Shown here: in pieces, positions 1 to 64,000 of the stretch
Layout: the number at the start of each line of letters is the position of its first letter
Position numbering within the stretch: the first letter of the stretch is position 1
Sequence record: OQ603353.1
DNA: 64,000 nucleotides
Strand: one strand, 5' to 3'
The notes under the pieces: generated by a model
Seen by the model: only the letters and a program-made list of their open reading frames with translations
Database searches by the model: none
What the model was told of the DNA's origin: nothing
Position numbers and translations under genes: made by a program

Positions 1-1151
1 TCCTCTTCCTCATCCTTCTTGGACTTCTTGCCAGCAGCCTTCTTGCCACCCTTGGCCGGCTTCTCTTCTTCCTCCTCGTCTTCCTCGTCCTCTTCCTCAG
101 CGTTCATCAGCTCCGCGATCTGCTCCTTGATTTCGTCGATCTGCGCTTGCAGCGACTCCAGAGACAGTTCCGACTTCTTGCCCTTACCCTTGGCAGCGGC
201 CTTCGGCGCAGCCTTGGCAGCCTTCTTGCCACCCTTGGCCGGCTTCTCTTCTTCCTCTTCCTCTTCCTCTTCCTCTTCTTCGTCTTCTTCCTCTTCTTCG
301 TCTTCTTCTTCCTCTTCCTCGTCTTCGTACTCTTCGTCTTCGTCGTCACCCTTCACCGACTTCTTGCCACCCTTGGCCGGCTTCTTGGCAGCGGCCTTCT
401 TGCCACCCTTGGCCGGCTTCTCTTCCTCGGCGTCACCGCCAAAGGTGTAGATGCCCTCGTCGGCCAGATAGGTCAGGAAGCCCTTGAGGCCATCCTTGCT
501 GTTGATCGGATCCAGCGTCGGCAGCAGCTTGGCGATGGCAGCACCGTTGCTGTGCTTCTTCACGTCAATGTCGCCGTCCTCGTAGATTTCCGAGGCCCAC
601 TTGTTATGAGCGACAGCGATGGCCTTGGCCTGCTTGTCGGTCAGCTTCTTGGCTTCCTTCTGGATGTCCGCGATTTGCAGGCCATTGAAGACGGCGCGGC
701 CAGCAGCGGCCTTGGTGTCCTTCTTGGCAGCGGCCTTGGCCGGAGCGGACTTGCCCTTACCCTTCGCAGCCGGCTTACCCTTGCCGCCCTTACCCTTGGC
801 CGGAGCCTTGGCGCTCGACTTCTTGCTCACGACCTTGGCCGTCTTCTTGGTGGTGGCCTTGGCGTCCTTCTTCGGAGCAGCCTTGGCTGCGGTCTTCTTG
901 GCGACCGGCTTCTTCGCAGCAGCCTTGGTGGTCTTGGCGGCAGCCTTCTTGGCCGGAGCAGCCTTGGTGGTCTTGGCAGCAGCCTTCTTCACGGCCGGCT
1001 TCTTGGCGGCAGCCTTCGGCGCAGCCTTGGTCTTGGTGGCCGGAGCCTTCTTCGCAGCGGTCTTCTTCACGGTGGTCTTTTCCGATTTGCCCTTGGCAGC
1101 AGCCTTGGTCTTGGTGGCGGCGGTCTTGGTGGTCTTCTTGGTGGTAGCCAT
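1..1151 (-). CDS. Histone H1-like / AlgP-like Lys-Ala-rich protein with acidic tracts (runs off the window edge)
   Basis: Not in the ORF track because there is no stop in the window. ATG at 1151 with AAGGA upstream. Reads MATTKKTTKTAATKTKAAAK..., then a central folded-looking segment (AGRAVFNGLQIADIQKEAKK...GFLTYLADEGIYTF), repeated EKPAKGGKKAA units, poly-E/D tracts and a heptad LSLESLQAQIDEIKEQIAELM. Confidence 0.85.
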   Translation of the reverse strand, partial: MATTKKTTKTAATKTKAAAKGKSEKTTVKKTAAKKAPATKTKAAPKAAAKKPAVKKAAAKTTKAAPAKKAAAKTTKAAAKKPVAKKTAAKAAPKKDAKATTKKTAKVVSKKSSAKAPAKGKGGKGKPAAKGKGKSAPAKAAAKKDTKAAAGRAVFNGLQIADIQKEAKKLTDKQAKAIAVAHNKWASEIYEDGDIDVKKHSNGAAIAKLLPTLDPINSKDGLKGFLTYLADEGIYTFGGDAEEEKPAKGGKKAAAKKPAKGGKKSVKGDDEDEEYEDEEEEEEDEEEEEDEEEEEEEEEEEEKPAKGGKKAAKAAPKAAAKGKGKKSELSLESLQAQIDEIKEQIAELMNAEEEDEEDEEEEEKPAKGGKKAAGKKSKKDEEE

Positions 1152-1211
1152 GTGAAACAGTTTCCTTATAAGGATGAATGGTTGGGTAGTACGTACATGG
1201 TTGGCCGTTCG

Positions 1212-1276
1212 GCGAACTCGTCCATGCCCGAATTCGCTAAAGTGTGCAGCGCCGTCCGGCCTAGCTCGCCGCTGCA
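1212..1276 (-). promoter_or_regulatory. Two-hairpin 5' leader of the H1-like gene
   Basis: Stems UGCAGCG/CGCUGCA (1245-1276) and GCGAAUUCG/CGAGUUCGC (1212-1237); the second loop is GGCAUGGA. Confidence 0.5.
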
Positions 1277-1283
1277 TATCCCT

Positions 1284-1292
1284 TATTTACAG
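1284..1292 (-). promoter_or_regulatory. CTGTAAATA phage promoter-like motif
   Basis: One of 7 identical 9-mers, all upstream of gene starts; resembles the T4-type late promoter TATAAATA. Confidence 0.6.
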
Positions 1293-1294
1293 GA

Positions 1295-1564
1295 TTACTC
1301 GCCAGCGTACTTTCGCTGGAACAGGTACGCTTCAACGTCGCCGATGGTCACCCACTTCTCAGCGTCCTCATCCGACACTTCGATCTGGAAGGTTTCCTCC
1401 AGTTCCATCAGCAGTTCGATCAAGTCGAGCGAATCTGCCCCGAGGTCAGAGACAAGGCTGGCGGTGGGGAGAACCTCTTCCGGCTTGACGCCGAGGAACT
1501 CCACTACCGCGTCGGTCACCCGCTTATGCAGGGTGGGGTAAAGGGGACTTTGTTCGATGCTCAT
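1295..1564 (-). CDS. acpP: Acyl carrier protein
   Basis: 89 aa, acidic, with the LGADSLDLIELLMELEETF phosphopantetheine-attachment motif. Confidence 0.92.
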   Translation of the reverse strand: MSIEQSPLYPTLHKRVTDAVVEFLGVKPEEVLPTASLVSDLGADSLDLIELLMELEETFQIEVSDEDAEKWVTIGDVEAYLFQRKYAGE

Positions 1565-1589
1565 AAGTACCGTCCTGTGGATGTGTCAG

Positions 1590-1598
1590 TATTTACAG
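1590..1598 (-). promoter_or_regulatory. CTGTAAATA phage promoter-like motif
   Basis: 26 nt upstream of the ACP start. Confidence 0.6.
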
Positions 1599-1640
1599 TA
1601 TTGAGGTGGCCGGAGCCACCTCAAGTTGCCCCAAGTGGGG

Positions 1641-2621
1641 TCAGTCGTCCAAGCTCTCGAAGAGATCCGCGAGGTTGGCTCGGCTGACCACCCGGACCAG
1701 CTGGTCCTGCTGGATGAGGGCGTTAGTGAACACCGGATTGCCTTGGCGATTGCGGCGCACTTCGTACATGATCTTGAAGTTGTCCCACCGGACTGCCCTG
1801 CCTTGCGTCTTGATGCCCCGGTCAGCCTCGATCACAAGGGCTCGCGTGTTGGCACTGCTGTCCGTCCACTTGACCTCCACCACGCAGCCCGGTTGCACGT
1901 CTACAAACTTGACCCCGATCGGATAGCCCCCGTTGACCTTCACGTTGTTCATCTTGAAGGCCGTGTTGGAGTGGTGCACAATGTAGTCAGCGTTGAAGTG
2001 CTTGGTCCGGGGCTTGCGTACCTCAAAGTGGTCCGGGTCATCAAGCATGAAGCCAACCACGTCTGCCGCAATGTAGGCAGTGACGTAATCCACGTCAGGA
2101 GCCGACTCGTCCAGTGTGCCAACTTGGTGGCAGATGACGCCTCCGATCCGAACCTCGCGGCGCGAATCAAGGATGACGGCAAAGGAACCGTCGCCTTGAA
2201 GGAGGGTGAACGCGTCCCGCAGGCGACGGATGACCGGCGTGGTGTCATGAAGCATTTCCTTGCCACTCCGCTTCCACTCCTTGATGAACTTCTCCGAAGG
2301 GGTCAGCGGAGCCTTGGGCAGCTTGGCGACCGTGGCCGATTGGGTCGGCATCTGCTCCGGGTGCAGGGTAAAGACGACGAGGAACGCGTAGTTGGAGGCG
2401 ATCACTTCGACCGCCTTGACCTTCTCCTTGCGACGGCGCATGACGCGCAGGACCGTCTTACGCACTGCCGCCTTATCCGTGATGGTGTGGGGGAAGAAGA
2501 TCCGAATCTCATTCTGCTTGTGCAGGGTGGTCTGTCGGACGCCCTTCAACGGCAGGTGGAAAGCCTCGCACAGGTCGGACTTGATGAAGGTGTGATTGAA
2601 GCCGGTGATTGCGTTGCTCAT
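1641..2621 (-). CDS. Hypothetical early protein (326 aa)
   Basis: Long ORF with GAAGGA RBS before ATG 2621; first gene after a sigma70-type promoter. No family recognised. Confidence 0.75.
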   Translation of the reverse strand: MSNAITGFNHTFIKSDLCEAFHLPLKGVRQTTLHKQNEIRIFFPHTITDKAAVRKTVLRVMRRRKEKVKAVEVIASNYAFLVVFTLHPEQMPTQSATVAKLPKAPLTPSEKFIKEWKRSGKEMLHDTTPVIRRLRDAFTLLQGDGSFAVILDSRREVRIGGVICHQVGTLDESAPDVDYVTAYIAADVVGFMLDDPDHFEVRKPRTKHFNADYIVHHSNTAFKMNNVKVNGGYPIGVKFVDVQPGCVVEVKWTDSSANTRALVIEADRGIKTQGRAVRWDNFKIMYEVRRNRQGNPVFTNALIQQDQLVRVVSRANLADLFESLDD

Positions 2622-2658
2622 GTGTGATCCTTCATTGGTCGGAGTGTTCCGGGAAATT

Positions 2659-2805
2659 TGCCAAGTGTGCTTGGCGAATCTGGCGTAGCGTGCAGGCACA
2701 GGGCATGACTCTACACCACTATCATACACCACCCCTAGCCGGGTGTCAAACCACCCCTGTCAGCCGTTCAGGTTCCGTTCAGGTTCGATTTGGGCACACT
2801 TGGCA
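2659..2805 (-). repeat. Early-promoter cassette copy 1 (inverted arms, GTTCAG iterations, leader)
   Basis: Shares CCACCCCTG, GCCGTTCAGGTTC and the GTGCCTG...CCAAGCACACTT leader with the copies at 17.3, 26.8 and 60.9 kb. Confidence 0.7.
2721..2749 (-). promoter_or_regulatory. Sigma70-type promoter
   Basis: TTGACA-17 bp-TATGAT on the minus strand. Confidence 0.85.
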
Positions 2806-2812
2806 GAATCTC

Positions 2813-3244
2813 TTATTCCGCAATCTCCATTTCTAGGCGTTCCTGCCACGTCTTCGGGCGGAGGGTCAGGGAGTGTGACCAGTGGCCTAGCCTCATTCGT
2901 GCCACCTCGTTAGCACCACACCCGTAAGGCACAGGCAGCGAGTTGACCCATTGGTGGAATCCCTGGGACGACTTGGCTGACTTGCCTGCCAGCTGCCTTG
3001 CCGTGAGATTGATTCCGGCGTTGAATGGCAGTGGGCAAATCCGGGTGCGATTGATGTGGTCAAGTAGCACAGTCGCAGGCATTGTCTCAACGCAATTCTG
3101 GCATGGTCGGAATCCTGTACCCACGAACTCTTCTGGAATCTGCTCCGTTTCGCACCAGCCCTCCATGCGACTGAATGCACGCACGCAGCAACTCGGATAG
3201 CCAAACCACAAGCCAAACAGAACGTACTGAGTAGACAATTCCAT
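2813..3244 (-). CDS. Conserved Cys-containing phage hypothetical protein
   Basis: GLWFGYPSCCVRAF and GTGFRPCQNC motifs, recalled from a common phage hypothetical family. Confidence 0.7.
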   Translation of the reverse strand: MELSTQYVLFGLWFGYPSCCVRAFSRMEGWCETEQIPEEFVGTGFRPCQNCVETMPATVLLDHINRTRICPLPFNAGINLTARQLAGKSAKSSQGFHQWVNSLPVPYGCGANEVARMRLGHWSHSLTLRPKTWQERLEMEIAE

Positions 3245-3267
3245 TTCGGTTCCCCTAGGTAGTGGCC

Positions 3268-4776
3268 TCAGATTGAGGCCACCATTGTATCAATGTCAGC
3301 CACGATCTTGTCGGCTGGCTTCTTGAGCCACTTATCCAGCTGAGTCAGGAATGCCTTCGTCTCCTTGATCTTCTCCACAAGCTTCTCGGCTTCCAGAGCC
3401 TTCAAGCTGCGAATCTGACGACTCAGGATCGTGTCCACCTGCTCGGCCGTGATCTTGAGGCCCTTCATCAACACCTCTTCGGTGTTCTTCGCTTTCAGCG
3501 CCTTGACGATCAAGTCGATGTTCTTGCATGCCAGCAGCATCAGTTCCTGCAACGCCAACTGCTCTTGCGTCTTGCCCTTCCGATAATTCAGGGCCTTGAC
3601 CTCAAGGTCGATGCGCCACTTGGTCCACTTCTTGAAGAAGTCCAGCACGCTGGTCTGCAACAGTTCAGCTGACGGCGTTTCGGTCTCGTAGTCGAAGCTC
3701 TTTTCGATGGCGTTGATTCGGAAGCTGCATCGCTTGGAGAAGTGCTTCTCGATCACTTCAAGCGCCTTGGCCTCAACCATCCGAACACCAATGTCCTGCT
3801 TGAGAACCACTTGAATCAGGAAGGGGTCTTTCCGACTCGTCTCATCCGTACAGGACTTGACACGATCATCCTCAGCGACTCGCCCGATCAGCTTCTCCAC
3901 GTCAGTCTGCGGAGGAATGGACGTGATGTTGATCGTCCTATTCTTGGCGTCGATGGTGTAGTCCGAAGTGACGATGGCACGGCCAGCACCAGTGGACAGC
4001 AGCTGGCGCCACTCCTTCCGGATTTCCTTCTGCTCGTTGCTGCCCTTGTTCAGGGTGCAGGAAGTGGAGCCATGACGGGCGTAGTTGATCTTGAGCGCCT
4101 TGCTGCAATCCTTCACGTCGATGGGCTGCTTCCGAAGGGCCTTCTTCGTCAGTTCGATGACGCCCTTCATGCCAAAGGCAGGCACCCAACCCGCCGTGCC
4201 CACCGCGATGTTGCCCGAACTACCATTCAACAGCAGGTTCGGCAGCAGCGACGGGAGGATCATTGGCTCTTGATCCTTACCATCATAGTTCGGCACCATG
4301 TCCGAAACTTCAAGGTGGTCGGCCGAGAAGAAGACGTTGTAGCCATACTTACTCAACTTCAACTCGGTGTATCGCATCGCCGCAGCTTCGTCCGTCATCG
4401 AACCAAAGTTGCCTTGGCCGATGAAGTACGGTTCCGAAGCATTCACCATCTGCACCACCGAGCCATAGGCTGCGGTGTCACCGTGCGGATGGTACTTACC
4501 GATCACGTCACCAACCAGTCGCGCAGACTTCTTGGTGCCACCGCTCGGAGCCATGCCCATCTTGTACGCCGCGTAGAGGATACGGCGCTGCACAGGCAGC
4601 AGCCCATCGCGGTAGTCCGGGAAGGCACGATCCTCAATGACCGCACGGCCATAGGTGAACATGCACTCGTCGCCATGGGTGGCCAAGTCAATATCGACTA
4701 CCACGTTGTTGCCCGAAGCCTTGACCTTACCCGACTTCACTTTCTTGCCTTTCACTTTCTTGGCTACCTTAGCCAT
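3268..4776 (-). CDS. gyrA: Type IIA topoisomerase subunit A (GyrA/ParC-like, no C-terminal pinwheel)
   Basis: RAFPDYRDGLLPVQRRIL, KSARLVGDVIGKYHPHGD, AAAMRYTE (catalytic Tyr); 502 aa. Confidence 0.95.
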   Translation of the reverse strand: MAKVAKKVKGKKVKSGKVKASGNNVVVDIDLATHGDECMFTYGRAVIEDRAFPDYRDGLLPVQRRILYAAYKMGMAPSGGTKKSARLVGDVIGKYHPHGDTAAYGSVVQMVNASEPYFIGQGNFGSMTDEAAAMRYTELKLSKYGYNVFFSADHLEVSDMVPNYDGKDQEPMILPSLLPNLLLNGSSGNIAVGTAGWVPAFGMKGVIELTKKALRKQPIDVKDCSKALKINYARHGSTSCTLNKGSNEQKEIRKEWRQLLSTGAGRAIVTSDYTIDAKNRTINITSIPPQTDVEKLIGRVAEDDRVKSCTDETSRKDPFLIQVVLKQDIGVRMVEAKALEVIEKHFSKRCSFRINAIEKSFDYETETPSAELLQTSVLDFFKKWTKWRIDLEVKALNYRKGKTQEQLALQELMLLACKNIDLIVKALKAKNTEEVLMKGLKITAEQVDTILSRQIRSLKALEAEKLVEKIKETKAFLTQLDKWLKKPADKIVADIDTMVASI

Positions 4777-4975
4777 CGTTACGTGCTCCCAAATGGCTCA
4801 TGGCGAGATACCCGAATGGGTATCCCTCCGTCTCGTGATACATGCAAGCCGCGTTGACTCGGAACTCGCTGCCATCAGTGAAGGTCAGTTGGACAGCCTT
4901 TAGCTCGCCGTCCTCCCGAAACTCTTCCGCCTTGGCAATCGTCTTGCCTGCCAGCAGTGCTTGAATGTCCATCAC
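4769..4975 (-). CDS. Small hypothetical protein
   Basis: Fills the gap between the topoisomerase subunits, with overlaps on both sides. Confidence 0.6.
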   Translation of the reverse strand: MMDIQALLAGKTIAKAEEFREDGELKAVQLTFTDGSEFRVNAACMYHETEGYPFGYLAMSHLGARNDG

Positions 4976-6864
4976 GGAATCCCCAGCAGGCGTTTTCTGG
5001 CGGTCACGTCGTCGGCCATCAGCAACGTAAACCGGGAGAGCGACTTTGCATCCTTGAGCGTGATGCGCTTGAGCTTACGGGTGGTGGCATCGAACGCTGC
5101 CTCCCGCAGCATTTCCGGAGCCGCCTCACCCCACCCCTTGAGGTGGTTGACCTTGTTGCGGTCTGCGCCCTTCGGCATCTTGGCCCACAGTTCCTTACGC
5201 GACTTCGCCATGTAATAGGTCTTGGTCTTGGCGTCGTAGTAGGTATACTCGGGGCTGTCCACGGTGTAGATCAGGCCACGCTCGAACACACCCGGCACAT
5301 ACTTGACCAGCAGGGCGATCACAAGCGTTTCGATGTGGCGACCGTCAACGTCCGCGTCGGTCAGCATAATCATCTTGCCAGTACGCAGGTGGTCAAGCGG
5401 ATTCTTCTTGGTCGGATCGAAGCCCAGCGCACGCAGGATGAACAACACTTCGTCACTGTTGAAGGCCGCGTTAATGTCCTTCTGCTTCATGACATTCAAA
5501 ATCTTGCCGCGCAACGGCAGGATTTCCTGATGCGTCTTATCGCGGGCCTTCTTCGCCGTGCCGCCTGCCGAGTCACCTTCCACCAAGAACGTCTCACGCT
5601 TATGCGGAGCGCAGTTGGCGCTGACGAACTTGGCAGGCATGTTGTTGCCCTTCTTCTTGCCCGAGTTCAGCGCAGCGATGGCCTTCTTTGAGGCAGTGAA
5701 CTCCGCCTTAGCCCCACGCACAGCCGCTGCCTTCTCGCACAGCGTCTTGGCCAGAGTCTTGTTTTGTGCGAAGAATTCATCCAGCTTCTTCTGCAACGGC
5801 GTGGGCAGCATGTCGTTGACCCGGCCGTCAACCAGCTGTGCCTTGTCCTGACTGCTGAATCGGGGAGCATCGAGTTTGGCGTTGATGATGCCTACTGCAC
5901 CTTCGAGCACGTCGTCCTTTCGGAAGGACTGCTTGCTGTTGGCGTACTTGACGATGGCATTGTAGAGACACTGTTTCAGAATGTCTACATGCAGACCGCC
6001 ATTCTTGTTGTGGATCGAGTTGGTGTATGCCTCGATGTTGTCGCCTTCGGCATCTGTGAACGCCAGCGCAATCTCAGCAGGGAACCCCTTCTCGGTCAGG
6101 ACGAACGGCTTGCCAGTGACAGTAGCCTTGAGCTTCTTGCACTGCGCACCGAGGAAGTCCTTGACACCATCCTTGAACTTCCACTGCTTCTTCTTGCCAT
6201 CAACGATGAGCGTGACTTCCAGCCCGGCGTTGAGGTAAGCAGCAAGTTCACACCACTGCTCGAAGTAGTCGATCGGAATCTTCGAGCCCTTGTCGAAATA
6301 CTTGAGGTCCGGAATCCAGTGGATCGCCGTGCCCTTCTTGACCTTGACCCCGAACGGCAACTTGGGGGCAGTCGCCTTCTTGACCGGCTTCTTCTCCACG
6401 CCATCGGCGTACTGAGTATGCCACCACACCTTGTCTCGGAAGGTGTGAACCTCAAAGTGCTTCGACAGCGCATTGGTAGCCTTGAGGCCAACGCCGTGCG
6501 TACCACCCGCGTTCTCGTAAGCACCCTTGTCAAACTTTGCGCCTGCATGCAGACGACTGACCAGCGACTTGAGTGCCGACTCCTTGACCTTGCGGCCTTC
6601 GATTTCCAGCGTGTGAGGCTTGACTGGCATACCACCTGCCGAGTCAATGGTCCAGAATTTCCACGCCTTCGTGTCGATCAACAGGGTGACAGAAGCGCCA
6701 CGGCCTGCCTTGAATTCGTCAACGATGTTGTCCAGCGGCTCGCGGCCGATGGTGCCGATACCCGTTGAATCTGTAAGGCCGATATACATACCGGCTTTGG
6801 CCTGAACGGCTTTCAAGCCAATCAGGACTTTTACTTGCTTCTCTGAATAGCTGGCTTTCGCCAC
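4972..6864 (-). CDS. gyrB: Type IIA topoisomerase subunit B (GyrB/ParE-like)
   Basis: GHKL motifs (EPLDNIVDE, GGTHGVG) and TOPRIM motifs (EGDSAGG, PLRGKILN, TDADVDG). Start moved to GTG 6864 with GAGGA RBS. Confidence 0.95.
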   Translation of the reverse strand: MAKASYSEKQVKVLIGLKAVQAKAGMYIGLTDSTGIGTIGREPLDNIVDEFKAGRGASVTLLIDTKAWKFWTIDSAGGMPVKPHTLEIEGRKVKESALKSLVSRLHAGAKFDKGAYENAGGTHGVGLKATNALSKHFEVHTFRDKVWWHTQYADGVEKKPVKKATAPKLPFGVKVKKGTAIHWIPDLKYFDKGSKIPIDYFEQWCELAAYLNAGLEVTLIVDGKKKQWKFKDGVKDFLGAQCKKLKATVTGKPFVLTEKGFPAEIALAFTDAEGDNIEAYTNSIHNKNGGLHVDILKQCLYNAIVKYANSKQSFRKDDVLEGAVGIINAKLDAPRFSSQDKAQLVDGRVNDMLPTPLQKKLDEFFAQNKTLAKTLCEKAAAVRGAKAEFTASKKAIAALNSGKKKGNNMPAKFVSANCAPHKRETFLVEGDSAGGTAKKARDKTHQEILPLRGKILNVMKQKDINAAFNSDEVLFILRALGFDPTKKNPLDHLRTGKMIMLTDADVDGRHIETLVIALLVKYVPGVFERGLIYTVDSPEYTYYDAKTKTYYMAKSRKELWAKMPKGADRNKVNHLKGWGEAAPEMLREAAFDATTRKLKRITLKDAKSLSRFTLLMADDVTARKRLLGIP

Positions 6865-6896
6865 GTCGGTTCCTCTTGGTTGAACGTCATACCCTA

Positions 6897-6905
6897 TATT
6901 TACAG
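6897..6905 (-). promoter_or_regulatory. CTGTAAATA phage promoter-like motif
   Basis: 33 nt upstream of the gyrB start. Confidence 0.6.
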
Positions 6906-6956
6906 GATGCCTCAATGTGCAGAAAGCCCTGCGATTTCTCACAGGGCTCTCCGGTC

Positions 6957-7643
6957 TTACTCCGCTGCGCTCCCCTGCTGGCGACGCAGCCACTCCTGCC
7001 GTTCCACGATTACGGGATGCACCATATCCCCTTCCACAAGTTCGTAGATATGGTACACCCACACCGCGTCGATGGCCTTGCCATCCGAACGGTTCTCCGC
7101 CGTCTCGTCATAGAGATACTCGAACTGCGGTTCACGTGTACCAAGGTACGCGCCCCACTTGTGCCAGCGCCAACCACCATTCGGCTCCTGCTCGTCCCTG
7201 CGCATTTCAACCATGCTGACGCAGAAGTACCGATTCTCCAGAGCGTCGATGATGGGGAACAGTTCAAACAGCTGTTCCGGGGTGTCCACCACACCATAGC
7301 AGTTGAGGTAGCGCCTCTTCGGTTCTCCGTCCTCTCCCACGTTGTCGTAGATGCCTGCGTTGTGCTCAGGGAACTCCGGATAGTCAAGATCGAACTTGCG
7401 CTTGCCGTCCTGCTTGGAGCGGTTGATTTCATGATCGAAGTTGAGGTCGCCCGTGAACACACCCGGCAGCGTTGCGTGCTCGTACACGAATGGGGCACGG
7501 TAGGAACCATCCTCCAGCTTCTGGAACTGATCCAGATGCTCATGGAAACTTTCGTTGTGGGGATTGGCACCGATGGGGTACTGGTCGCGCAGACCCTGCA
7601 ACCATTCGGCGGTATAGGTGATGAGCTTCGGAGTAACGAGCAT
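6957..7643 (-). CDS. Conserved phage hypothetical protein
   Basis: GGWRWHKWGAYLG...PQFEYLYDE motif; AAAGGA RBS before ATG 7643. Confidence 0.75.
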   Translation of the reverse strand: MLVTPKLITYTAEWLQGLRDQYPIGANPHNESFHEHLDQFQKLEDGSYRAPFVYEHATLPGVFTGDLNFDHEINRSKQDGKRKFDLDYPEFPEHNAGIYDNVGEDGEPKRRYLNCYGVVDTPEQLFELFPIIDALENRYFCVSMVEMRRDEQEPNGGWRWHKWGAYLGTREPQFEYLYDETAENRSDGKAIDAVWVYHIYELVEGDMVHPVIVERQEWLRRQQGSAAE

Positions 7644-7653
7644 TTCAATTCCT

Positions 7654-7845
7654 TTATCGTAGTTGTGCAGTGTGCTCAATGCGTTCACGCAGCTTGTCGG
7701 TGTCGAACGTCTGCTCCATCAGCAGCTTGTTGACCCAAAGCTGGTACTCTGTCCGACCGTCTACGTCACGCTTCTTGATGACGTAGTTCTTGCCGTTGTG
7801 CGGCGCCACCTGTTCGGTGACAATCTCCCATGTTACTCCTGCCAT
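7654..7845 (-). CDS. Small hypothetical protein
   Basis: Directly downstream of the E1 gene and overlapping it. Confidence 0.5.
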   Translation of the reverse strand: MAGVTWEIVTEQVAPHNGKNYVIKKRDVDGRTEYQLWVNKLLMEQTFDTDKLRERIEHTAQLR

Positions 7846-8516
7846 GTTACGCTGTGCATTCCCCATTCTTCACCCACGCTTGTCACCACCGTGTTAGGTG
7901 TCGGGCGGCCCATGACGAAATTCATGAACTGCCAGATCATCTGTGACGCGACAATCTGCGCCGTAGCTCCGACACTGAGGGTTGCCCCACAAGCCGCGCG
8001 CTCTACATTGGCGTCGTCGTCATCGAACAGGCCACCAATGTAATTAGTGCGTTGCCATTCCTTGCTGCGATCAAGCAGGAACGAGATTGCATCCCGGGCT
8101 CCCATGCGTCCATCCAGAAACGCACCACCCTCACACGGCAAGTAGTTCTCCGCGAAGGCACGGCGCGATGCCATGTTGTCCACGCATACGAACACGTATG
8201 GAGTGGCCTCAAACCTGGGCTTATTGAGGCGGCGAGGACACGCGCCCACTCGCGTGTCCGAAACTTGACGCAGGCGATCCACCAAGGCAACAGCCTTGTT
8301 CGCCCCCACGTCATCGGGACCGTACAGGCATTGGTTCGGCAGGTTGTGGGATTCCACCACGTCATCATCATAGACAACGAACGGTACACCGATCTTCGAC
8401 AACTGCAACGCTACCGCGCTGCCCAAGGCTCCTGCCCCGACAACCACCGCAGGCGTGCGCTCAGTGGCCTTACTTTTGCTCAGGTCGAAGATACCGGTCA
8501 ATCGAATTTGATCCAT
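7833..8516 (-). CDS. ThiF/MoeB/E1-like adenylyltransferase
   Basis: VVGAGALG nucleotide-binding loop, YDDDVVESHNLPNQ, NKAVAL, VFVCVDN, LDGRMG, and a C-terminal AACG candidate catalytic Cys. Confidence 0.9.
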   Translation of the reverse strand: MDQIRLTGIFDLSKSKATERTPAVVVGAGALGSAVALQLSKIGVPFVVYDDDVVESHNLPNQCLYGPDDVGANKAVALVDRLRQVSDTRVGACPRRLNKPRFEATPYVFVCVDNMASRRAFAENYLPCEGGAFLDGRMGARDAISFLLDRSKEWQRTNYIGGLFDDDDANVERAACGATLSVGATAQIVASQMIWQFMNFVMGRPTPNTVVTSVGEEWGMHSVTWQE

Positions 8517-8528
8517 CGTTAGTGCTCC

Positions 8529-11207
8529 TTAAAGTTCGTCATCCTCAATATCATCGTCGCACTCGCAATCTTCTGGAGTGCACAAGCAGCGGTTGCAACA
8601 CTTGCAGGGAGAGGACTCACAGTCCGAGCAGCAACTGCACCGAGTACGCTTGCACGTACCACAACAGCCACATTCTTCGCTCGGCTCATGTTTGCAACAT
8701 ACGCACTTGTGTTGCAGCATGTTACAGCCGGGGCAACTTTCGTTGCTGATGTTGTTCAACTTGAAATAACCTTCGGTTACATGGACCAACTCTTCAAGCC
8801 TCAGCACTGTCTCCCGAGTAACAGGAATCCTGTGCCAGTCTAGTTCCGCATTGGACACCTGTGCAACGATGTTGTCGAACTTCGGATTGCTAGTCTGACT
8901 CTTCAACGCAAGCAACTTCGAGCCTGATGCTCCCATGTTTTGATGGGAACCCTTCGACCTCCTGCGTGTACCAATTGGTGACAGGGAGGGCGCCATGTTT
9001 CCGATGAGGTCTTTCCACGGAGAAACCGCCGTGTACTCAGCGTCGGGCTTATCTCCATACGTCTTGGCCCATGCCCTCACGTACAGATCGTTGCGATCCG
9101 GCGTAGCCAAGAAGTCGTAAAGCAGCTGCAACCTGTAACGCAAGTTACCTACAACCGAATTGGAAGCGGTGGAAATGTGGTCCTCCAACTCGCTATGGAA
9201 CGAACCTAAGCACAGGGAGCCATGCGACTCTTGGCTGCTCGGGACAGCCATGTGTGGATGGATGCGCATACGCAGCCGGGGCTCAGAGTATTCCAATTCG
9301 TAGGCAAGCGGTGTTGCAATGTTGCGAATGGCGAGGTCGGTATTGACTAGAGACAGTGCAATCTGATACTGACCAATGTAGAACTGGCTTGGCACCGCCC
9401 GGTTATCCGTTTCGTCCTCATCGTCAAAGCCTGACACTTCCGGCGGCTGGTAGTACAGGTCATTCGTTTGGACGATGACCGTGCCCGAGGGCAGCAACTC
9501 CACATGCTCAATCCACGTGTAGCTATTGAGTTCTGCCAGTGCGAGGTTCACGTCCTCCGCAGTGAAAGAACAGATGCGACGAATCTGCTCCTGCAACTCG
9601 GCCTTACGTGCACGCAAAGTCAGCAGCGACTTTGTGGTTTCCGTCAAGTCTCGTTCCACGTCCTCGTAATCATGCAGGAGCGCCGTCGCCCGCTTAATCT
9701 GAATCCCGGTAACCAAGGAATCCTGAGTGGATACAACGTCCGTAGTCAGCGAGTTAAGCAGGGCGTGATACGTGAGGGCAGGAGAAGCCGACAGGAAGAT
9801 GTTACCTACCCGCACCACCGTAGGTGCGGTGCCCTTACGGAAGCGTTCCCACTTCACCACGCGGCTGGGGAAGTCACGCGCCTCGGGGTAGCCCGATATG
9901 TAACCAAGGAAGCGATCCTCGTAGGGGTCTAACGCAGAGTCGAAGACTTCCGCGATGGCCTTCCATCCAAGGTTGACCAGCATGGATTCAGCCTTGGCTT
10001 TCGTTTCAGCGGTGACATTGAAGTGGATGCCCTCGATGTGAGCGGGTCCATACAGCCTGTACTGCGTAGGCTCTGTCACTTGGAAGCCGAACGTCCTGCG
10101 CACTGCTATGCGACGCTCCTGCTCTTTACGATCGGCCTCAAACTCGCGCTGGCTGCGCCCTGTGTCGAAGCTGAGGCGTTCCATCCAGTTGATGAGTTGT
10201 GTCTCGTTCTCCATAGCCTCCAGAGGAATGACCAGCGGCATGCGTCCGACGCACGCCATCGCGTACATGTGGACCTGATCCTCCTTCATCATTACCTGTT
10301 CGACGCTAAAATGAATTTGGCTTGTTGCAGCCCGCCGACTGAACACGTCGTTTGCCACGGCGCTTTGCAGATTGCGGAAGTCAATCTCGTACAGTGGAAT
10401 GGAGTCTGTGTTGCCATTCACGAACGCCTGCTCACGGGTGGACTTGTAGTTGTCCGGATCATCGTCGCGGGCACGATCTTGGGACAGCAGGATGAAGAAG
10501 AACGCCCACACATGGTACACGTCAGGGAACGTGTTGGAATCCATCAAATCCCACTTGCAATCTTGCACAGGGAATACGTCGTTACCGAAGCACTGCTCAG
10601 TCATGGCTCGGGCGGCTACGCCAAGGTCGTTCGTGACGTGACCTGTACTGAACTCAGTTACCGAGTTGTATTCGTGTGCGTTGGAACCGGACATGTAGGC
10701 AGAGCGCACCGTGTTAGGCATGATGCGCTCGTGGCCTGCTGCTTCCTTTGCAATCACCCAAGAGCTAGGAATGACAGCAGGCTGGTTGAATGCTGGGTAT
10801 AGATCAGGGGAGTCCTTGAGGTAGGCAGCCACTGTTGGCACAGCCATCCCGAGGTACTTGTAGAATATCTCCTGCATTTCAGGAGAGCGGCGATTACGGA
10901 ACAGAGTCGCCATGTTCTCCCGCAGGGAGTCCACGATGAAAAGAATGCAGGCGCGAAGCGTGGCAGTATCCTGAACCTTGATGTAGGGCCTTTCTAGCAA
11001 AGGCACGTCTTCGGCCGCTACGTCAAGAGAGACACCCTTGCAGCAATCTCGGCACCGAACGTTCTCAGAGTACCTGTTCTCGGTGTCGTGGCACTCGCAG
11101 TCACAATCGGAGGTGCAGCACATGCACTCGTCATCATCGCAGTAGTCCCACAACTGAACAACCTTCTGCTTCGCTGCTGCTTTGGGGAACCTTCCGTTAC
11201 TCATCAT
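8529..11207 (-). CDS. Large protein with a prokaryotic E2-like (UBC-fold) domain, coiled coil and Cys-rich termini
   Basis: GQYQIAL...IRN...RIHPHM...GSLCLGSF...LQLLYDFL pattern (Cys codon 9210-9212) preceded by a heptad coiled coil; lies between Ubl and E1. Confidence 0.65.
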   Translation of the reverse strand: MMSNGRFPKAAAKQKVVQLWDYCDDDECMCCTSDCDCECHDTENRYSENVRCRDCCKGVSLDVAAEDVPLLERPYIKVQDTATLRACILFIVDSLRENMATLFRNRRSPEMQEIFYKYLGMAVPTVAAYLKDSPDLYPAFNQPAVIPSSWVIAKEAAGHERIMPNTVRSAYMSGSNAHEYNSVTEFSTGHVTNDLGVAARAMTEQCFGNDVFPVQDCKWDLMDSNTFPDVYHVWAFFFILLSQDRARDDDPDNYKSTREQAFVNGNTDSIPLYEIDFRNLQSAVANDVFSRRAATSQIHFSVEQVMMKEDQVHMYAMACVGRMPLVIPLEAMENETQLINWMERLSFDTGRSQREFEADRKEQERRIAVRRTFGFQVTEPTQYRLYGPAHIEGIHFNVTAETKAKAESMLVNLGWKAIAEVFDSALDPYEDRFLGYISGYPEARDFPSRVVKWERFRKGTAPTVVRVGNIFLSASPALTYHALLNSLTTDVVSTQDSLVTGIQIKRATALLHDYEDVERDLTETTKSLLTLRARKAELQEQIRRICSFTAEDVNLALAELNSYTWIEHVELLPSGTVIVQTNDLYYQPPEVSGFDDEDETDNRAVPSQFYIGQYQIALSLVNTDLAIRNIATPLAYELEYSEPRLRMRIHPHMAVPSSQESHGSLCLGSFHSELEDHISTASNSVVGNLRYRLQLLYDFLATPDRNDLYVRAWAKTYGDKPDAEYTAVSPWKDLIGNMAPSLSPIGTRRRSKGSHQNMGASGSKLLALKSQTSNPKFDNIVAQVSNAELDWHRIPVTRETVLRLEELVHVTEGYFKLNNISNESCPGCNMLQHKCVCCKHEPSEECGCCGTCKRTRCSCCSDCESSPCKCCNRCLCTPEDCECDDDIEDDEL

Positions 11208-11237
11208 CGTCGCCTTTTCGGTAGTCCTGAATGTACG

Positions 11238-11268
11238 AAAGGCCCGAGCGTCTTTCGACGCCCGAGCC
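11238..11268 (-). terminator. Hairpin / weak intrinsic terminator between Ubl and E2
   Basis: 12-bp stem GGCUCGGGCGUC/GACGCUCGGGCC with GAAA tetraloop, followed by UUUCG. Confidence 0.65.
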
Positions 11269-11286
11269 TAGGTGGTACGTGTAGCT

Positions 11287-11712
11287 TTAGCCGCCGCTCG
11301 CCTTGGCGATAGCGGTCAGCTTGAGGTTTTCCGACAGCTTGCGGTCAAGCGCAACCGGCTTACCCTTGTCGTCCTGATACTTGAAGTTCTCGTAGCCAGT
11401 ACCGCCGCCAGCCTTGATGGCCGAACGCACGGTCGAGCCTGCGGTGGCGGAGCCGGTGACGGTCAGCTTGCCAGTGACCTGCACGGTGTAGGTGGCGACT
11501 GCCACTTCCGCCGCCGGAACGTCCGTCACTTCCGTGGTCGGACTGGCAGCTGCGGTAGCTTCTGCCTGACCTTCACTACCTGCTGCCGGGACACTGACGT
11601 TTCCATCAGTCGCGGTGCTGGTTTCCGAATTGGTTCCAACGGTGACACTACCTTCGGCAGCGACGTTGGTGGCTTCTTCGTTGTTCTGGACGTTCTTTTC
11701 ATTGGTGTTCAT
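11287..11712 (-). CDS. Ubiquitin-like (beta-grasp) protein with C-terminal GG
   Basis: Low-complexity T/A/E N-terminal half, then TYTVQVTG-KLTVTG-STVRSAIKA-FKYQD-GKPVALDRKL-LKLTAIAKASGG-stop; adjacent to E2 and E1. Confidence 0.75.
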   Translation of the reverse strand: MNTNEKNVQNNEEATNVAAEGSVTVGTNSETSTATDGNVSVPAAGSEGQAEATAAASPTTEVTDVPAAEVAVATYTVQVTGKLTVTGSATAGSTVRSAIKAGGGTGYENFKYQDDKGKPVALDRKLSENLKLTAIAKASGG

Positions 11713-11757
11713 CGTTTCGATTCCTTGAGATACAGGGATTGGTTACTGCCTGACGTA

Positions 11758-11781
11758 GCAGGGAGGATCATTCCTCCCTGC
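11758..11781. other. Perfect 10-bp stem-loop GCAGGGAGGA/TCCTCCCTGC
   Basis: Intergenic, upstream of Ubl, no U tract; same outer arms as the hairpin at 57742-57766. Confidence 0.6.
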
Positions 11782-11797
11782 GAGATTACTGCCGAAC

Positions 11798-12238
11798 TTA
11801 CTTGACCTTCTTCTTGCCCTTCTTGCCCTTCTTCTTCTCGCCCTTCTCCGGCTTCTCAGCCTTGCCGCCCTTCGACTTCTTCTTGGCAGCCTCTTCGGCC
11901 TCACCCACGAACGAAACGTTCGTGTTGGCGACGACGTAGGTATCACCGTTCTCGGCCACGAACGTGGTGAAGTTGCCCTTCACTTCGATGGTGTCCGGCG
12001 CCACCTTGATGTTGGCCAGTTCCGCACGCGGATTCACGACCGCGATTTCCACCGAACCGTCTTCACCAACAGCGGCGTACTGCACGTTGGTGCGCGGGAT
12101 GACAGCCTGCTCGAACTTGGACGAACGCGGGCGCTTGTAGTGGACGGTGATCTGATTCGCGTCTTCCGCGACCACGGTGCCTTCGATGGTGCGGATGGCC
12201 GGCCCGTACAGGGTGGCGGTATAAATCTGCTTCGACAT
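11798..12238 (-). CDS. Beta-rich protein with Lys-rich tail; paralogue of 12988-13767
   Basis: TATLYGPAIRTIEGTVV...ITVHYKRPRSSKFEQAVIP aligns with TVTIQHPGIVEVYGEVI...ITLRRRIHRSRGKFEDVTYP. Confidence 0.75.
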   Translation of the reverse strand: MSKQIYTATLYGPAIRTIEGTVVAEDANQITVHYKRPRSSKFEQAVIPRTNVQYAAVGEDGSVEIAVVNPRAELANIKVAPDTIEVKGNFTTFVAENGDTYVVANTNVSFVGEAEEAAKKKSKGGKAEKPEKGEKKKGKKGKKKVK

Positions 12239-12264
12239 TGTGATACCTCAGAGGTTGGGTTGGA

Positions 12265-12936
12265 TCAATTGGAGGAACGAATGAGTTCCAAGAAACGCCG
12301 GTTGACGAGGCCCTGCATGGTTTCGTCAAAGGTGGCGAGCTTGCGGCGAATCTTGAGGTCTTGCTCAAGATCACCCCGACGCGTTGCCTCAAACAAGGCG
12401 AGCGCCGTTTCTTCGATGGGCAGGCCCCGAACCAGTCGCGTCGTGCGCGCTGGGCAGTTCTTGTTGCCACTCATGTAGTGGCATTCCTTGTACGCCTTGA
12501 GTTGCTCCGAACGCTTCTGATCGGTACTCACCAAGTGGGTGCACTTGAAGCACCACGGCTTGTCCATGATGAGAAGGTTCTTGGCCGAGTCGTCAATCTC
12601 GATGGGGACTTCATCAACGTCGTCGTCCTCCGGGATGACTTGGGAGGTGAAGGAAGGCGTAGCGCCGACCACCTCGACAGGAATCTCCCGACCAGTAACT
12701 CGCGGCTTGACCGGCAGAACGACTTCGGTACCTTCATCCTCGTATTCGTCCGCGTCCGCACTGGAGACTTCCGCAGCCTTGCGCAGCTGCTTGTCCACTA
12801 GCGCCTCAGTCAGCGCTACCGTGATTGCGGAATCATGCAGTGCCTTGGCAGCGGGTTCCGCCTTGCGCTTTTTGAGTCGAGGACGATCTTCCTGGGTTGC
12901 TGCCTTGGTTGATGCCTTGGTCTTTGCCATGTTCAT
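12265..12936 (-). CDS. Hypothetical protein with possible Zn-binding Cys/His cluster
   Basis: WCFKC...ECH...NCP motif after a basic/acidic disordered N-terminus. Confidence 0.7.
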   Translation of the reverse strand: MNMAKTKASTKAATQEDRPRLKKRKAEPAAKALHDSAITVALTEALVDKQLRKAAEVSSADADEYEDEGTEVVLPVKPRVTGREIPVEVVGATPSFTSQVIPEDDDVDEVPIEIDDSAKNLLIMDKPWCFKCTHLVSTDQKRSEQLKAYKECHYMSGNKNCPARTTRLVRGLPIEETALALFEATRRGDLEQDLKIRRKLATFDETMQGLVNRRFLELIRSSN

Positions 12937-12987
12937 TCACCTGTCTTCGTGGAGGGGCACGTCCCCTCCGATTTCTGTAGCGAAGAC

Positions 12988-13767
12988 TCACTCGTCTTCG
13001 TATTCGTCTTCATCTTCGTCATGCTCTTCCACTTCCACTTCTTGTTCGGATTCTTCTTCGTCTTCTTCATCCTCTTCGTCGTCTTCATCGTCATCGTCAT
13101 ATACAGGCGGCAACGGCTTTGCGGGCTTCACTACCTTCTGTACTGGCTTGGTAGGGAAGGGAGGCGCATCATCTTCTTCCTCGTCCTCGGTATCGTCCTC
13201 TTCCTCAACAGGAGGTGCAGGCGGCGCTACCTTCTTCTTGCGTACCGGACGTTCTTCCTCTTCATCCTCATCCTCTTCCTCGCGGCGCTTCTTGTACGTC
13301 CGCTCGGGAATATCTTCCGCACTACGAATCTGCACAACACTGGTGATGCTAGGATGGCACAAATGAATTGTACCGTCTTCTTCATCAGTCAGTACGTACA
13401 TGCCACCCTGGACTTCAAAGTCGCTGACCTCAAACACGTCATACTCATGGTTCGGGTCATCAATCAGCAGGGTTGCCTGGGGTTCGTTGATGTAGAACGC
13501 TGCCTTGACTGCTGACAGCGGATAGGTCACGTCTTCAAACTTGCCACGGGACCGATGGATGCGGCGACGCAGGGTAATGTGAACGTCACTACGGCTAATC
13601 ACCTCACCGTAGACTTCAACGATTCCCGGATGCTGAATGGTTACAGTAAAGGGAATCTTCTTGACCGGCTTCTTGTGGGCCTTTGCCTTTTCCAACTTTT
13701 TCTTGGTCTTGACCTTTTCCGGCACAGCCTTCTTGGTCTTGGTAGGCGCAGGCTTGGTTTTGCTCAT
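12988..13767 (-). CDS. Beta-rich protein with basic N-terminus and long acidic tail; paralogue of 11798-12238
   Basis: See the paralogue alignment; C-terminal poly-D/E. Confidence 0.75.
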   Translation of the reverse strand: MSKTKPAPTKTKKAVPEKVKTKKKLEKAKAHKKPVKKIPFTVTIQHPGIVEVYGEVISRSDVHITLRRRIHRSRGKFEDVTYPLSAVKAAFYINEPQATLLIDDPNHEYDVFEVSDFEVQGGMYVLTDEEDGTIHLCHPSITSVVQIRSAEDIPERTYKKRREEEDEDEEEERPVRKKKVAPPAPPVEEEDDTEDEEEDDAPPFPTKPVQKVVKPAKPLPPVYDDDDEDDEEDEEDEEESEQEVEVEEHDEDEDEYEDE

Positions 13768-13806
13768 TTAGTACCTCGGACGGGGATGGCTAACTTGCTT
13801 ATCCTT

Positions 13807-13815
13807 TATTTACAG
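13807..13815 (-). promoter_or_regulatory. CTGTAAATA phage promoter-like motif
   Basis: 40 nt upstream of the 13767 start; heads the gene run that contains Ubl-E2-E1. Confidence 0.6.
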
Positions 13816-13822
13816 TATCGCC

Positions 13823-14368
13823 CTAGCGCTCAAATTCAAGGCTGTAGCGGCTGATGATGTGCTCCGGCACCCTGCTGGCGCTGGCCTTGTGGAGCGCCCG
13901 AATCTTCTCCGCGTCCACATTGAAGGGATCGCCGACGATCCGTTCTTCGATGTAGTAATAGTAGAACCCGGCGGAGGTGGCGTAGTGGTAAAAGTGCGAC
14001 CGGCGCACGTTCGGATTGACCAAGATGACCACCTCAGTCCCGAGCATGAAGTGCATACAAGCGCGCTCGTAGTTGCGGCGATGCGCATTCTGCAACTCGT
14101 ACCCGTTGAACTTGTAGCGCCCCTTGTCATCCTTGAGGAAGTCCTCGGAGGACAGGATGGCCACGGTTTTGACTCCATTCGCCAGCGCAGTTGCCGCAAT
14201 TTCCTGGGCGGCTTCGTCCAGTGGCTCACCCGGTAGGCCCCGCAGGATGTAGAACGCACACTTGATGTTGTTGGGATGTTGCTGAGCCCGGGTGGGACTC
14301 AGCGTTACACCTTGGCGCTTAGGGGGATTGGGATAATCCCCGACGCCGATAGACTGGTTGGTGTCCAT
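13823..14368 (-). CDS. AAA_33/N4BP2-like polynucleotide-kinase homologue with a broken P-loop
   Basis: YILRGLPG followed by EPLDE instead of SGKST; the downstream SSEDF...GRYKF...LQNAH, VILVNPN and VPEHII..Y..FE pattern of that family is retained. Confidence 0.6.
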   Translation of the reverse strand: MDTNQSIGVGDYPNPPKRQGVTLSPTRAQQHPNNIKCAFYILRGLPGEPLDEAAQEIAATALANGVKTVAILSSEDFLKDDKGRYKFNGYELQNAHRRNYERACMHFMLGTEVVILVNPNVRRSHFYHYATSAGFYYYYIEERIVGDPFNVDAEKIRALHKASASRVPEHIISRYSLEFER

Positions 14369-14373
14369 GACGG

Positions 14374-16143
14374 TTAGCCTTTCACAGAATTGTAGAATTT
14401 CAGGAACTTAGGGTAGCCGGCCACGAACAGGTCAATGCTTTCTTCGCCAAGGCCGTCCACGGCGGACAGTGCCTTCCGAAGTGCCTTGGGCTTCGCGCCG
14501 TAGCTATACAGCTTCTTTCCGAGGGCATCGTACACCAAACTCAGCTTGGCATCTGCCATCGACATACCCGGACGGATGAAAGCGCCGCTAACCACCATCC
14601 AGTCCACAGCGTTGAATTTCGCAACCTTGGCGGAGATCGACTTGTGCACCTTTGCGCCCGCCGCGTTACCCAACAGCTTTTGCAGCTTCGGAGCGCTTGC
14701 TGCGATCAGCTTGGCAAAGGTGTTCAGGCCCGCATCGTACACCTTGACCATACCTACACCGCCCATGCCGTCAAAGTTGACAAACTTGAGCGCCTTCTCG
14801 AACCGAGCACGCAGCGTCTCAGCGCATGTGTCCGGTTTGGAACAGTACAGGTGCGCGTCGCCCATCTTGAGCTTGGCACCACAAGAACACACAGCAGGCA
14901 GTCCTGCCTTCTTGCCCGGCTTGATGACTTCCACCACATGAGGAATGACACCACCGCTGCGCACCACCTTGATCTTGGCCCCGAGGTTGAGGTTCAGAGC
15001 CATGACGTTCTTGGCATTGTGTGCCGAAGCATTCGTCATCGTGGTATTGCCAACCTTGATGGGCGCGTATGAAACGTTGGGGATACGAGCACCATCTGCG
15101 CCTGCCGTCCAGAAGAACTCCGTGACTTGAGTGATCTGTGCGGTGGCGTCTTCGGTTACGCCATACTTGTACGCCATAGCGTAGTAGGGGCGCTTGTCAG
15201 GACCACGCTGGTCACGCAGAGCGCCTCGCACCGAAGCCTTGTTCGCCTCGATCACCACGCCGTCGCACTCGATCATGTAGTCCGGAGAGCTAACCTTGGC
15301 GAGCATTGCATCCAGCGTGGGCTTGATCTTGTCACCCGACACCAGCTTGACCGTCTTGGCGAACATATCCGAGAAGCCTTGATCGGCGAGCCACTTGACC
15401 GCCGCCAGCTTGGTGTCCATTACCGCATTGCCGTTCGCGTCCATCAGTTCAAACGCGACCACCGAGCAATCCTTCACGAACGCATCATGGAAGCGAGTGC
15501 CAGTCAGGATGCCGTTGACCGAGTTGCGCGCTTCGCCATAGGTGCGTCCATCCACCTTCTTGCCCGACCACTTCTTGAACGCCTTGCGGGTGATGCACAG
15601 TTCGCAGCGAACGTAGATGGGCGAGTTCGGATTGGTGCCCTTGATCTTGGCGACCTTGGCAGGCACAACACCGAGTTCGATCATCTTGCGCAGATGCTTG
15701 GTGACGTTGCGCCCTACGCTACCACTACCGCGCGTGTAGGCTGCAACCGGAATCTGATTCACGATCTTGATGAGGAAAGAAGTGCCATCGAACTTCGGTC
15801 CCACCACGTATTGCTTCGCACCGACCTTGGCCGTGCGTTCGATGTACTTGTCGAACCACTTGGGTTCGTCGGTCTTGAGCTTGTCGAGCGACGGCAGGTA
15901 GAAGGGAAGATTGACTTTCTCACCCCCGGTCTCCTTCGCGCCAGTGCCCGCCAGATACTTCTTGACCGCTGCTGCGAGCTTCTTGTCACCGACCTTGGCT
16001 TTTTCCAAGGCGTCGCGCAGCTTGTCGTATTCAGCATCCGCCATGATGGGCTTGACCTTCTTCCCGTCGGCGTTGAAGTAAGCGGTGTCCGCTTTCTGCA
16101 ACAGGTTCAGGGTCTTCTTTGCGTCAAAAGGTTTCTTGAACAT
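14374..16143 (-). CDS. ligA: NAD+-dependent DNA ligase
   Basis: ADTAYFN...IMADAEYDKL (domain Ia), LPSLDK, PKFDG active-site Lys, CDGVVI, VVRSGGVIPHV, Zn finger CSC...C...C. Start moved to ATG 16143 (GAGGA). Confidence 0.92.
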   Translation of the reverse strand: MFKKPFDAKKTLNLLQKADTAYFNADGKKVKPIMADAEYDKLRDALEKAKVGDKKLAAAVKKYLAGTGAKETGGEKVNLPFYLPSLDKLKTDEPKWFDKYIERTAKVGAKQYVVGPKFDGTSFLIKIVNQIPVAAYTRGSGSVGRNVTKHLRKMIELGVVPAKVAKIKGTNPNSPIYVRCELCITRKAFKKWSGKKVDGRTYGEARNSVNGILTGTRFHDAFVKDCSVVAFELMDANGNAVMDTKLAAVKWLADQGFSDMFAKTVKLVSGDKIKPTLDAMLAKVSSPDYMIECDGVVIEANKASVRGALRDQRGPDKRPYYAMAYKYGVTEDATAQITQVTEFFWTAGADGARIPNVSYAPIKVGNTTMTNASAHNAKNVMALNLNLGAKIKVVRSGGVIPHVVEVIKPGKKAGLPAVCSCGAKLKMGDAHLYCSKPDTCAETLRARFEKALKFVNFDGMGGVGMVKVYDAGLNTFAKLIAASAPKLQKLLGNAAGAKVHKSISAKVAKFNAVDWMVVSGAFIRPGMSMADAKLSLVYDALGKKLYSYGAKPKALRKALSAVDGLGEESIDLFVAGYPKFLKFYNSVKG

Positions 16144-16163
16144 GAATAAGTCCTCGGTGTGTT

Positions 16164-16472
16164 TCAATTGAAATAAGTGTTGATGCTTCGCAGCCACACC
16201 ACAAAGGCAGGCAAGCCTGCATTGCCTTTGAAGTGCCCGAACATCATTCCCGTCTTGGTACGAATCTGAATTCGTGGCTCAACGTATTTGAAATTGACGC
16301 CTGACACATTGAGCTTACGGAAGTGGTACTTCCTGTGGAGTCGCCAGAAACGTTGACGTACCTCCCGAAGGGTTCCGTTCAAAGAGACGTTGACTAGCTT
16401 GCCGTTACGTCCCCGAATTTTTACCGCCCCTTCAACGGTGGCTCCCTTGAGCATCTTCCGAAGGTGATCCAT
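16164..16472 (-). CDS. Basic hypothetical protein
   Basis: Co-oriented ORF with RBS-like spacing. Confidence 0.6.
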   Translation of the reverse strand: MDHLRKMLKGATVEGAVKIRGRNGKLVNVSLNGTLREVRQRFWRLHRKYHFRKLNVSGVNFKYVEPRIQIRTKTGMMFGHFKGNAGLPAFVVWLRSINTYFN

Positions 16473-16490
16473 AAACGTTCCCTTGAACCT

Positions 16491-16516
16491 AAGAAAGCGA
16501 GCCCCGAAGGGCTCGC
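16491..16516 (-). terminator. Intrinsic terminator
   Basis: GCGAGCCC-UUCG-GGGCUCGC followed by UUUCUU. Confidence 0.8.
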
Positions 16517-16523
16517 ATCATGT

Positions 16524-17249
16524 TTACTTGCCGCCGTGCAAACGCAGTTCGCGCTTGCTCATGACGCAGGAGTGCATCGCATTCGGATAGCGCTGCTTGC
16601 TCGCGCTGCTCCACTTGATGCCACACTGGTTGCCTTCCACGTAGGCAACCCGCCCGGTGATGATCTTGCCCTTGTAACCACCTTCGCGCGCCGCCGGGCC
16701 GTTGGCAGCGAACGACACCTTGCTCCCGACCTTGATGCCAGTGCGCTTGGCGTCGTACACGATCTTGGGGCCGGGCCCCTTGGACACGTACACTGCACCC
16801 TTCTTCGGCTCCGGCTTCTGGAAGGTGCCGCTCTTGACCTTGCGCTCCAGGTTCTCTGCCCACTCGCGCACGTACTCCGCATTCACCGCTTCAAGGAACG
16901 CGACCATGTGGTAGGTGTCGATGCCGAAGGTGCGGCCGAGCTTTGCAATCTCGTTGCGCAGTTCCTTCTCGCGGAGGTCCATGTTGCCAGTCCACATTTC
17001 CTCGCTGTACTTGGACTCAAGCAGTTCCGGCGTGCACAGCAAGCCACCTTCCACGAAATACTGGAACGACAGCACCGGACGGGCTGCCACGTTCTCCTCA
17101 CCTTGCTTCACCTGAACCTCGGTGAAGAACACCGTCAGGATGCCATTCTCGTAGGAGGTGCTGAGGCCGACCTTGCGTGCGGTCGAACTGATGATGCCGA
17201 AGATGACGTTGGCGAGAGCGTTGAAGGTGCTGGAGTTAATGTCTTTCAT
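16524..17249 (-). CDS. Early hypothetical protein with possible C-terminal SH3/KOW-like domain
   Basis: First gene after promoter cassette 2; IKVGSKVSF...ITGRVAYVEGNQCGIKW. Confidence 0.7.
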   Translation of the reverse strand: MKDINSSTFNALANVIFGIISSTARKVGLSTSYENGILTVFFTEVQVKQGEENVAARPVLSFQYFVEGGLLCTPELLESKYSEEMWTGNMDLREKELRNEIAKLGRTFGIDTYHMVAFLEAVNAEYVREWAENLERKVKSGTFQKPEPKKGAVYVSKGPGPKIVYDAKRTGIKVGSKVSFAANGPAAREGGYKGKIITGRVAYVEGNQCGIKWSSASKQRYPNAMHSCVMSKRELRLHGGK

Positions 17250-17288
17250 GATGGCTTCCTTGATTCAATAGATGCCCGAAGGCGTGAG

Positions 17289-17438
17289 ATTTCAAAGTGT
17301 GTTTGGTATGCCATAAGCGACAGGCACACTCCCACACCCCTATCATAACACAAGTCAAGTCGGGTGACTACCACTCCTGACTTTCGTTCAGCTGCCGTTC
17401 AGGTTCCGAGGGTGGTCATTTCGAGCATCCTTTGAAAA
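17289..17438 (-). repeat. Early-promoter cassette copy 2
   Basis: Conserved leader AGTGTGCCTGTCG-N6-GCA-N2-CCAAACACACTTTGAAA, GTTCAG iterations, upstream arm CATCCTTTGAAAA. Confidence 0.8.
17342..17370 (-). promoter_or_regulatory. Sigma70-type extended -10 promoter
   Basis: TAGTCA-17 bp-TATGAT with TG at -15/-14. Confidence 0.7.
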
Positions 17439-17465
17439 ATCGAGGGGTCGGTGTTCTGACCCCTC
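17434..17465 (-). terminator. Intrinsic terminator
   Basis: GAGGGGUC/GACCCCUC stem then GAUUUUU. Confidence 0.75.
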
Positions 17466-17470
17466 ACGTG

Positions 17471-17833
17471 TTACTGCGCTACCTGCCGCACCTCAATCCC
17501 GAGGTGGTGGCACGTCAAGATGATTTGATCCACCGTCATCTGAGTGGACGCAACTACCTTGACACCTACTTCACGCGCTGCCTTTTGGAAGATGGCGAAA
17601 GGCACTCGGATGTTCTCCGCAGCCTTGGACGCCGCAGCAGGCTCCAGCCGTACCGGCTTTAGAGTCGCTTTCTCAAACGCCTGACCAATCATGTAGAGTG
17701 TGGTCAAGGTGTGGAGAGACGACAGCTTGCTGGTTCCTACATGGTGCTGCTTTGGCTTAGGCTGCGGCTTTGGTGCCTCCGGTACCTTACGGCCAGTGAG
17801 GGCAGCCAACTGCTCTGCCATTGACAGGCTCAT
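17471..17833 (-). CDS. Hypothetical protein
   Basis: ATGA overlap with the upstream gene. Confidence 0.65.
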   Translation of the reverse strand: MSLSMAEQLAALTGRKVPEAPKPQPKPKQHHVGTSKLSSLHTLTTLYMIGQAFEKATLKPVRLEPAAASKAAENIRVPFAIFQKAAREVGVKVVASTQMTVDQIILTCHHLGIEVRQVAQ

Positions 17834-18261
17834 GCCTTACCTCGCTTCTTGTTCTTCCGACGTTCGATGGCCTTCCACGCTCGACGCTCTGCACGATTGC
17901 CATTCGGATTAGGACCACCATCAAAGCAGGGCTCTATCACCATGTCATCGTACTCATGCTTACGGATAGCTTCCATCAGCCCCTTGGTGTTAATGGGTTG
18001 ATCGTGAAGCAACTGGATACGCGGATCGTCCAGAGGCAGCACCATATCGCCGATCACGTCCGGATGTTCCAGCAGCGCATCCGCTACTCGTACATCCGTG
18101 GCAATGAGGTTCAGCACACTACCGAGTGTGTACATGCTCATTGTGCGCGCCATGCGTGACTTGCCACCACGCATCACCTCAAGATCGGGAGCCGCTTCCA
18201 TCATCTGCCGCTTGATTACCTCAAGCGTTTCCACGTCGATTTCTCGGTCGCGCTCGATCAT
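17830..18261 (-). CDS. Hypothetical protein
   Basis: ATGA-coupled; basic NRAERRAWK tail. Confidence 0.65.
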   Translation of the reverse strand: MIERDREIDVETLEVIKRQMMEAAPDLEVMRGGKSRMARTMSMYTLGSVLNLIATDVRVADALLEHPDVIGDMVLPLDDPRIQLLHDQPINTKGLMEAIRKHEYDDMVIEPCFDGGPNPNGNRAERRAWKAIERRKNKKRGKA

Positions 18262-18530
18262 TCTTCATGGCCGGTGAGGATTTGGGCCAACAACTCCGTG
18301 GGAACGTTGACGAACTGCGCACCATCTACGTGGTAGAACTGGAAGCCGATCACCTTGTCGTCTGCCTTCATACCAGTGGTGCCCCGGTAGACGATGAACT
18401 CTCCGCGACGCAGGACAACCTGATCGGATGACCCACGAGTGGACAGGGTGACGGTGGTGTCTTCCACAACCTGATAGACAGCATCCTTGATGAGGACAGG
18501 AGACAGAACGTTGGTTCGGATAGAGTACAT
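18258..18530 (-). CDS. Hypothetical protein
   Basis: Co-oriented and translationally coupled. Confidence 0.6.
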   Translation of the reverse strand: MYSIRTNVLSPVLIKDAVYQVVEDTTVTLSTRGSSDQVVLRRGEFIVYRGTTGMKADDKVIGFQFYHVDGAQFVNVPTELLAQILTGHEE

Positions 18531-18540
18531 GGAGACTTCC

Positions 18541-19494
18541 TTAGATCAGGGGAACGGTGGCGGTGACGCTGGCCGGCTTCTTGGTGGATTTCTTGGCACC
18601 CTTCTTGCCGTAGGGCTTACCCATCGTAGCAGGTGCAGCTTCCTTGCGCTTGTCGGCCTTCGGCTTCGTCGCCTTGCTGGCTTGCTTGAGCAACTTCTTT
18701 TCGGCCTTGGCCTTCTTGGCCATCGACTTCTTGTGGGCCTTCTCGCGCTTGTCCTGCTCCTTCTCGAAGGCTTCGATGTACTTGGACTGCCGGACTTCGA
18801 TCAGGGACTTGTGCTCCTTGAAGCGGGTAAGCAGTTCGAGGTCACCCGAACTATAGACGCCGATCTTCTCCAGCTTCTTGTACGCCTTGAGTGCAGACTT
18901 CGGAACATTGGCCCACGGAATCGAGACGGCGATGATGCCACTCAACGGCAGCACCCGATAGGACGCGGCCTGACGTGCGAAGTAGGGGAAGCCGAAGCTG
19001 ACGCCCAGCTGCTTCTCCAGCGACTTGCTTTTGCCCTTGGTCTTCGGGGCGACTTCCTTGGACAGGGCGGTCAGGGCGGTCAGCAGGGCCTCACCTTCCG
19101 GCGAAGTCTTGTCCTTGCGCAGCTGGTACACCGTATCACGAACACCCTTGACGCGCACCAGCGCAAGATCACGCACGGAGTTGGTCAGGCGGAAGCGCAG
19201 GTTGCTCGGTACAGCCTCGCCCGAGAGGCTCATGCCTGCCACGTGCTGACCGAAGCTGGAATCCTTCACCAGCTTGTAGGCGCCCTTCATGAAGTCCTGC
19301 TGGGCCTTGTGGACCGCCAGCATGTTCTTGAGCACGTCGCCCGACTTGATGAGGAAGTAGCGCGTGTGAATGTCGCCATTGTGCATATCGACTTCGGCCT
19401 CACGCACTTGCTGGATCAGTGCCTCCTGCTGGTCGTTGGACAGGTAGTGCTTGAGCTTGACCGGCTTGGTGTCCGTGGCGGTGGTATCGTTCAT
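18541..19494 (-). CDS. Hypothetical protein with Lys/Ala-rich H1-like C-terminal tail
   Basis: Start moved to ATG 19494 (AAAGGA); biased, high-expression-like codon use. Confidence 0.75.
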   Translation of the reverse strand: MNDTTATDTKPVKLKHYLSNDQQEALIQQVREAEVDMHNGDIHTRYFLIKSGDVLKNMLAVHKAQQDFMKGAYKLVKDSSFGQHVAGMSLSGEAVPSNLRFRLTNSVRDLALVRVKGVRDTVYQLRKDKTSPEGEALLTALTALSKEVAPKTKGKSKSLEKQLGVSFGFPYFARQAASYRVLPLSGIIAVSIPWANVPKSALKAYKKLEKIGVYSSGDLELLTRFKEHKSLIEVRQSKYIEAFEKEQDKREKAHKKSMAKKAKAEKKLLKQASKATKPKADKRKEAAPATMGKPYGKKGAKKSTKKPASVTATVPLI

Positions 19495-19525
19495 GATGAT
19501 TCCTTTGTAATGATGGGAGGGTTGG

Positions 19526-20029
19526 TTACTTGACCGCGTACAGCGGCTTCGGGGTGACGAGGTTGCGGAACTCTTGGCCGATGTTGCTTGCCTTGATGGG
19601 GTGGCGACTGGACGCACGCGATGCGAACGCCCGGATCGCAGTCTCGTAATCAGTGAGGGCGAAGTATTCGAGTTGGTGCACGGTGGCCCCGAGCGTTTCC
19701 TCATCGTACTTGGTCACCTCGTAGTAGCCCACGCTGATAAGGTGGGCCGGCTCAAAACCTTGGAAGTGGACCGGGCCATCGTAGTGGATGCCAATGTAGT
19801 CAAGGGAGGTGCGCGCGGCACTCGGTTCCGTCAGGTCCACTTTGTCCATGTAGGCACGGCCCTCAATGCCAGTTACCTGACGGCCCTCCTCGATAGCCTT
19901 GATATTCAAGGCACCGAAAGCATGCACAAGAATGTCGGTGGTCCCTGCTTCCACGTTGGCTAGCAGGAGGCGATTGGGGAATTCAATTAGGTCCGGATCA
20001 CGCTTCATCTTCTGCCTCGTTCTTGTCAA
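19526..20029 (-). CDS. Hypothetical protein
   Basis: Co-oriented ORF. Confidence 0.6.
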   Translation of the reverse strand: MTRTRQKMKRDPDLIEFPNRLLLANVEAGTTDILVHAFGALNIKAIEEGRQVTGIEGRAYMDKVDLTEPSAARTSLDYIGIHYDGPVHFQGFEPAHLISVGYYEVTKYDEETLGATVHQLEYFALTDYETAIRAFASRASSRHPIKASNIGQEFRNLVTPKPLYAVK

Positions 20030-20423
20030 AGAAAGCTTCCGTAGGGGTCTTGCCGTGCTTGATGCACCAGTCCATCAGCAGGTCCAGCCCGGTCACGTCG
20101 CGGCGTGGGTCGTTGAGCCGCAGTTCGTCCATTTCGGTCACGTCGTGTTCGTGCAGCACGTGGTAACGAACGTGATCCATCTTGAAGAACTTCTGGAACG
20201 CCTCCCAACGATCAGCGACCTGTTGCACTTGAGCCAGTCGCTGCTCAAGGTTCTTGATGCGGTCAGCTTGATTGTTGAGGTCATGCGCCAAATAGTTCGC
20301 CGACACTTCCCCGATGATGTGGATGCGCGACTGCTTCCCATCAGGTGTGGTCAGGGTCATGATCGGAATTTCATGGTGCTTTTCTTTGGTGTCCAGATAC
20401 CACCAGCGTCCTTGTCTACTCAT
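19998..20423 (-). CDS. Hypothetical protein with coiled coil
   Basis: ATGA overlap with the upstream gene. Confidence 0.6.
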   Translation of the reverse strand: MSRQGRWWYLDTKEKHHEIPIMTLTTPDGKQSRIHIIGEVSANYLAHDLNNQADRIKNLEQRLAQVQQVADRWEAFQKFFKMDHVRYHVLHEHDVTEMDELRLNDPRRDVTGLDLLMDWCIKHGKTPTEAFFDKNEAEDEA

Positions 20424-20872
20424 CGTCTCTTCTCCAGTGAAATGCCTTCGCGCTCAGAGACGCGAATTGTGTCCCGTCCTACCCGTTGGGCAAGGGATGA
20501 CGAGCACCTGTAGGTCATGGTGCCCCGTACCTTCGGGCTGATTGTGGCTACGCCTATCGCGCGCTCCACGCTCCAGCCCCGACGCAGACGCATGTAAAGC
20601 GTCATGTACTTGATCCCTGTTTCCTCCGCCAGTTGCCGAAGGGTTATCTTTCTCCCTTGATACTCTACGCACACCTGCATGTTCGGATCGTACTCTGACT
20701 TGAGCCCCTGTTTGCAGCCGCAACTGCGAACGTCGCCGGACCTCAAGTTGGTTGTGGTAACGATCTTGTAGATGCCGCAGTCACACAGGCACCGCCATTT
20801 CGTTCCACCGCAACGCTCTAGGACTTCCAGCATCCCGAAACGTTGCCCTTCCAGATTCAGCATGTTTGACAT
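20420..20872 (-). CDS. Homing-endonuclease-associated DNA-binding domains without the HNH nuclease
   Basis: NLEGQRFGMLEV...WRCLCDCG...NLRSG..RSCGC followed directly by VEYQGRKITLRQLAEETGI....LYMRLRRGWSVERAI; no HNH motif in between. Confidence 0.7.
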   Translation of the reverse strand: MSNMLNLEGQRFGMLEVLERCGGTKWRCLCDCGIYKIVTTTNLRSGDVRSCGCKQGLKSEYDPNMQVCVEYQGRKITLRQLAEETGIKYMTLYMRLRRGWSVERAIGVATISPKVRGTMTYRCSSSLAQRVGRDTIRVSEREGISLEKRR

Positions 20873-20881
20873 GGTGACTTC

Positions 20882-21181
20882 CTAGGAATGATGCTGCCTG
20901 TAGACCTGCATGACACTTTCGGGGAGGCCATGACCTGTTGCGCGGACGTAAATCATATCACGCGTGCAGGTGTCACCCATGCCCCACTGGTGGATTTCGG
21001 CCAGTTCGTCGTCAGGCAGTGACGCCAAGAACGCATCGACCACGGCTGCATTCAAGAAACCGTTCGGCTCGATCCCCGAATAGTCGAGGATGTTGATGAG
21101 CAGATCGTGGGCCGAGTCCAATTCATGCTTGTCTGCCTTGACCTTCGCAATGATCGCTTCGTTGATTGCCTTGTTGCTCAC
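20882..21181 (-). CDS. Hypothetical protein
   Basis: Co-oriented and coupled. Confidence 0.6.
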   Translation of the reverse strand: MSNKAINEAIIAKVKADKHELDSAHDLLINILDYSGIEPNGFLNAAVVDAFLASLPDDELAEIHQWGMGDTCTRDMIYVRATGHGLPESVMQVYRQHHS

Positions 21182-21567
21182 AGCTTTCTCCCGAGTGCCT
21201 GAATAATCTCAGGTGGTGCGTTTGGATCGATGTAGGTGTAACCGGCCTTGTTGCAGATGGGTGCGATACGCATTTTCTTGCGTTCGATTTCCTCACGCGC
21301 TGCCTTTTCACGCGCAGCCCACTCCGGAGTCACCTCACGTACCACGTGCTTGACCGTGCTAGGAGCACGCATCGTCGCTGAGGGACCCGAGGCGGCTTTC
21401 TGCATACCTTCGGTGATGACGTACTTACTTTCACGTGGCTTCAACTCAGTGAACTGTTTCTTCGGTCTCTTCTTCGCAGTGTTAGCCTCAATCTCTGCCT
21501 CACGCTTTGCAGCGTTCTCGGCTCGCTTGATCGCCCACAGTTTCTTCTTACGCTGACCTGTTGCCAT
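21178..21567 (-). CDS. Conserved phage hypothetical protein
   Basis: C-terminal IAPICNKAGYTYI resembles the AP.YNKG.YQ motif recalled from large-phage hypotheticals. Confidence 0.6.
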   Translation of the reverse strand: MATGQRKKKLWAIKRAENAAKREAEIEANTAKKRPKKQFTELKPRESKYVITEGMQKAASGPSATMRAPSTVKHVVREVTPEWAAREKAAREEIERKKMRIAPICNKAGYTYIDPNAPPEIIQALGRKL

Positions 21568-21764
21568 TACGAGGTACGCCCAACGTAAATGTCCTTGTCG
21601 CTGCCAATCAGCAGACTCTGACCCGGCTGCAAATCGGCGATGGCGTCGAACTCTTCATCGCTGTAGTCCGTCATGTTGAACACCTGCTGCAACGTGAGGT
21701 CGTTGCGCGTGGTGCTTTCAGCAGCCGAGGGTTCCGAACGATCCTGCATGGTGAAACGGCGCAT
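21567..21764 (-). CDS. Small hypothetical protein
   Basis: TAATG-type coupling. Confidence 0.55.
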   Translation of the reverse strand: MRRFTMQDRSEPSAAESTTRNDLTLQQVFNMTDYSDEEFDAIADLQPGQSLLIGSDKDIYVGRTS

Positions 21765-21988
21765 TAGACTTTCTCCTTCTTGAAGTAGTTGCGGAGGGTT
21801 TCCTCATAGTAGAACATGAGGTCCCGATTTCGTTTGAGATCATCCTGCACACCTGCACCACGCCCCGGATACTTGCGCAGACGCTCAACTTCGCGGGTGG
21901 CCTTGGGAAGGTTCAAGTAGGCCACGCGTGCCTGCTCAAACGACGGCTCACTCGGAGCCGTCACCAAATCGTCGTCGTCGAAATCCAT
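21764..21988 (-). CDS. Small hypothetical protein
   Basis: TGATG overlap places the start at 21988. Confidence 0.55.
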   Translation of the reverse strand: MDFDDDDLVTAPSEPSFEQARVAYLNLPKATREVERLRKYPGRGAGVQDDLKRNRDLMFYYEETLRNYFKKEKV

Positions 21989-22986
21989 CACGAACCCCGA
22001 CTGGCTTCTCGCTCCCACGCATCAGCCTCACGCGGGGTCATGTGGGCATCCAGCGGGAAGTCTTCGGCTGTGTCTTCCTCACGCTGGCGCTTCTCTTCTT
22101 CGTAGATGCGAACCGACTCAGTGAACTGAGCATCCTGTTCGCGTTCTTCTTCGCGCGACCACAGTTCCCGATCACGTTCCAGCTGATCGTAGTTCGGTTC
22201 ATCCAGCGTTTCGCCGAGGCCGTCAACCCCATCGTACTGGCGGTCGAGGTCTTCCGCCCAGTCCGACATTGAATCGTTGTACTCCTGCTCCCGCCTACGT
22301 TCCTCGAAGCGGTAGTTGATGTAGTTGCTGGACAGCAGACGACGGAGGATGCTTTCCATCGCACTCCGCGATGAAGTGCAGAAGACGAAACCGCTATGGC
22401 CACGCATGCTGTCGAAATAGTGCAGCTTGCCTTGGGTGTAGTCGATGGTACCCGACGGGGAATCGTACTCGATGTTCGATTCCAACTGGCGCAGTGAACG
22501 CTGCACTGCCCTCGGGCCACCGAGCCTACCAGCAGTAGCCTGATAGTGGATGCTCACCGAAGTGGCGCGTCGTCCACGCTCTGCCCACATGTACCCGATT
22601 GACTGCAATGGCATCATGAGCTTCGGGGTAGCCTTCTTGAACGGCGGCGCGTCTTCCTTGTTTTCGTGCATCATGCCGTGCACGATCTTGCTGGTTTCTT
22701 CCAGCTTCTCGTACCACTTCTTGCTACGCCAACCGAACTGATTCATGGGACGAACCGGACCGAGGACGATCATGTGATCGACACTGATGCCGTCCTCCAT
22801 GATGACTGCACGGAACAGGTGATCGCCAAGGCGCAACTTGCGCAGTGCCTTGTCCGACAAGGAAGGTATATCGAACCCCGTCTTGTCGTAGCCCCAGCCG
22901 TGATTCCAACGGTCACGCTGGCAAATCACGCGATGCTTCGGCGAGGTGTTGCTCTTGCGGGTACGGTAGTTGGTGGTCATCGTCAT
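21988..22986 (-). CDS. Hypothetical protein with acidic coiled C-terminus
   Basis: 332 aa ORF directly after a CTGTAAATA motif. Confidence 0.7.
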   Translation of the reverse strand: MTMTTNYRTRKSNTSPKHRVICQRDRWNHGWGYDKTGFDIPSLSDKALRKLRLGDHLFRAVIMEDGISVDHMIVLGPVRPMNQFGWRSKKWYEKLEETSKIVHGMMHENKEDAPPFKKATPKLMMPLQSIGYMWAERGRRATSVSIHYQATAGRLGGPRAVQRSLRQLESNIEYDSPSGTIDYTQGKLHYFDSMRGHSGFVFCTSSRSAMESILRRLLSSNYINYRFEERRREQEYNDSMSDWAEDLDRQYDGVDGLGETLDEPNYDQLERDRELWSREEEREQDAQFTESVRIYEEEKRQREEDTAEDFPLDAHMTPREADAWEREASRGS

Positions 22987-23000
22987 CGTCTCGTCTAGGT

Positions 23001-23009
23001 TATTTACAG
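23001..23009 (-). promoter_or_regulatory. CTGTAAATA phage promoter-like motif
   Basis: 15 nt upstream of the 22986 start. Confidence 0.55.
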
Positions 23010-23016
23010 AAGGTGA

Positions 23017-23517
23017 TTACTGGTTGACTTGGTACTTGTGGTTGCACTTGACGCAGCCGTGTTCCCACATGCCCCACGCGTTGAACTTGCCTTGCCCGAA
23101 CACCATGCCACCTGCCTGCCACGAATGGGCACCGATGCAGTGGCGATGGTCCAGTTCCTTGTTGTGGTCCAGCACCACTGGCGCGATGATGACAGGATTG
23201 TCACCGAAGGTCTGCTTCGCGTCGAGGCCAGTAAGGCCACCGCCTTCAAACTCGGCGCGGATGGCAGTCACGATGTTTTCGCGGGTTTCGTTAGCGGCCG
23301 ATGCCGCAATCTGCGCCGCCAGCGTCTCAATCTCGCTAACGCTCAGGCCGCTGAACTGTAGGATTTCACCCGAGCCCCACTCCACGGTGCAGCCGTTGCG
23401 TGCCTTGCACTTTATCCACTCACGTACCACACCGAGGAAATCACCACCACGCTCCATATACAATGTCAGGGCGTTTGCTGCCTTGCCGGTCATCACTTCT
23501 TCATGGTTCAAGATCAT
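23017..23517 (-). CDS. Hypothetical protein with C-terminal Cys/His cluster
   Basis: HRHC..AH...CVKCNH. Confidence 0.6.
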   Translation of the reverse strand: MILNHEEVMTGKAANALTLYMERGGDFLGVVREWIKCKARNGCTVEWGSGEILQFSGLSVSEIETLAAQIAASAANETRENIVTAIRAEFEGGGLTGLDAKQTFGDNPVIIAPVVLDHNKELDHRHCIGAHSWQAGGMVFGQGKFNAWGMWEHGCVKCNHKYQVNQ

Positions 23518-23532
23518 CGTCTTGTCCTCGGA

Positions 23533-23784
23533 TCAGTAGGTAGTTGTCAGGAGGCGTTTCAATAACTTGTTGTCACGTTCCGGGTTGCTTTTCAGGTCGA
23601 GCGAAACAGATTCGCCGTATGCACAGGGTTCACCGTCTGCATTGAGCCGCACGAATCCACCACTTTCGGGCTTATGTCCAACGAACGCGCTGGCCATACG
23701 ATCATGCTCCATGTACTCCGGGAAGATGATCGCTCCAAGCACCGATCCGTACTTGGCATTCAATTCGCCCACAAGATATTTCAT
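23533..23784 (-). CDS. Conserved phage hypothetical protein
   Basis: IIFPEYMEH...SGGFV...CAYGESVSLDLKS...D pattern. Confidence 0.65.
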   Translation of the reverse strand: MKYLVGELNAKYGSVLGAIIFPEYMEHDRMASAFVGHKPESGGFVRLNADGEPCAYGESVSLDLKSNPERDNKLLKRLLTTTY

Positions 23785-24218
23785 TACCGCAGGCCTCCGA
23801 TGAACTCATTGTAGGGAACAACCACGTTCTCTACTGCCGGGTGGTAAGCAGGGTTGACGCGAATCTCGTTCTTGAAGAACGGATACGAACACGTCATGAA
23901 GACGTAGCGTTCAAGGGTGATGGCAGGTGCACCCTTGGTTGAGTCCGGCTTCCATTTGCCCTGTGCCACCTGCCCGGCCAGTCGCGGATACTGGCGTGCG
24001 ATGCAGGAGGAAATGCCCGCCACCTTGGGGCCGTTGGGATCATCGAAGGCACCCGTCTCGATCCAGTCCACTTCCACCTGCGCGAACGTTGCAGCATTGT
24101 CGCCCGTGGTCAGGTTGCCACTACGCGCCCACATGCTCGCACGATCTTCCTGGGAGTACGAGGTGGCGGAGGCTACGGCGGAGAAAGCGAGCAGCGCAAT
24201 ACCGATCAGCATTTTCAT
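23784..24218 (-). CDS. Secreted hypothetical protein
   Basis: Sec signal MKMLIGIALLAFSAVASA. Confidence 0.7.
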   Translation of the reverse strand: MKMLIGIALLAFSAVASATSYSQEDRASMWARSGNLTTGDNAATFAQVEVDWIETGAFDDPNGPKVAGISSCIARQYPRLAGQVAQGKWKPDSTKGAPAITLERYVFMTCSYPFFKNEIRVNPAYHPAVENVVVPYNEFIGGLR

Positions 24219-24991
24219 CAGTAGGTTACCTGTCGAGCGATGAGGGTAGCAGCGCGTTCACCGATACCCGGATGAATCGGCATGCCTTGCATGAGGTGGT
24301 CGATGGCCTGTCCGATGACCCAGCGGCCATGCAGGCGTTCGGGGAGTCGCTCACCAGCGTCGATCTGCTCGCGGGTCAGTACGCTGTCGTTGCGCACGTA
24401 ACCTTCCGCGATCAGGAGGTTCGCAACCAATTCATGATCGAAGTGCAGGCGTATGTTGTCGTTGATGGCAGCGAAGTCACTGATCCACTGGAGCAAATCA
24501 CTCTCGTAGCCGTCGGCTGGGAATATTTGGATCAGGCGGTCAATCTGGGCTTGGTCAATCTGCGCAAGTTTGACCCTCACAGCTTCCGCCTGCTTGTACG
24601 CATCCGTTTCCCTGTACTCCCGGGTACGTTCTTCGCACAGTTCGTGGAACCTGCTTTCCCATTTGGTGACGGCAGGGGAGGGCCGGTGGTTGATGATGTG
24701 CTCTGCCTCGTCACGCGTCAGGCGGACTTCAACGTCAATGCCATTGGCGCGCACGTTGAGCTTGCTTTCCCACCCGAACATCTGCTGCATGATCACCAGC
24801 ATGTTCTCGCACTTGGCGAGTACGGTGGGAATGTGTGCGCCCGGTTCCTCAATGGTGGTGAGGAACAACGTGGCATCACGGTCGCTCTGGACCAACTCGC
24901 CGATTACGCCAGCGAGGCCGCTCAGGTGAGCCGGGCCACGCAGTTCGCGCTTGGAAGGAATGTAGGGCTTGCCGTTCAGGGTCATTGTCAT
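24218..24991 (-). CDS. Hypothetical protein
   Basis: 257 aa, coupled to its neighbours. Confidence 0.65.
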   Translation of the reverse strand: MTMTLNGKPYIPSKRELRGPAHLSGLAGVIGELVQSDRDATLFLTTIEEPGAHIPTVLAKCENMLVIMQQMFGWESKLNVRANGIDVEVRLTRDEAEHIINHRPSPAVTKWESRFHELCEERTREYRETDAYKQAEAVRVKLAQIDQAQIDRLIQIFPADGYESDLLQWISDFAAINDNIRLHFDHELVANLLIAEGYVRNDSVLTREQIDAGERLPERLHGRWVIGQAIDHLMQGMPIHPGIGERAATLIARQVTY

Positions 24992-25017
24992 CGTCTCTTC
25001 TTGGGAGGGGTTGTGAA

Positions 25018-25458
25018 TCAGTCCAGCAGGTTGTTGAAAGCGTCGTCGATCAGTTCATCGAGGTTGTCACCGACAACGCAGTACCCGCCTTCGCTTGCAT
25101 CGAGGGTCGCACTTTCGTAGTCCACATTGGCGCACACCATCCATGCGCCCTTGAAGACCGTGTTGCGCTTGGGGTCGCGCGGACCGATGTAGTAGCCTTC
25201 CTTCTGGAGGGCGTGGGCGCGTGCGAAGCGCTCCGAAGTTTGCTCAGTGTTCTTGCTCATGTTCGTTTCCTTGGGCACGTGGCCCGGGTAAGGGTTTTCT
25301 TTGGTCAGAATCCACTCGGGATTCTCTGCGACTTTGGCAAGTGCCTCTGGCACAGAGGCACCGAATGTGGTGATGATGCGGCGTGGCCATTCTTTGACAT
25401 TCACCAAAATGAGGTGATCGTATCCCGAAGACCACTCGATTCCTACTTCAATGGTCAT
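25018..25458 (-). CDS. Hypothetical protein
   Basis: ATGA overlap places the start at 25458. Confidence 0.55.
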   Translation of the reverse strand: MTIEVGIEWSSGYDHLILVNVKEWPRRIITTFGASVPEALAKVAENPEWILTKENPYPGHVPKETNMSKNTEQTSERFARAHALQKEGYYIGPRDPKRNTVFKGAWMVCANVDYESATLDASEGGYCVVGDNLDELIDDAFNNLLD

Positions 25459-25736
25459 TTGGTCGCCGCCCATTCCAGCTTGAACTCGGCCATCGCTTGG
25501 CGCAAGGCCGTGTCGATGTGTTCGTCGTTGAGGTAATCGTACACCGGCCACAGAGTACGCATGCCAACGCTGTCACCCGGTTGCAGCTGCGAGGCACGAA
25601 GGGCATCCCATCGGAAACGCATCGGCGTCAGGCCATTGTTTTGATAGATGGCTTCGGACAGCGTGAGCTTGGGGAGAATGGTGGTCAGCGCATCGCGCAG
25701 CTGAGTGTAATGTTCCGGCTTCATCTTCATCATCAA
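25455..25736 (-). CDS. Conserved phage hypothetical protein
   Basis: RFRWDAL...YDYLNDEHIDTALR motif. Confidence 0.7.
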   Translation of the reverse strand: MMMKMKPEHYTQLRDALTTILPKLTLSEAIYQNNGLTPMRFRWDALRASQLQPGDSVGMRTLWPVYDYLNDEHIDTALRQAMAEFKLEWAATK

Positions 25737-25903
25737 TCTCCGTCATCACAGGTGCAGGTGGACCACATGTAGCAGTAACCGCAGGGGCGCAGGTCCGGGT
25801 TCTCAACCCAATCACCAGCTGGCCGAGGATTCTCGCTGTCGGCGAGCGCGGCGCATCGTTCGCATCCGCACATTTCACTGTGCAACACGTATTCCTTAGC
25901 CAT
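25733..25903 (-). CDS. Small Cys-rich protein
   Basis: HSEMCGCERC and PCGYCYMWSTCTC. Confidence 0.5.
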   Translation of the reverse strand: MAKEYVLHSEMCGCERCAALADSENPRPAGDWVENPDLRPCGYCYMWSTCTCDDGD

Positions 25904-26117
25904 TGTCCTCGGCCTCCGTCGGCTCAGGCAGTTTGTCCCACTCCTTCGTTCCTGGGTTCCACTCGTAGCCAAGCGGCTGGCCCGGATAGTGGATCATGTA
26001 GAAATCGAGCGCCCGCACCGCACCTGCTCCGTAACCTGCGTTGGTGAAGGCGTCTTCAATCGTTTCACCCTCGACCAGTTCATGCGTGCCCGAACGCCAA
26101 TACAGAACGTAGTTCAT
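25896..26117 (-). CDS. Small conserved phage hypothetical protein
   Basis: GETIEDAFTNAGYGAGAVRALDFY motif. Confidence 0.65.
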   Translation of the reverse strand: MNYVLYWRSGTHELVEGETIEDAFTNAGYGAGAVRALDFYMIHYPGQPLGYEWNPGTKEWDKLPEPTEAEDNG

Positions 26118-26127
26118 GTTTCTTTCC

Positions 26128-26370
26128 TTAGAGAATGGTGGTGCGCCGCTTGCCCTTGGGGTGCAGCGCTACCGAGTGGAGGTTGTTGAGGTCGATCAGG
26201 TCCGTTGGTTCAACCGCTGCGCCGTTGATATGCACAGCGCCATTGTTCATCCATCGCCTCAACTCCGAATTGCTTGCGGGTGACTTGGGGTTTTCAGTGG
26301 ACCAAAAGCCACCCGCTCCGAATTTGTGGATGCCTTGCAAGTATGCAAGCGCAGTTGTCAGTCGCTTCAC
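26128..26370 (-). CDS. S4-like RNA-binding protein (TyrRS C-terminal-like)
   Basis: SNSELRRWMNNGAVHING; GTGA overlap places the start at 26370. Confidence 0.6.
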   Translation of the reverse strand: MKRLTTALAYLQGIHKFGAGGFWSTENPKSPASNSELRRWMNNGAVHINGAAVEPTDLIDLNNLHSVALHPKGKRRTTIL

Positions 26371-26765
26371 AGGTAACCCCGGTACAGGTTTTCCATTTCG
26401 CCGCCCGTAACATAGAAATAGACGCCTTGCTTCTTGAAGATATGGAACCACTCCGAGTTCTCAATCTCCTTGATGACAAGGAGCAACGCATCGTGTCGCG
26501 TCTTACCGCCCCGAACCACAGTGTAGTAGTCGAACCCACCCGCCATTGGAATCTCCAACGACATTTCTGCGTAGTGAATCCCGTGCTTGGGAGATACCAC
26601 GTTGAAGTGCATCGGCAGGATCATGGTTGCGTCGCTCGGTTCCACCCATGCGCGCTTATGCTTGCGCACCTTGCCAAGCTTGCCGGCCAGCTTTTCCGTG
26701 CGGCTCTTGCCAGTTGGTTCAGCGAGGACTCGGGTGGTGCGAATGACAATATTGCTAAGGGACAT
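26367..26765 (-). CDS. Early hypothetical protein
   Basis: First gene after cassette 3; GGAG RBS before ATG 26765. Confidence 0.65.
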   Translation of the reverse strand: MSLSNIVIRTTRVLAEPTGKSRTEKLAGKLGKVRKHKRAWVEPSDATMILPMHFNVVSPKHGIHYAEMSLEIPMAGGFDYYTVVRGGKTRHDALLLVIKEIENSEWFHIFKKQGVYFYVTGGEMENLYRGYL

Positions 26766-26787
26766 GCTAGCTCCGATGAGTGCGTTA

Positions 26788-26928
26788 TTTTCAAAGTGTG
26801 TTTGGCCTGCTCTAGACGACAGGCAGACTTTCTCACAACTACAGTATAGCACAAATCTTCTCGGTGTGCGGCCACCCCTGATTCCCGTTCAGCTGCCGTT
26901 CAGGTTCAGTTCGAGCATCCTTTGAAAA
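26788..26928 (-). repeat. Early-promoter cassette copy 3 (extended -10 TGCTATACT at 26843-26851)
   Basis: Near-identical to copy 4 over the leader and the upstream GTTCAG block. Confidence 0.85.
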
Positions 26929-26949
26929 AATCGACCCATTCGGGAAACG

Positions 26950-26983
26950 AAAAGGGGCCACCAAGATCGCTCCCGGCAGCCCC
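26950..26983 (-). terminator. Intrinsic terminator closing the modification operon
   Basis: GGGGCUGCC/GGUGGCCCC stem then UUUUCGUUU. Confidence 0.75.
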
Positions 26984-26988
26984 TAAAT

Positions 26989-27837
26989 TCAGCCTAGTTT
27001 GAAGTCGATGCCCACAGCCACCTTGCTAGTGACCGGATGCACGCCACGTAGGACTGAGGAAATCTGCCGTTCAAACAACGGGGCTTCCCAATCCAAGTAC
27101 GTAGTGGTATCACCATGACGGACGACTATTTCCGCATCCTCTAACAGCGGCGCACCTACCAACTCTGCCACGCCTGCTGCATTCGGATTGTACATTGCGG
27201 CTACTTCGATCACGTCATCGAACCCTAGCACTTGAACTTCACCACTCCAATTTACTGGAGTAGTTGCGGCATGGTCTACCTTTGCAGCCACGTCGAAGCC
27301 ACGCTGCCATCCGATGATGCTCATCAGATGGAAGCCTAGATCGTACTTGATTACATGGTTCCATTGAGAACCATCGGTAGGCATGTTGTTGTGGTACATA
27401 GCCAGCGCAGTGATTGGTTCGTGCACGTCTGCCAGTTTGGAATGGTAAATCCATTCGGCGGAAACAAGCACACGATCATCAATCACGTCTGACTTATACG
27501 GCTTCTCACACAGCACGCGAGACTCAGGGAAGCATTGTACGGACTGCCTAACCATCAGGTCATGAGTGCTATCTGGCGTGGCGATGATAATGAGGTCCGG
27601 AGCATTCCACGTACTCATCATTGCGCCAGTCAGTGTTTTGTATACTGGAACCTGACGCTCCAGCACTGCTTCTTCGTAGAACGAACCCCACTGATTAACC
27701 AGCACCGATCTGCTGTAGACTTCACTAGCCTTGGGGTTCACGTCTACGACAAAGGACAGCGTATGTCCGAGATTCAAGGCAGCGATGGCGTGAGCTTTAC
27801 CCACGCCAAGGCCACCTACAATTCCAATGCGCGCCAT
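26989..27837 (-). CDS. Gfo/Idh/MocA-family NAD(P) oxidoreductase
   Basis: RIGIVGGLGVG Rossmann motif, IIATPDSTH, VLCEKP. Confidence 0.85.
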   Translation of the reverse strand: MARIGIVGGLGVGKAHAIAALNLGHTLSFVVDVNPKASEVYSRSVLVNQWGSFYEEAVLERQVPVYKTLTGAMMSTWNAPDLIIIATPDSTHDLMVRQSVQCFPESRVLCEKPYKSDVIDDRVLVSAEWIYHSKLADVHEPITALAMYHNNMPTDGSQWNHVIKYDLGFHLMSIIGWQRGFDVAAKVDHAATTPVNWSGEVQVLGFDDVIEVAAMYNPNAAGVAELVGAPLLEDAEIVVRHGDTTTYLDWEAPLFERQISSVLRGVHPVTSKVAVGIDFKLG

Positions 27838-27840
27838 TGC

Positions 27841-28950
27841 TTAGTTCGGGTAGCGGTCGTTGTCGAGCAACTTGGTCAGGCGAGTGGTAATCGTGTGCTC
27901 AAACGCATTGACCTGCACGAACACTGGGGCCAGCAACACGTCGAACAGAGTGTGGCGTACCCAATCCTTACTCAGGAGTTGGGCTGCATCTTCCAGCGTG
28001 TAGTACAGGTGCTCGTCGCGGTACATGTATGGGTAGCACGCGCGGTTGGGCACTACCGGAATCGCGCCTAGGACCACTGCATCAATAACGCTGTAACCGA
28101 AAGTCTCCAGCGTTGCAGAGCTAAACAGGAAACTCAGTTTCGCCACCTCGGTCCAATACTTGTCCTTGGTATCACATAGGACGAACTCAATACCTGCATC
28201 CACCGCTTCCTGATACAGTGGTGCGGTGTCGAGGGGGACCGGGTGCAGAACGCGGAAGGTGCGGGTGTCGCCAAGACGATGGGCCAGTTCGATGAAGTCT
28301 TCGGGGCGCTTATCCTCTGCCCAACGATGGCTCCAGCCCACGACAGGCTTTGCCTCTTCAGCACGCGCAGTCAGCGAACGGCGCAGCTGCGCAGGGTTGG
28401 TATCTTGTGGGCTAATGACCGGCAGACCAATGACGTTGACGTTGGTGGAGTTTAGTAGGTCCACTCCATAGTCGGTAGCTACGTAGGTTTCGGTGAAACA
28501 ATCCAGCAGGGTTTCTTCGAGGCTGCGTACCCACGAGCCTGCCGAATACAGGAAGTCACCCGGAGTCTCAACGCTGCTATGGAAGAAGCCGGTCAGGTGG
28601 GCCTTGATGCCTGCGCAGTGCATGTGGAACTTGAGCACCGGAACGGCAGGCGACCAACCATCGGCAAAGTAAACCACGTCGCCATCAGCGATGTGATCCA
28701 GCACACCCAGCACACCCTTGCAGAACGATTTGGTCATCGTCTCGTCGGAGTAGAACATGGACTGCGACGACATGCTGTTGAATTCTTCGCCGCTGTTCAC
28801 CTCAACGACTTCAAACTCATGACCGTTAAGGGTCCGAGTCTTGTCTGCTGCGGTTTGGCGGAGGGCGGCGATCACCTTGTTAGTGATCCACTTCTCAGGG
28901 CGGAAGTCCGACTCGGGACTGCGAACTACAATGATCTTCTTCACTTTCAA
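27841..28950 (-). CDS. GT-B (GT4-like) glycosyltransferase with GTDC1/QTMAN-like motifs
   Basis: WSHRWAEDKRPEDF and KDKY...FSSATLETFGYSVIDAVVLGAIPVVPNRACYP...HLY. Confidence 0.85.
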   Translation of the reverse strand: MKVKKIIVVRSPESDFRPEKWITNKVIAALRQTAADKTRTLNGHEFEVVEVNSGEEFNSMSSQSMFYSDETMTKSFCKGVLGVLDHIADGDVVYFADGWSPAVPVLKFHMHCAGIKAHLTGFFHSSVETPGDFLYSAGSWVRSLEETLLDCFTETYVATDYGVDLLNSTNVNVIGLPVISPQDTNPAQLRRSLTARAEEAKPVVGWSHRWAEDKRPEDFIELAHRLGDTRTFRVLHPVPLDTAPLYQEAVDAGIEFVLCDTKDKYWTEVAKLSFLFSSATLETFGYSVIDAVVLGAIPVVPNRACYPYMYRDEHLYYTLEDAAQLLSKDWVRHTLFDVLLAPVFVQVNAFEHTITTRLTKLLDNDRYPN

Positions 28951-29555
28951 TCCTCTTTGAACTTTCGGTGGTGGAGGCTGCGAGTTACCTCAACATGAAG
29001 CGACGGTCCGCGCTCTCCCTTTTCATGCAACACGAACGACTCTGCAATCAGATCGAAGTTGCCGATCATATACATTTCGCGCTCGTAGATTTGCAGGCAC
29101 TTGCTCTTGGCTTTGGTTTCGCTGTAGAGCGTGAAGTCCGGCACCTTATAGTTGAATGCAGGCACCAGCACGGATGGGCGCTCCTTGACTGGCAGCATCG
29201 ACCACGCGAGCATGGTGTGCTTATGTAGCTCCCGATGATGGCGGTGGCCATACTCACCGTTCGGGTTGTGCGTTACGAGGTAGTTGTACCCATTGTGCAA
29301 CTGCTGATAGATGTTCTCCACCAGCAGCGCAGTGTCCTCGGTCAGCGTGCCTTGGTAATCGTCGTCCAACGCAAGCTGGATACCCCTCGATTTCAACACC
29401 TTACAGGCGGCAAGGAATTCCTTGCCGCGTGCAGTGCGATGACCGTAAGTGGCACATAGATCGTGCCACTCGATATGAGGCGTGGCCTGCCGGATGTTGT
29501 GGCCGAAAATGAAACTGTCATCCGGGTGGGCCATTACAATCAGTGCTTTCATCAC
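28947..29555 (-). CDS. PIG-L/LmbE-family N-acetylhexosamine deacetylase
   Basis: MAHPDDS and THNPNGEYGHRHH metal-binding motifs. Confidence 0.85.
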   Translation of the reverse strand: MMKALIVMAHPDDSFIFGHNIRQATPHIEWHDLCATYGHRTARGKEFLAACKVLKSRGIQLALDDDYQGTLTEDTALLVENIYQQLHNGYNYLVTHNPNGEYGHRHHRELHKHTMLAWSMLPVKERPSVLVPAFNYKVPDFTLYSETKAKSKCLQIYEREMYMIGNFDLIAESFVLHEKGERGPSLHVEVTRSLHHRKFKED

Positions 29556-31075
29556 AGTCCTACTAGCGGCGCGTCCTGCATATACTTTACAGGATCGTCC
29601 TTACCAATCATGGCAAACGCGGTTCGCCGCAACTGGCATGGGCCACAGTTTCCGCAATGAAGCTCACCGCCGTGGTAGCAACTCCAGCTAAGATGGATCG
29701 GCGCTTCAAGCAGCAGACCCGTCTGCGCCACTTCATGCTTCATCAGCTTGTCCAGAGGGTTGACCAACTTCGGAGCGGCCTTGGAGCCAATGGCGATGGC
29801 CTTCTCCATGAGGTCGAAGAACTCCTTCTCGTTGTCTCCGAATGCGCCTGCTTCTTCAAGATTGGCGCCGGTGTAGATTGCACCAAAGCTCCACCGATCA
29901 GCATATGCTGCCATCATGGCGACCATCAGGCCATTACGGAATGGCACCCACTCATTCGCGTATTCGATGCCGTCCTTGCCGGTTGCCACTTCCATCGTGT
30001 CGTCCACCAGCGGGTTGCCACCCAGCTGCTTGAGGAAGTCAAGGTCGAAGAACTTGAGGGTGATCGTCTTCCTGGGATGACGTTCAACCAGCGCAGCGTG
30101 GATAGCTGTCACTGCCTCTGTCTCGCGCGTCTGTGCCCGGCAGCCATAATGGAAGTGGGCGAGCACGATATTGGTGTGATCCCGACAGGCGATTTCTGCA
30201 CTAACCGTGCTATCCATACCGCCGGACAGAATCACGATGGCGCTCTCAGGATTGCCACCGTTCGGATCCTTGTCGAAGCGAGTGGTTGCCGCCTTGCCTA
30301 CGAAGAAGGAGTTCCGGTCGTGGTGGCCATTGAACTTCCAAGTCGAGTTGGCGGCGATGTGGAAGTCAGTATACATGCCATCCCGAATCAGTGCACGCGT
30401 AATGGCCTGACGTTCACTGGCGAATACCACCGCAGCGGCGTTTTCGTGGAAGCCAAAGCTAGGGCACACAGCGGAGAGGGGCCGATAGTTGCGGGCGAGC
30501 CACAGCGTATCAGTCTCCACGTCGTAGACCGCTGACGCGACAGAACCGATCAGGCTTTCAAACTCGCCACGCTCAACCGCGTAGGGAATCGCAGCGCTGT
30601 CCACCTTGGTGCGGGAATGTTCCGGGATGAATTGCGCATCGTTGGCGATGACGCCGTTGTGAACAGCGAAATAGCGTTCAGCGGGCCAGTTGGCGTAGGG
30701 CTGAATGTCATCCTCGCGCTGGTCCTGTAGCCATTCAGTAGTCGGCTCGGCTCGGCAGTTTGCGATCAGGGTGAAACTTCTCACCTCGTTCGGAGTCATG
30801 GCGTCGAGGTTGCGCATCATGATCTGCACCTGACTGATTACAGCCAGTGCACGTGCATTGAGGTCAGGATGGGTATCCCGAATCGAACGGAACGACTGAC
30901 GCTGGAATACGCGATGTGTGCTGCCATCAAGCGACGTGATGAAGGCAGCGTAGCCCATTGCATCACGGCCACGCTCGCAACTTTCAACAGCCAGCGTCAT
31001 CAGTGCGTTGAAGACGACACGCTTCTGCTGTGCGTCAGACCAACGCAGGTTATGGACACCGAAAATGGAACACAT
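29552..31075 (-). CDS. queC: Glutamine amidotransferase class II - QueC fusion (Gat-QueC)
   Basis: N-terminal Ntn Cys (MCSIFG), RGRDAMG, NCRAEPT, HNGVIAND; QueC SGGMDS PP-loop, VPFRNGL, NLEEAGAFGDN, Zn site SCY...HCGNCGPC. Confidence 0.92.
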   Translation of the reverse strand: MCSIFGVHNLRWSDAQQKRVVFNALMTLAVESCERGRDAMGYAAFITSLDGSTHRVFQRQSFRSIRDTHPDLNARALAVISQVQIMMRNLDAMTPNEVRSFTLIANCRAEPTTEWLQDQREDDIQPYANWPAERYFAVHNGVIANDAQFIPEHSRTKVDSAAIPYAVERGEFESLIGSVASAVYDVETDTLWLARNYRPLSAVCPSFGFHENAAAVVFASERQAITRALIRDGMYTDFHIAANSTWKFNGHHDRNSFFVGKAATTRFDKDPNGGNPESAIVILSGGMDSTVSAEIACRDHTNIVLAHFHYGCRAQTRETEAVTAIHAALVERHPRKTITLKFFDLDFLKQLGGNPLVDDTMEVATGKDGIEYANEWVPFRNGLMVAMMAAYADRWSFGAIYTGANLEEAGAFGDNEKEFFDLMEKAIAIGSKAAPKLVNPLDKLMKHEVAQTGLLLEAPIHLSWSCYHGGELHCGNCGPCQLRRTAFAMIGKDDPVKYMQDAPLVGL

Positions 31076-31080
31076 GTGGG

Positions 31081-31875
31081 TTACTCCGTGGGGTCGAGCA
31101 AGACCGGAACCTTGCGCTCAAAAGGAATGGGCTTCCACGTCTTCTTGTAGTCGAAGACGGCGAGGCCGAGGTTGAGATACAACACGTTCGCCTTGTAGCA
31201 CAGGCGTAGGGCTTGCAGGAGCATCACGTTCCCGACGGTGTACTCCTTGGCGTATTGGTCACGCAGGAGCAACGTGTTGACCCAGTGATACTCATCGTTC
31301 TCTGGGCACATTTGGAACATGCCAATGCCGCATGGGGTGAACTTGCCATCCTCGCTAGGACGGAAAACCAGCACCACGTCACTGTTGGGAATCAGCGACC
31401 ATGCAGCGATGTATTCAAGGTATGCCACCGCCGTTTCTGTCGCACCTTCAAACGTCATGCCCGGATTGAAGTGTTGCAGGTTCGAGACGATGATGTGGAT
31501 GAGTCCAGCCTTGAACTGGTCAAACTCCCCACCACGCGCGGGATGGAACATGAGGTTGGCCGTGTTCTTCCAGCTGCGCTTCAATTGCGACAGTGATTGC
31601 AGGTGCGCCTCAAAACTGGGACGGCTTGCAATGACACGAACCTCTGGACGCATCGTGTGCGCCAGATTGTCCGACAGGTTCAGCACCTCATCGTAGAAGG
31701 CAGGGAACTCAGTGTCGCCCATAGGGACAAGTATGGTCCCTGCGTCTTCGGTATGGACTTCCTCAACGGTAAAGCCATTCGGTGCGGCGACCGGCTTGAA
31801 GGGTAGGCCCTTATTGCGCGCCAGAACCTCGCGGTATACGCGGTACTTCTCGAAGGCTGCGCGAACGTTACTCAT
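31081..31875 (-). CDS. FemAB/BioF2-like GNAT (Acetyltransf_6-type) paralogue 1
   Basis: FEAHLQSLSQLKR and GNVMLLQALRLCYKANVLYLNLG...DYKKTW; start moved to ATG 31875 (GGAG, overlap). Confidence 0.7.
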   Translation of the reverse strand: MSNVRAAFEKYRVYREVLARNKGLPFKPVAAPNGFTVEEVHTEDAGTILVPMGDTEFPAFYDEVLNLSDNLAHTMRPEVRVIASRPSFEAHLQSLSQLKRSWKNTANLMFHPARGGEFDQFKAGLIHIIVSNLQHFNPGMTFEGATETAVAYLEYIAAWSLIPNSDVVLVFRPSEDGKFTPCGIGMFQMCPENDEYHWVNTLLLRDQYAKEYTVGNVMLLQALRLCYKANVLYLNLGLAVFDYKKTWKPIPFERKVPVLLDPTE

Positions 31876-32911
31876 AAACCCATGCTCCTGCTTGGTAGTA
31901 AGGAGGCCACATTTTCTCTTTGGGGGTGGCCGAACAAATTGCGATACCTGCATACGTCATCGTGTCATTACACACGGGACGCTTGTACTGACTGTAGGTG
32001 TGGCCTTCCACAAAGTCAGCAGCCAGCGTGGTATCAATGATGGCGGTCCCCGTCTCCGGCCGCTGTAGGTAATACTGCACAGCATGCGCCAGAACCGCAG
32101 TGCCCAGCCCATTCGGAGCATCGTAGGTGGAGTCCTTGAAGAAGCCAACGAACACGCGACGATTGACGCGCTTCACAAACGTACCGACTGCCACAAGGCG
32201 CAAGCCATCGTAAACCTTGATGGTGTCGCACCCTGAACCAGCAGCCACCGACATTGCCAGCGGTAGCAGCGAACCTTCCACTACCAACGGATGCCACGTA
32301 GAGCACGTCTCTGCTGTCTGCGCGCTCCAGTGTTCCTGCATCCACTCGGCGATGACTGGAATCTCGTAGTCGAACAAGGGCTCGACCTCAAACGTGAGGT
32401 GCTCGGATACGCGCAGCTTCTGGCGTACCTGTGCTCTACGCTTAGTGGACAGAGACGTGAGATATTCATCCCACGTCATGACACCGGCGCGATCACGATA
32501 CCCTAGGTACACCACGTCCGACTTGAGTGAGTAGATTTCTCGTGGGAAGTCTTCGCCGTATCTATGTGGGCAGTCAAGGGCAGGAGGTGCGACGACTGCA
32601 TTATCCTGCTCAAAGGTTGGGATGGATTGAGACAGGTCGATCAAGGTGTTCTTGATTTGATCGACCGTACCTAGCATGAAGCCGGTTGCCATCCCCATAT
32701 TGGTGAACCCTGCGTACAGGGTTCCGTCCGGGTAAGACTCAACAGCGATTGAGCCGTCCGTGCTCACGTAGAGCGGCTTGTCCGCATAGGAAGGTGCAAG
32801 CTTTCTGCGGAGCTTTACCCACTGTGCTTGCACGTCCTTATCTAGCTCAGGGTAGATCGAGTTTGAACATCCGAAACGTTCAATGTAATGCTCGGCAGTC
32901 ATTACGTGCAT
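31868..32911 (-). CDS. FemAB/BioF2-like GNAT paralogue 2
   Basis: WDEYLTSLSTKRRAQVRQKLR; LGTAVLAHAVQY; YKRP. Confidence 0.75.
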   Translation of the reverse strand: MHVMTAEHYIERFGCSNSIYPELDKDVQAQWVKLRRKLAPSYADKPLYVSTDGSIAVESYPDGTLYAGFTNMGMATGFMLGTVDQIKNTLIDLSQSIPTFEQDNAVVAPPALDCPHRYGEDFPREIYSLKSDVVYLGYRDRAGVMTWDEYLTSLSTKRRAQVRQKLRVSEHLTFEVEPLFDYEIPVIAEWMQEHWSAQTAETCSTWHPLVVEGSLLPLAMSVAAGSGCDTIKVYDGLRLVAVGTFVKRVNRRVFVGFFKDSTYDAPNGLGTAVLAHAVQYYLQRPETGTAIIDTTLAADFVEGHTYSQYKRPVCNDTMTYAGIAICSATPKEKMWPPYYQAGAWVYE

Positions 32912-32913
32912 GG

Positions 32914-33789
32914 TTATTCCTTTGCAGTGTTGTTCAGCAGTGCGTGGCGCAACTTGAGGATGCTTTCGGGATGAGTCAAGTCGCGGTCAGTACGCGCGTG
33001 GAAGAGGGAGCCCCGGAAGGTGCTGTAGCTGACGCCGTATTCCACTGCCGTAACCTGCGCACCCTTGACGTAAGACACCACCGCAGTGTGGAAGGTACGC
33101 GAGAAGTAATCTCGGATGTTCCACATTTGCTTATAGGTGTCATCCCACACAGAGTAGTGCTGGTCCGGTAGCAGATTACTCAGGTCTTCCGGCACGATAC
33201 CAGCAGCGCCGTCGAGGATCAGCAGATACCACTTTTCACGAATACCGAGTTGGGTCAGGAGGTTCTGAGTCAACTCGATGATTTCAGGATTGTTTGGAAC
33301 AACCAGCACGTGCGGTCGCGTGGGAGCGTACAGTTCCCTAGCAGCTTCGATACCTATGACCTTGGCACGACGCTCTGCCATCACAGGGTTAGGTACGAAA
33401 TCGTGCTCGGGCTCAGCGAACTCGTAGCCCCTGCGCGACTGCGGGATGGGCGTTTCCGAATCCAGCAGACGCAGCACGATGGAGGTTTCGGGGCGAATGG
33501 CACACATGGCTTCCAACACAACCTCGGTCATGTTGCGGCCGTAGTCTGCTGCCTGCCATGCAGGACCAACAATCTCATCGCCTTGCAGTTCGACCGTGGT
33601 GCTGCCGATAGCGAAGCACAGGTAGGTCAGCAGTGGAGCCCACGAACTCGGCACACCTTGCAGCGTGTAGTTGCCATCCAGCGATGCTAGATAGGACAGC
33701 GTGTTGACCAGTTCAGGCAGGCTCTTGGAATCCGGACTCAGCTGCGAGGATGCGCCGTCCTCAGTTTGGGAATGAATCTCAATCTTCAT
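32914..33789 (-). CDS. Unknown protein inside the modification operon
   Basis: 291 aa, tightly coupled to both neighbours; no family recognised. Confidence 0.75.
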   Translation of the reverse strand: MKIEIHSQTEDGASSQLSPDSKSLPELVNTLSYLASLDGNYTLQGVPSSWAPLLTYLCFAIGSTTVELQGDEIVGPAWQAADYGRNMTEVVLEAMCAIRPETSIVLRLLDSETPIPQSRRGYEFAEPEHDFVPNPVMAERRAKVIGIEAARELYAPTRPHVLVVPNNPEIIELTQNLLTQLGIREKWYLLILDGAAGIVPEDLSNLLPDQHYSVWDDTYKQMWNIRDYFSRTFHTAVVSYVKGAQVTAVEYGVSYSTFRGSLFHARTDRDLTHPESILKLRHALLNNTAKE

Positions 33790-35416
33790 GCTTCAACCTC
33801 TTGTAGTAGTAGAATGCGTCCGTGCTATCAAGGTCATTACCAAACGAATCTGTCTTGTCATCGTAGTAGCCTACGACAGGCAGGCTCTGCTCAAACCCGA
33901 GGGCACGATACAGGCGCTTGGCAGGATCGTTGGTAACCGAAGTGTGCAAGGCAACGCCATCAAACTCATTCGACAGCAGCGCGAACGCCTTTTGCATCAT
34001 CTGCCTACCGACACCGTGGCCACGCATCTGCTCAGTGACGTACACAAGGTCGATATAGGCGTTCGGATTAAATTGGTTGAAAACAATGTAGCCGATGGGG
34101 TTCCGATACCGCCACCTTGCGACAAGAATCCGAACCCTTCCGCCCTCACGTGCCGTCATCAGGATGTGCGACAGCTGATTGATCGTCTCAAGATCGAAGG
34201 TGTTGAGGTCGTCTTCCCCGAACAGTTCAGAAGTCAGCTTGAGGAACTCAGCCAGCTTGATCTCCGACACGTCGATCTGATCGTTCCACTTGCTGTCCAG
34301 CTTCTTCAACTCCCATCCCTTACCACGGATGTATACCGGAGGTTCAAAGCCGTACTCAGCGCAGTAGTTGCCTGCGCAGAAATCCGAATCCACCACAGCG
34401 TAGTCGAGGGGAACGATGGGCAGTTCAAAGCCTACCGGAATGAACTTTTCCTTGTAGGTACCTTCGGTGTCTAGGTGGTAATACTTTACGTCGAGCGGCA
34501 GTTCTTCCGCAATGAATCGGATCGCCTCGTAGATGGCGAGGAAGCCGATGCGACGCTTCTTGTACTCTTCGTAGCTCACACCCGGCACGGCCAGCTTGTC
34601 CACGTACACAGCGCCACGCACTTCACCGATGTTGGTGCAGATGAGGCGGTTGTCCGCGTCGTAGATATTGAGGACCAACGCATTACGGTCCTCAAGGTTA
34701 TGCAGCATGTTGTTGATGTGGATGATGTTGGTGACGTTATCATCCGAGGTGTAGGTCCACCGCTCAAGGTTGGCGGTGTAGTTCTTGTGGAAGTCAGCAG
34801 ACTTCATCACGTCGCGCAGGCTAACCTGCTCCACCCGAACGCCTTCGTTCAGGCGCATCACAGCACGATAGTTCTCCCGGTTCTTCTTCGACAGGGAGGC
34901 AACGTAGCTTTCCATCGATTCGGGGATGTAGAGGCCATAGGACTTGTCATCCTGATAGCCATACTCACGCGGGTAGATCGGGAAGTAGTTGACGATCATG
35001 CAGGGCGGCAGCTGCTCAAACACGTCATCCAGAAATTCTGGCAGCGCCGGTGGGACGCTGACTTCAAAGTAGCTCGCACCAAACAGGTCAAACTTGGCTT
35101 GCTTGAGGGGATCACGGGTGTTCCACAGATCGTGCAGGATCGTATGGCCTACCATCTGCCCGGTGTTCAGGTCATACACATTCGTAATCACCAGCACGCT
35201 TTGATGCACAAAGTTTGCCAGCAGTACCGAAATGTATTCGTCGTAGGTGGGCAGCAAGTCACCAAAGATGCCCACACCATCAAGTGCTTTGACCCGATGC
35301 AGGTACTGCTCAAACTTTGCCTTCGGGATGAGCTTCACAACGTCAGCGGTGGGTGCGACAACATGCTGCTCGCCGAACACCCGATCAGTGCGAAACTCGC
35401 GCAGTCCGTAATTCAT
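33779..35416 (-). CDS. FemAB-like GNAT paralogue 3 fused to a RimI-like GNAT
   Basis: MESYVASLSKKNRENYR; C-terminal YIDLVYVTEQMRGHGVGRQMM...NDPAKRLYRALGF (acetyl-CoA motifs A and B). Confidence 0.8.
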   Translation of the reverse strand: MNYGLREFRTDRVFGEQHVVAPTADVVKLIPKAKFEQYLHRVKALDGVGIFGDLLPTYDEYISVLLANFVHQSVLVITNVYDLNTGQMVGHTILHDLWNTRDPLKQAKFDLFGASYFEVSVPPALPEFLDDVFEQLPPCMIVNYFPIYPREYGYQDDKSYGLYIPESMESYVASLSKKNRENYRAVMRLNEGVRVEQVSLRDVMKSADFHKNYTANLERWTYTSDDNVTNIIHINNMLHNLEDRNALVLNIYDADNRLICTNIGEVRGAVYVDKLAVPGVSYEEYKKRRIGFLAIYEAIRFIAEELPLDVKYYHLDTEGTYKEKFIPVGFELPIVPLDYAVVDSDFCAGNYCAEYGFEPPVYIRGKGWELKKLDSKWNDQIDVSEIKLAEFLKLTSELFGEDDLNTFDLETINQLSHILMTAREGGRVRILVARWRYRNPIGYIVFNQFNPNAYIDLVYVTEQMRGHGVGRQMMQKAFALLSNEFDGVALHTSVTNDPAKRLYRALGFEQSLPVVGYYDDKTDSFGNDLDSTDAFYYYKRLKHED

Positions 35417-36246
35417 TTCTTCGTTCTCAGGTAACGTGCATGGTTGAATACTTGCGTGGCGTCGAGGGCCTGAATGCCATCAAACAAAGGAAGGTTGGAC
35501 CCAAGGGCATTCGTAGCTGCGTCCTTCTTGATGCGCTCCACCCAATCGCGGAAGTCGAGGCCATCCATATCCATAGCGCCGAGGGCACCGAGGTGTGGGG
35601 CAAACGTTTCCATATCGACAAGGCGCTTGCCCGCCTGACCGGCCCACAGGTCCAGCGCGACCATTGCAGCCTTGGATGCGTTCGGGGTCAGGGAGAACAT
35701 GCTGTCTACGCTAATGTAAGTGGGGAAGTTTAGGCCGAACAGGCCACCTACGATTTCGCCTTCTGCGTTGAGCACTGTGACCGAGTACGCTTTACGTTCC
35801 TTACCATAGTGGAGTGCCTTGTATGCACGCTGAGTAGGAGTATCGAGCCATTGCGTGTACTCGTCTGCATCCTCTTCCTTATCTTCCGGACGCTCAACCG
35901 TAGCGCAGTGGTGAATCACCTTGTCGAAGCCGACGTTCAGCTGGTAGTTCCAACCCTGCTTGCGAATGAACTGCTCGGTAGTCTTGGAAACGTGCAGGCC
36001 ACCAACAGGCAGCACGGCTCGGCGACCGCTGACTTCCCAAATCCATTCGGATTCATCCTCTGTGCCAACGAACCCCATCGGGTGCGCCTGCGCCCTGTCT
36101 GCCAAACCATACAGAAGGTGCGGCGTCATTTCTACGGTCCAGCAGTAGTCGTCATCATCCAGCGGGAAGTGCTCTGCATTGATGTGGCGAACGTCGTTCA
36201 AGTCGTACAGCTTGAACGGAATCTTAGTGTCGCTCGAAGTGTCCAT
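35413..36246 (-). CDS. aat: Leucyl/phenylalanyl-tRNA-protein transferase homologue
   Basis: RAVL..GGLHVSK, FDKVIHHCA, AYKALH, VGGLFG, DSMFS...NASKAA, LVDME...HLGALGA follow the E. coli Aat pattern. Confidence 0.85.
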   Translation of the reverse strand: MDTSSDTKIPFKLYDLNDVRHINAEHFPLDDDDYCWTVEMTPHLLYGLADRAQAHPMGFVGTEDESEWIWEVSGRRAVLPVGGLHVSKTTEQFIRKQGWNYQLNVGFDKVIHHCATVERPEDKEEDADEYTQWLDTPTQRAYKALHYGKERKAYSVTVLNAEGEIVGGLFGLNFPTYISVDSMFSLTPNASKAAMVALDLWAGQAGKRLVDMETFAPHLGALGAMDMDGLDFRDWVERIKKDAATNALGSNLPLFDGIQALDATQVFNHARYLRTKK

Positions 36247-36946
36247 TCAGTTCGTTTCCGTAAAATTCAGTAAGGGTCATACCAAGGTGTGCAGTTTCGT
36301 CAACGGTGTCTGCCTCAATGGAAGCAGAATCCCAAGGAGTGCGCTGAATGAAACTGTTCAGGTGCTTGCAGAGAGCATCGAATGCTTCCCGATTCGTGAT
36401 GAATCGCTTGGCGTGATCGTCACCTTCGCGCCCAGCGTTCTGGATGACCATGACAGGCTCACCCTTGAACCACACGGAAGCCAGCCTCCAGAAGCGGCGC
36501 GGATCGAAGAAGAATTCCTTGAGGACGCGCACTTCAATCTCGGTGTCTTTGTGAAGCGCCTCCATATCGAAGTCGCTGAGTTCTACGTCTAGGCCACCCT
36601 TTAGATGGTTGAAGTAGAAGCCACGCAGAGCGTAAATGGCCGGCTCAACCTTATCGAAGTTTTCGATGGCGTAGACTTCCTCGCAGGTAAAGGGAACCTT
36701 GGCAGCCTCGGCCCTAGCCAGCTGATCCGCCTTGTACTCATTGATGGCGTCTACAAGTTGAGTGACCTCACGGTCCCCCTGTGCACCACCGTCCACCTCC
36801 TCCATCTTGATTTCCACACCGATACTTTTCAGCATGGGCTCAATCTTTACGAGGGCCTGTATGTAGTGCATCGGTCCTAGGCCAGCCTCAATAGCTGCAT
36901 AGACTATGTGGGCAGGCTTGAACACAATCACAGTTTGTTCCGACAT
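36224..36946 (-). CDS. Hypothetical protein, first gene of the modification operon
   Basis: RRFWRLASVWF.GEPVM.IQNAGREGDDH..RFITN motif; follows a CTGTAAATA motif. Confidence 0.75.
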   Translation of the reverse strand: MSEQTVIVFKPAHIVYAAIEAGLGPMHYIQALVKIEPMLKSIGVEIKMEEVDGGAQGDREVTQLVDAINEYKADQLARAEAAKVPFTCEEVYAIENFDKVEPAIYALRGFYFNHLKGGLDVELSDFDMEALHKDTEIEVRVLKEFFFDPRRFWRLASVWFKGEPVMVIQNAGREGDDHAKRFITNREAFDALCKHLNSFIQRTPWDSASIEADTVDETAHLGMTLTEFYGNELNGHFERH

Positions 36947-36972
36947 TGGAATCTCCTTGAGGATACAGTCTA

Positions 36973-36981
36973 TATTTACAG
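36973..36981 (-). promoter_or_regulatory. CTGTAAATA phage promoter-like motif
   Basis: Between a terminator and the modification operon. Confidence 0.65.
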
Positions 36982-36994
36982 GATCGGGAAACGC

Positions 36995-37024
36995 AAAAGG
37001 GGCAGCCGCTAGGCCACCCCCTTT
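36995..37024 (-). terminator. Intrinsic terminator
   Basis: GGGGUGGCC-UAGC-GGCUGCCCC then UUUUG. Confidence 0.8.
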
Positions 37025-37033
37025 CGTGTGTTC

Positions 37034-37309
37034 TCAGGAACGACCCGCGAACACAAGGCGACGGCCCGAACCCTTGGGGCGCAGGTTGCCTTCCAATTCG
37101 CGGAAGAGCTTGCGCTCCCCGTTCTTGTTGGATTCAATGCTTGCGGTCGTGCCCTTGGCCGACAGTTCCAGCGCCACCACTTTTCCGCTCCGGGTGGAAA
37201 TCATAGACTCTGCGCCTTCCTCCCAGCCCTCACGAAGACACGCAGGCACCGGGGTCGTAATCACTTCAACCTCGTCACCCAACTTGAACTTGAACGGATA
37301 CAGATTCAC
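37034..37309 (-). CDS. Small SH3/KOW-like hypothetical protein
   Basis: FKFKLGDEVEV...GKVV. Confidence 0.6.
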   Translation of the reverse strand: MNLYPFKFKLGDEVEVITTPVPACLREGWEEGAESMISTRSGKVVALELSAKGTTASIESNKNGERKLFRELEGNLRPKGSGRRLVFAGRS

Positions 37310-37319
37310 GCTTGCTCCT

Positions 37320-37928
37320 TTAGTGTAGATGCTTCTTGCTTGTGGTAGTACCGTCTAGCTTGAATAGGCGGCGTAGAACAGGGCCATCCAGAATGAATGG
37401 GTCAAAGTATTCTGGATCAATCTCGTCCATGTCTTCCTGCGTCATGCCCATTAGCGCAGCATACTCCTCTCGGGTAGGCTCGATGATGGAATCAACATAG
37501 GTGAACAGGTGGTGCGGATGAGTGTCGTCCCCGACCAGCGTTACCAAGCCAGCGGCCTGACTGATACAACTCTCGGGGCCGTAGTGAAGGGAATGCAGCT
37601 TGCGAATCTCTTCCAGCATTTCGTCGCGCTCGTGGCCAGTGCGTGCAGCCAGCTGATTTCGAGTGACGATATACATGGGGTCTTCGGGGCCACGGTCGAT
37701 CTTGAACATGACCAACACATTGACCCGCTGTATTCCGGTTGCTACGATTTGCGCCTTGTTGTTGGAGAGACGCAAGGTGTAGTCATGACCACACACAGGG
37801 CAACTCCATTCCATGATTCCGTTTGCAGGGATCGGAGAACAATCCACTGTAGCCTTCTCACAGTTGAGGCACGTTGCTTCAACCCCGTTAAATACTTTCT
37901 TGGTCGAGGTAGGGGACGACACAAACAC
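37320..37928 (-). CDS. Zinc-ribbon protein
   Basis: CLNC...CPVC. Confidence 0.7.
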   Translation of the reverse strand: MFVSSPTSTKKVFNGVEATCLNCEKATVDCSPIPANGIMEWSCPVCGHDYTLRLSNNKAQIVATGIQRVNVLVMFKIDRGPEDPMYIVTRNQLAARTGHERDEMLEEIRKLHSLHYGPESCISQAAGLVTLVGDDTHPHHLFTYVDSIIEPTREEYAALMGMTQEDMDEIDPEYFDPFILDGPVLRRLFKLDGTTTSKKHLH

Positions 37929-37968
37929 TCCGAATGGTGAGGGCGCATTGCTGCGCCCTATGGGTTAC

Positions 37969-39435
37969 TTAGTATTCGTCAGGGACAATATCCGGAGACG
38001 TGGTGGACGGCGGGGTAGTGTCGTCCTCCGTCTTGACACCGAGGCGGTTCAGGACAGCAGCACCCGCTGGGGTGTTGGCAAAGCTTTCAACCATCGCGCC
38101 CATGTTCAGGCCACCAGCAGCGCCGAACAGACCGGAGACCTTGTTGATGCCTTCGGTCGGGGTACCAGTGTTGGCGATGACCTTGACGCTTGCGCCTTCC
38201 AGCGCCTTGGCCTGTGCGATGCCGACTTCCTTGGTAGCGTTGATGCTTTCCACGCTCAGGAGGTACGTCTGATAGCCTTGGTTCTCACCGATTTCCTTGG
38301 CCAGTTCGATCTGAGTGGTGACCGGGGCACGCAGGCGTGCAGTCTCAGCGGCTGCCTCAGCTTCGCCTCGGGCCTGAATACCCTCAGCCTCACGCTGCGC
38401 CTGAGTCAGTGCTGCATCGGCCTCAAGCTCGATCTGACGCTTGTTACCTTCCGCCCGAATAACCTGCGATTCCTTCTGCGCAGTTGCGGCGATCAGGGCC
38501 GTCTTCTGCTGTGCTTCGGCGTTGATTACCGAGGTCTGACGATCTTCCTCTGCCTTGACCACACTCACTTCACGGCGAATGTCAGCGCCTCGCACTTCCT
38601 CAACCTTGCGCACTTCCATTTCGCGGGTCTTGGTGACCGCAGCTTCCTGCGAGACTTCCTGCTGGGTACGCTCCCGAGCAATACCCACAGTCTTTTCCTT
38701 CTCAGCAGTACGCTTGCCAATCGTCTCTTCCGATTCCTGACGGCGCATTTCCACTTCCTGCTGGGCTTCGATTTCCACCAGCGAAGCAGTGCGCAGGTTG
38801 CGTGCGACCTCAGTACGGCTTTCGGATTCGATCTGAGAAATCTTCTTTGCCATGATGTTGGCAATGACTTCCTGACCCGGCGCATCCTTAATGTCCATCA
38901 ACTCGATGGACTTGACGCTCTTGACGCCCCACGCCGGAAGCTGCTGCTGTACGTCCTCAGTGAAAGCCTTACCGAAGGTGCTACGCTCGGTCATGATTTC
39001 GTTAATGTCGTAGGTCGCCAGCATCGAACGCGCTGCACCCTTTACGATGGATTCCAGCTGGGAGGTCAGTTCCTCAAAGTTCTCAACGCTCTGCGCCGCC
39101 ACGTCCGAATCAGCGATCTGGAAGAAGGCTTCCACTTCGATACGGAACGGGGTCCGATCCTTATCGTATGCCTCGTAGTCGTTCAGGCGAACGCTGAACA
39201 TGGTAGTCGGCAGGATGCGGCGAGTCATACCGATGCGCGGGAACCATTCCGGCCACTTGTAGTAGACGTTACCTGCATCCTTGTCCTTGCCGTAGCTGAC
39301 GGTAGCCTTGGCTTGCTGGACAATGTGTACTTCGTTGGTGGGGACAACAGTGCGGCGACCGAATGCCCAAAGGCAAATGATCGCAAGCAGTGCAAGGATG
39401 GCGAGCACTGCGATACCGATGACGATGATTCCCAT
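37969..39435 (-). CDS. SPFH/Band 7 (flotillin-like) membrane protein
   Basis: N-terminal TM, RRTVVPTNEVHIVQ, SPFH core and long A/E-rich coiled coil. Confidence 0.9.
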   Translation of the reverse strand: MGIIVIGIAVLAILALLAIICLWAFGRRTVVPTNEVHIVQQAKATVSYGKDKDAGNVYYKWPEWFPRIGMTRRILPTTMFSVRLNDYEAYDKDRTPFRIEVEAFFQIADSDVAAQSVENFEELTSQLESIVKGAARSMLATYDINEIMTERSTFGKAFTEDVQQQLPAWGVKSVKSIELMDIKDAPGQEVIANIMAKKISQIESESRTEVARNLRTASLVEIEAQQEVEMRRQESEETIGKRTAEKEKTVGIARERTQQEVSQEAAVTKTREMEVRKVEEVRGADIRREVSVVKAEEDRQTSVINAEAQQKTALIAATAQKESQVIRAEGNKRQIELEADAALTQAQREAEGIQARGEAEAAAETARLRAPVTTQIELAKEIGENQGYQTYLLSVESINATKEVGIAQAKALEGASVKVIANTGTPTEGINKVSGLFGAAGGLNMGAMVESFANTPAGAAVLNRLGVKTEDDTTPPSTTSPDIVPDEY

Positions 39436-39466
39436 AGATGAAACGTTTCCTTGTGGTTAGTAGCTG

Positions 39467-39766
39467 TTACCAGCGGATTGTGGTGCCTTTGATGAAACCG
39501 GAACACGCTATGCCTTCTACCTTGGCACCTTGAGGGGACGTAGCGCGGAACTTGGCACGGAAGGTGTCGCTGTCAGCGCAACCTAGCCATGAATAACCGA
39601 GGTATTCAACGTCGGTGTAGCCCTGCGCGTGCAGAGCCTCCACCATCTTGCCCTGCCCGAAGGCTCGCGTTTTCAGCGGACCTCCGAGGAAGAAGATCGC
39701 CAAGAGGGCGATCACTGCGACTACGATGAGGAGTTCGATCAGAGTAAAGCCCGATTGCTTCTTCAT
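39467..39766 (-). CDS. Small protein with type IV prepilin N-terminal methylation signal
   Basis: MKKQSG/FTLIELLIVVAVIALLA; two-Cys C-terminal domain. Confidence 0.8.
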   Translation of the reverse strand: MKKQSGFTLIELLIVVAVIALLAIFFLGGPLKTRAFGQGKMVEALHAQGYTDVEYLGYSWLGCADSDTFRAKFRATSPQGAKVEGIACSGFIKGTTIRW

Positions 39767-40068
39767 TGCTGATCCAGAGTTCTGAGGAACTTGCGGCGAC
39801 GGAAAAGGTCGTACTTGAGAGTACGGAAGAAATCAACCACAGGCCACCACAGACGGTGGACCAGTGGATCGTGCTTGCTCACATGCCGATAAACCGCACG
39901 ATGCTCCATGCGATCAAGCGCCATTAGCAGTTCACGCTCTACCTTTACAGGATCAGCGCCATGCACTGCCGTGGCGTGGAAGCGTACTGCACCCATAGAC
40001 TGGAGCTTTTCTTTGACGCGATCCGTAGACGCGCCTTTATTCTCTACGTCAAACAATGGCACTTCCAT
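39763..40068 (-). CDS. Hypothetical protein
   Basis: ATGA-coupled. Confidence 0.55.
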   Translation of the reverse strand: MEVPLFDVENKGASTDRVKEKLQSMGAVRFHATAVHGADPVKVERELLMALDRMEHRAVYRHVSKHDPLVHRLWWPVVDFFRTLKYDLFRRRKFLRTLDQQ

Positions 40069-40069
40069 C

Positions 40070-40384
40070 TTAGTCCTCGTTGGCTATCTTGAGTAATACG
40101 TGACCGTGGCAAGGGGCAGGTGCACACCAGCACACCAAGTCCTTGCCTTTCAATCGCTGCTTGATTTTACGCACCATGTTCGGATCAGCGAGCACCCATT
40201 CCTTGAATGCCTGAATCGCCTCATGGCGCGAGGACACACGGAACTTAGCTTGTGTGCCATCTTTACTGCCGAAGGGATTGCCCCACTCAGACGGCCTACC
40301 TATGTAGACAGCACCTTCGGGTGCGTTCCCGCGTCGCTTGTTGTATACCTTTGGTCCCGAAGGTACGTCAAAGAGTTTCTTCAC
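40070..40384 (-). CDS. DUF4326-family protein
   Basis: VYIGRPSEWGNPF...LKGKDLVCWCAPAPCHGHVL; GTGA overlap start. Confidence 0.85.
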   Translation of the reverse strand: MKKLFDVPSGPKVYNKRRGNAPEGAVYIGRPSEWGNPFGSKDGTQAKFRVSSRHEAIQAFKEWVLADPNMVRKIKQRLKGKDLVCWCAPAPCHGHVLLKIANED

Positions 40385-40800
40385 TTGATGCCTACAAATC
40401 CGAGGTAGCGATAGGGAGCTTCCATTCCCCACTTGTCGCACAGGCGAGTAATCATTTCCGTGTAGTGACAGCCATGCTTGGTCTTGAACTTCTGCTCCAG
40501 ATTGTTGGCTATCGCGCGCCATCGTCGGGTAGCCTGCTCGGCTGGAGTGAGGGCTTCCCCGTCCCCTTCGTCGGCATGCTCAGAATCGAGGTCATCGAAC
40601 TCTCCGAGCACATTCTCCCCACTGCCGCTCTCTGCCAAGGATAGAGCCCTACAGATGCCTTCCTCGGTTGCTCTAGCGAGGAGCCAGATGGAATGGTCGG
40701 GGTGGTCATGGGGTATCTGCACCTGTAGTTTCATGCTGGGATTCGTAGAATTGTTGGCGAGTAATCCACTCGCCGTTGTGCCACAGGTAGCCGAGTTCAA
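40381..40800 (-). CDS. Hypothetical protein (start uncertain)
   Basis: Co-oriented ORF filling the gap. Confidence 0.5.
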   Translation of the reverse strand: MNSATCGTTASGLLANNSTNPSMKLQVQIPHDHPDHSIWLLARATEEGICRALSLAESGSGENVLGEFDDLDSEHADEGDGEALTPAEQATRRWRAIANNLEQKFKTKHGCHYTEMITRLCDKWGMEAPYRYLGFVGIK

Positions 40801-40875
40801 TCAACTTTTCGACCGCCTTGATGCGACGTGGAGTTCCCATGTTCCTGTCGAACAGGTGGGACTGAGGGCCTTCAC

Positions 40876-41826
40876 TCATTTGCGGATACCTACGAGTACG
40901 TTGGCCTTGATACTTTCGAGCACATCCTCATCATCCGTATCGTCTTCATCCCATGTAAGGACGGGATCGAGTTGCTCGAAATCGTTGGCATCGTAATCAC
41001 AACGCCACGCATCGACCTGAGCGAATCCCGCATCGCGCAACATATCCGTTAGCTCCGGTTCAGAGAAGTAGCGCTGACAGAATGGATTCTTGATCTTGAC
41101 CGATACGACCACACGCCCATCGACCTTGATGGAAATGTTACTGAACTCGTCAATGTTGTTAGAGATTGCCCGATCGTAGTACGACTTGACGCGGGCAACT
41201 ACCGTTACATTGGAGTACCGAGTGTTGCTGGCGAGGTTCTTGCTGACCAGCCAGCGGTACATGGGAGTGTAACAGTCTACATGGAATTCTTGGGTGGAGA
41301 CACGTCCATTCATACGTTCATCAGGGGATAGCGCCGTGGCATAGCCATCCGAGCAGAAATCCATGATGAAGATACCACCTTTCTTGGTGGCCGAGAATGC
41401 CGAGTTGATGAAGCCTTGTACGCCAGCGCGAGTGACGATGCCGCCCTTGTCCATATCACATACGGAACTCGGCGAGTAATAGTGGGCGGTCACAATGTCC
41501 CACTGCTGCTTGAAAACGTGCTGCGTAATATCGCGCACTTGGATGATGCCGGGATTGCCTGCGGACAGAGTGCCATCAGTGCCCGAATACTTGAGGCCCT
41601 GCACAGGCCATGCCTTCTTGAAGTAATCGGCATGTTTGCTGTGTGCACCGGAGAGAAGCTCCAGCAGTGAGGATGCGCGCGGACGCATTTGGAATGCGAT
41701 ATGAGCGAAGGCATGCGCCTCCTGCATCTTGTACCCTTCGCTCCGATTGTAGATGGCTTGGTATAGCTCACTGAAATCGTACAGGTGATGCAGCTTCATG
41801 TTGATTGTTTTGCGCGGACCTTTCAT
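40876..41826 (-). CDS. Class I SAM-dependent methyltransferase
   Basis: LYQAIY, LLELLSG (motif I-like), DIT...WDIVT, TKKGGIFIMDF, RYFSEPELTDMLRDAGF. Confidence 0.75.
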   Translation of the reverse strand: MKGPRKTINMKLHHLYDFSELYQAIYNRSEGYKMQEAHAFAHIAFQMRPRASSLLELLSGAHSKHADYFKKAWPVQGLKYSGTDGTLSAGNPGIIQVRDITQHVFKQQWDIVTAHYYSPSSVCDMDKGGIVTRAGVQGFINSAFSATKKGGIFIMDFCSDGYATALSPDERMNGRVSTQEFHVDCYTPMYRWLVSKNLASNTRYSNVTVVARVKSYYDRAISNNIDEFSNISIKVDGRVVVSVKIKNPFCQRYFSEPELTDMLRDAGFAQVDAWRCDYDANDFEQLDPVLTWDEDDTDDEDVLESIKANVLVGIRK

Positions 41827-41883
41827 TCCTTATCCTCGTTGTTTGTCTTTCCAAAGTGGAGAGGTTTCCCTCCCCACGAATAG

Positions 41884-42264
41884 TTACCAGTACCAGCGAT
41901 CAGCCCAACTCAGGATGCGCTTGCTCGGACGTTCCACGTCGCCAATGTCATCGAGGTCAACGAGCTTGCGTACCTTGTCCGTGCAGCGACGGGAGGCAGC
42001 GCGCAGCTTATGCTCTGCGATGTTACGGTAGCTTCGGGGAATGCTTCCCATCAGGTAGGCCCGGTAGCCATCCGAATGGAAGTAAGCGACAGCAGCCTTG
42101 TGGGCTTTCTCAATGTCGGTGTGACCATAGACTCGCTGACAGTGGTTCAGTACAAGTTCTTCACCAGTCCAATACTCGGACTTGTATTGACGCCCGGGGT
42201 TGAAATTGTCGTGAACGTGCCAGTTCAGGTCATAGTGGTTTCGGCGACGGATGGTGCGACTCAT
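41884..42264 (-). CDS. Basic hypothetical protein
   Basis: MSRTIRRR start, Arg-rich. Confidence 0.6.
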   Translation of the reverse strand: MSRTIRRRNHYDLNWHVHDNFNPGRQYKSEYWTGEELVLNHCQRVYGHTDIEKAHKAAVAYFHSDGYRAYLMGSIPRSYRNIAEHKLRAASRRCTDKVRKLVDLDDIGDVERPSKRILSWADRWYW

Positions 42265-42339
42265 GGTGATGCCCTCTCGTTGTAGTTAACGATCGGGTAT
42301 CACGAATCCAGTACCAGTAGCTCTTGCTCATGCTGTTCC

Positions 42340-42780
42340 TCAGTTGGTGTTCGGGAAAGCGTTCATGATGGTGTCGATGTGCGCGTGCATAGCGGCCCCG
42401 TCAATGGTGGTCATGTTGGCAGTGTCGTTGGCAATGCTGCGCACAGCGTTGCGGTACGCCAGCACCAGCTGATTGCTGCGCTCGGCCAGCAGCTGCTGGA
42501 GGCCCATATCAGCAACTGCATCCGGGGTTTCGATGTGAGCGTTCAGGTGGATGGTGTGGTTGCTGCCAGTGTTGCCGAACTGCGGGTAGGTAACGACACC
42601 CGACAGATCGAACACGTAACCACGCTGGTAACCAGCCGGGGTAGCCGAAACAACGACGCTACCGCCCGAGCCCTGAGCGCGCAGGGCATCTTCCAGATGA
42701 CCAGCGACGGCAGTAGCATCGTCAACGTTGACGATCAGCGGGTTGAAAGCAATGGTGATGGTTTCATTGTAAGCCGACAT
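42340..42780 (-). CDS. Hypothetical protein
   Basis: GGAG RBS and strongly biased codons. Confidence 0.7.
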   Translation of the reverse strand: MSAYNETITIAFNPLIVNVDDATAVAGHLEDALRAQGSGGSVVVSATPAGYQRGYVFDLSGVVTYPQFGNTGSNHTIHLNAHIETPDAVADMGLQQLLAERSNQLVLAYRNAVRSIANDTANMTTIDGAAMHAHIDTIMNAFPNTN

Positions 42781-42820
42781 TAGGATTCTCCATAGTTGTG
42801 TCGGTGGATGGTGCGGAGCG

Positions 42821-43009
42821 TTATGCTCCTTCGTGCACCGCTGCCATTTCCGCAGCGGTAAGGTGCCTGCATCCCGCCATCAGCATTTCCATGCAGATAG
42901 GACAGTGGTACATGCCAATAGGCATGCCCATCAGGAGTTCGGGATGCTCATGGCATTCAAAGTCAGCGTTGCGGTAGAAGCGCGCAAGCACCAACTGGAT
43001 GTTCTCCAT
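42821..43009 (-). CDS. Small Zn-ribbon-like hypothetical protein (start uncertain)
   Basis: GMPIGMYHCPICMEMLMAG motif. Confidence 0.45.
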   Translation of the reverse strand: MENIQLVLARFYRNADFECHEHPELLMGMPIGMYHCPICMEMLMAGCRHLTAAEMAAVHEGA

Positions 43010-43376
43010 CTTGGGATAGTCGTAGTAGACGCCCCCGAGTGGCAGCGTGGATGGGCGCTGCCTTGAATTCAGCAGAATCGAAAATCTGGCGCAGGTACTT
43101 GTTGATGAGGTCCAGCGGACGGCTAATGTCGCCAACGTGGTCAATCAGGAAAGCAAGATCGACGCACTTGAGAACACGGTCATCAGCGCACTTGACCTTC
43201 GCAGCGTAGATGGTTCGCTGCTCGGACTTCCACGGGATGAAAGAGGGGTCACTTTCAAAGACGGCCATCGTCACGTAGGACGGCAGGTAGCCCTTGTACG
43301 GAAGATTGACCGAGAAGCCTTCAATCTCAACGCTCTTGTTGGTGTCACACACCACGATGTAGGGAATGTCGTTCAC
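42963..43376 (-). CDS. Hypothetical protein
   Basis: Coupled ORF. Confidence 0.55.
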   Translation of the reverse strand: MNDIPYIVVCDTNKSVEIEGFSVNLPYKGYLPSYVTMAVFESDPSFIPWKSEQRTIYAAKVKCADDRVLKCVDLAFLIDHVGDISRPLDLINKYLRQIFDSAEFKAAPIHAATRGRLLRLSQDGEHPVGACALLPQR

Positions 43377-43708
43377 TCAGTAACCTCCACCTGAATCCAC
43401 AGTTCACGCAGCTTGCGCAACGCCTGATACCGTGCTTCCTCAAAGTCGTCGTAATCGAACACGAACGTTTCTTCACAGAGGTCCACACCCGGCACCGTAA
43501 CGTAGTCACCTTTGCCATAGTGCTGGGTGTTGGCACCCATGATAGGGTCAGCCATCCACGATGCGTTATACATGACCTCATCAGTGCAGCGGGCGAGCTT
43601 GATGATGAAGATGACACGCTCAGCCCGTTCACCCTCCCCACGATTCGGCACTACGTCCGGAAAGCCCTGACAGAAGATGTGACGGATGAACAGGAAAGGA
43701 ATCTTCAC
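43373..43708 (-). CDS. Hypothetical protein
   Basis: Coupled ORF. Confidence 0.55.
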   Translation of the reverse strand: MKIPFLFIRHIFCQGFPDVVPNRGEGERAERVIFIIKLARCTDEVMYNASWMADPIMGANTQHYGKGDYVTVPGVDLCEETFVFDYDDFEEARYQALRKLRELWIQVEVTE

Positions 43709-44007
43709 TTGTCCGTCTCCAGCAGGCCCGCCTTGATCGCACGCTTCTCAGCCTTCTTGAGCATCTTGATGTACTCAGGCAGCTGCGCCACGGGAATGCT
43801 CATGCCCTTGCCGGGATTGAATTCCTTGTCGTTCTTTTTCTTGTACCACGTGCGAGTATCGACCAAGCTGCGACCGTCCTCAAACGTGTTGATGGTGACG
43901 CGGAGTTCCGTGGTGTCAGTCTCAGCGAAGATGCCGATGTTGCGAACCTTTTCAGGGGCGAACGTCTTGGCGGGCTTCTCTTCGCGCTTTCCTTTGGACT
44001 TGCTCAT
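43705..44007 (-). CDS. PC4/YdbC-like ssDNA-binding transcription cofactor
   Basis: ELRVTINTFEDGRSLVDTRTWY....FNPGKGMSIP. Confidence 0.8.
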   Translation of the reverse strand: MSKSKGKREEKPAKTFAPEKVRNIGIFAETDTTELRVTINTFEDGRSLVDTRTWYKKKNDKEFNPGKGMSIPVAQLPEYIKMLKKAEKRAIKAGLLETDK

Positions 44008-44015
44008 GTGTTCCT

Positions 44016-44333
44016 CTACTTGGAGTGTAAGACTTCGACGTGTGACCCGCCCGGAATCAGGAATCGCTTGATCCTGTAGTCCACGGCAGGGAGGGTGTAC
44101 TCTACGGCGCGAATGGCGCCGGTGTGAATCATCGCATCAATGAAGTTACAGATTCCATGTGTGCTAAAGCGTACCGTAACGCCCGCAGTGTGCAAGCGTG
44201 ACATTAGCTCTGGAATGAGTTCCATCGCCTTGCATCCTTGCTTGATCGAAACAATCTCGACAATCATCCTCCGAAGAACCTGTGCAGACTCTTCATCAAT
44301 GGCGGACGCATCATCGCACTGCTGAATGGACAT
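44016..44333 (-). CDS. Hypothetical winged-helix-like protein
   Basis: Start moved below the terminator; helix pattern followed by IHTGAIRAVEY. Confidence 0.55.
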   Translation of the reverse strand: MSIQQCDDASAIDEESAQVLRRMIVEIVSIKQGCKAMELIPELMSRLHTAGVTVRFSTHGICNFIDAMIHTGAIRAVEYTLPAVDYRIKRFLIPGGSHVEVLHSK

Positions 44334-44343
44334 GGCTAGTACC

Positions 44344-44368
44344 GAGAAAGGTGCCCCGAAGGGCACCT
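44344..44368 (-). terminator. Intrinsic terminator
   Basis: AGGUGCCC-UUCG-GGGCACCU then UUCUC. Confidence 0.75.
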
Positions 44369-44373
44369 GTAGG

Positions 44374-44682
44374 TTAGAGGTCGTTCAACTGGTCACGCAT
44401 ATCGTTGTCAGCGCTGACGCGAGAAAGTCCACGCCCGGTCCAACTATTGCCGTAGCTGGATTTGTACGCACGATGCAGACGGCACGAATGGCACTTGCAA
44501 TGCGGCTTCGTGGTATTGATCCTACGCCGAGCATTGTTGACAGCCCACTCCTTCTGATTGAAGTAGGACTCCACGTAGTTGGACCGAGAGGGATCACCCA
44601 TCTTTTCAGTGCGAAGGGTGTTCTGCTTCAAACGCTTTGCAAAGATGCGTTCACGGTGGTGACGACGAATTGCACGGTTCAT
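44374..44682 (-). CDS. Basic Cys-containing phage hypothetical protein
   Basis: MNRAIRRHHRER...TTKPHCKCHSC. Confidence 0.6.
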   Translation of the reverse strand: MNRAIRRHHRERIFAKRLKQNTLRTEKMGDPSRSNYVESYFNQKEWAVNNARRRINTTKPHCKCHSCRLHRAYKSSYGNSWTGRGLSRVSADNDMRDQLNDL

Positions 44683-44766
44683 TGCTGGTCTCCATAAGGC
44701 CCCCTGCCCACGGCGGACAGGGGCTGCCTATGACGGAAATCAGCGATTCGCTCTTGACGTTCATGC

Positions 44767-45024
44767 TCACCTCAGCTGGGAGTCTTTCGATCCGCGACGG
44801 TTGTAATACGTTTCGCCAGTAACGGCGTACTTGCTTTGACAGCATACACACCGAGTTGCGTTGGGCATCGCCTTACGGCGTGCGAGGGGAATGGGGTTGT
44901 CGCAATCCACACAATCCTCAGTGCCCGTTCCTTGTAGCATCAGGCGCGCTCGATCAATCGCGTTGTTAACCGTTGCGTCAATCGTATCCTGCACGCCATC
45001 TGCTGGTCCGAAACCTACTGCCAT
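44767..45024 (-). CDS. TraR/DksA C4-type zinc-finger protein (YbiI-like)
   Basis: GFGPADGVQDTID...CVDCDNPIPLARRKAMPNATRCVCCQ. Confidence 0.9.
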   Translation of the reverse strand: MAVGFGPADGVQDTIDATVNNAIDRARLMLQGTGTEDCVDCDNPIPLARRKAMPNATRCVCCQSKYAVTGETYYNRRGSKDSQLR

Positions 45025-45036
45025 CTTGTCACCTAC

Positions 45037-45228
45037 TTAGAAGCCGTGGTAGTCGTCACGCTTCACTGCGTTCTCGGGATGCTGTGCCGCAGTGGAGCTA
45101 AACCACGATACACCCTTCATCTTGTCCGGGCCCATCGTGGTCATTTGCTGCTCAAACGCCGCCGCCAGATTGGCAGTCAGCGTAGGCCGAAGTTGATTGA
45201 ATTGCTCAGTCGTCATTGGTTCCCTCAA
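45037..45228 (-). CDS. Small hypothetical protein
   Basis: Co-oriented ORF. Confidence 0.45.
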   Translation of the reverse strand: MREPMTTEQFNQLRPTLTANLAAAFEQQMTTMGPDKMKGVSWFSSTAAQHPENAVKRDDYHGF

Positions 45229-45772
45229 TTACCTTGGAGAGTTTCGGCTTCACGTATTTCAGATCAGCCAGCTTCTTGATGGTCGCCAGATTGGCGTACT
45301 GCTTCAACATGCTGGAGATTGCTTCTGCATGCAGGCCCTTTTCCATCTTGCGGCGCTGTACCGGAGTCAGCAGGCCCTTGCGGAAGAGGGAGTCTGCATC
45401 CGAACCGGAGTAGTGACGCTGGAACTGCTCCACCCACTTGACTTCCAGCGCGAACCGAACAGTCTCTGCGTTGGTGGGCCATGCGCCTACCGTCAGCAGC
45501 GCCTCAGTCACTTCCGGCGTGAGGTACCGAGCATTGGAGGTGTGCTTGCGAGGAGACAGCAGGAGGATGTTCTCGTTCCTGCCAATGTTCCTTCGGTGGT
45601 GGTCAAACTGACTGCTGTAGACAGTGCCCCGAGTACCCACTGCGAACAGACCGCCAGACAGGTTGTAGACGCGAGGACGATCAGGGTGCAGCACCACTGA
45701 GTCCGAAGGGAACGCGCGCATCTGAACGTCAGGCAGGTTGAGTTGCGGGGCAGTAATGATGAGAGCAGTCAT
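45206..45772 (-). CDS. Hypothetical protein
   Basis: 188 aa with RBS. Confidence 0.65.
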   Translation of the reverse strand: MTALIITAPQLNLPDVQMRAFPSDSVVLHPDRPRVYNLSGGLFAVGTRGTVYSSQFDHHRRNIGRNENILLLSPRKHTSNARYLTPEVTEALLTVGAWPTNAETVRFALEVKWVEQFQRHYSGSDADSLFRKGLLTPVQRRKMEKGLHAEAISSMLKQYANLATIKKLADLKYVKPKLSKVIEGTNDD

Positions 45773-45784
45773 GCTAGGACTTCC

Positions 45785-46468
45785 TTATGCGTTGATGGCT
45801 ATGTAAGCCGAGGTTGGGTTGCACGGTTGCAGGTCGTACCCATTGACGTAGTAGGTACGGGTCCAGAAAGTACGGTCAAGCTGAGGGACAGCAATCCAGC
45901 AGTCAACATCAACTACCGGCTTGGAGAAAGCAACCTCAAACCGTTCACGCTTGATGGTCAAGGTTGGTTGGAGCGGTACGCCCGAAGAGCGAGCGTATAC
46001 AGCGAGGTCACGATTGTGTTGAGCCACCAACCGTGAGTACCTGGTACTTGTGAAACGTTGTGCGTGTCCGGGCCCACCGTTGTAGCACACAAGTGCTCTC
46101 TGGCTGTGACCGAAGGTATCGACACACTCACGTAGATAAAGAGCAGCTACTCGCAACCCCAATTCAGTGTCGTTGCGTAGACGGGCTGGCGTTATCGTCC
46201 CGAGTTCTGGATGCCGCGTAGCGACATACTTTGCCGTAGCAAGGTTTACGTGCCCGACGCCGAAGTGCTTGCCTCCTGCGTCTGTCGTTATCCTGCCCAG
46301 CGAGGACTCTCGGAAGACGAGTCCGGGCAGCATGTCCGAAACTCCATACTCCGCGCCAATCTGTGCAGACAGGTGCAGTACGGTTTGCTGTTTCGGGGTA
46401 AGCTTTAGTGCCATCGCCTCTGACGCGAACGGCACAAACATAAGAAGCATAGCGAGAATGAAGCGCAT
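45785..46468 (-). CDS. Secreted lytic transglycosylase (SLT-like)
   Basis: Signal peptide MRFILAMLLMFVPFASEA; VFRESS catalytic Glu; ALYLREC...ALVCYNGG. Confidence 0.8.
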   Translation of the reverse strand: MRFILAMLLMFVPFASEAMALKLTPKQQTVLHLSAQIGAEYGVSDMLPGLVFRESSLGRITTDAGGKHFGVGHVNLATAKYVATRHPELGTITPARLRNDTELGLRVAALYLRECVDTFGHSQRALVCYNGGPGHAQRFTSTRYSRLVAQHNRDLAVYARSSGVPLQPTLTIKRERFEVAFSKPVVDVDCWIAVPQLDRTFWTRTYYVNGYDLQPCNPTSAYIAINA

Positions 46469-46571
46469 GTTAACCTCATGGGTGCGGTGGCCCTGACTGT
46501 CCTTTATGTCCGGGTCACATTGTCTACTCAAGCTCCGCCGGTGTACGGCTGTAGAGGATTAATGGGAAGGG

Positions 46572-46904
46572 TTAGAAGATGGTTACAGCAAGAACGGCCC
46601 ACATGACTTTACACAACACATGCAAACCTTGATCCACGTTGATTCCGATTAAGCGTTCGCTCTTGAGAAAATCAATTGCGAAGTGACACGCAGTTTCCAG
46701 TACACCCAGCAGTGCGGAGCCTGTTATGAGAGCAACCGCACCACCATGAATCATGGCGTGTGCAGTCAGCGCATGCCACCAAGGCACGTGCTTGTCTCCA
46801 GTACGTCTACACTTGTTTGCTGCGATGAATGGTCCCTGTAATGGATAGTCGGCCAAGGCATGACCAACTATCAGGAAGAACAGAATGGATAGGAACTCGG
46901 TCAA
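46572..46904 (-). CDS. DUF3307-family membrane protein
   Basis: GHALADYPLQ...HAMIHG...HFAIDFLK...DQGLH. Confidence 0.85.
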   Translation of the reverse strand: MTEFLSILFFLIVGHALADYPLQGPFIAANKCRRTGDKHVPWWHALTAHAMIHGGAVALITGSALLGVLETACHFAIDFLKSERLIGINVDQGLHVLCKVMWAVLAVTIF

Positions 46905-47326
46905 TCGTTGTCCTCGATTTCTTCGTCTTCATCGTCCGGATGAAGCTCCGAGAAGGTTCCGTCGGCGTTCTTGACTTGGGTAGGCAACGCGGTAAGCAAC
47001 TTACCTTCGTACCAATCGCCAATGCCCCGCCAGAAGCTGCCACCCTGACCAGTGTAGCTAGTTCCCGAATTCTTGCGGTAGCCCATGAACTCCAACACGT
47101 AGCTAAAGAAAGCACACAGCAGCGGCCACCAATAGGTAAGGTAGAACTCACCCATCTTGGCTTCGGGCTTCTGCACCTTGTAGACCTTCATCTGCCAGCG
47201 CAAATGGGAGAAGGCGTTGGCCACTCCGATCACAAGAAGCTCAAACAGGAACAACAAAAGCAGGATGCCAAGTAGGCTCCATACCAACACACCTGTTCCG
47301 AAGAACAACGTTTTCATATAGCTCAC
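46901..47326 (-). CDS. Membrane hypothetical protein
   Basis: Long hydrophobic N-terminal segment. Confidence 0.6.
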   Translation of the reverse strand: MSYMKTLFFGTGVLVWSLLGILLLLFLFELLVIGVANAFSHLRWQMKVYKVQKPEAKMGEFYLTYWWPLLCAFFSYVLEFMGYRKNSGTSYTGQGGSFWRGIGDWYEGKLLTALPTQVKNADGTFSELHPDDEDEEIEDND

Positions 47327-47865
47327 TCAACAACCTCCTGATTGGCTGGGTCCGGCGTCATGTCGTACCATTCATGCCCCTCGTAGAACGGAGCCACTCC
47401 GACCACACCGCCAACATCATCATGCAGGGAGGGTGCCACAGTATCTCCGAATTCCTTGGAAGCAACGTACCGCCATTTGCGCGGGAGGCCGGTATCGTGT
47501 TTGCCGGTAGGGTAGCAAAGCGAACGGCCTTGGTAAAAGAAGAAGCATTGATCGCCAATGCGAACACCGAGCTCGGCATTGTCGTTTACTACCCACTTGA
47601 CTTCGCTGGCGAGGATTGCTTCGCGCGAAGACGGTCCAGCTGCCGAACGCATCATGCTGAGATACGATCGGAAGTCTACGATGTTGGTAACACTCACGCG
47701 CATCACTGAGCCATTAGGCCAGCCCACTAGGGCCTGCGGTGAGAATAGGACCACCTCCACGTAGTCATCGGTCACCGTCCATCCCGTAATGAAGATGGGA
47801 TTAGGCGAACCATTCACTTCCTTGTTGTATGTCCTGATAGCTGCTTCAACTTCCGTTGCTTCCAT
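47323..47865 (-). CDS. Hypothetical protein
   Basis: WVVNDNAELGVRIGDQCFFFYQG motif. Confidence 0.65.
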   Translation of the reverse strand: MEATEVEAAIRTYNKEVNGSPNPIFITGWTVTDDYVEVVLFSPQALVGWPNGSVMRVSVTNIVDFRSYLSMMRSAAGPSSREAILASEVKWVVNDNAELGVRIGDQCFFFYQGRSLCYPTGKHDTGLPRKWRYVASKEFGDTVAPSLHDDVGGVVGVAPFYEGHEWYDMTPDPANQEVVE

Positions 47866-47873
47866 ATCGCACC

Positions 47874-48146
47874 TTACAAAGTCCCTAGTTCTTTCCGACG
47901 CCGCAGTGCCCTACGTAGGTCTGCAACGTTTCCGTATTCTGCCGAATCTTCAATCATGCCGCTGACTTCGCGCAGCAGCGTGTAACGCTGTGCAATCACG
48001 TCTGAGCGCACAAACCATCCGTTACTCAGAGTGAGCATGTTGTTCGTAACCGGGATGGCCGCTGCGTCCACGCCAAGGGTAGTGGCGAGCTTGCTGCGTA
48101 CAATCTCAAGATCGGCCTCAAAGGTCTTGTTCGTGTTTGCTGCCAT
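47874..48146 (-). CDS. Hypothetical protein
   Basis: GGAGG RBS before ATG 48146. Confidence 0.6.
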   Translation of the reverse strand: MAANTNKTFEADLEIVRSKLATTLGVDAAAIPVTNNMLTLSNGWFVRSDVIAQRYTLLREVSGMIEDSAEYGNVADLRRALRRRKELGTL

Positions 48147-48159
48147 TTGATCCTCCAAG

Positions 48160-48187
48160 AAAAACTGAAAGGGCCCTCCGTGGCCCT
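48160..48187 (-). terminator. Intrinsic terminator with a CsrA-consensus loop
   Basis: AGGGCC-ACGGAG-GGCCCU then UUCAGUUUUU. Confidence 0.7.
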
Positions 48188-48196
48188 ATCGGTGTA

Positions 48197-48433
48197 TCAG
48201 GTTGCTTCGCTTTCCGCACCCGAAGTGACTTCGGTTGGGCTAGTTGACTTGGCAAACGGCACGCCGCGCTGGATGCGTTCGTGGACTTCCTGACGATTGA
48301 CCGGGGTTTCCTTCGGTGCGTCAATACCGATTTTCACTTGATTGCCCTTGACACCAAGGATACGCACCGTAGACATATTCGAGCCGGTGCCAATCATGAC
48401 TGCTTCACCAATGCGGCGAGTAAGAAGCAACAT
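48197..48433 (-). CDS. csrA: Carbon storage regulator CsrA/RsmA
   Basis: [15 protein letters not shown]...[33 protein letters not shown]. Confidence 0.95.
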
Positions 48434-48524
48434 TTTTTGTTTCTCCGTGAAAGTAGTGGGCGACTTTCTTGGTCAGCCCTAGTGAATTGAAAAACGAATG
48501 AGACGTTCCGTGTTAGACCTAACC

Positions 48525-48630
48525 ACGCATTCGATTGCTGTGCCCCTAGGTGGTGCTGCGCATAGGGCGCAGCTTGTCAGAGCGCATATCCAACAAGCTG
48601 CGAGCGTCAGAGGGCTCCAATCGGATGCGT
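48525..48630 (-). ncRNA. Candidate structured RNA (four-way junction) in the csrA upstream region
   Basis: Four contiguous helices with 0/0/0/4-nt linkers, found by manual pairing; see findings. No family recognised. Confidence 0.55.
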
Positions 48631-48691
48631 GTAGATCGTTAATCCTTACGTGTTTGAGTGGTTGCTTGCGCGTGATTCAATCAAGGTGCTG

Positions 48692-49051
48692 CTATACCTT
48701 ATTTACAGTATCCGAGCTACCCATTTGAGCGAAAGCGGAACGCCAACTATCCATGCGTGCCTGCTTTTCTGGATCAAGGGGCAGGCTGTGATAGAAGGGG
48801 TCATGGTCCTTGACCGTCCTCCCCGTGATGGTCAGCATGGTCACGTCGTTCGACCGCACCGCACAAGAGCGCAGGCAACCGGGACATATGTGAACGTACT
48901 CCTGCCCGTGAGGCACATACAGCATCATCGGCGGTTCATGCTCAGGATGCTGGCACGGCTTCCACGCTTCCTGCACGGGGCGCATGTGGGATTGGATTTT
49001 CTCTTCCAGTTCAGAGAAGTCCGTCTTGATGGTAAGCTGTTGCTTGTTCAT
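48692..49051 (-). CDS. Hypothetical protein with CxH/CxxC cluster
   Basis: PCQHPEHEPPM...HICPGC; ATGA overlap start. Confidence 0.6.
   Translation of the reverse strand: MNKQQLTIKTDFSELEEKIQSHMRPVQEAWKPCQHPEHEPPMMLYVPHGQEYVHICPGCLRSCAVRSNDVTMLTITGRTVKDHDPFYHSLPLDPEKQARMDSWRSAFAQMGSSDTVNKV
48700..48708 (-). promoter_or_regulatory. CTGTAAATA phage promoter-like motif
   Basis: Heads the 260-nt non-coding region and csrA. Confidence 0.6.
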
Positions 49052-49254
49052 TGCTCGATCATCCCAAGTTCTTGGGCCCGAAGAAGAGCCACGTGTTTCG
49101 TGTTGGCTTCCCACAGGATCGAATCGGTCCGATGCTTGGCCACGTCGGGGTCATGGTTGAACTCGTTCATCAACGCCTGACCATAGCGCTGATGCTGCGG
49201 CTTGGTGCCGAAGAACTTCTTGTCGAAAGCGACCAGTGCGTTTGCGGAAATCAC
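49048..49254 (-). CDS. Small hypothetical protein
   Basis: RYGQALMN motif; GTGA overlap start. Confidence 0.55.
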   Translation of the reverse strand: MISANALVAFDKKFFGTKPQHQRYGQALMNEFNHDPDVAKHRTDSILWEANTKHVALLRAQELGMIEQ

Positions 49255-49613
49255 TTTGCCTCCATAGCATCGGCGAGGGTCAGGGTTGCGACATAGGGGA
49301 CCGCAACCGTGGACATTGCGATGAACTCCCAATCACCCATCGGATCAGGCGGTACGAAATGCGCGTCCTTGACCTGAACTCCCTTGCTTTCCAGATAGCG
49401 GAGCACTTCGTTGCGCCAGTCTTCATTTGCCATCCACTCCCACCCACCTAGGTCCGTATTGCGACGGGGCAGGCGATAGAAGCGTACCACGCGATCCTGC
49501 TGTGCAGCTTCGGCAACCAGCGAGACGAAACGCTCGGCTGCCTCGAAGCCAGTCTCAGTGGGCACAGCACGGCCGATGATGGGAAGGGAGCGAAGGGTGG
49601 CGATCAGTTTCAT
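49251..49613 (-). CDS. Hypothetical protein
   Basis: AAGGAG RBS before ATG 49613. Confidence 0.6.
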   Translation of the reverse strand: MKLIATLRSLPIIGRAVPTETGFEAAERFVSLVAEAAQQDRVVRFYRLPRRNTDLGGWEWMANEDWRNEVLRYLESKGVQVKDAHFVPPDPMGDWEFIAMSTVAVPYVATLTLADAMEAK

Positions 49614-49818
49614 TCGGTTCTCCTTGATCGGGCGCATGACCCGACAATTCCTGAGTCAGTAGATTGGCCAGCGCGGCCATGTGTTGTTGAATGATGCTTT
49701 GCTGCTCACGTTTCTGCTCGGTGGGAGAAAGAGCGGACAACTCGATCCGCTTCTTCCAGAGCGCCGCGTTACACTCACGTGCAACTCGACCAACGTGTTC
49801 CCGCGTTTTCTTATTCAC
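49555..49818 (-). CDS. Hypothetical protein
   Basis: GTGA-coupled; tail overlaps the next gene. Confidence 0.45.
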   Translation of the reverse strand: MNKKTREHVGRVARECNAALWKKRIELSALSPTEQKREQQSIIQQHMAALANLLTQELSGHAPDQGEPNETDRHPSLPSHHRPCCAH

Positions 49819-50069
49819 TTTGCGCGTCTGCGCCTCCGTGCTAGCCGGGCATTCCTATAGTGCTGATAACCCGGAATCAAAACAAAGGGTATTGCGACAA
49901 TGAAGCCTCCCGCCAGAAGCAGCAGGAGGGCAACACCTAGGACCGTGATGTGGCCCTTCATGCCAGTGGCGATCCACATTCCTACCAACCCAATACCAAG
50001 GAAGGCGTACAACGTGACGAGGCTGTTAACCCCGCGTGCTTCATGCAACAACAGGAATCGCAGGAACAT
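49815..50069 (-). CDS. Small membrane protein
   Basis: Two hydrophobic segments and a basic tail. Confidence 0.55.
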   Translation of the reverse strand: MFLRFLLLHEARGVNSLVTLYAFLGIGLVGMWIATGMKGHITVLGVALLLLLAGGFIVAIPFVLIPGYQHYRNARLARRRRRAK

Positions 50070-50078
50070 AACCGCTCC

Positions 50079-50354
50079 TTACATTTGAATGGTGGCCTCG
50101 CCGTAGTGGCGACCACGCACCGGGAAATTACTGACGCCAGTGACGCCAATACTCTTGAGGACAACGCTGATGCGTCCCGCTTCTGCCGGGGTCAGCTTGG
50201 TAGCTGCCAGCAGCTTAGTCATTTCCGGCGACTGGAAATGGTGACTCAGGCCATACTTCGGATCGTCACGCAACGCGATGGCTGCACGTTGCAGACTGAG
50301 GGCGTTGGCTTTGTGCAGGGGATTGATACCCACCGCGTTGACGGTCTTGCTCAT
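50079..50354 (-). CDS. Hypothetical protein
   Basis: GGAG RBS before ATG 50354. Confidence 0.55.
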   Translation of the reverse strand: MSKTVNAVGINPLHKANALSLQRAAIALRDDPKYGLSHHFQSPEMTKLLAATKLTPAEAGRISVVLKSIGVTGVSNFPVRGRHYGEATIQM

Positions 50355-50371
50355 TCGTCGAACTACTCCGG

Positions 50372-50887
50372 TTAGTTGAGCGCGAGGTCGCGTTCTTTGG
50401 TCTTGTATGCGCACATGATTGCACGCGTGTTCATGTAGTCAGGATCGGACATCTGCTCACCAGTCGTCTGACCGTTCCACATAATGTCGAAGATGCAGCC
50501 GCAGAAGATGTTCGGCATCGTGCGAGCTTCTACCAGCACTTCCTCATCATCGAAGCCCATGCCTTCCGACGCCTTCAAGTCAGGGACGCACTGTGCAATG
50601 AAGTGCGCCCGACGTTCGTCTTTCGACGGTGCCACGAACTCGGGCAGCGGCTTGCGCGGCGTACCTTCTTGGATGGATTTCTCAATGTCCTCCATGAGGA
50701 CTTCGGAGGTCGTCTTCTCCGTGACCCCTTGCGGCGGCTTGGACTCGATGGTCGGAGGGGCGGAAGGGATGGCGCTGGCGGACGGAGGCTGCGGCCCGAA
50801 GAAGTACAGGGCAGCCAGCACGATGACAGCGATCAGGAGAGGGTAAACGAGCCAGCCCGGCGGCTGGAACTTGGACTTCTTTTCCAT
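50372..50887 (-). CDS. Membrane-anchored hypothetical protein
   Basis: N-terminal TM, Pro linker, C...FCGCIF...C domain. Confidence 0.65.
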   Translation of the reverse strand: MEKKSKFQPPGWLVYPLLIAVIVLAALYFFGPQPPSASAIPSAPPTIESKPPQGVTEKTTSEVLMEDIEKSIQEGTPRKPLPEFVAPSKDERRAHFIAQCVPDLKASEGMGFDDEEVLVEARTMPNIFCGCIFDIMWNGQTTGEQMSDPDYMNTRAIMCAYKTKERDLALN

Positions 50888-50927
50888 GACAGATTCCTTT
50901 TGGTTGGCGACCTATGAAATTAGGTCA

Positions 50928-51413
50928 TTACGTGATTTCGAGGCCAAGGCAAGCGAAGGTCAACTCACCGATGAATTTACCGCCTGCACACTCCAGTCGG
51001 ACGAAAGAGCCTAGCGGCACCATCTTGGACCGAGCGTATGCCTTCTGTTCAGCGAGATACAGGACACCAACGACACCGTTCTTGTAGTCCGAACGGGCGG
51101 AGGAAGACAGGTCGGAAATGTAGAACGTGGTGCTGCCGTCCTTGTTATCGGTGACGCGATCCAGCACGCCTGCGATCAACAGCTGCTGGTTCTCGAATTC
51201 GCCGAGGCGGTGGGGTTCATACACCCGAGCTTGGTAGATGCCAAGAGGCAGGGTTTCCTTGAACCCCTTGGCATTCCACTCGGCCCTGCTGATGATGGTG
51301 TTGACCTCGTTGTCATTGGAAGCGGCTTGGCCGTTCCCCGAACACGCCGCGAACAGTGCGGTCAGGGTGGCGATGACGATGGCACGGAACGAAGCGCTCA
51401 GATACTTGTGCAT
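50928..51413 (-). CDS. Lipoprotein, possible OB-fold (tRNA_anti-like)
   Basis: Lipobox FAAC; QLLIAGVLDRV...VRLECAG pattern. Confidence 0.6.
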   Translation of the reverse strand: MHKYLSASFRAIVIATLTALFAACSGNGQAASNDNEVNTIISRAEWNAKGFKETLPLGIYQARVYEPHRLGEFENQQLLIAGVLDRVTDNKDGSTTFYISDLSSSARSDYKNGVVGVLYLAEQKAYARSKMVPLGSFVRLECAGGKFIGELTFACLGLEIT

Positions 51414-51436
51414 GGTGAACTTCCTTGACGGTTGAG

Positions 51437-51838
51437 TTAGTGCTTGCAGGAACAGGAGTTGTTGTGCCGGTGCACGTGCCACGCACGCATGTTGACGATG
51501 TGCGCAATGATGAGTGCTACACCGAACACCACCATTGGGATCGCGTGTAGCCATTCGGATTGGTCAAACCAGTCGTGCCAGATGATTGAGGCACTCATGG
51601 CAACCGCAGCGAGGAACATCCACTTCCACGAATGCGGATCACGATGACGCCATGTGCCAATCGCCAGCGTGGCAGCAGCGAACGCAAACGTACCGAGCAG
51701 CAGGTAGGTGTGGATGATTTCTTCGCCTTGGACGAATCCAAAGAAGGAGACGCCGAAGAACGCGAGGACAGGAACAGCGGCGCAGTGCACAGCGCACAGA
51801 GCCGATGCAGAGATACCGAGGCGGTCGAGAATCTTCAT
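51437..51838 (-). CDS. MerC-domain membrane protein
   Basis: LDRLGISASALCAVHC, four TM segments, AHIVN, His/Cys-rich tail. Confidence 0.85.
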   Translation of the reverse strand: MKILDRLGISASALCAVHCAAVPVLAFFGVSFFGFVQGEEIIHTYLLLGTFAFAAATLAIGTWRHRDPHSWKWMFLAAVAMSASIIWHDWFDQSEWLHAIPMVVFGVALIIAHIVNMRAWHVHRHNNSCSCKH

Positions 51839-51839
51839 G

Positions 51840-52235
51840 TTAGGCCCTCAGAGCGAAGTTATCGTCATGAGCGCAGTCACCGATTTCTTCCTCGTAGAAG
51901 CGAAGGCCCTTGGCAGTCAGCTTGTAGTACACGTCGGTACCACGGCGAGTCTCGATCAGCACCGAACGGAACAGGCCCTGACGAAGTGCCCACGCCATCG
52001 TGTCGGTGTTGATCGCGTCGCCAACATTGAGGATACGTGTGGGCCGACCATCTTCCAGCATGCCGATGCGGTAGCTGTAGATCGGACGTTCAATGGGCCA
52101 GCCGCCCTTGGTGTGACCAATCACCTCGTTGCGTTCCAGCTGCGGGAACAGGATGCGTTGCGCAGTGTTGACCATGATGGAAGACAGCACAGCGGTGATG
52201 GCGGCGGTGGATTCTGCGGCAGTGCGACGATTCAT
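51840..52235 (-). CDS. Hypothetical protein, possible winged helix
   Basis: ALRQGLF...YYKLTAKGLRFY. Confidence 0.55.
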   Translation of the reverse strand: MNRRTAAESTAAITAVLSSIMVNTAQRILFPQLERNEVIGHTKGGWPIERPIYSYRIGMLEDGRPTRILNVGDAINTDTMAWALRQGLFRSVLIETRRGTDVYYKLTAKGLRFYEEEIGDCAHDDNFALRA

Positions 52236-52277
52236 TTCCAGCTTCCTTGGTTGAAGATATTGAGATACAGGCGCTAC

Positions 52278-52610
52278 TCACTCGGAGTAGATGGTAGGGC
52301 GTTTGGTTTGCTTGCTCTTGAGTTCGCCAGTGAGGGAGCGAAGACGCTCCCACGTGATCGGTCCAGCCATGCCCTTCGCTTTCTTGAAAGCAGTACGCAC
52401 GAATCGGTCTTCGCAGTCGAGGCGTTGAGCCATATCGGCGTAGCTGACGTTCTCGCCCTCGATCAAGTAACGATCAATCTTGACCGGGCGCTTCTTGGCA
52501 AAGTCACGCTGCGTTGCAATGTGGAAGCCTTGCATCGTAGGTGCTTTGTCGGGTTTGCTAAGGGGATCGTATGATCCCCGTTTGATGAGGTGACTCACAG
52601 CTTTTTCCAT
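52278..52610 (-). CDS. Hypothetical HTH-like protein (start uncertain)
   Basis: SYADMAQRLDCEDRFVR. Confidence 0.5.
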   Translation of the reverse strand: MEKAVSHLIKRGSYDPLSKPDKAPTMQGFHIATQRDFAKKRPVKIDRYLIEGENVSYADMAQRLDCEDRFVRTAFKKAKGMAGPITWERLRSLTGELKSKQTKRPTIYSE

Positions 52611-53383
52611 TCCTCGTAGGTCATGACTTGCGTGACGTAGCCCGGCCACGTCTTTTCAGTGGCGACGTTGAGGGCAGTTTCGTGCAAGTCGAACAACCAC
52701 GGCTCAACATCGCCGAAGTCCTTACCGAAGTGTTCGATCTGGCCATAGGTGCCCGCGTATCGACCCGGCTCCCCATTCTCCAGTGCGACACGACGGATGA
52801 TGCACCAGCGCGTAGGTTCGATGAAGGGTATACCCTCAGCTTCGGCCATGCCCTTCGCTTCTTCGACCGCTTCCTTAGCGGTGGCGTAACTGCCGAACCC
52901 GGTGTTGAACGGTTCATGCAGTCCCTCTTCATTTACAATGATGATGACGGCGAAGAAGCCCCGAATGCCGTGCGTCACAGTTGCATATGCAGTGATGGGC
53001 GGTTCGTAGTCCGGGTAGTGCTCCTTCAACGCCTCAGCAATCGTGGCTTCGGTGTCGAACGTGTTGCTCAGTTCCTTCGGCAGTTCGTAGAACGTGGAGT
53101 AATCATGGTCATCCATGAAGCCCCCGAACTCGCGCGCATGGTCATCGTTGAGGATGATGAAGCGACCGACCAGTTCGTACTTGAGCTTGAGGACAGTGTG
53201 CACACCATTCTCAGCGTATTGCGATCGGACAGTGCTTGCACCCTTTCGCTCACGATCGGCTTGTTCTTCCGCAGCCTTGGCCGTGCGGTACAGGCCCGAG
53301 CAGTAGTCCTCGTAGTTGCAGCAGGTGCAGCCGGTGCCGTGGTGGATGGTGTAGCAGAAACCGACGGGTGCATGCTTGCTCAT
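52595..53383 (-). CDS. Hypothetical multidomain protein
   Basis: 262 aa, N-terminal CTCC. Confidence 0.65.
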   Translation of the reverse strand: MSKHAPVGFCYTIHHGTGCTCCNYEDYCSGLYRTAKAAEEQADRERKGASTVRSQYAENGVHTVLKLKYELVGRFIILNDDHAREFGGFMDDHDYSTFYELPKELSNTFDTEATIAEALKEHYPDYEPPITAYATVTHGIRGFFAVIIIVNEEGLHEPFNTGFGSYATAKEAVEEAKGMAEAEGIPFIEPTRWCIIRRVALENGEPGRYAGTYGQIEHFGKDFGDVEPWLFDLHETALNVATEKTWPGYVTQVMTYEEWKKL

Positions 53384-53691
53384 GTTTCATCCTCAGTGCT
53401 GTAGGTGCGCCATGCGCTTTCGCGGGCGGGTGCGTAACGCAGATGCTTGACGGCGTAACGGTTTCCGTAGTGATCCGTCTTCCACTCATCGGTGAACCCG
53501 ATTTCACGAACCGCTGCTTGGTAGGTGTCCGGATCGTCCTCGTAGTAACCGTTGGTGTTGTCGATGCTGTGCCAGTGGGCAAACTTGCCACCGCACACGT
53601 TGCACTTGTTGGGATAGCTCGCGTTGTGCGTGTCCCAAATCATGTGGTGCCCGTTTTCGCACAGGCGTTCTTCACTTCCTCGATAGCCCAC
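53380..53691 (-). CDS. Conserved Cys-containing phage hypothetical protein
   Basis: LCENGH...CNVCG...WHSIDNTNG motif. Confidence 0.65.
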   Translation of the reverse strand: MGYRGSEERLCENGHHMIWDTHNASYPNKCNVCGGKFAHWHSIDNTNGYYEDDPDTYQAAVREIGFTDEWKTDHYGNRYAVKHLRYAPARESAWRTYSTEDET

Positions 53692-53692
53692 G

Positions 53693-54262
53693 TCACTTCC
53701 TCTTGGCGTAGTAGCGATGCCCCTTGTGGGGGAATGCGTTGTGGCCGAACGGATGGATGGTGTCCAACTCGTAGCCGGAACTATGGCGATAGATGCGCGT
53801 CGTTTCGTGTGTCGAAGTGGTTTTCGTTACGCGGTCCACATACACACGTTGATCGTCCATCAATGCCTCGCGCACGATCTGGCGCACTTGACGCAACGTG
53901 CGAACCTTGCGGTCGATGGGGATTTCACCGAAGACTTCATACACGCGACGGCGCTTGTACTTCGGACGGTTTCGGCTGAACGATACTGCTTCCTTGAACG
54001 CTGCTTTCAACAGCGCGACCGAATCGCCGTGATGCTCCTGCGGCGACCAAAACTCAATGAAGCACCACCCGCCCTTCTCATCATAGCTTTGCAGGAAGGC
54101 GTGCGACTTTCGGTGCGCCTTGTAGTGAGGGCTCTCAATCCAGTTGTCCGTGACACTGGAACGAAGGGCAACCATTTGCTCCGGCGTGCCGTTCTCAACG
54201 ACGACGCCCCAATTCTTGTCAGCGAACGGCTTGCAGTAGGTGAAGGTCGGGCGACGGCTCAT
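53693..54262 (-). CDS. Hypothetical protein
   Basis: ATGA overlap places the start at 54262. Confidence 0.6.
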   Translation of the reverse strand: MSRRPTFTYCKPFADKNWGVVVENGTPEQMVALRSSVTDNWIESPHYKAHRKSHAFLQSYDEKGGWCFIEFWSPQEHHGDSVALLKAAFKEAVSFSRNRPKYKRRRVYEVFGEIPIDRKVRTLRQVRQIVREALMDDQRVYVDRVTKTTSTHETTRIYRHSSGYELDTIHPFGHNAFPHKGHRYYAKRK

Positions 54263-54483
54263 CCTGTGAAACTCCTTTTCATCAAATCGCGTGGGTTCGG
54301 ATACTGCTGTTTCAACTTGTGCGTTCGCATAGCATCCCGATCCTGCCGGATGAGTTGCTTCGCTTTGTCTTTCACCGTCAGCTGCCAATCGCCCGCCGCA
54401 CGCAACCCACCTTTCACGCTCAGGGATCGCAGCAGGGATTGTGTGGCGTTGGTGTTGGTGATTGCAACGATGGGGAGGATCAT
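54259..54483 (-). CDS. Hypothetical protein
   Basis: ATGA overlaps on both sides. Confidence 0.55.
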   Translation of the reverse strand: MILPIVAITNTNATQSLLRSLSVKGGLRAAGDWQLTVKDKAKQLIRQDRDAMRTHKLKQQYPNPRDLMKRSFTG

Positions 54484-54863
54484 TTTGTATCCCTCGGATA
54501 GTGGTAACCGAAGAACCACACCGGGTAGCCATTGGACTGGTTGGTGTAGTGAGTGATCTTGGTCAGTACGAGTTCGGGCTGATCGAAATACAACCGCAGG
54601 AACTCTTCGATTTGGGCCGGAGTGCGCTGCGGGCTATAGAAATACTGACCCGAGTTGCCCCACACTTTCTTAGCGCAACGGTCGAACTTGCTGCTATCCC
54701 ACGAGAACATGCGGTCACTATATGCGCCGCTGTTGAGGTGGGTTTCCAAAACGTCCACGTGATTCTGGAATTGAACACGGCCACCGAATTCATCGGTAAG
54801 CTCTTGGAACTGACCATCCACGAAGACGAAGGTGCGGTGGCCGAACTGATTATCCAGCGACAT
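54480..54863 (-). CDS. Conserved phage hypothetical protein
   Basis: AYSDR...WD..KF...IE.FL..YF...NQSNGYPVWFF motif. Confidence 0.7.
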   Translation of the reverse strand: MSLDNQFGHRTFVFVDGQFQELTDEFGGRVQFQNHVDVLETHLNSGAYSDRMFSWDSSKFDRCAKKVWGNSGQYFYSPQRTPAQIEEFLRLYFDQPELVLTKITHYTNQSNGYPVWFFGYHYPRDTK

Positions 54864-55149
54864 AGTGCTTCCCCTTTAGGGCCTTGAATACGTATTCGTT
54901 GATGTGAACGAACTGGAAACAAGCAGCGACGCACGCAGCAACGAGGAAACACAGGGCTAACACAAGCTTGCCCTTGCCAGCCAACGCCACACACCAGCAC
55001 GCATAGGTCAACACGGTTACGATATTGAGATTTATCTCCACCCTATCTCGTTGGTAGCACCAGCCAAAGTAAAGCAGAACGTCCCACATGTTGTAGAAGA
55101 TGTACGCCCGGTCACCGTGGATATACATGCGATCACTCCATCGCATCAA
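54850..55149 (-). CDS. Small membrane protein
   Basis: Hydrophobic C-terminal half. Confidence 0.5.
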   Translation of the reverse strand: MMRWSDRMYIHGDRAYIFYNMWDVLLYFGWCYQRDRVEINLNIVTVLTYACWCVALAGKGKLVLALCFLVAACVAACFQFVHINEYVFKALKGKHYVAG

Positions 55150-55417
55150 GTGCAGTACGAACGAATTCGCGGAAGTCTTGATCGCTCAGGTTGTTGATGT
55201 TGGCGCGCACCTGCTCGACGAAGTGCTCCGCTTTCAAGGGGACGCGGTTGGTAACTAGATTACCCCGAGTGTGCTTTTCACACACGGCGCAGAAGTCCCT
55301 GTAACTCGCCCTGCGCACGTGATGCGCGGGTGTACTGTCAGGCGTGCAATCGTCGCACAGGTAAGAGGTCTTGACCTGCACGCGCACCGAAAGATGCTTA
55401 GACTGAACTTGGTTCAT
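55133..55417 (-). CDS. Small Zn-ribbon protein
   Basis: CDDC...CAVC. Confidence 0.55.
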   Translation of the reverse strand: MNQVQSKHLSVRVQVKTSYLCDDCTPDSTPAHHVRRASYRDFCAVCEKHTRGNLVTNRVPLKAEHFVEQVRANINNLSDQDFREFVRTALDAME

Positions 55418-55629
55418 TTACCCAACTCCTTGTAGAAAGCAATGTCCAACCGCCATGTGGCGAAGACGATCAGGGCGACCAGCAGGTTGATTGATCCGAT
55501 GATCGAGAACGCAAGCCCTAACGATTTGAAGAAGGCTGGCAGCGCGCACATGATGCTGCCGATGAGGGTGCCCACAATGAGGTTCTTGCCCTTATGGCGC
55601 TTGAACCACGGAATGAATCGCATATCCAT
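55414..55629 (-). CDS. Small two-TM membrane protein
   Basis: TAATG overlap start. Confidence 0.55.
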   Translation of the reverse strand: MDMRFIPWFKRHKGKNLIVGTLIGSIMCALPAFFKSLGLAFSIIGSINLLVALIVFATWRLDIAFYKELGK

Positions 55630-55862
55630 TAGCGCTTCCCTGGCTTGGTCTTTGGCATGCCGATGGCGCTTGAAGCAGCCCGGCGATCCTTGGATGATTT
55701 GATCTTGAGTGCAGCGTCGGCGTGGCACTTGGCCGTGTAGATGTTGAACGTCTCTCCGGTACGCTCGCTACGTACCTTGCTTTCCAGTGCGCCATACTCG
55801 ATGACTTTGTGAATGCCATCGCGGCCTTCGACGCGGCAGAACTTGTCCCAAGACTGGATCAT
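55629..55862 (-). CDS. Small hypothetical protein
   Basis: Co-oriented ORF. Confidence 0.55.
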   Translation of the reverse strand: MIQSWDKFCRVEGRDGIHKVIEYGALESKVRSERTGETFNIYTAKCHADAALKIKSSKDRRAASSAIGMPKTKPGKR

Positions 55863-55904
55863 TGCGTTACCCCTTGTGGTGAATAGTCAGGCGATGCCCG
55901 TGCG

Positions 55905-56249
55905 TTACTTGATGATGAGCTTTTGATTGGAGCAGCAGTCCAACAATTGCTCGTACACTTCCGGTGTTACGTTGACACAGCCAGCGGTAATGCCTCGGCG
56001 GTCAGCAGGGTTGTCTGACTGGATGCGACGTTCCCGATGCTGTGCGTTGCCAAGTGTGTAGGTGCGGTGGATAGCAGACACGCCCTTGGCAGTGTGCCTG
56101 AACATGAGAACGTCGCCGCCGTATCCCGGCCAGTCCGTCTCAGCGTGCGTCATCTGAAACTCGCCGCGCGGAGTATCGGTTCCTACTAAAGCAGGATGGC
56201 ACTGACCCGCAAAGCAAATCAGCGCCAACGTCACGTCTACGATTACCAT
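55905..56249 (-). CDS. L,D-transpeptidase-like protein
   Basis: TPRGEF, GYGGDVLMF, AIHRT, ITAGCVNV (His/Cys catalytic pattern). Confidence 0.8.
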   Translation of the reverse strand: MVIVDVTLALICFAGQCHPALVGTDTPRGEFQMTHAETDWPGYGGDVLMFRHTAKGVSAIHRTYTLGNAQHRERRIQSDNPADRRGITAGCVNVTPEVYEQLLDCCSNQKLIIK

Positions 56250-56261
56250 GATCCTTTCCTT

Positions 56262-56291
56262 GAAAGGAGGGGCAGCCTAAGCCACCCCTCC
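56262..56291 (-). terminator. Intrinsic terminator
   Basis: GGAGGGGUGGC-UUAG-GCUGCCCCUCC then UUUC. Confidence 0.75.
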
Positions 56292-56297
56292 GGTGAA

Positions 56298-57671
56298 TCA
56301 ACCTTCGATCTTGCTGCGGATGATGTACTGCACCGGCTTCACTTCCTGCGGCAGTTCGCACAGGCGAAGCTGGATGGTAGTGACCATGCGCTGATTGGCG
56401 CTCGACGTGCCCATGCCAGCCTGACCCCATTCCTGACTGCGACCACCGCCGCCCAGCGCAACGTTGCGATTACCCGAAACACCAACCACCGTGGTGAACA
56501 TGGTGACCTGATGCCCGTAGTAGCGCGGGCCAGTCGGACCTTCAAAGGTCAGGTACGGCACCAAGTTACCATTGGCATCGGTGTAGGGCACCAGTTCCTG
56601 GGTGATGCCTTGGTCGATGCTCGACTTGATGAACAGGCCGTGGAAGGTTCCGTTGACTCGCTCAGTCACAACCTTTTGCAGCGGACCACAGGCCGACGTT
56701 TCCTTGATGATGTTGCCAGTGGCGACATACGAGGAAGGAGTCAGCGGCACGACAGCTGGGATGCTCAGGGCCAGTGCGCGGTAGCTCGAATTGTTGGAAG
56801 CGTCAACGTGCGTGCTGCTGTTGCCACTGCCATCATTCGACATGCTGCTCGACTGCCCACCAACCTTGGTGCTGGTCGATTGGCCACCGACATTGGTGGA
56901 CTGACCAACCGCGTTGGTGTTGGCGCTGCTCTGGCCCTGCGAGGCCGAGTTCGCATTCTTGTTGCTGCTGTTACCGCTGCCGTCATTCGACAGGCCGTTG
57001 ATGCTGCTCTGGCCCAGCGCGTTGGTGTTGTTGCCAGTGGTTGCCGAGTTGTTACCTCCGGTCAGCGCGTTCGCGTTGCCATTGGTATTGCTGCTCGACT
57101 GACCTTGGCCTTGCGATGCGGAACCGCCCTGACCACCCGCACCACCTGCACCACCAGCGCCGCCGTTGGCAGTGGTCGTGTTGTTCGACCCGTTGCCATT
57201 GCCCATGTTGCTGTTGGAACTGTTGCCGCCGTTGATGGCGTTGGCGTTGGAGGAATTGCCGCCCGTCATATCGCCCGTGCGGTTGCCACCATTCGACAGG
57301 GAGTTTCCGCCGCTGCTACTCGACGTGTTGCCAACCGAGGAACGGTTGTCGTTGTCGTTGTTGCTCAGGTTGCCTGTGGCCGAACCGCCTGCGCCACCCT
57401 GAGCATGACCACCCTGCACCGTGTTGCCGCTTTGGTCAACCGTGTTACCGCTCTGCTGGAGGTTGTTCTCACCAGTGTTGCTGTTGCCCGATTGGTTCGA
57501 TGCAGTCGAGTTGCCGATCTGCGTGGAGTTGGAATTGGTGTTGTCCGCCGTGGTGGACGTGTCACCCATGTTCTGATTGGAGCAGTTGACCGTACCTTCG
57601 GGGCACGGCGGGTTCTGCGCCAGTGCGGAGAACGACAGGGACAGTGCCAATGCAAGAATGAGCTTGTTCAT
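56298..57671 (-). CDS. Secreted Gly/Asn/Ser/Gln-rich repeat protein
   Basis: Sec signal MNKLILALALSLSFSALA, about 290 aa low-complexity N/G/S/Q region, globular C-terminus. Confidence 0.8.
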   Translation of the reverse strand: MNKLILALALSLSFSALAQNPPCPEGTVNCSNQNMGDTSTTADNTNSNSTQIGNSTASNQSGNSNTGENNLQQSGNTVDQSGNTVQGGHAQGGAGGSATGNLSNNDNDNRSSVGNTSSSSGGNSLSNGGNRTGDMTGGNSSNANAINGGNSSNSNMGNGNGSNNTTTANGGAGGAGGAGGQGGSASQGQGQSSSNTNGNANALTGGNNSATTGNNTNALGQSSINGLSNDGSGNSSNKNANSASQGQSSANTNAVGQSTNVGGQSTSTKVGGQSSSMSNDGSGNSSTHVDASNNSSYRALALSIPAVVPLTPSSYVATGNIIKETSACGPLQKVVTERVNGTFHGLFIKSSIDQGITQELVPYTDANGNLVPYLTFEGPTGPRYYGHQVTMFTTVVGVSGNRNVALGGGGRSQEWGQAGMGTSSANQRMVTTIQLRLCELPQEVKPVQYIIRSKIEG

Positions 57672-57705
57672 AGATTCCTTTTTTAGGGACGCCTTCGCTT
57701 TAATC

Positions 57706-57766
57706 GTAACCCTGCGCCTCGGGTTACCGCGCTAATGTGAAGCAGGGATACACCATGTATCCCTGC
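57706..57766. other. Two intergenic perfect stem-loops
   Basis: GTAACCC/GGGTTAC (57706-57727) and GCAGGGATAC/GTATCCCTGC (57742-57766). Confidence 0.6.
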
Positions 57767-57780
57767 CGTGCTACCGAAGA

Positions 57781-58419
57781 TTACTCTTCGTCTTCCTCGT
57801 CATCGCCGTTGTCGTCCGGATTCTCCGTGATGGCCTCCTGCGCAGCGCGTGCTGCCTTCTTTTCCGCACGCTTGCGTTCCTGGGCTGCCTCTTCCTCCGC
57901 TTCGCGTGCAGCACGCTCTGCATCGGCGACGGCCTGACGTGCCTGGAACACTTGTTCCATCGACTCACCCAGCGCGCCGTCCAGCAGTTCTTCCAGCAGC
58001 TTGTCAGCGCTCAGTTCGCCTTCGGCCGTCGCATCCTTGTTCGCCAGAAGGGCCGCAGCCTTCTTCTTGAGAACCTTGATGTGCGGCATGACGTTGACCT
58101 CGTAGTTCTCGGCCAGTTCCTTGCTGGTGAACAGCTTCCCGTCCTTCGCCTTGTAACGCGTCACCTTGACCGCGCCAGTGGAACCGGCTTCAACCGTGAA
58201 GCTGCCGTCAGCGTGTGCCTTGATCGCGTTGCGGTAGTCTGCGATCAGGCCGCCGATTTCCCCTTCGATCAGTTCACGGAACATGTTGGCCTTGCGATCC
58301 TGCGCGCCTTCCAGTGCAGTCTGGATCAGACCACGCATCTGTGCGAGGCAGACGGCCTCTTCCGACTGGAACAAGGTGTTGGTGCCATCGGCGATCCAGC
58401 GAGCGACTTTCTTTGCCAT
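57781..58419 (-). CDS. Hypothetical protein with internal repeat and coiled coil
   Basis: Two copies of V.R[WY].A.DG..LF.S; A/E-rich tail. Confidence 0.7.
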   Translation of the reverse strand: MAKKVARWIADGTNTLFQSEEAVCLAQMRGLIQTALEGAQDRKANMFRELIEGEIGGLIADYRNAIKAHADGSFTVEAGSTGAVKVTRYKAKDGKLFTSKELAENYEVNVMPHIKVLKKKAAALLANKDATAEGELSADKLLEELLDGALGESMEQVFQARQAVADAERAAREAEEEAAQERKRAEKKAARAAQEAITENPDDNGDDEEDEE

Positions 58420-58458
58420 GATGCTACTTCCTTCTTTGAGTGATGTTGCGAGTGGGTG

Positions 58459-58968
58459 TTACGGAGTGGTGGGTTCTTGCTCGATTTCTTGGACAGCAGC
58501 GAGCACTTCTGCTTCGGGAATCTCGATGTAGTTGGATTCCCAATCCAACTTGCCGAACGGCAGCATGAGGCATTCATCCGGTTCCATTACAATTGGCACG
58601 TCGTTGTTATGTGCCATGAGGCGTGCAATTGCCTCCTTGAGGGTCGGCGCCATCACCGACTTATCGTAGATGAAAATGTCGTTCTGTTCTTTTTCGTGAT
58701 CTTCCTTGAAGGTGTAGTAGAGACGGTACTTGTTGTTGGGAAGTCGAGGCTCCATAACCTCTTCTTCATCATCGACATAATCGTCCGAAGAATCCGTGGC
58801 GACTTTGCCATAGGACTCACGGTACAGTTCACCCATGCGGCTGAGGTCGTCAGGAAGTGACGCAGTGACCGAGAGTGCTCCGTTGCAGTAGCGAACAACG
58901 AAAACCTCTTGCTCGCCGCCGTCAACGTCAATGACAAGGGTATCCCCTTCCGCGATTACGATACGCAT
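58459..58968 (-). CDS. Acidic hypothetical protein
   Basis: Coupled ORF. Confidence 0.6.
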   Translation of the reverse strand: MRIVIAEGDTLVIDVDGGEQEVFVVRYCNGALSVTASLPDDLSRMGELYRESYGKVATDSSDDYVDDEEEVMEPRLPNNKYRLYYTFKEDHEKEQNDIFIYDKSVMAPTLKEAIARLMAHNNDVPIVMEPDECLMLPFGKLDWESNYIEIPEAEVLAAVQEIEQEPTTP

Positions 58969-59363
58969 TAAAGCTCCCCGAGCTCTTGCTCGATCAGGTT
59001 GAGATTGATTTCAAGTTTACGCGCCTGCTCCGTAAACTCATTGGCTTCGACATGGAGCCGCCGAATATCCGAGGGTAGCGACCACAGCACTTGATGCGCA
59101 ACCACGACACACCCGAAGATCAGCGCCACGATGGGAATTGCTATCATCGGGATGTTGTTCGCAAAGATGGACAGTACAATAAGCGTCACCAGCATCACTG
59201 CTGCACCCAGCAACCCGAACATACGCACGCGGCGCAGTTTCTTGATCGCCTCGAACTTGATGCGTCGCATCGCGTACAGGTGCCCGATGTGCGACACCAA
59301 ATCATCCTTGGCGTCCGTGAGCACCTGTATCCGCATCTTGTTCCGCCAATTATCCGTAATCAT
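58968..59363 (-). CDS. Two-TM membrane protein
   Basis: Hydrophobic hairpin flanked by coiled segments. Confidence 0.65.
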   Translation of the reverse strand: MITDNWRNKMRIQVLTDAKDDLVSHIGHLYAMRRIKFEAIKKLRRVRMFGLLGAAVMLVTLIVLSIFANNIPMIAIPIVALIFGCVVVAHQVLWSLPSDIRRLHVEANEFTEQARKLEINLNLIEQELGEL

Positions 59364-59617
59364 TCAGTACCTACCTGCGAGGAAGAGTAGAAGGCCGCTT
59401 GCTCCTGTTTCAGTTCGGCCTTGCGGTGGAAGAACGTGGCCCGACGCCACATGAGGACAATGTAAGCAACCACTGCGATCAACCCGATCGTCCAGTGGAT
59501 GAAGACCGCCAGAGCGATCCCGACGATCAGTACGAGGTACATGATCGTCGTGTGTTTCTGGATCGCATCCCTGCACCTGCCCAAGTCTGCGATCACGTCC
59601 GAGTAAGTGCGGCTCAC
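59360..59617 (-). CDS. Two-TM membrane protein
   Basis: Hydrophobic hairpin; GTGA overlap. Confidence 0.6.
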   Translation of the reverse strand: MSRTYSDVIADLGRCRDAIQKHTTIMYLVLIVGIALAVFIHWTIGLIAVVAYIVLMWRRATFFHRKAELKQEQAAFYSSSQVGTE

Positions 59618-60159
59618 GGCAGAATCTCCAGTTCATCGAACGAAGGCACGCCATGTACCCGAGACTCGCCGCGCTTTACGTAAGCCTTGCCCGGCACCGT
59701 GGGGCGATACCCCCATGCGTAGCTGGCCAGAGCGCCTTCCCCTTCGGTCTTCAGGATGAGGTTCTCCGGCTTGAAGTGTGGCGATGCCTTGATGGCGTCG
59801 AGTTCCGCTTGGTCCCACACCGGAAAACGCCAGTTGTGGTTGACGTTATCCACTGTCGTGATTAAGCCGTTCAGACGGCCCGGCGTCAACCACTGTTTCG
59901 TTGCAAGATCATATGCCAGCGTGCGGCACATGCTGCCCGTGCACTCGAAACCTGAGTGGTTTATCAGGCGTACCTCGTCAGTGACTGGTTCCACGATCCA
60001 ACCGCGTGGATGGGTGCCAAGCTTGCCAACGATCATGAACTCCGTATCCTCGTCAAGGGCCATGCCCTCGGCGGCACGGGCGAGCACAAGAATCTGATTG
60101 CCCACTCGGGTGGAGAAATTGTTGCGGCGGTTGTCACGAACAAAGATGAGGTTCTTCAT
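59614..60159 (-). CDS. Hypothetical protein
   Basis: GAGGA RBS before ATG 60159; HSGFECTGSMCRT motif. Confidence 0.65.
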   Translation of the reverse strand: MKNLIFVRDNRRNNFSTRVGNQILVLARAAEGMALDEDTEFMIVGKLGTHPRGWIVEPVTDEVRLINHSGFECTGSMCRTLAYDLATKQWLTPGRLNGLITTVDNVNHNWRFPVWDQAELDAIKASPHFKPENLILKTEGEGALASYAWGYRPTVPGKAYVKRGESRVHGVPSFDELEILP

Positions 60160-60178
60160 TGATCCGTCCTCGGATGCG

Positions 60179-60439
60179 TTAGAGTTTGAGCTTGATGACA
60201 GTGGCGTGGTCCCACTCTTCCGGCTTGCGCGCATCGTTGTCGTACTTGACCATGCGCGCTTGATGCAACCACTCTTCGAGTGTGCACCAGTTGAGGTGCA
60301 GGATTGGAACGCTGGATTCGATAGCGTGATCCTGATCCTCCCCGATGAAGTAGTGATAGCCTTCACCCTTCACCAGTTCCAGCTTCATGCCCTCCGCTGC
60401 GATAGCGGCGTTTACTTTCTTGTAGGTCAGACGTGCCAT
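60179..60439 (-). CDS. Hypothetical protein
   Basis: GAGGA RBS before ATG 60439. Confidence 0.6.
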   Translation of the reverse strand: MARLTYKKVNAAIAAEGMKLELVKGEGYHYFIGEDQDHAIESSVPILHLNWCTLEEWLHQARMVKYDNDARKPEEWDHATVIKLKL

Positions 60440-60449
60440 GATCCGATCC

Positions 60450-60878
60450 TCAGTAGGAGGCGACGTTGACCGAAATGCGATCAACAATGTTGCGCTGGGC
60501 GACTTCATCGCACACAAGCATGACGCGCGCCTTGTCGTCTTCCGTCGGGCGGTGACCTTGCAACTTCCACTTGGCCCGAACGTCAACCACGCAACCGCAC
60601 AGCACGTCAGCGCTAACGTCGTAGCCCGAAGAGTAGCCCAGCAGCGGAGCAACTACACTCCGGCACTGGCGCATATCAGCCAAGGCTGCATCGTTCAGGG
60701 TGGGCTCCGATCCCATCACAGCCTTGACGCTATTGACGATGCGCGCGGGCAGCTTGCTCGTCTCTTCCGAGAAGAGCTTGCCCGGATTGACGTGGACAAA
60801 GGCGGCGAGTGCGAGCATCCCGCAAACAACCTTGGCAGCGGCGGCGATGAATTCGTTGGTGGTCGGGGCAGTGTTCAT
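60450..60878 (-). CDS. Early membrane-anchored/exported protein
   Basis: First gene after cassette 4; hydrophobic N-terminus, C...CGC...C. Confidence 0.65.
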   Translation of the reverse strand: MNTAPTTNEFIAAAAKVVCGMLALAAFVHVNPGKLFSEETSKLPARIVNSVKAVMGSEPTLNDAALADMRQCRSVVAPLLGYSSGYDVSADVLCGCVVDVRAKWKLQGHRPTEDDKARVMLVCDEVAQRNIVDRISVNVASY

Positions 60879-60903
60879 TGCATTATCTCCGATGAGTGCG
60901 TTA

Positions 60904-61044
60904 TTTTCAAAGTGTGTTTGGCGTGCTGCATACGACAGGCACACTACTCCACACGTACATTATAGCACAAGTAAATCGGGGTGCACGCCACCCCTGATTC
61001 CCGTTAAGCTGCCGTTCAGGTTCAGTTCGAGCACCCTTTGAAAA
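60904..61044 (-). repeat. Early-promoter cassette copy 4 (extended -10 TGCTATAAT at 60959-60967)
   Basis: Near-identical to copy 3. Confidence 0.85.
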
Positions 61045-61067
61045 ATCGAGGGGTCGGAACACCCTCG
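61041..61067 (-). terminator. Intrinsic terminator after the helicase
   Basis: CGAGGG/CCCUCG stem then AUUUUU. Confidence 0.7.
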
Positions 61068-61069
61068 TT

Positions 61070-62959
61070 TCAGGGCCTATCCTTTAGCCCTTTCTTCATC
61101 TTCTGGAGCTTGGCGTCTAGCTCTTTCATTTCCTTGCCTATCGTCTTATCAGCTGGGTTGAGTTTCAGCTTGCGCTTTAGGTAGACGATGCGATTACTCA
61201 TCTTGCGGAGTTCCTCTGGCATGGAAGCCCTGTACTTGGCTACCCGGCTAGCGGTCTGCGTGCGAATCTTGTGCATGTACTCTTCGGGCGTGCCACGAGT
61301 CTCCTTGGCTTCCTCAGATCGTGCATTGTTGACGCTCCACTCTGCATAGTTGCCCAGCGTCTCCATCGTTTCGTGATCCAGAATCGGGAAGTGATTCATT
61401 CTCTTGTGGATCATCTTGGCTAGACCCAGCGTTGGCACGATGGCGAGCATGGCATCCTTGCTTTCGTGATTGCGCATATTGCCACGCCCCAAACTCTGGA
61501 TCGTCTTGGCCACCACGTAATCCTGCTGCGGATCATACTCCGGCATATACGCTTGCATCAACGAGCGCATTACAGGATCAGGATTCACGCCTGCCAAGAA
61601 CACGACGGCGTTGGTACCGATGAAATCGTTGCGCCCTTCCACACGTCCAGTAGAGAACTTACGGAACAGCTTCTCGTTTACCTCCACGTCTTCCAGCGGT
61701 CCCTTGTTCATCAGCAGGAGCGCCTTGTCCTTACATTTGTGTAGCTTACGGAATCGACTGACAAGCTTCTCCGACATTTCCAATTGCCATGCCAGCGGGT
61801 CCAGCTTGAAGTTGGCTTCCTTCAACTTCTTGTGTAGGCGTTGCAGCTTAGGGCCTGCCTTAGCACGGTTGTTCTTGCCCGGATTGCGTAGGAATTCTGA
61901 GAAGGTCTTCAAATCCCGAGACGTTAGGTTCTGTGCGTCTAGCTCTGCCTTGATCGAAGTAATGTGTTCGCGTGGCACCAACAGGTTGTTGGTATTCATC
62001 GACTTGGACGGCATCGAGCTTGTGTTGAGCAATGGCACGATGGTGACTCGGGAATAGTTCTCCAGAATCTTGGCGTTGGCGTTGGCATAGAAGCCTGTAC
62101 CCAGCTGATCGTCGATGAAAGGAATGGTGACATTGCGTACCGTGCCTGCTGCTTCCTTTTCCATCAGGTAGAACATTTGACTGTCCTCAAAATCCGCTGA
62201 CAGAATATATACCGACTTGAAGCCTTGGAAGGGATACGATGGCAGGGTGATACGCATGAACTGTCGCTTCCCTTTGGCTCCCGTCTTCATAGCGCCAAAC
62301 ACCTTCATGCGTCCGTTAGCCCTTTCGGGATCAATGTCGTGCAGAAGCTGCTTGACTTGTAGAACGTACTTCTTCGGCCCCATTGCCTTAATGAGAGCTT
62401 TGCGTTCCGAGGGCTTCACTTCCTCGTTGACAGCCACCTCAAAGATGTTGGTTCCGTTGAGGCGCCTAGTGACGAACAGCTTGTCTAGCAAATGCTTGAC
62501 CGTTGCGTTGAATTCAATCTTGTCGGTCATAGTCACCCACTTGCGCGCCTCGTCAAACAGCACAGTGGTATGCTCAAAAGTTGGATGGGATCGTAGTTGC
62601 AGGAAGGTGGCGTGCGTGATGAACATGATGCTACCGTGCTTGTACGGATTCCCTACGTACAAGCCATTGCCCTTCTTCCAGTTCAGCACCGAATTGACGA
62701 TACTCATCACATTGTCGTTGGTACTGGAATCGCTACCACTGGCAATGTAGTGCAGGAAGGAATGCTGGGATTCTGGCAGCACTCGCTGCACACTCTTGAC
62801 CGTCTGCTCCAGCAATTTCTTGGTGGGAGCGACGTACAGAATATATCCGGGTTTCTTTTTCGCGTGGCCTGCCTCCACATGCTTCCGCATGAATTCCACA
62901 GCAGCCCTAGTTTTGCCCAATCCCGGAGGAGCGGACACAAAGTTGACAGTCAGGGTCAT
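61070..62959 (-). CDS. SF2-type helicase, possible origin-binding/initiator protein
   Basis: APPGLGKT (Walker A), YVAPTKKLLEQ (Ia), FITHATF, LFDEA (Walker B), LSAD (III), QSLGRGNMR (VI). Confidence 0.8.
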   Translation of the reverse strand: MTLTVNFVSAPPGLGKTRAAVEFMRKHVEAGHAKKKPGYILYVAPTKKLLEQTVKSVQRVLPESQHSFLHYIASGSDSSTNDNVMSIVNSVLNWKKGNGLYVGNPYKHGSIMFITHATFLQLRSHPTFEHTTVLFDEARKWVTMTDKIEFNATVKHLLDKLFVTRRLNGTNIFEVAVNEEVKPSERKALIKAMGPKKYVLQVKQLLHDIDPERANGRMKVFGAMKTGAKGKRQFMRITLPSYPFQGFKSVYILSADFEDSQMFYLMEKEAAGTVRNVTIPFIDDQLGTGFYANANAKILENYSRVTIVPLLNTSSMPSKSMNTNNLLVPREHITSIKAELDAQNLTSRDLKTFSEFLRNPGKNNRAKAGPKLQRLHKKLKEANFKLDPLAWQLEMSEKLVSRFRKLHKCKDKALLLMNKGPLEDVEVNEKLFRKFSTGRVEGRNDFIGTNAVVFLAGVNPDPVMRSLMQAYMPEYDPQQDYVVAKTIQSLGRGNMRNHESKDAMLAIVPTLGLAKMIHKRMNHFPILDHETMETLGNYAEWSVNNARSEEAKETRGTPEEYMHKIRTQTASRVAKYRASMPEELRKMSNRIVYLKRKLKLNPADKTIGKEMKELDAKLQKMKKGLKDRP

Positions 62960-63038
62960 AGTGCGTATTTACGCTGTAACGTTACAGTACCTTTACAGGA
63001 TGCCAAAACAGGGCGTTTCGGTAAAAATACTTCCGCCT

Positions 63039-63228
63039 TTAGACACGCCTGCGTTACAGTAAAATCTGAGCAGTCTGAGGGGAAACCGCCGCAGGGGTCG
63101 AAAACGCAGAAACGCGGATCCTTCAATCCCCAGCAATAAAAAACGCGGAGACTTGATGTTTTGACAGAAATTTTATGTAACGTACCCTCCCCTAGAGATA
63201 TTAGACACGCCACCGTTACAGTAAAATC
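63039..63228. repeat. 28-bp direct repeat pair (63039-63066 and 63201-63228)
   Basis: TTAGACACGCCTGCGTTACAGTAAAATC vs TTAGACACGCCACCGTTACAGTAAAATC (2 mismatches). Confidence 0.9.
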
Positions 63229-63242
63229 GTCTTTTCAGGTGA

Positions 63243-63282
63243 AAACCCCACCCCAAAGGGGCCAGCCTTTGGGGTGGGGTTT
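63243..63282. repeat. Perfect 17-bp inverted repeat with 6-nt spacer
   Basis: AAACCCCACCCCAAAGG-GGCCAG-CCTTTGGGGTGGGGTTT. Confidence 0.9.
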
Positions 63283-63837
63283 CGTACCCAGGTACACATC
63301 AGGAATCTCTAGCTCTACGTTTCTATGAAATCCCCACTAAGGCACAAACCTAGGAATGGCTCCGGCCTCCGGCCTTCTCCATTCGTACAGGTTGTTCTTA
63401 GGGGGAATGCCTTTTCGCTTACGCGATCCTCCCTGATTCAGCCTCTAGAGAACGAAATCCTCTAAAATCACCGCGTTTTTCGTAGTTTACCCTGTAGCTG
63501 GTAAGCCGGAGGCCCAAACTCCGGGTAGTTTAGGGTCCAACCTCCTAAAAATGGTTCCAGAACCTACATTTTCCTGCCTGCGTTTCCGGCAGTTCTGCCC
63601 TTACGGAACCACCCCGCACGGGTCAGGATCGACCCAGGAGGGTCAGAATGGGTCCAGAAGGCCAAAATCGCCTAGGATCGAGCATATCTACGCTGGATGC
63701 ACGCTGTTTTCTCGCAATTTGAGTGTACGAGGGCGATAGAACCCCTCAGCCTACCATCACCTGCTCTGGCGTTGTCCGGGTTGGGGTGGAAATTGTGTCA
63801 TAACAACTTACGGACAACTTCAACTGAGGAACACGTT

Positions 63838-64000
63838 GTGAATCTCATTCCAACTGTTTTTGCTTCACAGAAGCCGTCCCTTCCCAGCGCTGAGGTTGCT
63901 TTCGCTTCCTTTGGCTGCGAAGGCTGCGGCAACCACTTCTCGGTGCAGGCCAGCATGAGCACTCCGTTCTGCGTTCTGTGTGGTTGCGACAATACCACTC
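63838..64000 (+). CDS. Zinc-ribbon protein, 5' part (runs off the window)
   Basis: GAGGA RBS, GTG 63838, MNLIPTVF...FGCEGCGNHFSVQASMSTPFCVLCGCDNTT; not in the ORF track because there is no stop. Confidence 0.7.
   Translation, partial: MNLIPTVFASQKPSLPSAEVAFASFGCEGCGNHFSVQASMSTPFCVLCGCDNTT

Follow-up and report, generated by a model that had tools for sequence, protein, structure and literature searches.

A ten-gene jumbo-phage operon that may tailor a 7-deazaguanine with an amino sugar and amino acids

RESULTS

Organization of the operon

The window under study is a 64,000-nucleotide stretch (sequence record OQ603353.1) from Xanthomonas phage Ep026, a Xanthomonas/Erwinia jumbo phage with a 227-kb genome. 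Ten tightly coupled open reading frames, p1 to p10, lie on its minus strand between positions 26989 and 36946 (Table 1), exactly where a sequence-only reading of this DNA had placed a ten-gene operon. From p1 to p10, successive junctions measure −23, −4, −11, +2, −86, +5, −4, −4 and +3 nt; the long overlap between p5 and p6 shrinks to about −8 nt when p6 begins at the ATG at 31875, a start that agrees with its homologue in locus L009.

The proposed boundaries, a sequence motif on one side and a terminator on the other, are likewise recovered. The motif CTGTAAATA, a candidate phage promoter element, occurs seven times in the window and always on the minus strand (expectation 0.17; none of 100 shuffles reached seven), and 20–35 nt downstream of it are AAGGAG and the p1 start codon (ATG at 36946). 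Just ahead of the operon, a G+C hairpin with a T-run, read as GGGGGTGGCCTAGCGGCTGCCCC then TTTTGCGTTT, closes the upstream gene. A second hairpin with a T-run, read as GGGGCTGCCGGGAGCGATCTTGGTGGCCCC then TTTTCGTTT, follows the p10 stop codon.

Table 1. Features of the Ep026 operon, in order of transcription (positions are those of the window)
Feature	Description	Position	Strand	Evidence
Upstream terminator-like element	hairpin + T-run, closing the upstream gene	about 36989..37021	-	read from sequence
CTGTAAATA	candidate phage promoter element	36973..36981	-	position read from sequence
p1	240 aa, function unknown	36224..36946	-	phrog_8664 match
p2	277 aa, Aat-like leucyl/phenylalanyl-tRNA-protein transferase homologue	35413..36246	-	PF03588 1.9e-30
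p3	545 aa, N-terminal Fem-like (Acetyltransf_6) GNAT + C-terminal RimI-like acetyl-CoA GNAT	33779..35416	-	
p4	291 aa, stand-alone DUF5591 (archaeosine synthase ArcS core) member	32914..33789	-	PF17884
p5	347 aa, Fem-like GNAT, homologue of p3 N-terminal domain	31868..32911	-	hhalign
p6	~264 aa, probable Fem-like GNAT	31081..31875 (ORF to 31953)	-	weak Acetyltransf_6
p7	507 aa, Gat-QueC: class-II glutamine amidotransferase + QueC PP-loop ATPase fusion	29552..31075	-	
p8	202 aa, PIG-L family de-N-acetylase	28947..29555	-	PF02585
p9	369 aa, GT-B (GT4-like, retaining type) glycosyltransferase	27841..28950	-	AF2 model, homologues
p10	282 aa, GFO/IDH/MocA-type NAD(P) oxidoreductase	26989..27837	-	PF01408 4.8e-9
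Downstream terminator-like element	hairpin + T-run, directly 3' of the p10 stop codon	about 26945..26983	-	

Gene products of the operon

The earlier assignments of p7 to p10 (Gat-QueC, PIG-L deacetylase, GT-B glycosyltransferase and Gfo/Idh/MocA oxidoreductase) all hold. p7 matches QueC (4.4e-49), GATase_7 (5.9e-8) and, over its full length, phrog_10428 (1.5e-83); it is 33% identical to the Nonagvirus/Seuratvirus Gat-QueC across 99% of its length, with Cys2 (MCSIFG), the PP-loop SGGMDS and the zinc cysteines C-x8-C-x2-C-x2-C intact. Homology thus places it in the family that yields preQ0 and the archaeosine base in 9g-type phages. p8 scores above the gathering threshold of PF02585 (3.5e-7; 31.2 bits with a cut-off of 28.2) and carries the motifs AHPDD and HRHH, and its counterpart in PhiXhv-15 is annotated as BshB2-like. 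p9 itself has no Pfam match; its AF2 model is confident (pLDDT 86.7, pTM 0.87), a Foldseek search of the PDB returns MshA (3C4Q), BshA (3MBO), OtsA and BGluT as best folds (E ~5e-10), and its homologues P0089 and P0092 carry Glycos_transf_1 (PF00534). A pterin glucosyltransferase is among its nearest folds, and DNA glucosyltransferases fall outside the best ones, with one 'DNA alpha-glucosyltransferase' at BFVD rank 38. p10 shows the Rossmann motif GIVGGLGVG and an EKP motif.

The calls of an Aat homologue for p2 and of a FemAB-like GNAT fused to RimI for p3 are also upheld by Pfam. p2 matches TIGR00667 at 1.5e-23, under the equivalog cut-off; compared with genuine Aat, it retains GGLxG, (D/E)SMFS, SK, VD and HLxxLGA, and the Q after VD is replaced by E. 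p3 matches Acetyltransf_6 over residues 178–305 (PF13480, 4.7e-6) and GNAT over residues 429–508 (PF00583, 1.7e-14; rimI, 3.1e-9); its acetyl-CoA motif reads R-G-H-G-V-G. It falls in only three clusters among 5.8 billion proteins; a homologue is present in contig L025 (4.5e-69).

Two further FemAB-like GNATs had been proposed, and the evidence is firmer for p5 than for p6. A 23-sequence family profile of p5 aligns with the p3 N-terminal domain by hhalign (90.5% probability, E 1.4e-6, 189 columns), and distant family members match Acetyltransf_6 (0.0018) and FemAB_like (0.044). The family is rare, with 22 matches among 1.84 billion representatives, and a search of 185,579 species genomes from bacteria and archaea detected none. 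p6 is weakly Fem-like: its homologue in phage GR7B matches Acetyltransf_6 at 0.097, and hhalign relates it to p5 at E 0.004. We infer that the Fem-like GNATs p3, p5 and p6 depend on aminoacyl-tRNA; among the proposed aminoacyl transferases of the operon, only p2 belongs to a family defined by aminoacyl-tRNA chemistry. GNATs of the Acetyltransf_6 type have no established acyl donor, and this, like the weak fold call for p6, counts against the interpretation that we favor below.

Of the two proteins earlier listed as unknown, p1 keeps that status. Its residues 126–234 match phrog_8664 (unknown function; 3.8e-21), its sole family match, with zero matches in Pfam or NCBIfam; homologues occur in L009 (40% identity) and L008 (35%), so that p1 is kept in the p3-bearing loci of the window, L009 and L008. 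p4, in contrast, is by sequence comparison a member of the DUF5591/ArcS-core family. PF17884 matches p4 at an E-value of 0.052, the L008 homologue at 3.8e-5 and the GR7B homologue at 2e-6 (28.2 bits, above the GA of 26), and a p4 family profile retrieves 55 proteins, nearly all of them PF17884 members. Typical DUF5591 proteins in phage contigs adjoin QueC, FolE, QueD and DNA polymerase. p4 would thus add to p7 a second deazaguanine-specific enzyme that the earlier reading had missed. It has lost the PCxxDKPY stretch that the L008, GR7B and GR11A versions keep, which counts against the favored interpretation.

Core deazaguanine genes elsewhere in the genome

The sequence-only reading had pointed beyond the window for dpdA/tgt, folE, queD and queE, and a whole-genome search recovers each of them. 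FolE (1.3e-27), QueD (1.6e-16) and QueE (1.6e-14 with phage QueEs) are all encoded by Ep026 itself, outside the operon. The fourth is a divergent, 568-aa TGT/DpdA-like transglycosylase outside the window, 99.6% identical to a PhiXhv-15 protein (11630–13336) that shares 37% identity over 447 aa (5e-111) with a 'TGT domain protein' of GR7B, itself matching PF01702 at 2.3e-5. The PhiXhv-15 protein contains DSGGFQ and CxCPxC...HN motifs, both covered by a profile match to ArcTGT (1IQ8, 1.5e-5), and the TGT-like protein ends in a lysine-rich tail. It stays under the Pfam threshold and was missed by DpdA1/DpdA2 queries and by the HVTV-2 preQ0 gene neighbourhood; this very high sequence divergence counts against the favored interpretation. 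Neither it nor p4 matched a PUA or other tRNA-binding domain. By homology, then, the phage appears to make the deazaguanine core itself.

Conservation of the cassette

The synteny check proposed earlier shows that, in several divergent lineages of giant phages, a QueC-family gene is conserved together with the sugar and aminoacyl genes. L009 carries the entire operon at 40–83% identity. Gat-QueC, p6, PIG-L, glycosyltransferase and oxidoreductase genes, the last two always as a pair, are grouped in each of four independent contigs of giant phages from metagenomes (L023, L024, L025 and L026); PIG-L and p6 are fused in L024, and FolE is embedded in the cassette of L026. L008 and the Vibrio jumbo phages GR7B and GR11A share QueC, DUF5591, p5, p6 and a GNAT, flanked by DNA ligase, helicase and topoisomerase genes, so that p5 and p6 accompany QueC and DUF5591 even in phages without the sugar genes. 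p6, with homologues in L009, L008, GR7B, L023 (2.3e-41), L025 and L026 besides the L024 fusion, is conserved alongside the QueC gene more widely than any other partner. Wherever p9 homologues were found, in five lineages, Gat-QueC lies within 0–3 genes, in one case so close that stop and start codons overlap. In phages BCSR5 and PA5oct, distant glycosyltransferase homologues directly adjoin TGT-like genes and QueE. The Fem-like protein of L023 also matches ATE_C, an arginyl-tRNA transferase domain, and ATP-grasp ligases are present in related cassettes. Judged from these sequences, the cassette is modular, and the operon represents one of its versions.

DISCUSSION

A proposed tailored deazaguanine in phage DNA

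The operon is most likely the tailoring half of a jumbo-phage 7-deazaguanine modification system. As its product we predict, at about even odds, an archaeosine-type base in phage DNA that is glycosylated, aminoacylated and capped by N-acetylation. The TGT-like transglycosylase would exchange guanine in DNA for the deazaguanine, before or after tailoring, and the operon would act on the C7 side chain in a mycothiol/bacillithiol-like sequence. p9, an MshA/BshA-like GT4 enzyme, would attach an N-acetylhexosamine; p8 would remove the acetyl group and expose the amine; p10 would oxidize a sugar position; p6, p5, the N-terminal domain of p3 and p2 would acylate free amines with amino acids from aminoacyl-tRNA; and the RimI-like domain of p3 would cap the last amine with acetate. 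Because p4 lacks the PCxxDKPY stretch, it may only bind the base, with the amidine made by Gat-QueC. The assembly line proposed earlier gains from the core genes, the co-conserved cassette and the ArcS-like p4; its product, acceptor atom and order of steps are what we infer. The sugar logic is suggested by the p9 model, whose nearest folds, MshA and BshA, make substrates of PIG-L enzymes, and the aminoacyl logic by the Aat core of p2, the ATE_C match and the nearby ATP-grasp ligases. All phages whose DNA is known to contain a 7-deazaguanine have a gene for a DpdA-family protein (PMC10516641). The virion DNA of PA5oct resists five G-containing restriction enzymes and is reported to carry a modified G (PMC12191111). 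Against this interpretation, the nearest replication gene is 10 kb away, the operon lies outside any deazaguanine cluster, the folds closest to p9 all belong to enzymes with small-molecule acceptors rather than nucleic acid, and the sole paper on this phage and its close relatives used Illumina sequencing and made no remark on DNA modification.

The system has relatives on several sides. Like the dG+ system of Enterobacteria phage 9g and the Queuovirinae, Ep026 encodes all five of the FolE, QueD, QueE, Gat-QueC and DpdA-type families, and its QueD, QueE and FolE match the phage counterparts; however, its genes are dispersed across the genome, its transglycosylase has diverged beyond the reach of DpdA queries, and its Gat-QueC sits among nine tailoring genes absent from Queuovirinae. 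p4 shares the DUF5591 family with stand-alone viral ArcS core proteins and with the ArcS of Euryarchaeota, which with RaSEA works through a preQ0-lysine intermediate, but it lacks TGT-like and PUA domains, and the operon lacks a RaSEA-type radical SAM enzyme, whereas the Vibrio cassette has a KamA-like one. The proposed chemistry follows the order of mycothiol/bacillithiol synthesis (MshA/BshA GT4, MshB/BshB PIG-L, Cys ligase, MshD GNAT): GlcNAc transfer, de-N-acetylation, amino-acid acylation of the amine and N-acetyl capping. Here, though, the setting is viral, there is an extra oxidoreductase, the acceptor is presumably a deazaguanine rather than inositol phosphate or malate, and the amino acids would derive from aminoacyl-tRNA (Aat, Fem-like) or ATP-grasp ligases rather than a CysRS paralogue. 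Among FemXAB/Aat/Ate transferases, to which p2 (Aat-family), the p3 N-terminal domain and p5 (Acetyltransf_6/FemAB-like) and the ATE_C-matching relative are akin, acceptors are peptidoglycan precursors or protein N-termini; we know of no such transfer onto a modified nucleobase side chain. Galactosyl-, mannosyl- and glutamyl-queuosine do bear a hexose or an amino acid on a 7-deazaguanine side chain, but in tRNA, through unrelated enzymes and with one substituent, whereas a sugar and several amino acids are proposed here. T4 glucosyl-hmC, amino-acid-derived thymidine hypermodifications and momylation are likewise phage-encoded, multi-step, counter-defence decorations of DNA bases, and T4 also uses GT-B enzymes; those systems alter pyrimidines or adenine, and we know of none among them that relies on an aminoacyl-tRNA transferase or on PIG-L deacetylation.

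Alternative destinations and products

The same elaborated deazaguanine could instead be inserted by the TGT-like protein at the wobble position of tRNA, in the phage tRNA-Asn(GUU) or host tRNAs with GUN anticodons, and retune translation during infection. It would resemble the queuosine derivatives above, and queuosines bearing a sugar or an amino acid occur in tRNA. The only tRNA in the genome, tRNA-Asn(GTT), belongs to one of the four queuosine families, which weighs against a DNA target, although a single tRNA among four candidate families says little. ArcTGT, the best match to the TGT-like protein among solved structures, is a tRNA enzyme, and ArcS joins an amine, lysine, to the nitrile of preQ0 that is borne on tRNA (PMC11298593). 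Yet neither the TGT-like protein, with its polylysine tail, nor p4 has a recognizable tRNA-binding domain; genes for ligase, helicase, topoisomerase and polymerase surround related cassettes; PA5oct, with its TGT-like/glycosyltransferase pair, reportedly has its modified G in DNA; and the phage deazaguanine systems tested to date modify DNA (PMC6884629, PMC10516641). A tRNA destination is accordingly unlikely.

Slightly less probable is that Gat-QueC and the TGT-like protein place plain dG+ or dPreQ0 in DNA, with the sugar and aminoacyl genes an incidentally linked pathway that makes or modifies a glycan on virion proteins, part of the host envelope or a mycothiol/bacillithiol-type low-molecular-weight conjugate of aminosugar and amino acid. 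A glycosyltransferase, a PIG-L enzyme, amino-acid ligation and a GNAT are the logic of mycothiol, the closest folds of p9 and the BshB-like annotation of p8 agree with it, and only p7 and p4 belong to deazaguanine-specific families. An incidental link is hard to reconcile with the constant proximity of Gat-QueC to p9 homologues, the single cases of overlapping codons and of FolE inside the cassette, the glycosyltransferases abutting TGT-like genes, the company that p5 and p6 keep in phages without sugar genes and the absence of detected p5 relatives from the cellular genomes searched. The earlier suggestion that the QueC-fold enzyme amidates a uronic acid is unlikely, because p7 has the full length of a 9g-type Gat-QueC and the genome supplies its own enzymes for the precursor CDG. 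We rate lowest a diffusible compound, a 7-deazaguanine that is glycosylated and peptidylated but stays free of nucleic acid, and that would inhibit functions of the host or of competitors or act against defences. Pyrrolopyrimidine natural products such as huimycin and dapiramicin would be comparable, glycosylated compounds of the preQ0 type occur in nature, and nucleoside-antibiotic pathways include tRNA-dependent aminoacyl transferases; the small-molecule folds nearest to p9, the pterin enzyme included, and the several anti-defence homologues in the genome (Tad3, Acb1) would fit. But all these phages keep a base-exchange enzyme of the TGT family, whose gene adjoins that of the glycosyltransferase in two lineages, the operon holds no exporter or self-resistance gene, and the cassettes sit in DNA-metabolism neighbourhoods.

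We favor, then, a tailored deazaguanine in DNA. Our literature search found no report of a DNA base that carries an amino sugar together with amino acids delivered by tRNA. If correct, this would be a kind of DNA base decoration for which we found no precedent, and so bulky a base would protect the phage's DNA from restriction enzymes and other nucleases.

Operon organization and distribution

We found ten minus-strand open reading frames at exactly the coordinates proposed by the sequence-only reading, and both of its boundaries also hold. A copy of CTGTAAATA marks one end of the operon, with a terminator-like hairpin on one side and the first gene's ribosome-binding site on the other; a second hairpin with a T-run lies 3′ of the last stop codon. 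Numbering the genes p1 to p10 in operon order, the successive junctions are -23, -4, -11, +2, -86, +5, -4, -4 and +3 nt. The mechanically called p6 frame begins 26 codons 5′ of the start used by its homologue in the metagenomic giant-phage contig L009; translation of p6 probably begins at the ATG at 31875, which would shrink the -86 overlap to about -8. Together, the tight junctions, the motif and the flanking hairpins make it credible that the operon is one transcription unit, and it sits within a run of leftward genes of about 72 kb. Across the window, CTGTAAATA occurs seven times against 0.17 expected, in every case on the minus (transcribed) strand. We regard it as a likely promoter element, specific to the phage, that marks a class of genes to which the operon belongs.

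The 10-kb region is 100% identical in Xanthomonas phage Ep026 (OQ603353.1, 227,420 bp, with window base 1 at base 62,001 of this record) and Erwinia phage Ep032, and 96.6-99.9% identical in Xanthomonas phages PhiXhv-15, -16 and -12. Beyond these phages, a search of 50,697 phage genomes returned no DNA-level match. For the rest of the genome, the annotated record of PhiXhv-15 (PV764602.1) served as proxy. Its annotation also places in the window an acyl carrier protein gene and homologues of CsrA, DksA-like zinc finger, ankyrin-repeat and type IV pilin-like proteins, the latter four of which look like candidates for host takeover. Pfam matches among 51 PhiXhv-15 hypothetical proteins, inside and outside the window, include the anti-defence proteins Tad3 (4.4e-27) and Acb1 (1.1e-16), an ADP-ribosyltransferase (2e-8), SPFH/Band 7 and a spermine-synthase-like domain.

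Coordinates and content of the features discussed
Feature	Sequence	Coordinates	Strand	Content
CTGTAAATA	window	1284-1292	minus	
CTGTAAATA	window	1590-1598	minus	
CTGTAAATA	window	6897-6905	minus	
CTGTAAATA	window	13807-13815	minus	
CTGTAAATA	window	23001-23009	minus	
CTGTAAATA	window	36973-36981	minus	operon boundary
CTGTAAATA	window	48700-48708	minus	
Acyl carrier protein gene	window	1295-1564	minus	
ThiF/E1-like gene	window	7833-8516	minus	annotated 'thiamine biosynthesis protein'
892-aa protein	window	8529-11207	minus	
p6 extra segment	window	31875-31953		
Pilin-like gene	window	39467-39766		type IV pilin-like
DksA-like gene	window	44767-45024		zinc finger
CsrA homologue	window	48197-48433		
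Ankyrin-repeat gene	window	49251-49637		
TGT-like gene	PhiXhv-15	11630-13336		568-aa protein
TGT-like gene	Ep026	223280-224944		
QueD group	PhiXhv-15 segment L002	18121-20236		QueD, MmcB-like, NADAR-domain protein
tRNA-Asn(GTT)	PhiXhv-15 segment L004	11892-11967		PhiXhv-15 145891-145966
Radical SAM gene	Vibrio phage GR7B (L013)	18854-20002		lysine 2,3-aminomutase family
Radical SAM gene	Vibrio phage GR11A (L017)	16829-17977		lysine 2,3-aminomutase family
Cassette flanking genes	Vibrio phage GR7B (L013)	20665-21539		
Flanking-gene homologues	PhiXhv-15	88857-89992		adjoin DNA ligase
PIG-L-p6 fusion	contig L024	11918-13525		535 aa
Cassette	contig L023			Acetyltransf_6/ATE_C protein, Gat-QueC, p6, PIG-L, small GNAT, GT, GFO
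Cassette	contig L024			Gat-QueC, GT, GFO, PIG-L-p6 fusion, p5-like, ATP-grasp
Cassette	contig L025			Gat-QueC, p6, PIG-L-like, GT, GFO, p3-like
Cassette	contig L026			GFO, Gat-QueC, p6, PIG-L, GT, FolE, p5-like, ATP-grasp

Deazaguanine core genes

The deazaguanine enzyme of the operon is p7, a Gat-QueC fusion. Pfam places a class-II amidotransferase domain at residues 118-226 (GATase_7, 5.9e-8) and QueC at residues 279-490 (4.4e-49); the protein begins MCSIFG, which supplies the catalytic Cys2, and both the PP-loop SGGMDS and the zinc-binding cysteines C-x8-C-x2-C-x2-C are intact. It is collinear with the Gat-QueC proteins of Nonagvirus, Seuratvirus and Vid5 (31-33% identity, 98-99% coverage), and profile phrog_10428 matches at 1.5e-83, with p7 residues 1-501 on profile positions 1-474 of 476. 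The sequence-only reading had called for a search of the whole genome for folE, queD and queE, and all three are encoded outside the operon. PhiXhv-15 carries QueD (PTPS, 1.6e-16), FolE (1.3e-27) and a radical-SAM protein annotated as 'GTP 3',8-cyclase', which has no Pfam match and matches phage QueE at 1.6e-14; all three were found in Ep026 itself. Judged by homology, the phage is predicted to make CDG and preQ0, and it probably makes the archaeosine base as well.

Two proposals were set aside. We rejected amidation of a uronic acid by the QueC fold of p7, since p7 is a collinear Gat-QueC of the phage 9g type in a genome that carries the CDG pathway genes. A 'thiamine biosynthesis protein' near the operon, considered as a second QueC, is instead a ThiF/E1-like adenylyltransferase (PF00899, 9e-21); since it adjoins an 892-aa protein, there may be a ubiquitin-like or adenylation system at that locus. 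In PhiXhv-15, genes for an MmcB-like DNA repair protein and a 373-aa NADAR-domain protein (1e-13) come after QueD, and just 5′ of this group lie the transglycosylase-like gene described below, a sigma factor and a recombinase.

The protein p4, a second unknown in the sequence-only reading, can now be placed. Alone it matches DUF5591 (PF17884, the archaeosine synthase core) at E 0.052, and its homologues match at 3.8e-5 in metagenomic contig L008 and at 2e-6 in Vibrio phage GR7B (28.2 bits, gathering cut-off 26). A five-sequence profile of the p4 family retrieved 55 proteins, nearly all bearing PF17884, with PF17884 proteins scoring from 1e-53 to 1e-87. By this transitive match, p4 is assigned to the DUF5591, or ArcS-core, family, whose ordinary members adjoin QueC, FolE, QueD and DNA polymerase genes in phage contigs. 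A VPCAxDKPYP stretch is kept in the L008, GR7B and GR11A proteins and deleted in p4 and its L009 homologue; a PCxxDKPY-type stretch, of approximately this spacing, is what we take to be the ArcS signature. Versions bearing the motif co-occur with two stand-alone QueC paralogues, and motif-less versions with Gat-QueC. This pairing suggests that Gat-QueC took over amidine formation in the Xanthomonas-phage lineage. ArcS itself couples preQ0, at its nitrile, to the epsilon-amine of lysine (PMC11298593). An AF2 model of p4 built from a three-sequence alignment reached a pLDDT of 44.5 and was left out of the analysis.

A divergent transglycosylase-like protein

Criteria for a 7-deazaguanine DNA system were taken from Hutinet 2019 and Cui 2023; the signature of deazaguanine in viral DNA is a DpdA-family protein (Cui et al., PMC10516641). 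The sequence-only reading had asked for dpdA or tgt across the genome. There is a divergent protein of the TGT superfamily, and no DpdA was found by phmmer with DpdA1 (BRET, DoCa3) and DpdA2 queries. Neither did one appear when we used every open reading frame surrounding the preQ0 genes of Cellulophaga phi3ST:2, HVTV-2 and Campylobacter CP20, and no TGT was shown among the 51 PhiXhv-15 hypothetical proteins scanned against Pfam at E<=0.01. The TGT-like gene was reached solely through synteny with Vibrio phage GR7B, whose protein matches Pfam TGT at 2.3e-5 and shares 37% identity with the PhiXhv-15 protein over 447 residues (5e-111). In GR7B, an acpP gene also lies close to it.

The TGT-like protein retains a catalytic DSGGFQ and a zinc-binding CxCPxC...HN motif, and its profile matches the archaeosine tRNA-guanine transglycosylase 1IQ8 at 1.5e-5 across both. 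Alone, it scores E 0.07 against Pfam TGT, under threshold, and it could be assigned to none of DpdA1-4. Its C-terminal tail is rich in lysine, and no match to a PUA domain was reported. Other jumbo phages also encode homologues: the vB_PpuM phages of P. putida, NCTB, BCSR5 and Achromobacter phage Motura. By homology, the phage encodes a predicted base-exchange enzyme of the TGT family.

Sugar and acyl-transfer genes

Pfam and NCBIfam reproduced the Aat, Gat-QueC, PIG-L, GFO/IDH/MocA and two-domain p3 assignments of the sequence-only reading; p1 had no match in either collection. The PIG-L protein p8 scores 31.2 bits (3.5e-7) against a cut-off of 28.2 and carries a metal-binding AHPDD motif and HRHH. 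The oxidoreductase p10 matches GFO_IDH_MocA (PF01408) at 4.8e-9, with a Rossmann GIVGGLGVG motif and EKP within CEKPY; its C-terminal domain has no profile match. No Pfam family matches p9, previously called a GT-B glycosyltransferase. That call is now backed by a confident predicted structure from a 14-sequence alignment (pLDDT 86.7, pTM 0.87), with two Rossmann-like domains and 330 PDB matches at E<=0.001, MshA and BshA first. The best solved neighbours, MshA, BshA, OtsA and tetrahydrobiopterin glucosyltransferase, are all retaining GT-B enzymes, and the model's neighbours point to GT4. From MshA, BshA and the PIG-L partner, we infer that the sugar donor would be UDP-GlcNAc. The match to BGluT raised a pterin glycoside pathway, which we rejected because with QueE and QueC the pathway is committed to deazaguanine.

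Among the acyl-transfer genes, p2 matches the Aat family (PF03588, 1.9e-30) and keeps the core motifs of genuine Aat, with E in place of Q beside the conserved VD and an N-terminal extension of about 60 aa; its 83.3 bits against TIGR00667 fall under the equivalog cut-off of 143.55, a score that does not assign it the same substrate. Three FemAB-like GNATs had been proposed. Two stand: p3, whose residues 178-305 match Acetyltransf_6 (PF13480, 4.7e-6, 27.2 bits against a cut-off of 22), and p5, whose 23-sequence profile aligns with the Fem-like domain of p3 at 90.5% probability (hhalign), distant members matching Acetyltransf_6 and FemAB_like weakly. The third, p6, is weakly GNAT-like (E 0.097, on its GR7B homologue, and 0.14 against Fem-like profiles, PF13480 or PF04339). 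The second domain of p3 is a RimI-like GNAT (1.7e-14) with an R-G-H-G-V-G motif.

These proteins are rare. There are three p3 clusters in 5.8 billion proteins, and 22 matches to p5 among 1.84 billion representatives. Alignment-based scans found no p3 relatives in IMG/VR and no p5 relatives in GTDB genomes and JGI metagenomes, and scanning IMG/VR with the single sequences of p5 and p2 gave no matches. PDB sequence searches with p5, p9 and p4 (single sequences or three-sequence profiles) and with p5 and p6 family profiles gave chance matches only.

Co-conservation with deazaguanine genes

As the proposed synteny comparison across related phages anticipated, the sugar and acyl-transfer genes recur with a QueC-family gene. 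Contig L009 (Logan ERR6221067) preserves the complete set of ten genes, in unchanged order, at 40-83% identity, and the 8.9-kb L008 holds p1, p3, a new 309-aa gene, p4, p5, two QueCs and p6. A search of 5.8 billion proteins puts the p9 family at 14 members, and Gat-QueC lies at most three genes from a p9 homologue in every context examined, four further metagenomic cassettes being tabulated. One of these (L024) fuses an N-terminal PIG-L domain (2.6e-5) to a C-terminal p6-like domain, which is Rosetta-stone evidence for deacetylation and the p6 step directly following one another. In Burkholderia phage BCSR5 and Pseudomonas phage PA5oct, more distant glycosyltransferase homologues directly adjoin TGT-like genes and QueE.

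Vibrio phages GR7B and GR11A carry a different version, with DUF5591, QueC1, QueC2, p6-like and p5-like genes, a 697-aa protein, a KamA-like radical SAM enzyme and a small GNAT, amid DNA ligase, Rep helicase, DHFR and topoisomerase genes. The radical SAM enzyme belongs to the lysine 2,3-aminomutase family (Radical_SAM 3.1e-11, LAM_C 6e-8) and recalls both the use of lysine by ArcS and the radical SAM partner RaSEA. Homologues of the genes flanking this cassette adjoin DNA ligase in PhiXhv-15, where the cassette is absent from that position. Consequently, the cassette behaves as a movable module in a common jumbo-phage backbone.

A proposed pathway and its alternatives

In our judgement there is about an even chance that the operon's product is a tailored deazaguanine in phage DNA. 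The tailoring genes appear to share their logic with mycothiol and bacillithiol synthesis: the GT4 enzyme p9 would attach GlcNAc, the PIG-L enzyme would uncover its amine, amino acids would acylate the freed amine, and a GNAT would place an acetyl group on the end. Aat and the Fem-like GNATs would take the amino acids from aminoacyl-tRNAs, and ATP-grasp ligases appear to supplement or substitute this step in L024 and L026. The small-molecule acceptors of p9's structural neighbours would allow assembly on the free base with insertion afterwards. We offer the complete reading more tentatively, and think it somewhat likelier to fail than to hold: guanine in jumbo-phage DNA would be replaced by an archaeosine-type base bearing an amino sugar and a short, acetyl-capped peptide, which Fem-like and Aat-like transferases would add one residue at a time from aminoacyl-tRNA. 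The cassette would then be modular, with three interchangeable modes of amine attachment: ArcS-type coupling, tRNA-dependent transfer and ATP-grasp ligation.

Other targets must be weighed against DNA. The genome encodes a single tRNA, tRNA-Asn(GTT), from one of the four families with queuosine at the wobble position, which favours tRNA as the target; we nevertheless consider this unlikely. The one piece of indirect evidence for a deazaguanine in virion DNA comes from PA5oct, whose DNA shows restriction resistance that has been read as modified G (PMC12191111). An unrelated glycan or thiol-like pathway, with its kinship to mycothiol synthesis, is about as unlikely as tRNA: the recurrent adjacencies, the gene fusion and the FolE embedded in one cassette argue that the sugar and acyl-transfer genes are functionally tied to deazaguanine enzymes. 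A product that stays a free metabolite is the least probable of these three. Our estimates for DNA, tRNA, a glycan or thiol-like product and a free metabolite leave a remainder for an explanation that we have not foreseen.

Modification of DNA with 7-deazaguanines is in itself already known, and the system of phage 9g has been reconstituted in E. coli K-12. The tailoring set of GT4, PIG-L, oxidoreductase, Aat, three Fem-like GNATs (p6 weakly so), capping GNAT and motif-less ArcS core was not found described in the literature. Nor did literature searches turn up a deazaguanine in DNA that was glycosylated or aminoacylated, and the paper on PhiXhv-12, -15 and -16 contains nothing about DNA modification or the operon genes. 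The 7-deazaguanine derivatives known from phage DNA number eight, all with small side chains. A sugar-plus-peptide derivative, if true, would widen the range of chemistry known for DNA; no nucleobase modification before it would have been built with aminoacyl-tRNA transferases, and Aat and Fem-type enzymes would acquire acceptors of a new class. The modified G of PA5oct-like phages, the target of END-type nucleases (PMC12191111), would also gain a likely chemical identity.

The cassette variants amount to natural enzyme swaps: Gat-QueC versus two QueCs with an intact ArcS core, Fem-like transferases versus ATP-grasp ligases, and the sugar module versus a KamA-like radical SAM enzyme. PhiXhv-12, -15 and -16 are under development for biocontrol of bacterial leaf spot on lettuce, and a bulky DNA modification would affect their host range, the approach to sequencing them and their resistance to host restriction.

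Follow-up and report, generated by a model that had tools for sequence, protein, structure and literature searches.

A glycosyltransferase encoded by a jumbo Xanthomonas phage belongs to a large, uncharacterised, mostly phage-borne family whose members almost always lie beside the genes that put 7-deazaguanine into DNA, and one half of the protein is related to QTMAN, the human enzyme that adds mannose to queuosine. This association predicts a sugar-decorated form of the deazaguanine base in phage DNA that has not been described. The gene was identified in a 64,000-nucleotide stretch of sequence record OQ603353.1 (hereafter the window), where an earlier note had pointed to a QTMAN/GTDC1-like signature in a glycosyltransferase encoded next to Gat-QueC. 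Our analysis confirmed that observation. The note's interpretation, that the enzyme comes from a family already acting on a 7-deazaguanine derivative, that this is the best single clue to a deazaguanine acceptor, and that the intervening PIG-L gene suggests an N-acetyl sugar donor, was only partly supported.

The window was found to be 100% identical to Xanthomonas phage Ep026 / Erwinia phage Ep032 and 99.9% identical to PhiXhv-15, which are jumbo phages of about 228 kb. Positions 27841-31075 of the minus strand hold three tightly packed, co-directional genes encoding a retaining GT-B/GT4-type glycosyltransferase, a PIG-L deacetylase, and Gat-QueC, with PIG-L being the only gene between the other two. 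The glycosyltransferase open reading frame extends from 27841 to 28950, but the better start codon is a GTG at 28944 that is preceded 6 nt upstream by a GAGGA ribosome-binding site. This start yields a protein of 367 aa (27841-28944), as annotated in PhiXhv-15. Both signature motifs reported in the note are present: WSHRWAEDKRPEDF at residues 206-219 (nt 28294-28335) and TKDKY...SSATLETFGYSVIDAVVLGAIPVVPNRACYPYMYRDEHLY at residues 261-316 (nt 28003-28170).

The glycosyltransferase matched no Pfam, NCBIfam or PHROG model, but an exhaustive search identified 1197 representative relatives at E<1e-3, which share the motifs HR[WL]xx[DE]KxPExF and SxAx[LQ]ETFG...P..P.R..YP. The nearest named relative of this family is the QTMAN/GTDC1 (DUF3524) family, and the resemblance is far beyond chance. 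BLASTP against a protein named tRNA-queuosine alpha-mannosyltransferase gave 33% identity over 144 aa (E 4e-19), a second BLASTP comparison gave E 4e-21, and a profile-profile comparison with hhalign gave a probability of 99.7% (E 2.6e-25). The note had specified that placement with LPS/capsule GT4 enzymes, without special affinity to GTDC1, would count against its reading. This was not what we observed: a profile built from the close phage homologues scored all 119 QTMAN/DUF3524 proteins at 57-100 bits and gave no hit to six generic LPS, capsule or phage GT4 enzymes, and the reciprocal search gave 48-80 bits against 25 or fewer. The QTMAN-like signature is therefore genuine and specific. However, the affinity is confined to the C-terminal, donor-binding half (probability 99.8%, E 2.4e-29), while hhalign of the N-terminal, acceptor-binding halves gave a probability of only 1.3% (E 0.039). 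The homology therefore says little about the acceptor. In addition, the QTMAN_N domain (PF12038) was not detected in the window protein even at E<=10, nor in any of its 12 close homologues, and only 1 of 146 top relatives carries it, that one being a true QTMAN fragment. In a phylogenetic tree, QTMAN forms its own clade (SH-aLRT 99) and the window protein falls in a separate clade of 67 phage-type proteins (SH-aLRT 96), although the rooting on generic GT4 enzymes is weak. The protein thus represents a neighbouring family rather than a member of the QTMAN family.

An AlphaFold2 (AF2) model of the glycosyltransferase (pLDDT 94.6, pTM 0.92) has the two Rossmann-like domains of a GT-B fold. Its best PDB matches are retaining GT4 enzymes: GlgM, MshA, BshA, sucrose-phosphate synthase, the tetrahydrobiopterin glucosyltransferase BGluT, SenB, and LmbT. 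Foldseek probability was 1.00 for GlgM, MshA, BshA, sucrose-phosphate synthase, WaaG, and PglA, with E-values down to 3e-11. At the sequence level, PDB GT4 proteins were undetectable. The Glycos_transf_1 signature (PF00534) was not detected in the window protein but was found in 91 of 146 wider relatives and, as a weak match, in 10 of 13 close homologues. This signature includes the Arg/Lys phosphate binders and the EX7E motif; residues R209, K214, and E282 are invariant or nearly so, and the window protein has E282-x7-D290 where many relatives have E-x7-E.

The stronger evidence for a link to deazaguanine comes from gene context. In 14 of 15 contexts examined, spanning 21-52% identity, a family member was found beside FolE, QueD, QueE or QueC genes, often next to a DpdA-like transglycosylase. 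The association thus holds for relatives of only 21-25% identity. In four of these contexts (L006, L007, L008, and L010; L-numbers are our labels for contexts), the glycosyltransferase is accompanied by Gat-QueC and a Gfo/Idh/MocA gene. A PIG-L gene is also clear in L006 and L008 (42-46% identity), whereas the match is weak in L007 (27%, E 3e-5) and rests on a faint precomputed Pfam hit in L010. L011 has the arrangement QueD-QueE-FolE-QueC-Gfo-GT-DpdA, and the association was also observed in L014, L015, L021, and L022, as well as in the cultured phages PAC2 (PA5oct-like), ACP17, Phosso, and BCSR5. TGT-like genes containing DSGG[FL]Q directly flank the glycosyltransferase in PAC2, ACP17, L011, and L014, and L014 additionally carries two GT2 genes, which suggests glycan extension. 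The exception is one deep-branching relative (P0143, in L020), which lies with GT2 and ATP-grasp genes and has no deazaguanine genes nearby.

The phage under study has the full gene set, although only Gat-QueC lies inside the window. FolE (E 1.3e-27), QueD (E 1.6e-16), and QueE (phrog_2076, E 8.3e-41) were all detected. A 568-aa DpdA-like protein (positions 11630-13336 of the PhiXhv-15 record) contains DSGGFQ and CTCPIC...HN motifs, the latter of the form CxCxxC..HN. Its best PDB hits are ArcTGT and TGT (E about 0.015), and 6 of 25 of its homologues carry PF01702; that it acts on DNA rather than tRNA is inferred.

The glycosyltransferase gene resides in an operon of 9-10 genes, all on the minus strand, that are tightly packed and partly overlapping. 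The first gene may be that for a 240-aa protein of unknown function (phrog_8664; 36224-36946), which overlaps the next gene, but its membership is uncertain. It is followed by a leucyl/phenylalanyl-tRNA-protein transferase (Aat)-like aminoacyl transferase of 277 aa (35413-36246; PF03588 E 1.9e-30; TIGR00667 E 1.5e-23, below the equivalog cut-off) and a 545-aa fusion (33779-35416) of a FemAB-like Acetyltransf_6 region (residues 178-305; PF13480 E 4.7e-06) with a C-terminal GNAT N-acetyltransferase (residues 429-510; PF00583 E 1.7e-14) that has a homologue in L007. The 291-aa protein encoded at 32914-33789 bears only a weak resemblance to the ArcS core (DUF5591 E 0.052 and ArcS E 0.028, both below the cut-offs), and its only other phage homologues are in Vibrio phages GR7B and GR11A. 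The 347-aa protein encoded at 31868-32911 is lineage-specific, with no significant family hit and no profile similarity to the product of the next gene (31081-31953), which we call u290. The latter is a conserved partner of Gat-QueC with homologues in L006, L007, L008, and L010, and its true start is possibly Met27 at 31875. Based on an AF2 model of moderate confidence (pLDDT 63), for which the best Foldseek matches are FemX, the MprF synthase domain, ATE1, and Sba18 (E 2e-06 to 3e-04), u290 is probably a FemX/MprF/ATE1-like aminoacyl-tRNA-dependent aminoacyl transferase.

Gat-QueC itself (29552-31075; 507 aa) consists of a class-II glutamine amidotransferase with N-terminal MC fused to QueC with an SGGMDS PP-loop and a C-terminal Cys cluster (QueC E 4.4e-49, GATase_7 E 5.9e-08, phrog_10428 E 1.5e-83). 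Its gene overlaps by 4 nt with that for the PIG-L/LmbE-family de-N-acetylase (28947-29555; 202 aa; PF02585, 31.2 bits against a cut-off of 28.2), whose AHPDD and GHRHH (HxxH) metal-binding motifs are intact and align with the zinc ligands of MshB. The PIG-L stop codon is followed two bases later by the GTG start of the glycosyltransferase. The last gene (26989-27837) encodes a 282-aa Gfo/Idh/MocA-type NAD(P) oxidoreductase (PF01408 E 4.8e-09) with a Rossmann motif and the EKP motif (VLCEKPY). Its homologues lie next to or near the glycosyltransferase in L006, L007, L008, L010, and L011, making it the conserved partner of the enzyme in this clade, and its inferred role is oxidation or reduction of the sugar. 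A terminator-like hairpin with a 14-bp stem followed by a T-run (26953-26984) probably marks the end of the operon.

The explanation we favor, with moderate confidence, is that the family is a dedicated accessory of the phage 7-deazaguanine DNA-modification pathway and that the enzyme adds a sugar to a 7-deazaguanine base of phage DNA. In this view, Gat-QueC would supply the 7-substituted deazaguanine, which by analogy with phage 9g would be the archaeosine base G+. The glycosyltransferase would then transfer a sugar, most likely alpha-GlcNAc from UDP-GlcNAc, either to the free base before its insertion by the DpdA-like enzyme or to DNA afterwards. PIG-L would remove the N-acetyl group to expose an amine, u290 together with the lineage-specific Fem/GNAT and Aat-like enzymes would aminoacylate and cap that amine, and the Gfo/Idh/MocA enzyme would adjust the redox state of the sugar. 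The product would be a bulky glycosyl (aminoacyl-glucosaminyl) 7-deazaguanine in virion DNA that blocks host nucleases. What our analysis establishes is the fold, the family relationships, the gene content, and the conserved neighborhood. The acceptor and its linking atom, the donor, the order and timing of the steps, and the biological role are inferred, as is the presence of a modified nucleoside in virion DNA, since the paper describing these phages reports no chemical data on their DNA.

Published work is consistent with parts of this scheme, although we found no paper describing it. Gat-QueC plus DpdA of phage 9g suffice to put dG+ into DNA (PMC6884629), PA5oct DNA, whose modification is unidentified, resists restriction enzymes whose sites contain G (PMC12191111), and HuiG, a GT4-type enzyme, puts GlcNAc on a preQ0 derivative (PMC7439116; bioRxiv 2026.04.15.718813). 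The note's inference from PIG-L is likewise consistent with the known pairing of GT4 GlcNAc transferases with PIG-L/LmbE deacetylases, but PIG-L is the only basis for the proposed donor, and QTMAN itself uses GDP-mannose. On the other hand, the glycosyltransferase is acidic (pI 5.25, net charge -14) and its closest folds act on small molecules, which fits action on a free base or another metabolite at least as well as action on DNA. Moreover, relatives occur with CDG-only, QueC, and Gat-QueC gene sets, so no single 7-substituent can be the common acceptor unless specificity has diverged or a ring atom such as N2 is used. The nitrile of preQ0 is not a glycosyl acceptor.

Of the alternatives, the one that survives best, though we consider it unlikely, is that the glycosyltransferase works in the same pathway but builds an amino-sugar unit on another carrier. 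After deacetylation by PIG-L, which would create exactly the required free amine, the sugar would be joined to the 7-carboxyl or nitrile carbon of the deazaguanine by a QueC-type or ArcS-type enzyme, resulting in an amide or amidine linkage rather than a glycosidic one. QueC-like enzymes that adenylate CDG and couple it to amines are discussed for the roseomycin family (bioRxiv 2026.04.15.718813), ArcS-type chemistry adds an amine to the preQ0 nitrile, a weak DUF5591/ArcS-like reading frame lies in the operon, and the closest folds of the glycosyltransferase use small acceptors. However, no candidate carrier is evident, the ArcS-like hit is below threshold, the Gat domain points to ammonia transfer as in 9g, where the product is G+, and relatives of the glycosyltransferase occur in clusters without QueC, PIG-L or ArcS-like genes.

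Two further readings are less likely still. In the first, the TGT-like protein would insert a deazaguanine into host or phage tRNA, where a QTMAN-like glycosyltransferase would decorate it to tune translation. QTMAN acts on tRNA, Gat-QueC and ArcS are archaeal tRNA-pathway enzymes, the best solved-structure match of the TGT-like protein is archaeosine tRNA-guanine transglycosylase (E 0.017), and the only tRNA annotated in the 50-kb stretch of the PhiXhv-15 record inspected is tRNA-Asn, a queuosine-type tRNA. Against this, phage Gat-QueC plus DpdA modify DNA and 9g DpdA does not complement a tgt mutant (PMC6884629), PA5oct virion DNA is restriction-resistant at sites containing G, the TGT-like protein has a long Lys-rich tail typical of non-specific DNA binding, the acceptor-binding half of the glycosyltransferase is not detectably related to QTMAN_N, and the window contains no tRNA gene. 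In the second, which is equally improbable, the cluster would make a soluble glycosylated 7-deazapurine metabolite like huimycin or dapiramicin. Huimycin is GlcNAc on a preQ0 derivative made by preQ0 genes plus a GT4-type enzyme, and the acidic character and small-acceptor folds of the glycosyltransferase would suit such a role, but all contexts are phage genomes with DNA-replication neighbors, TGT/DpdA-like genes are adjacent, and phages are not known to make such metabolites. Finally, an ordinary GT4 enzyme for cell-surface polysaccharide or LPS remodelling, or one acting on another DNA base such as 5-hydroxymethylpyrimidine, lying next to Gat-QueC by chance, is very unlikely: although PhiXhv-15 annotates the protein only as 'glycoside transferase' and the PF00534 matches and the L020 relative are compatible with it, the absence of any hit of the family profile to six LPS, capsule or phage GT4 controls, the failure of sequence searches to detect PDB GT4 sequences, the neighborhood conserved in 14 of 15 contexts, and the compact operon ending in a terminator-like hairpin all argue otherwise.

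Compared with QTMAN/GTDC1 (QTMAN_N PF12038 plus Glycos_transf_1), including the bacterial DUF3524 proteins, the phage enzyme has a clearly homologous C-terminal GT4 half, sharing HRWxxDKxPExF and the S(S/T)Ax(L/H)E(T/F)FG...P..P.R..YP....Y block, and both are linked to a 7-deazaguanine pathway. In the QTMAN family the corresponding motifs are HRWExDKxPExFF and ST(A)xHEFFG...P..P.RL.YPE. It differs in its N-terminal half and clade, and in being phage-encoded beside DpdA-like and preQ0/CDG genes rather than in a queuosine-tRNA setting. No cyclopentenediol acceptor can be made here, and the PIG-L partner suggests that the donor in this clade is probably not GDP-mannose. Whereas QTMAN transfers mannose from GDP-mannose to queuosine-34 of tRNA-Asp, the context here, with a DpdA-like gene and PIG-L, argues for a different acceptor and donor. 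The pairs of GT4 GlcNAc transferase and PIG-L/LmbE deacetylase (MshA/MshB of mycothiol, BshA/BshB of bacillithiol, and PIG-A/PIG-L of GPI anchors) resemble the phage module in fold, which is closest to MshA and BshA, and in the adjacent PIG-L with intact metal ligands. The predicted amide-forming and GNAT enzymes that follow mirror the order MshA, MshB, MshC, MshD. However, there is no sequence-level similarity to MshA or BshA, the predicted acceptor is not inositol phosphate, malate or phosphatidylinositol, and aminoacylation appears to be aminoacyl-tRNA-dependent (Fem/Aat-like) rather than by an MshC-type ligase. With the described phage 7-deazaguanine DNA-modification systems, the phage shares the full gene set, and the QueC half of its Gat-QueC is 41% identical to that of the Nonagvirus (9g-like) phages, which carry dG+. 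None of those systems includes a glycosyltransferase, a deacetylase or aminoacyl transferases, and no glycosylated deazaguanine in DNA was found in the literature we could search. HuiG of the huimycin pathway, which transfers GlcNAc from UDP-GlcNAc onto the 2-amino group of an O6-methyl-preQ0, is likewise a GT4-type enzyme encoded with FolE, QueD, QueE, and QueC homologues, but it belongs to an actinomycete secondary-metabolite cluster, acts on a free base, and has no DpdA partner. Lastly, as with the T4 alpha/beta-glucosyltransferases and the glycan-adding enzymes of 5hmC phages, which act on hydroxymethylpyrimidines, a phage glycosyltransferase is predicted here to decorate a non-canonical DNA base as an anti-restriction measure, and the extra GT2 genes of L014 suggest glycan extension. 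The glycosyltransferase family is different, the predicted target is a different base, a purine analogue, and the base is probably introduced by base exchange rather than through a modified dNTP.

The window comes from a jumbo phage of about 228 kb and is 100% identical to Xanthomonas phage Ep026 and Erwinia phage Ep032, and 99.9% identical to PhiXhv-15. Its minus strand carries three tightly packed genes encoding a glycosyltransferase of 367/369 aa (27841-28944/28950), a PIG-L de-N-acetylase (28947-29555), and a Gat-QueC (29552-31075). The likely start codon of the glycosyltransferase gene is the GTG at 28944, which is preceded by a GAGGA ribosome-binding site 6 nt upstream. Both sequence motifs in which an earlier note had seen a likeness to the queuosine mannosyltransferase QTMAN/GTDC1 are present in the protein, and the observation made there holds. 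The three genes belong to a longer co-directional operon of overlapping or nearly abutting genes, which from upstream to downstream encodes a phrog_8664 protein, an Aat-like L/F-transferase, a FemAB-like + GNAT fusion of 545 aa, two proteins of unknown function, a protein conserved alongside Gat-QueC (here called u290), Gat-QueC, PIG-L, the glycosyltransferase, and a Gfo/Idh/MocA oxidoreductase. A strong terminator-like hairpin follows at 26984-26953. The Aat-like leucyl/phenylalanyl-tRNA transferase and the FemAB-like + GNAT fusion (33779-36246, minus strand) represent an unusual concentration of aminoacyl-tRNA-dependent transferases for a phage, and they share their operon with the deazaguanine and sugar genes. 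The annotated start of u290 (31081-31953, minus strand) overlaps the upstream gene by 86 nt and its first ~24 residues are modelled as disordered, whereas Met27 (ATG at 31875) would leave only a 2-nt gap and is probably the true start. When the 347-aa protein of the operon (u347) and the N-terminus of the 545-aa protein were compared with u290 as possible paralogues by hhalign, no similarity was found, and no family could be given to u347. The 291-aa ORF at 32914-33789 (minus strand) gave only sub-threshold hits to the ArcS core (DUF5591, E 0.03-0.05), and its only other phage homologues are in the Vibrio coralliilyticus phages GR7B and GR11A. Just upstream of the operon (37969-39435, minus strand) lies a gene for a 488-aa SPFH/Band_7 protein with an N-terminal membrane segment and a long charged coiled region.

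The glycosyltransferase matched no Pfam, NCBIfam or PHROG model, even at E<=10. Searches of PDB sequences with the protein and with its family profile returned only noise (BGluT E 2, CapJ E 0.32), and no QTMAN sequence was matched in PDB by these searches. A high-confidence AF2 model (pLDDT 94.6) was nevertheless a GT-B fold, closest to retaining GT4 enzymes: GlgM, MshA, BshA, sucrose-phosphate synthase, the tetrahydrobiopterin glucosyltransferase BGluT, SenB, and LmbT. No QTMAN appeared among its top 50 fold matches. A word-indexed search identified 12 close homologues, and an exhaustive phmmer search of 1.84 billion representatives found 1197 at E<1e-3 and 255 at E<1e-10. These are nearly all proteins of 320-370 aa that share the motifs HR[WL]xx[DE]KxPExF and SxAx[LQ]ETFG...P..P.R..YP.

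To determine whether the resemblance to QTMAN is specific, we collected 119 QTMAN/DUF3524 proteins and aligned 37 of them. Two true QTMAN-family fragments were already among the top 150 phmmer hits (E about 1e-13), one of which carries the end of the QTMAN_N domain. Profile-profile comparison with the phage clade gave a probability of 99.7% and E 2.6e-25. With the phage-clade HMM, all 119 QTMAN proteins scored 57-100 bits, while six generic GT4 controls (E. coli WcaL, WcaI, WcaC, WaaG and WaaB, and an unrelated phage GT4) gave no hit at all, and the reciprocal search gave 48-80 bits against 25 or fewer for the controls. Placement with LPS or capsule GT4 enzymes without special affinity to GTDC1, which had been named in advance as grounds for rejecting the idea, was thus not observed. 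However, when the proteins were split, the similarity was found to lie in one half only. The C-terminal, nucleotide-sugar-binding halves are related at E 2.4e-29, but the N-terminal, acceptor-binding halves are not (E 0.039, no better than cross-domain controls), and no family member close to the window protein has QTMAN_N. In a tree, QTMAN (support 99) and the phage family (support 96) form separate neighbouring clades. We conclude that this is a sister family sharing the donor-binding module of QTMAN rather than a QTMAN, and that the homology by itself does not reveal the acceptor. The genome context of a bacterial QTMAN homologue was examined as well, but was uninformative. The interpretation offered in the earlier note, that membership in a family already glycosylating a 7-deazaguanine derivative points to a deazaguanine acceptor and that the intervening PIG-L points to an N-acetyl sugar donor, is partly supported.

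The decisive evidence comes from gene neighbourhood. Close homologues (35-52% identity) all sit with Gat-QueC, u290 and a Gfo/Idh/MocA gene in the genomic contexts designated L006, L007, L008 and L010, and a PIG-L gene is there too, clear in L006 and L008 and faint or weak in L007 and L010. More distant members (21-37% identity) are found in several arrangements. In context L011, the order is QueD-QueE-FolE-QueC-Gfo-GT followed by a phrog_887 'queuine tRNA-ribosyltransferase', and a Band_7 gene also lies near the glycosyltransferase homologue. In context L014, the order is QueD-QueE-FolE...radical-SAM/SPASM-GT followed by a homologue of that transglycosylase. Two GT2 glycosyltransferases and a glycerophosphotransferase-like gene (L014:4449-6941) sit between the QueD/QueE/FolE genes and the QTMAN-like glycosyltransferase, next to the radical-SAM/SPASM gene, which suggests a longer glycan on the base in that phage. 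The family member lies next to a FolE/QueF-like gene in L015, near QueD in L021, and after QueD-QueE-FolE2 in L022. The same holds in cultured phages. The PA5oct-like Pseudomonas phage vB_Pa-PAC2 (L016) has a DSGGFQ protein, then the GT, then an epimerase-domain protein and a phosphoribosyltransferase-domain protein (8665-9623), and then QueE, hinting at a nucleotide-level route or sugar tailoring in PA5oct-like phages. Acidovorax ACP17 (L017) has QueD, FolE, a DSGGLQ protein, the GT and QueE, Sinorhizobium Phosso has the GT, FolE and QueE, and Burkholderia BCSR5 has the GT, QueE and FolE. A small protein of 113-127 aa (phrog_17812, unknown function) is encoded immediately downstream of the glycosyltransferase in ACP17 (L017:7916-8299) and L015 (1781-2122), and 85 nt downstream in the PA5oct-like phage (L016:8006-8383), and is a likely dedicated partner in that subclade. 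Only one deep-branching relative (L020) lacks deazaguanine neighbours, making 14 of 15 contexts in which they are present.

The phage itself has the whole deazaguanine toolkit: FolE, QueD, QueE, and a Gat-QueC whose QueC half is 41% identical to that of the 9g-like phages. It also encodes an unannotated 568-aa TGT-superfamily (DpdA-like) protein upstream of the window (PhiXhv-15 record, L002:11630-13336), with DSGGFQ and CTCPIC..HN (CxCxxC..HN) motifs and a long Lys-rich C-terminal tail. A Pfam scan of 56 hypothetical proteins of the phage found no TGT domain, and this protein was identified only through synteny with relatives, its motifs and its homologues. Its best PDB matches are ArcTGT and TGT, six of its 25 homologues carry PF01702, and one of those homologues appears, on indirect grounds, to lie on the same 109-kb contig as a glycosyltransferase homologue. 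Relatives of the protein lie directly next to the glycosyltransferase in PA5oct-like and ACP17 phages. The gene annotated 'thiamine biosynthesis protein' (7072-7755, minus strand) was considered as a possible second QueC and rejected, because it encodes a ThiF/E1-like adenylyltransferase (PF00899, E 9e-21). An acyl carrier protein is annotated near 533-802. Outside the window (PhiXhv-15 record 19115-22398 and elsewhere), the phage carries counter-defence genes, namely a Tad3 anti-Thoeris homologue (E 4e-27), a NADAR-domain protein and an Acb1 anti-CBASS homologue, and its hypothetical proteins also include an ADP-ribosyltransferase-family hit and a spermidine-synthase-like hit. In phage 9g, Gat-QueC plus DpdA are sufficient to put dG+ into DNA, with G+ forming either before or after insertion (PMC6884629), and the DNA of PA5oct resists restriction enzymes whose sites contain G, the modification not having been identified (PMC12191111).

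What the analysis establishes is a retaining GT4-type fold (in the AF2 model), an intact PIG-L (AHPDD and HxxH motifs), a Gat-QueC with an N-terminal Cys, a PP-loop and a Cys cluster read directly from the sequence, further Fem-like, GNAT and Aat-like enzymes, and a conserved u290. A sequence search of PDB with the u290 profile found nothing, but its moderate-confidence model (pLDDT 63) best matches aminoacyl-tRNA-dependent transferases: FemX, the MprF synthase domain, ATE1, and Sba18, which aminoacylates an amino sugar. The activities themselves and their order are our inference. In the most likely scheme, the glycosyltransferase would put an alpha-linked sugar, probably GlcNAc, on the deazaguanine derivative, PIG-L would expose the amine, the aminoacyl transferases and the GNAT domain would build and cap a short aminoacyl decoration, and the Gfo enzyme would adjust the sugar. 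The donor is inferred from PIG-L alone. Because the enzyme is acidic (pI 5.25) and its nearest folds use small acceptors, glycosylation of the free base before a DpdA-like insertion is as plausible as action on DNA. Moreover, relatives occur with CDG-only, QueC and Gat-QueC gene sets, so the acceptor atom cannot be the same 7-substituent throughout.

None of the alternatives is excluded by computation. The one that survives best, though still unlikely, is an amide- or amidine-linked amino sugar, followed by a tRNA target and a soluble metabolite, both of which we consider improbable. The reading as an unrelated GT4 enzyme is the least likely, and its form as a generic surface-polysaccharide GT4 enzyme was rejected on the basis of the control scores and the gene contexts.

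In its broadest form, which the evidence leaves about as likely as not, our reading is that a family of about 1200 representative, mostly phage-borne glycosyltransferases, sister to the QTMAN/GTDC1 family, defines an undescribed class of DNA hypermodification, glycosylated 7-deazaguanine, with the sugar in this Xanthomonas jumbo phage being further deacetylated and aminoacylated from aminoacyl-tRNA. This would explain the unidentified modified G of PA5oct-like phages, for which it gives a concrete candidate. It would also suggest that the sugar-transfer module of eukaryotic queuosine mannosylation shares ancestry with a phage anti-restriction enzyme, and it gives an evolutionary context for QTMAN, whose origin is obscure. 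The family is large and occurs in cultured phages of Pseudomonas, Xanthomonas, Acidovorax, Burkholderia and Sinorhizobium, including candidates for therapy and biocontrol. It thus bears on host range, on resistance to type IV and END-type nucleases, and on how readily such genomes can be sequenced and cloned, and it offers new enzymes for site-specific sugar tagging of DNA. Literature searches on QTMAN/GTDC1 with phage, Gat-QueC with glycosyltransferase, and DpdA with glycosyltransferase found nothing relevant. None of the papers that could be searched links QTMAN/GTDC1-like enzymes, or any glycosyltransferase, to phage deazaguanine clusters, and the paper describing these phages does not mention deazaguanine.

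Precedents for the proposed chemistry exist in other systems. The GT4-type enzyme HuiG adds GlcNAc to the 2-amino group of a preQ0 derivative. The GT-B enzyme EarP N-glycosylates a guanidino group. The inferred sequence of steps follows the same logic as MshA-MshB-MshC-MshD in mycothiol synthesis, applied here to a DNA base. Deazaguanine DNA modifications and glycosylated hydroxymethylpyrimidines are both known phage defences against restriction enzymes and CRISPR, and a glycosylated deazaguanine would combine them and add a new chemical class of natural DNA base.
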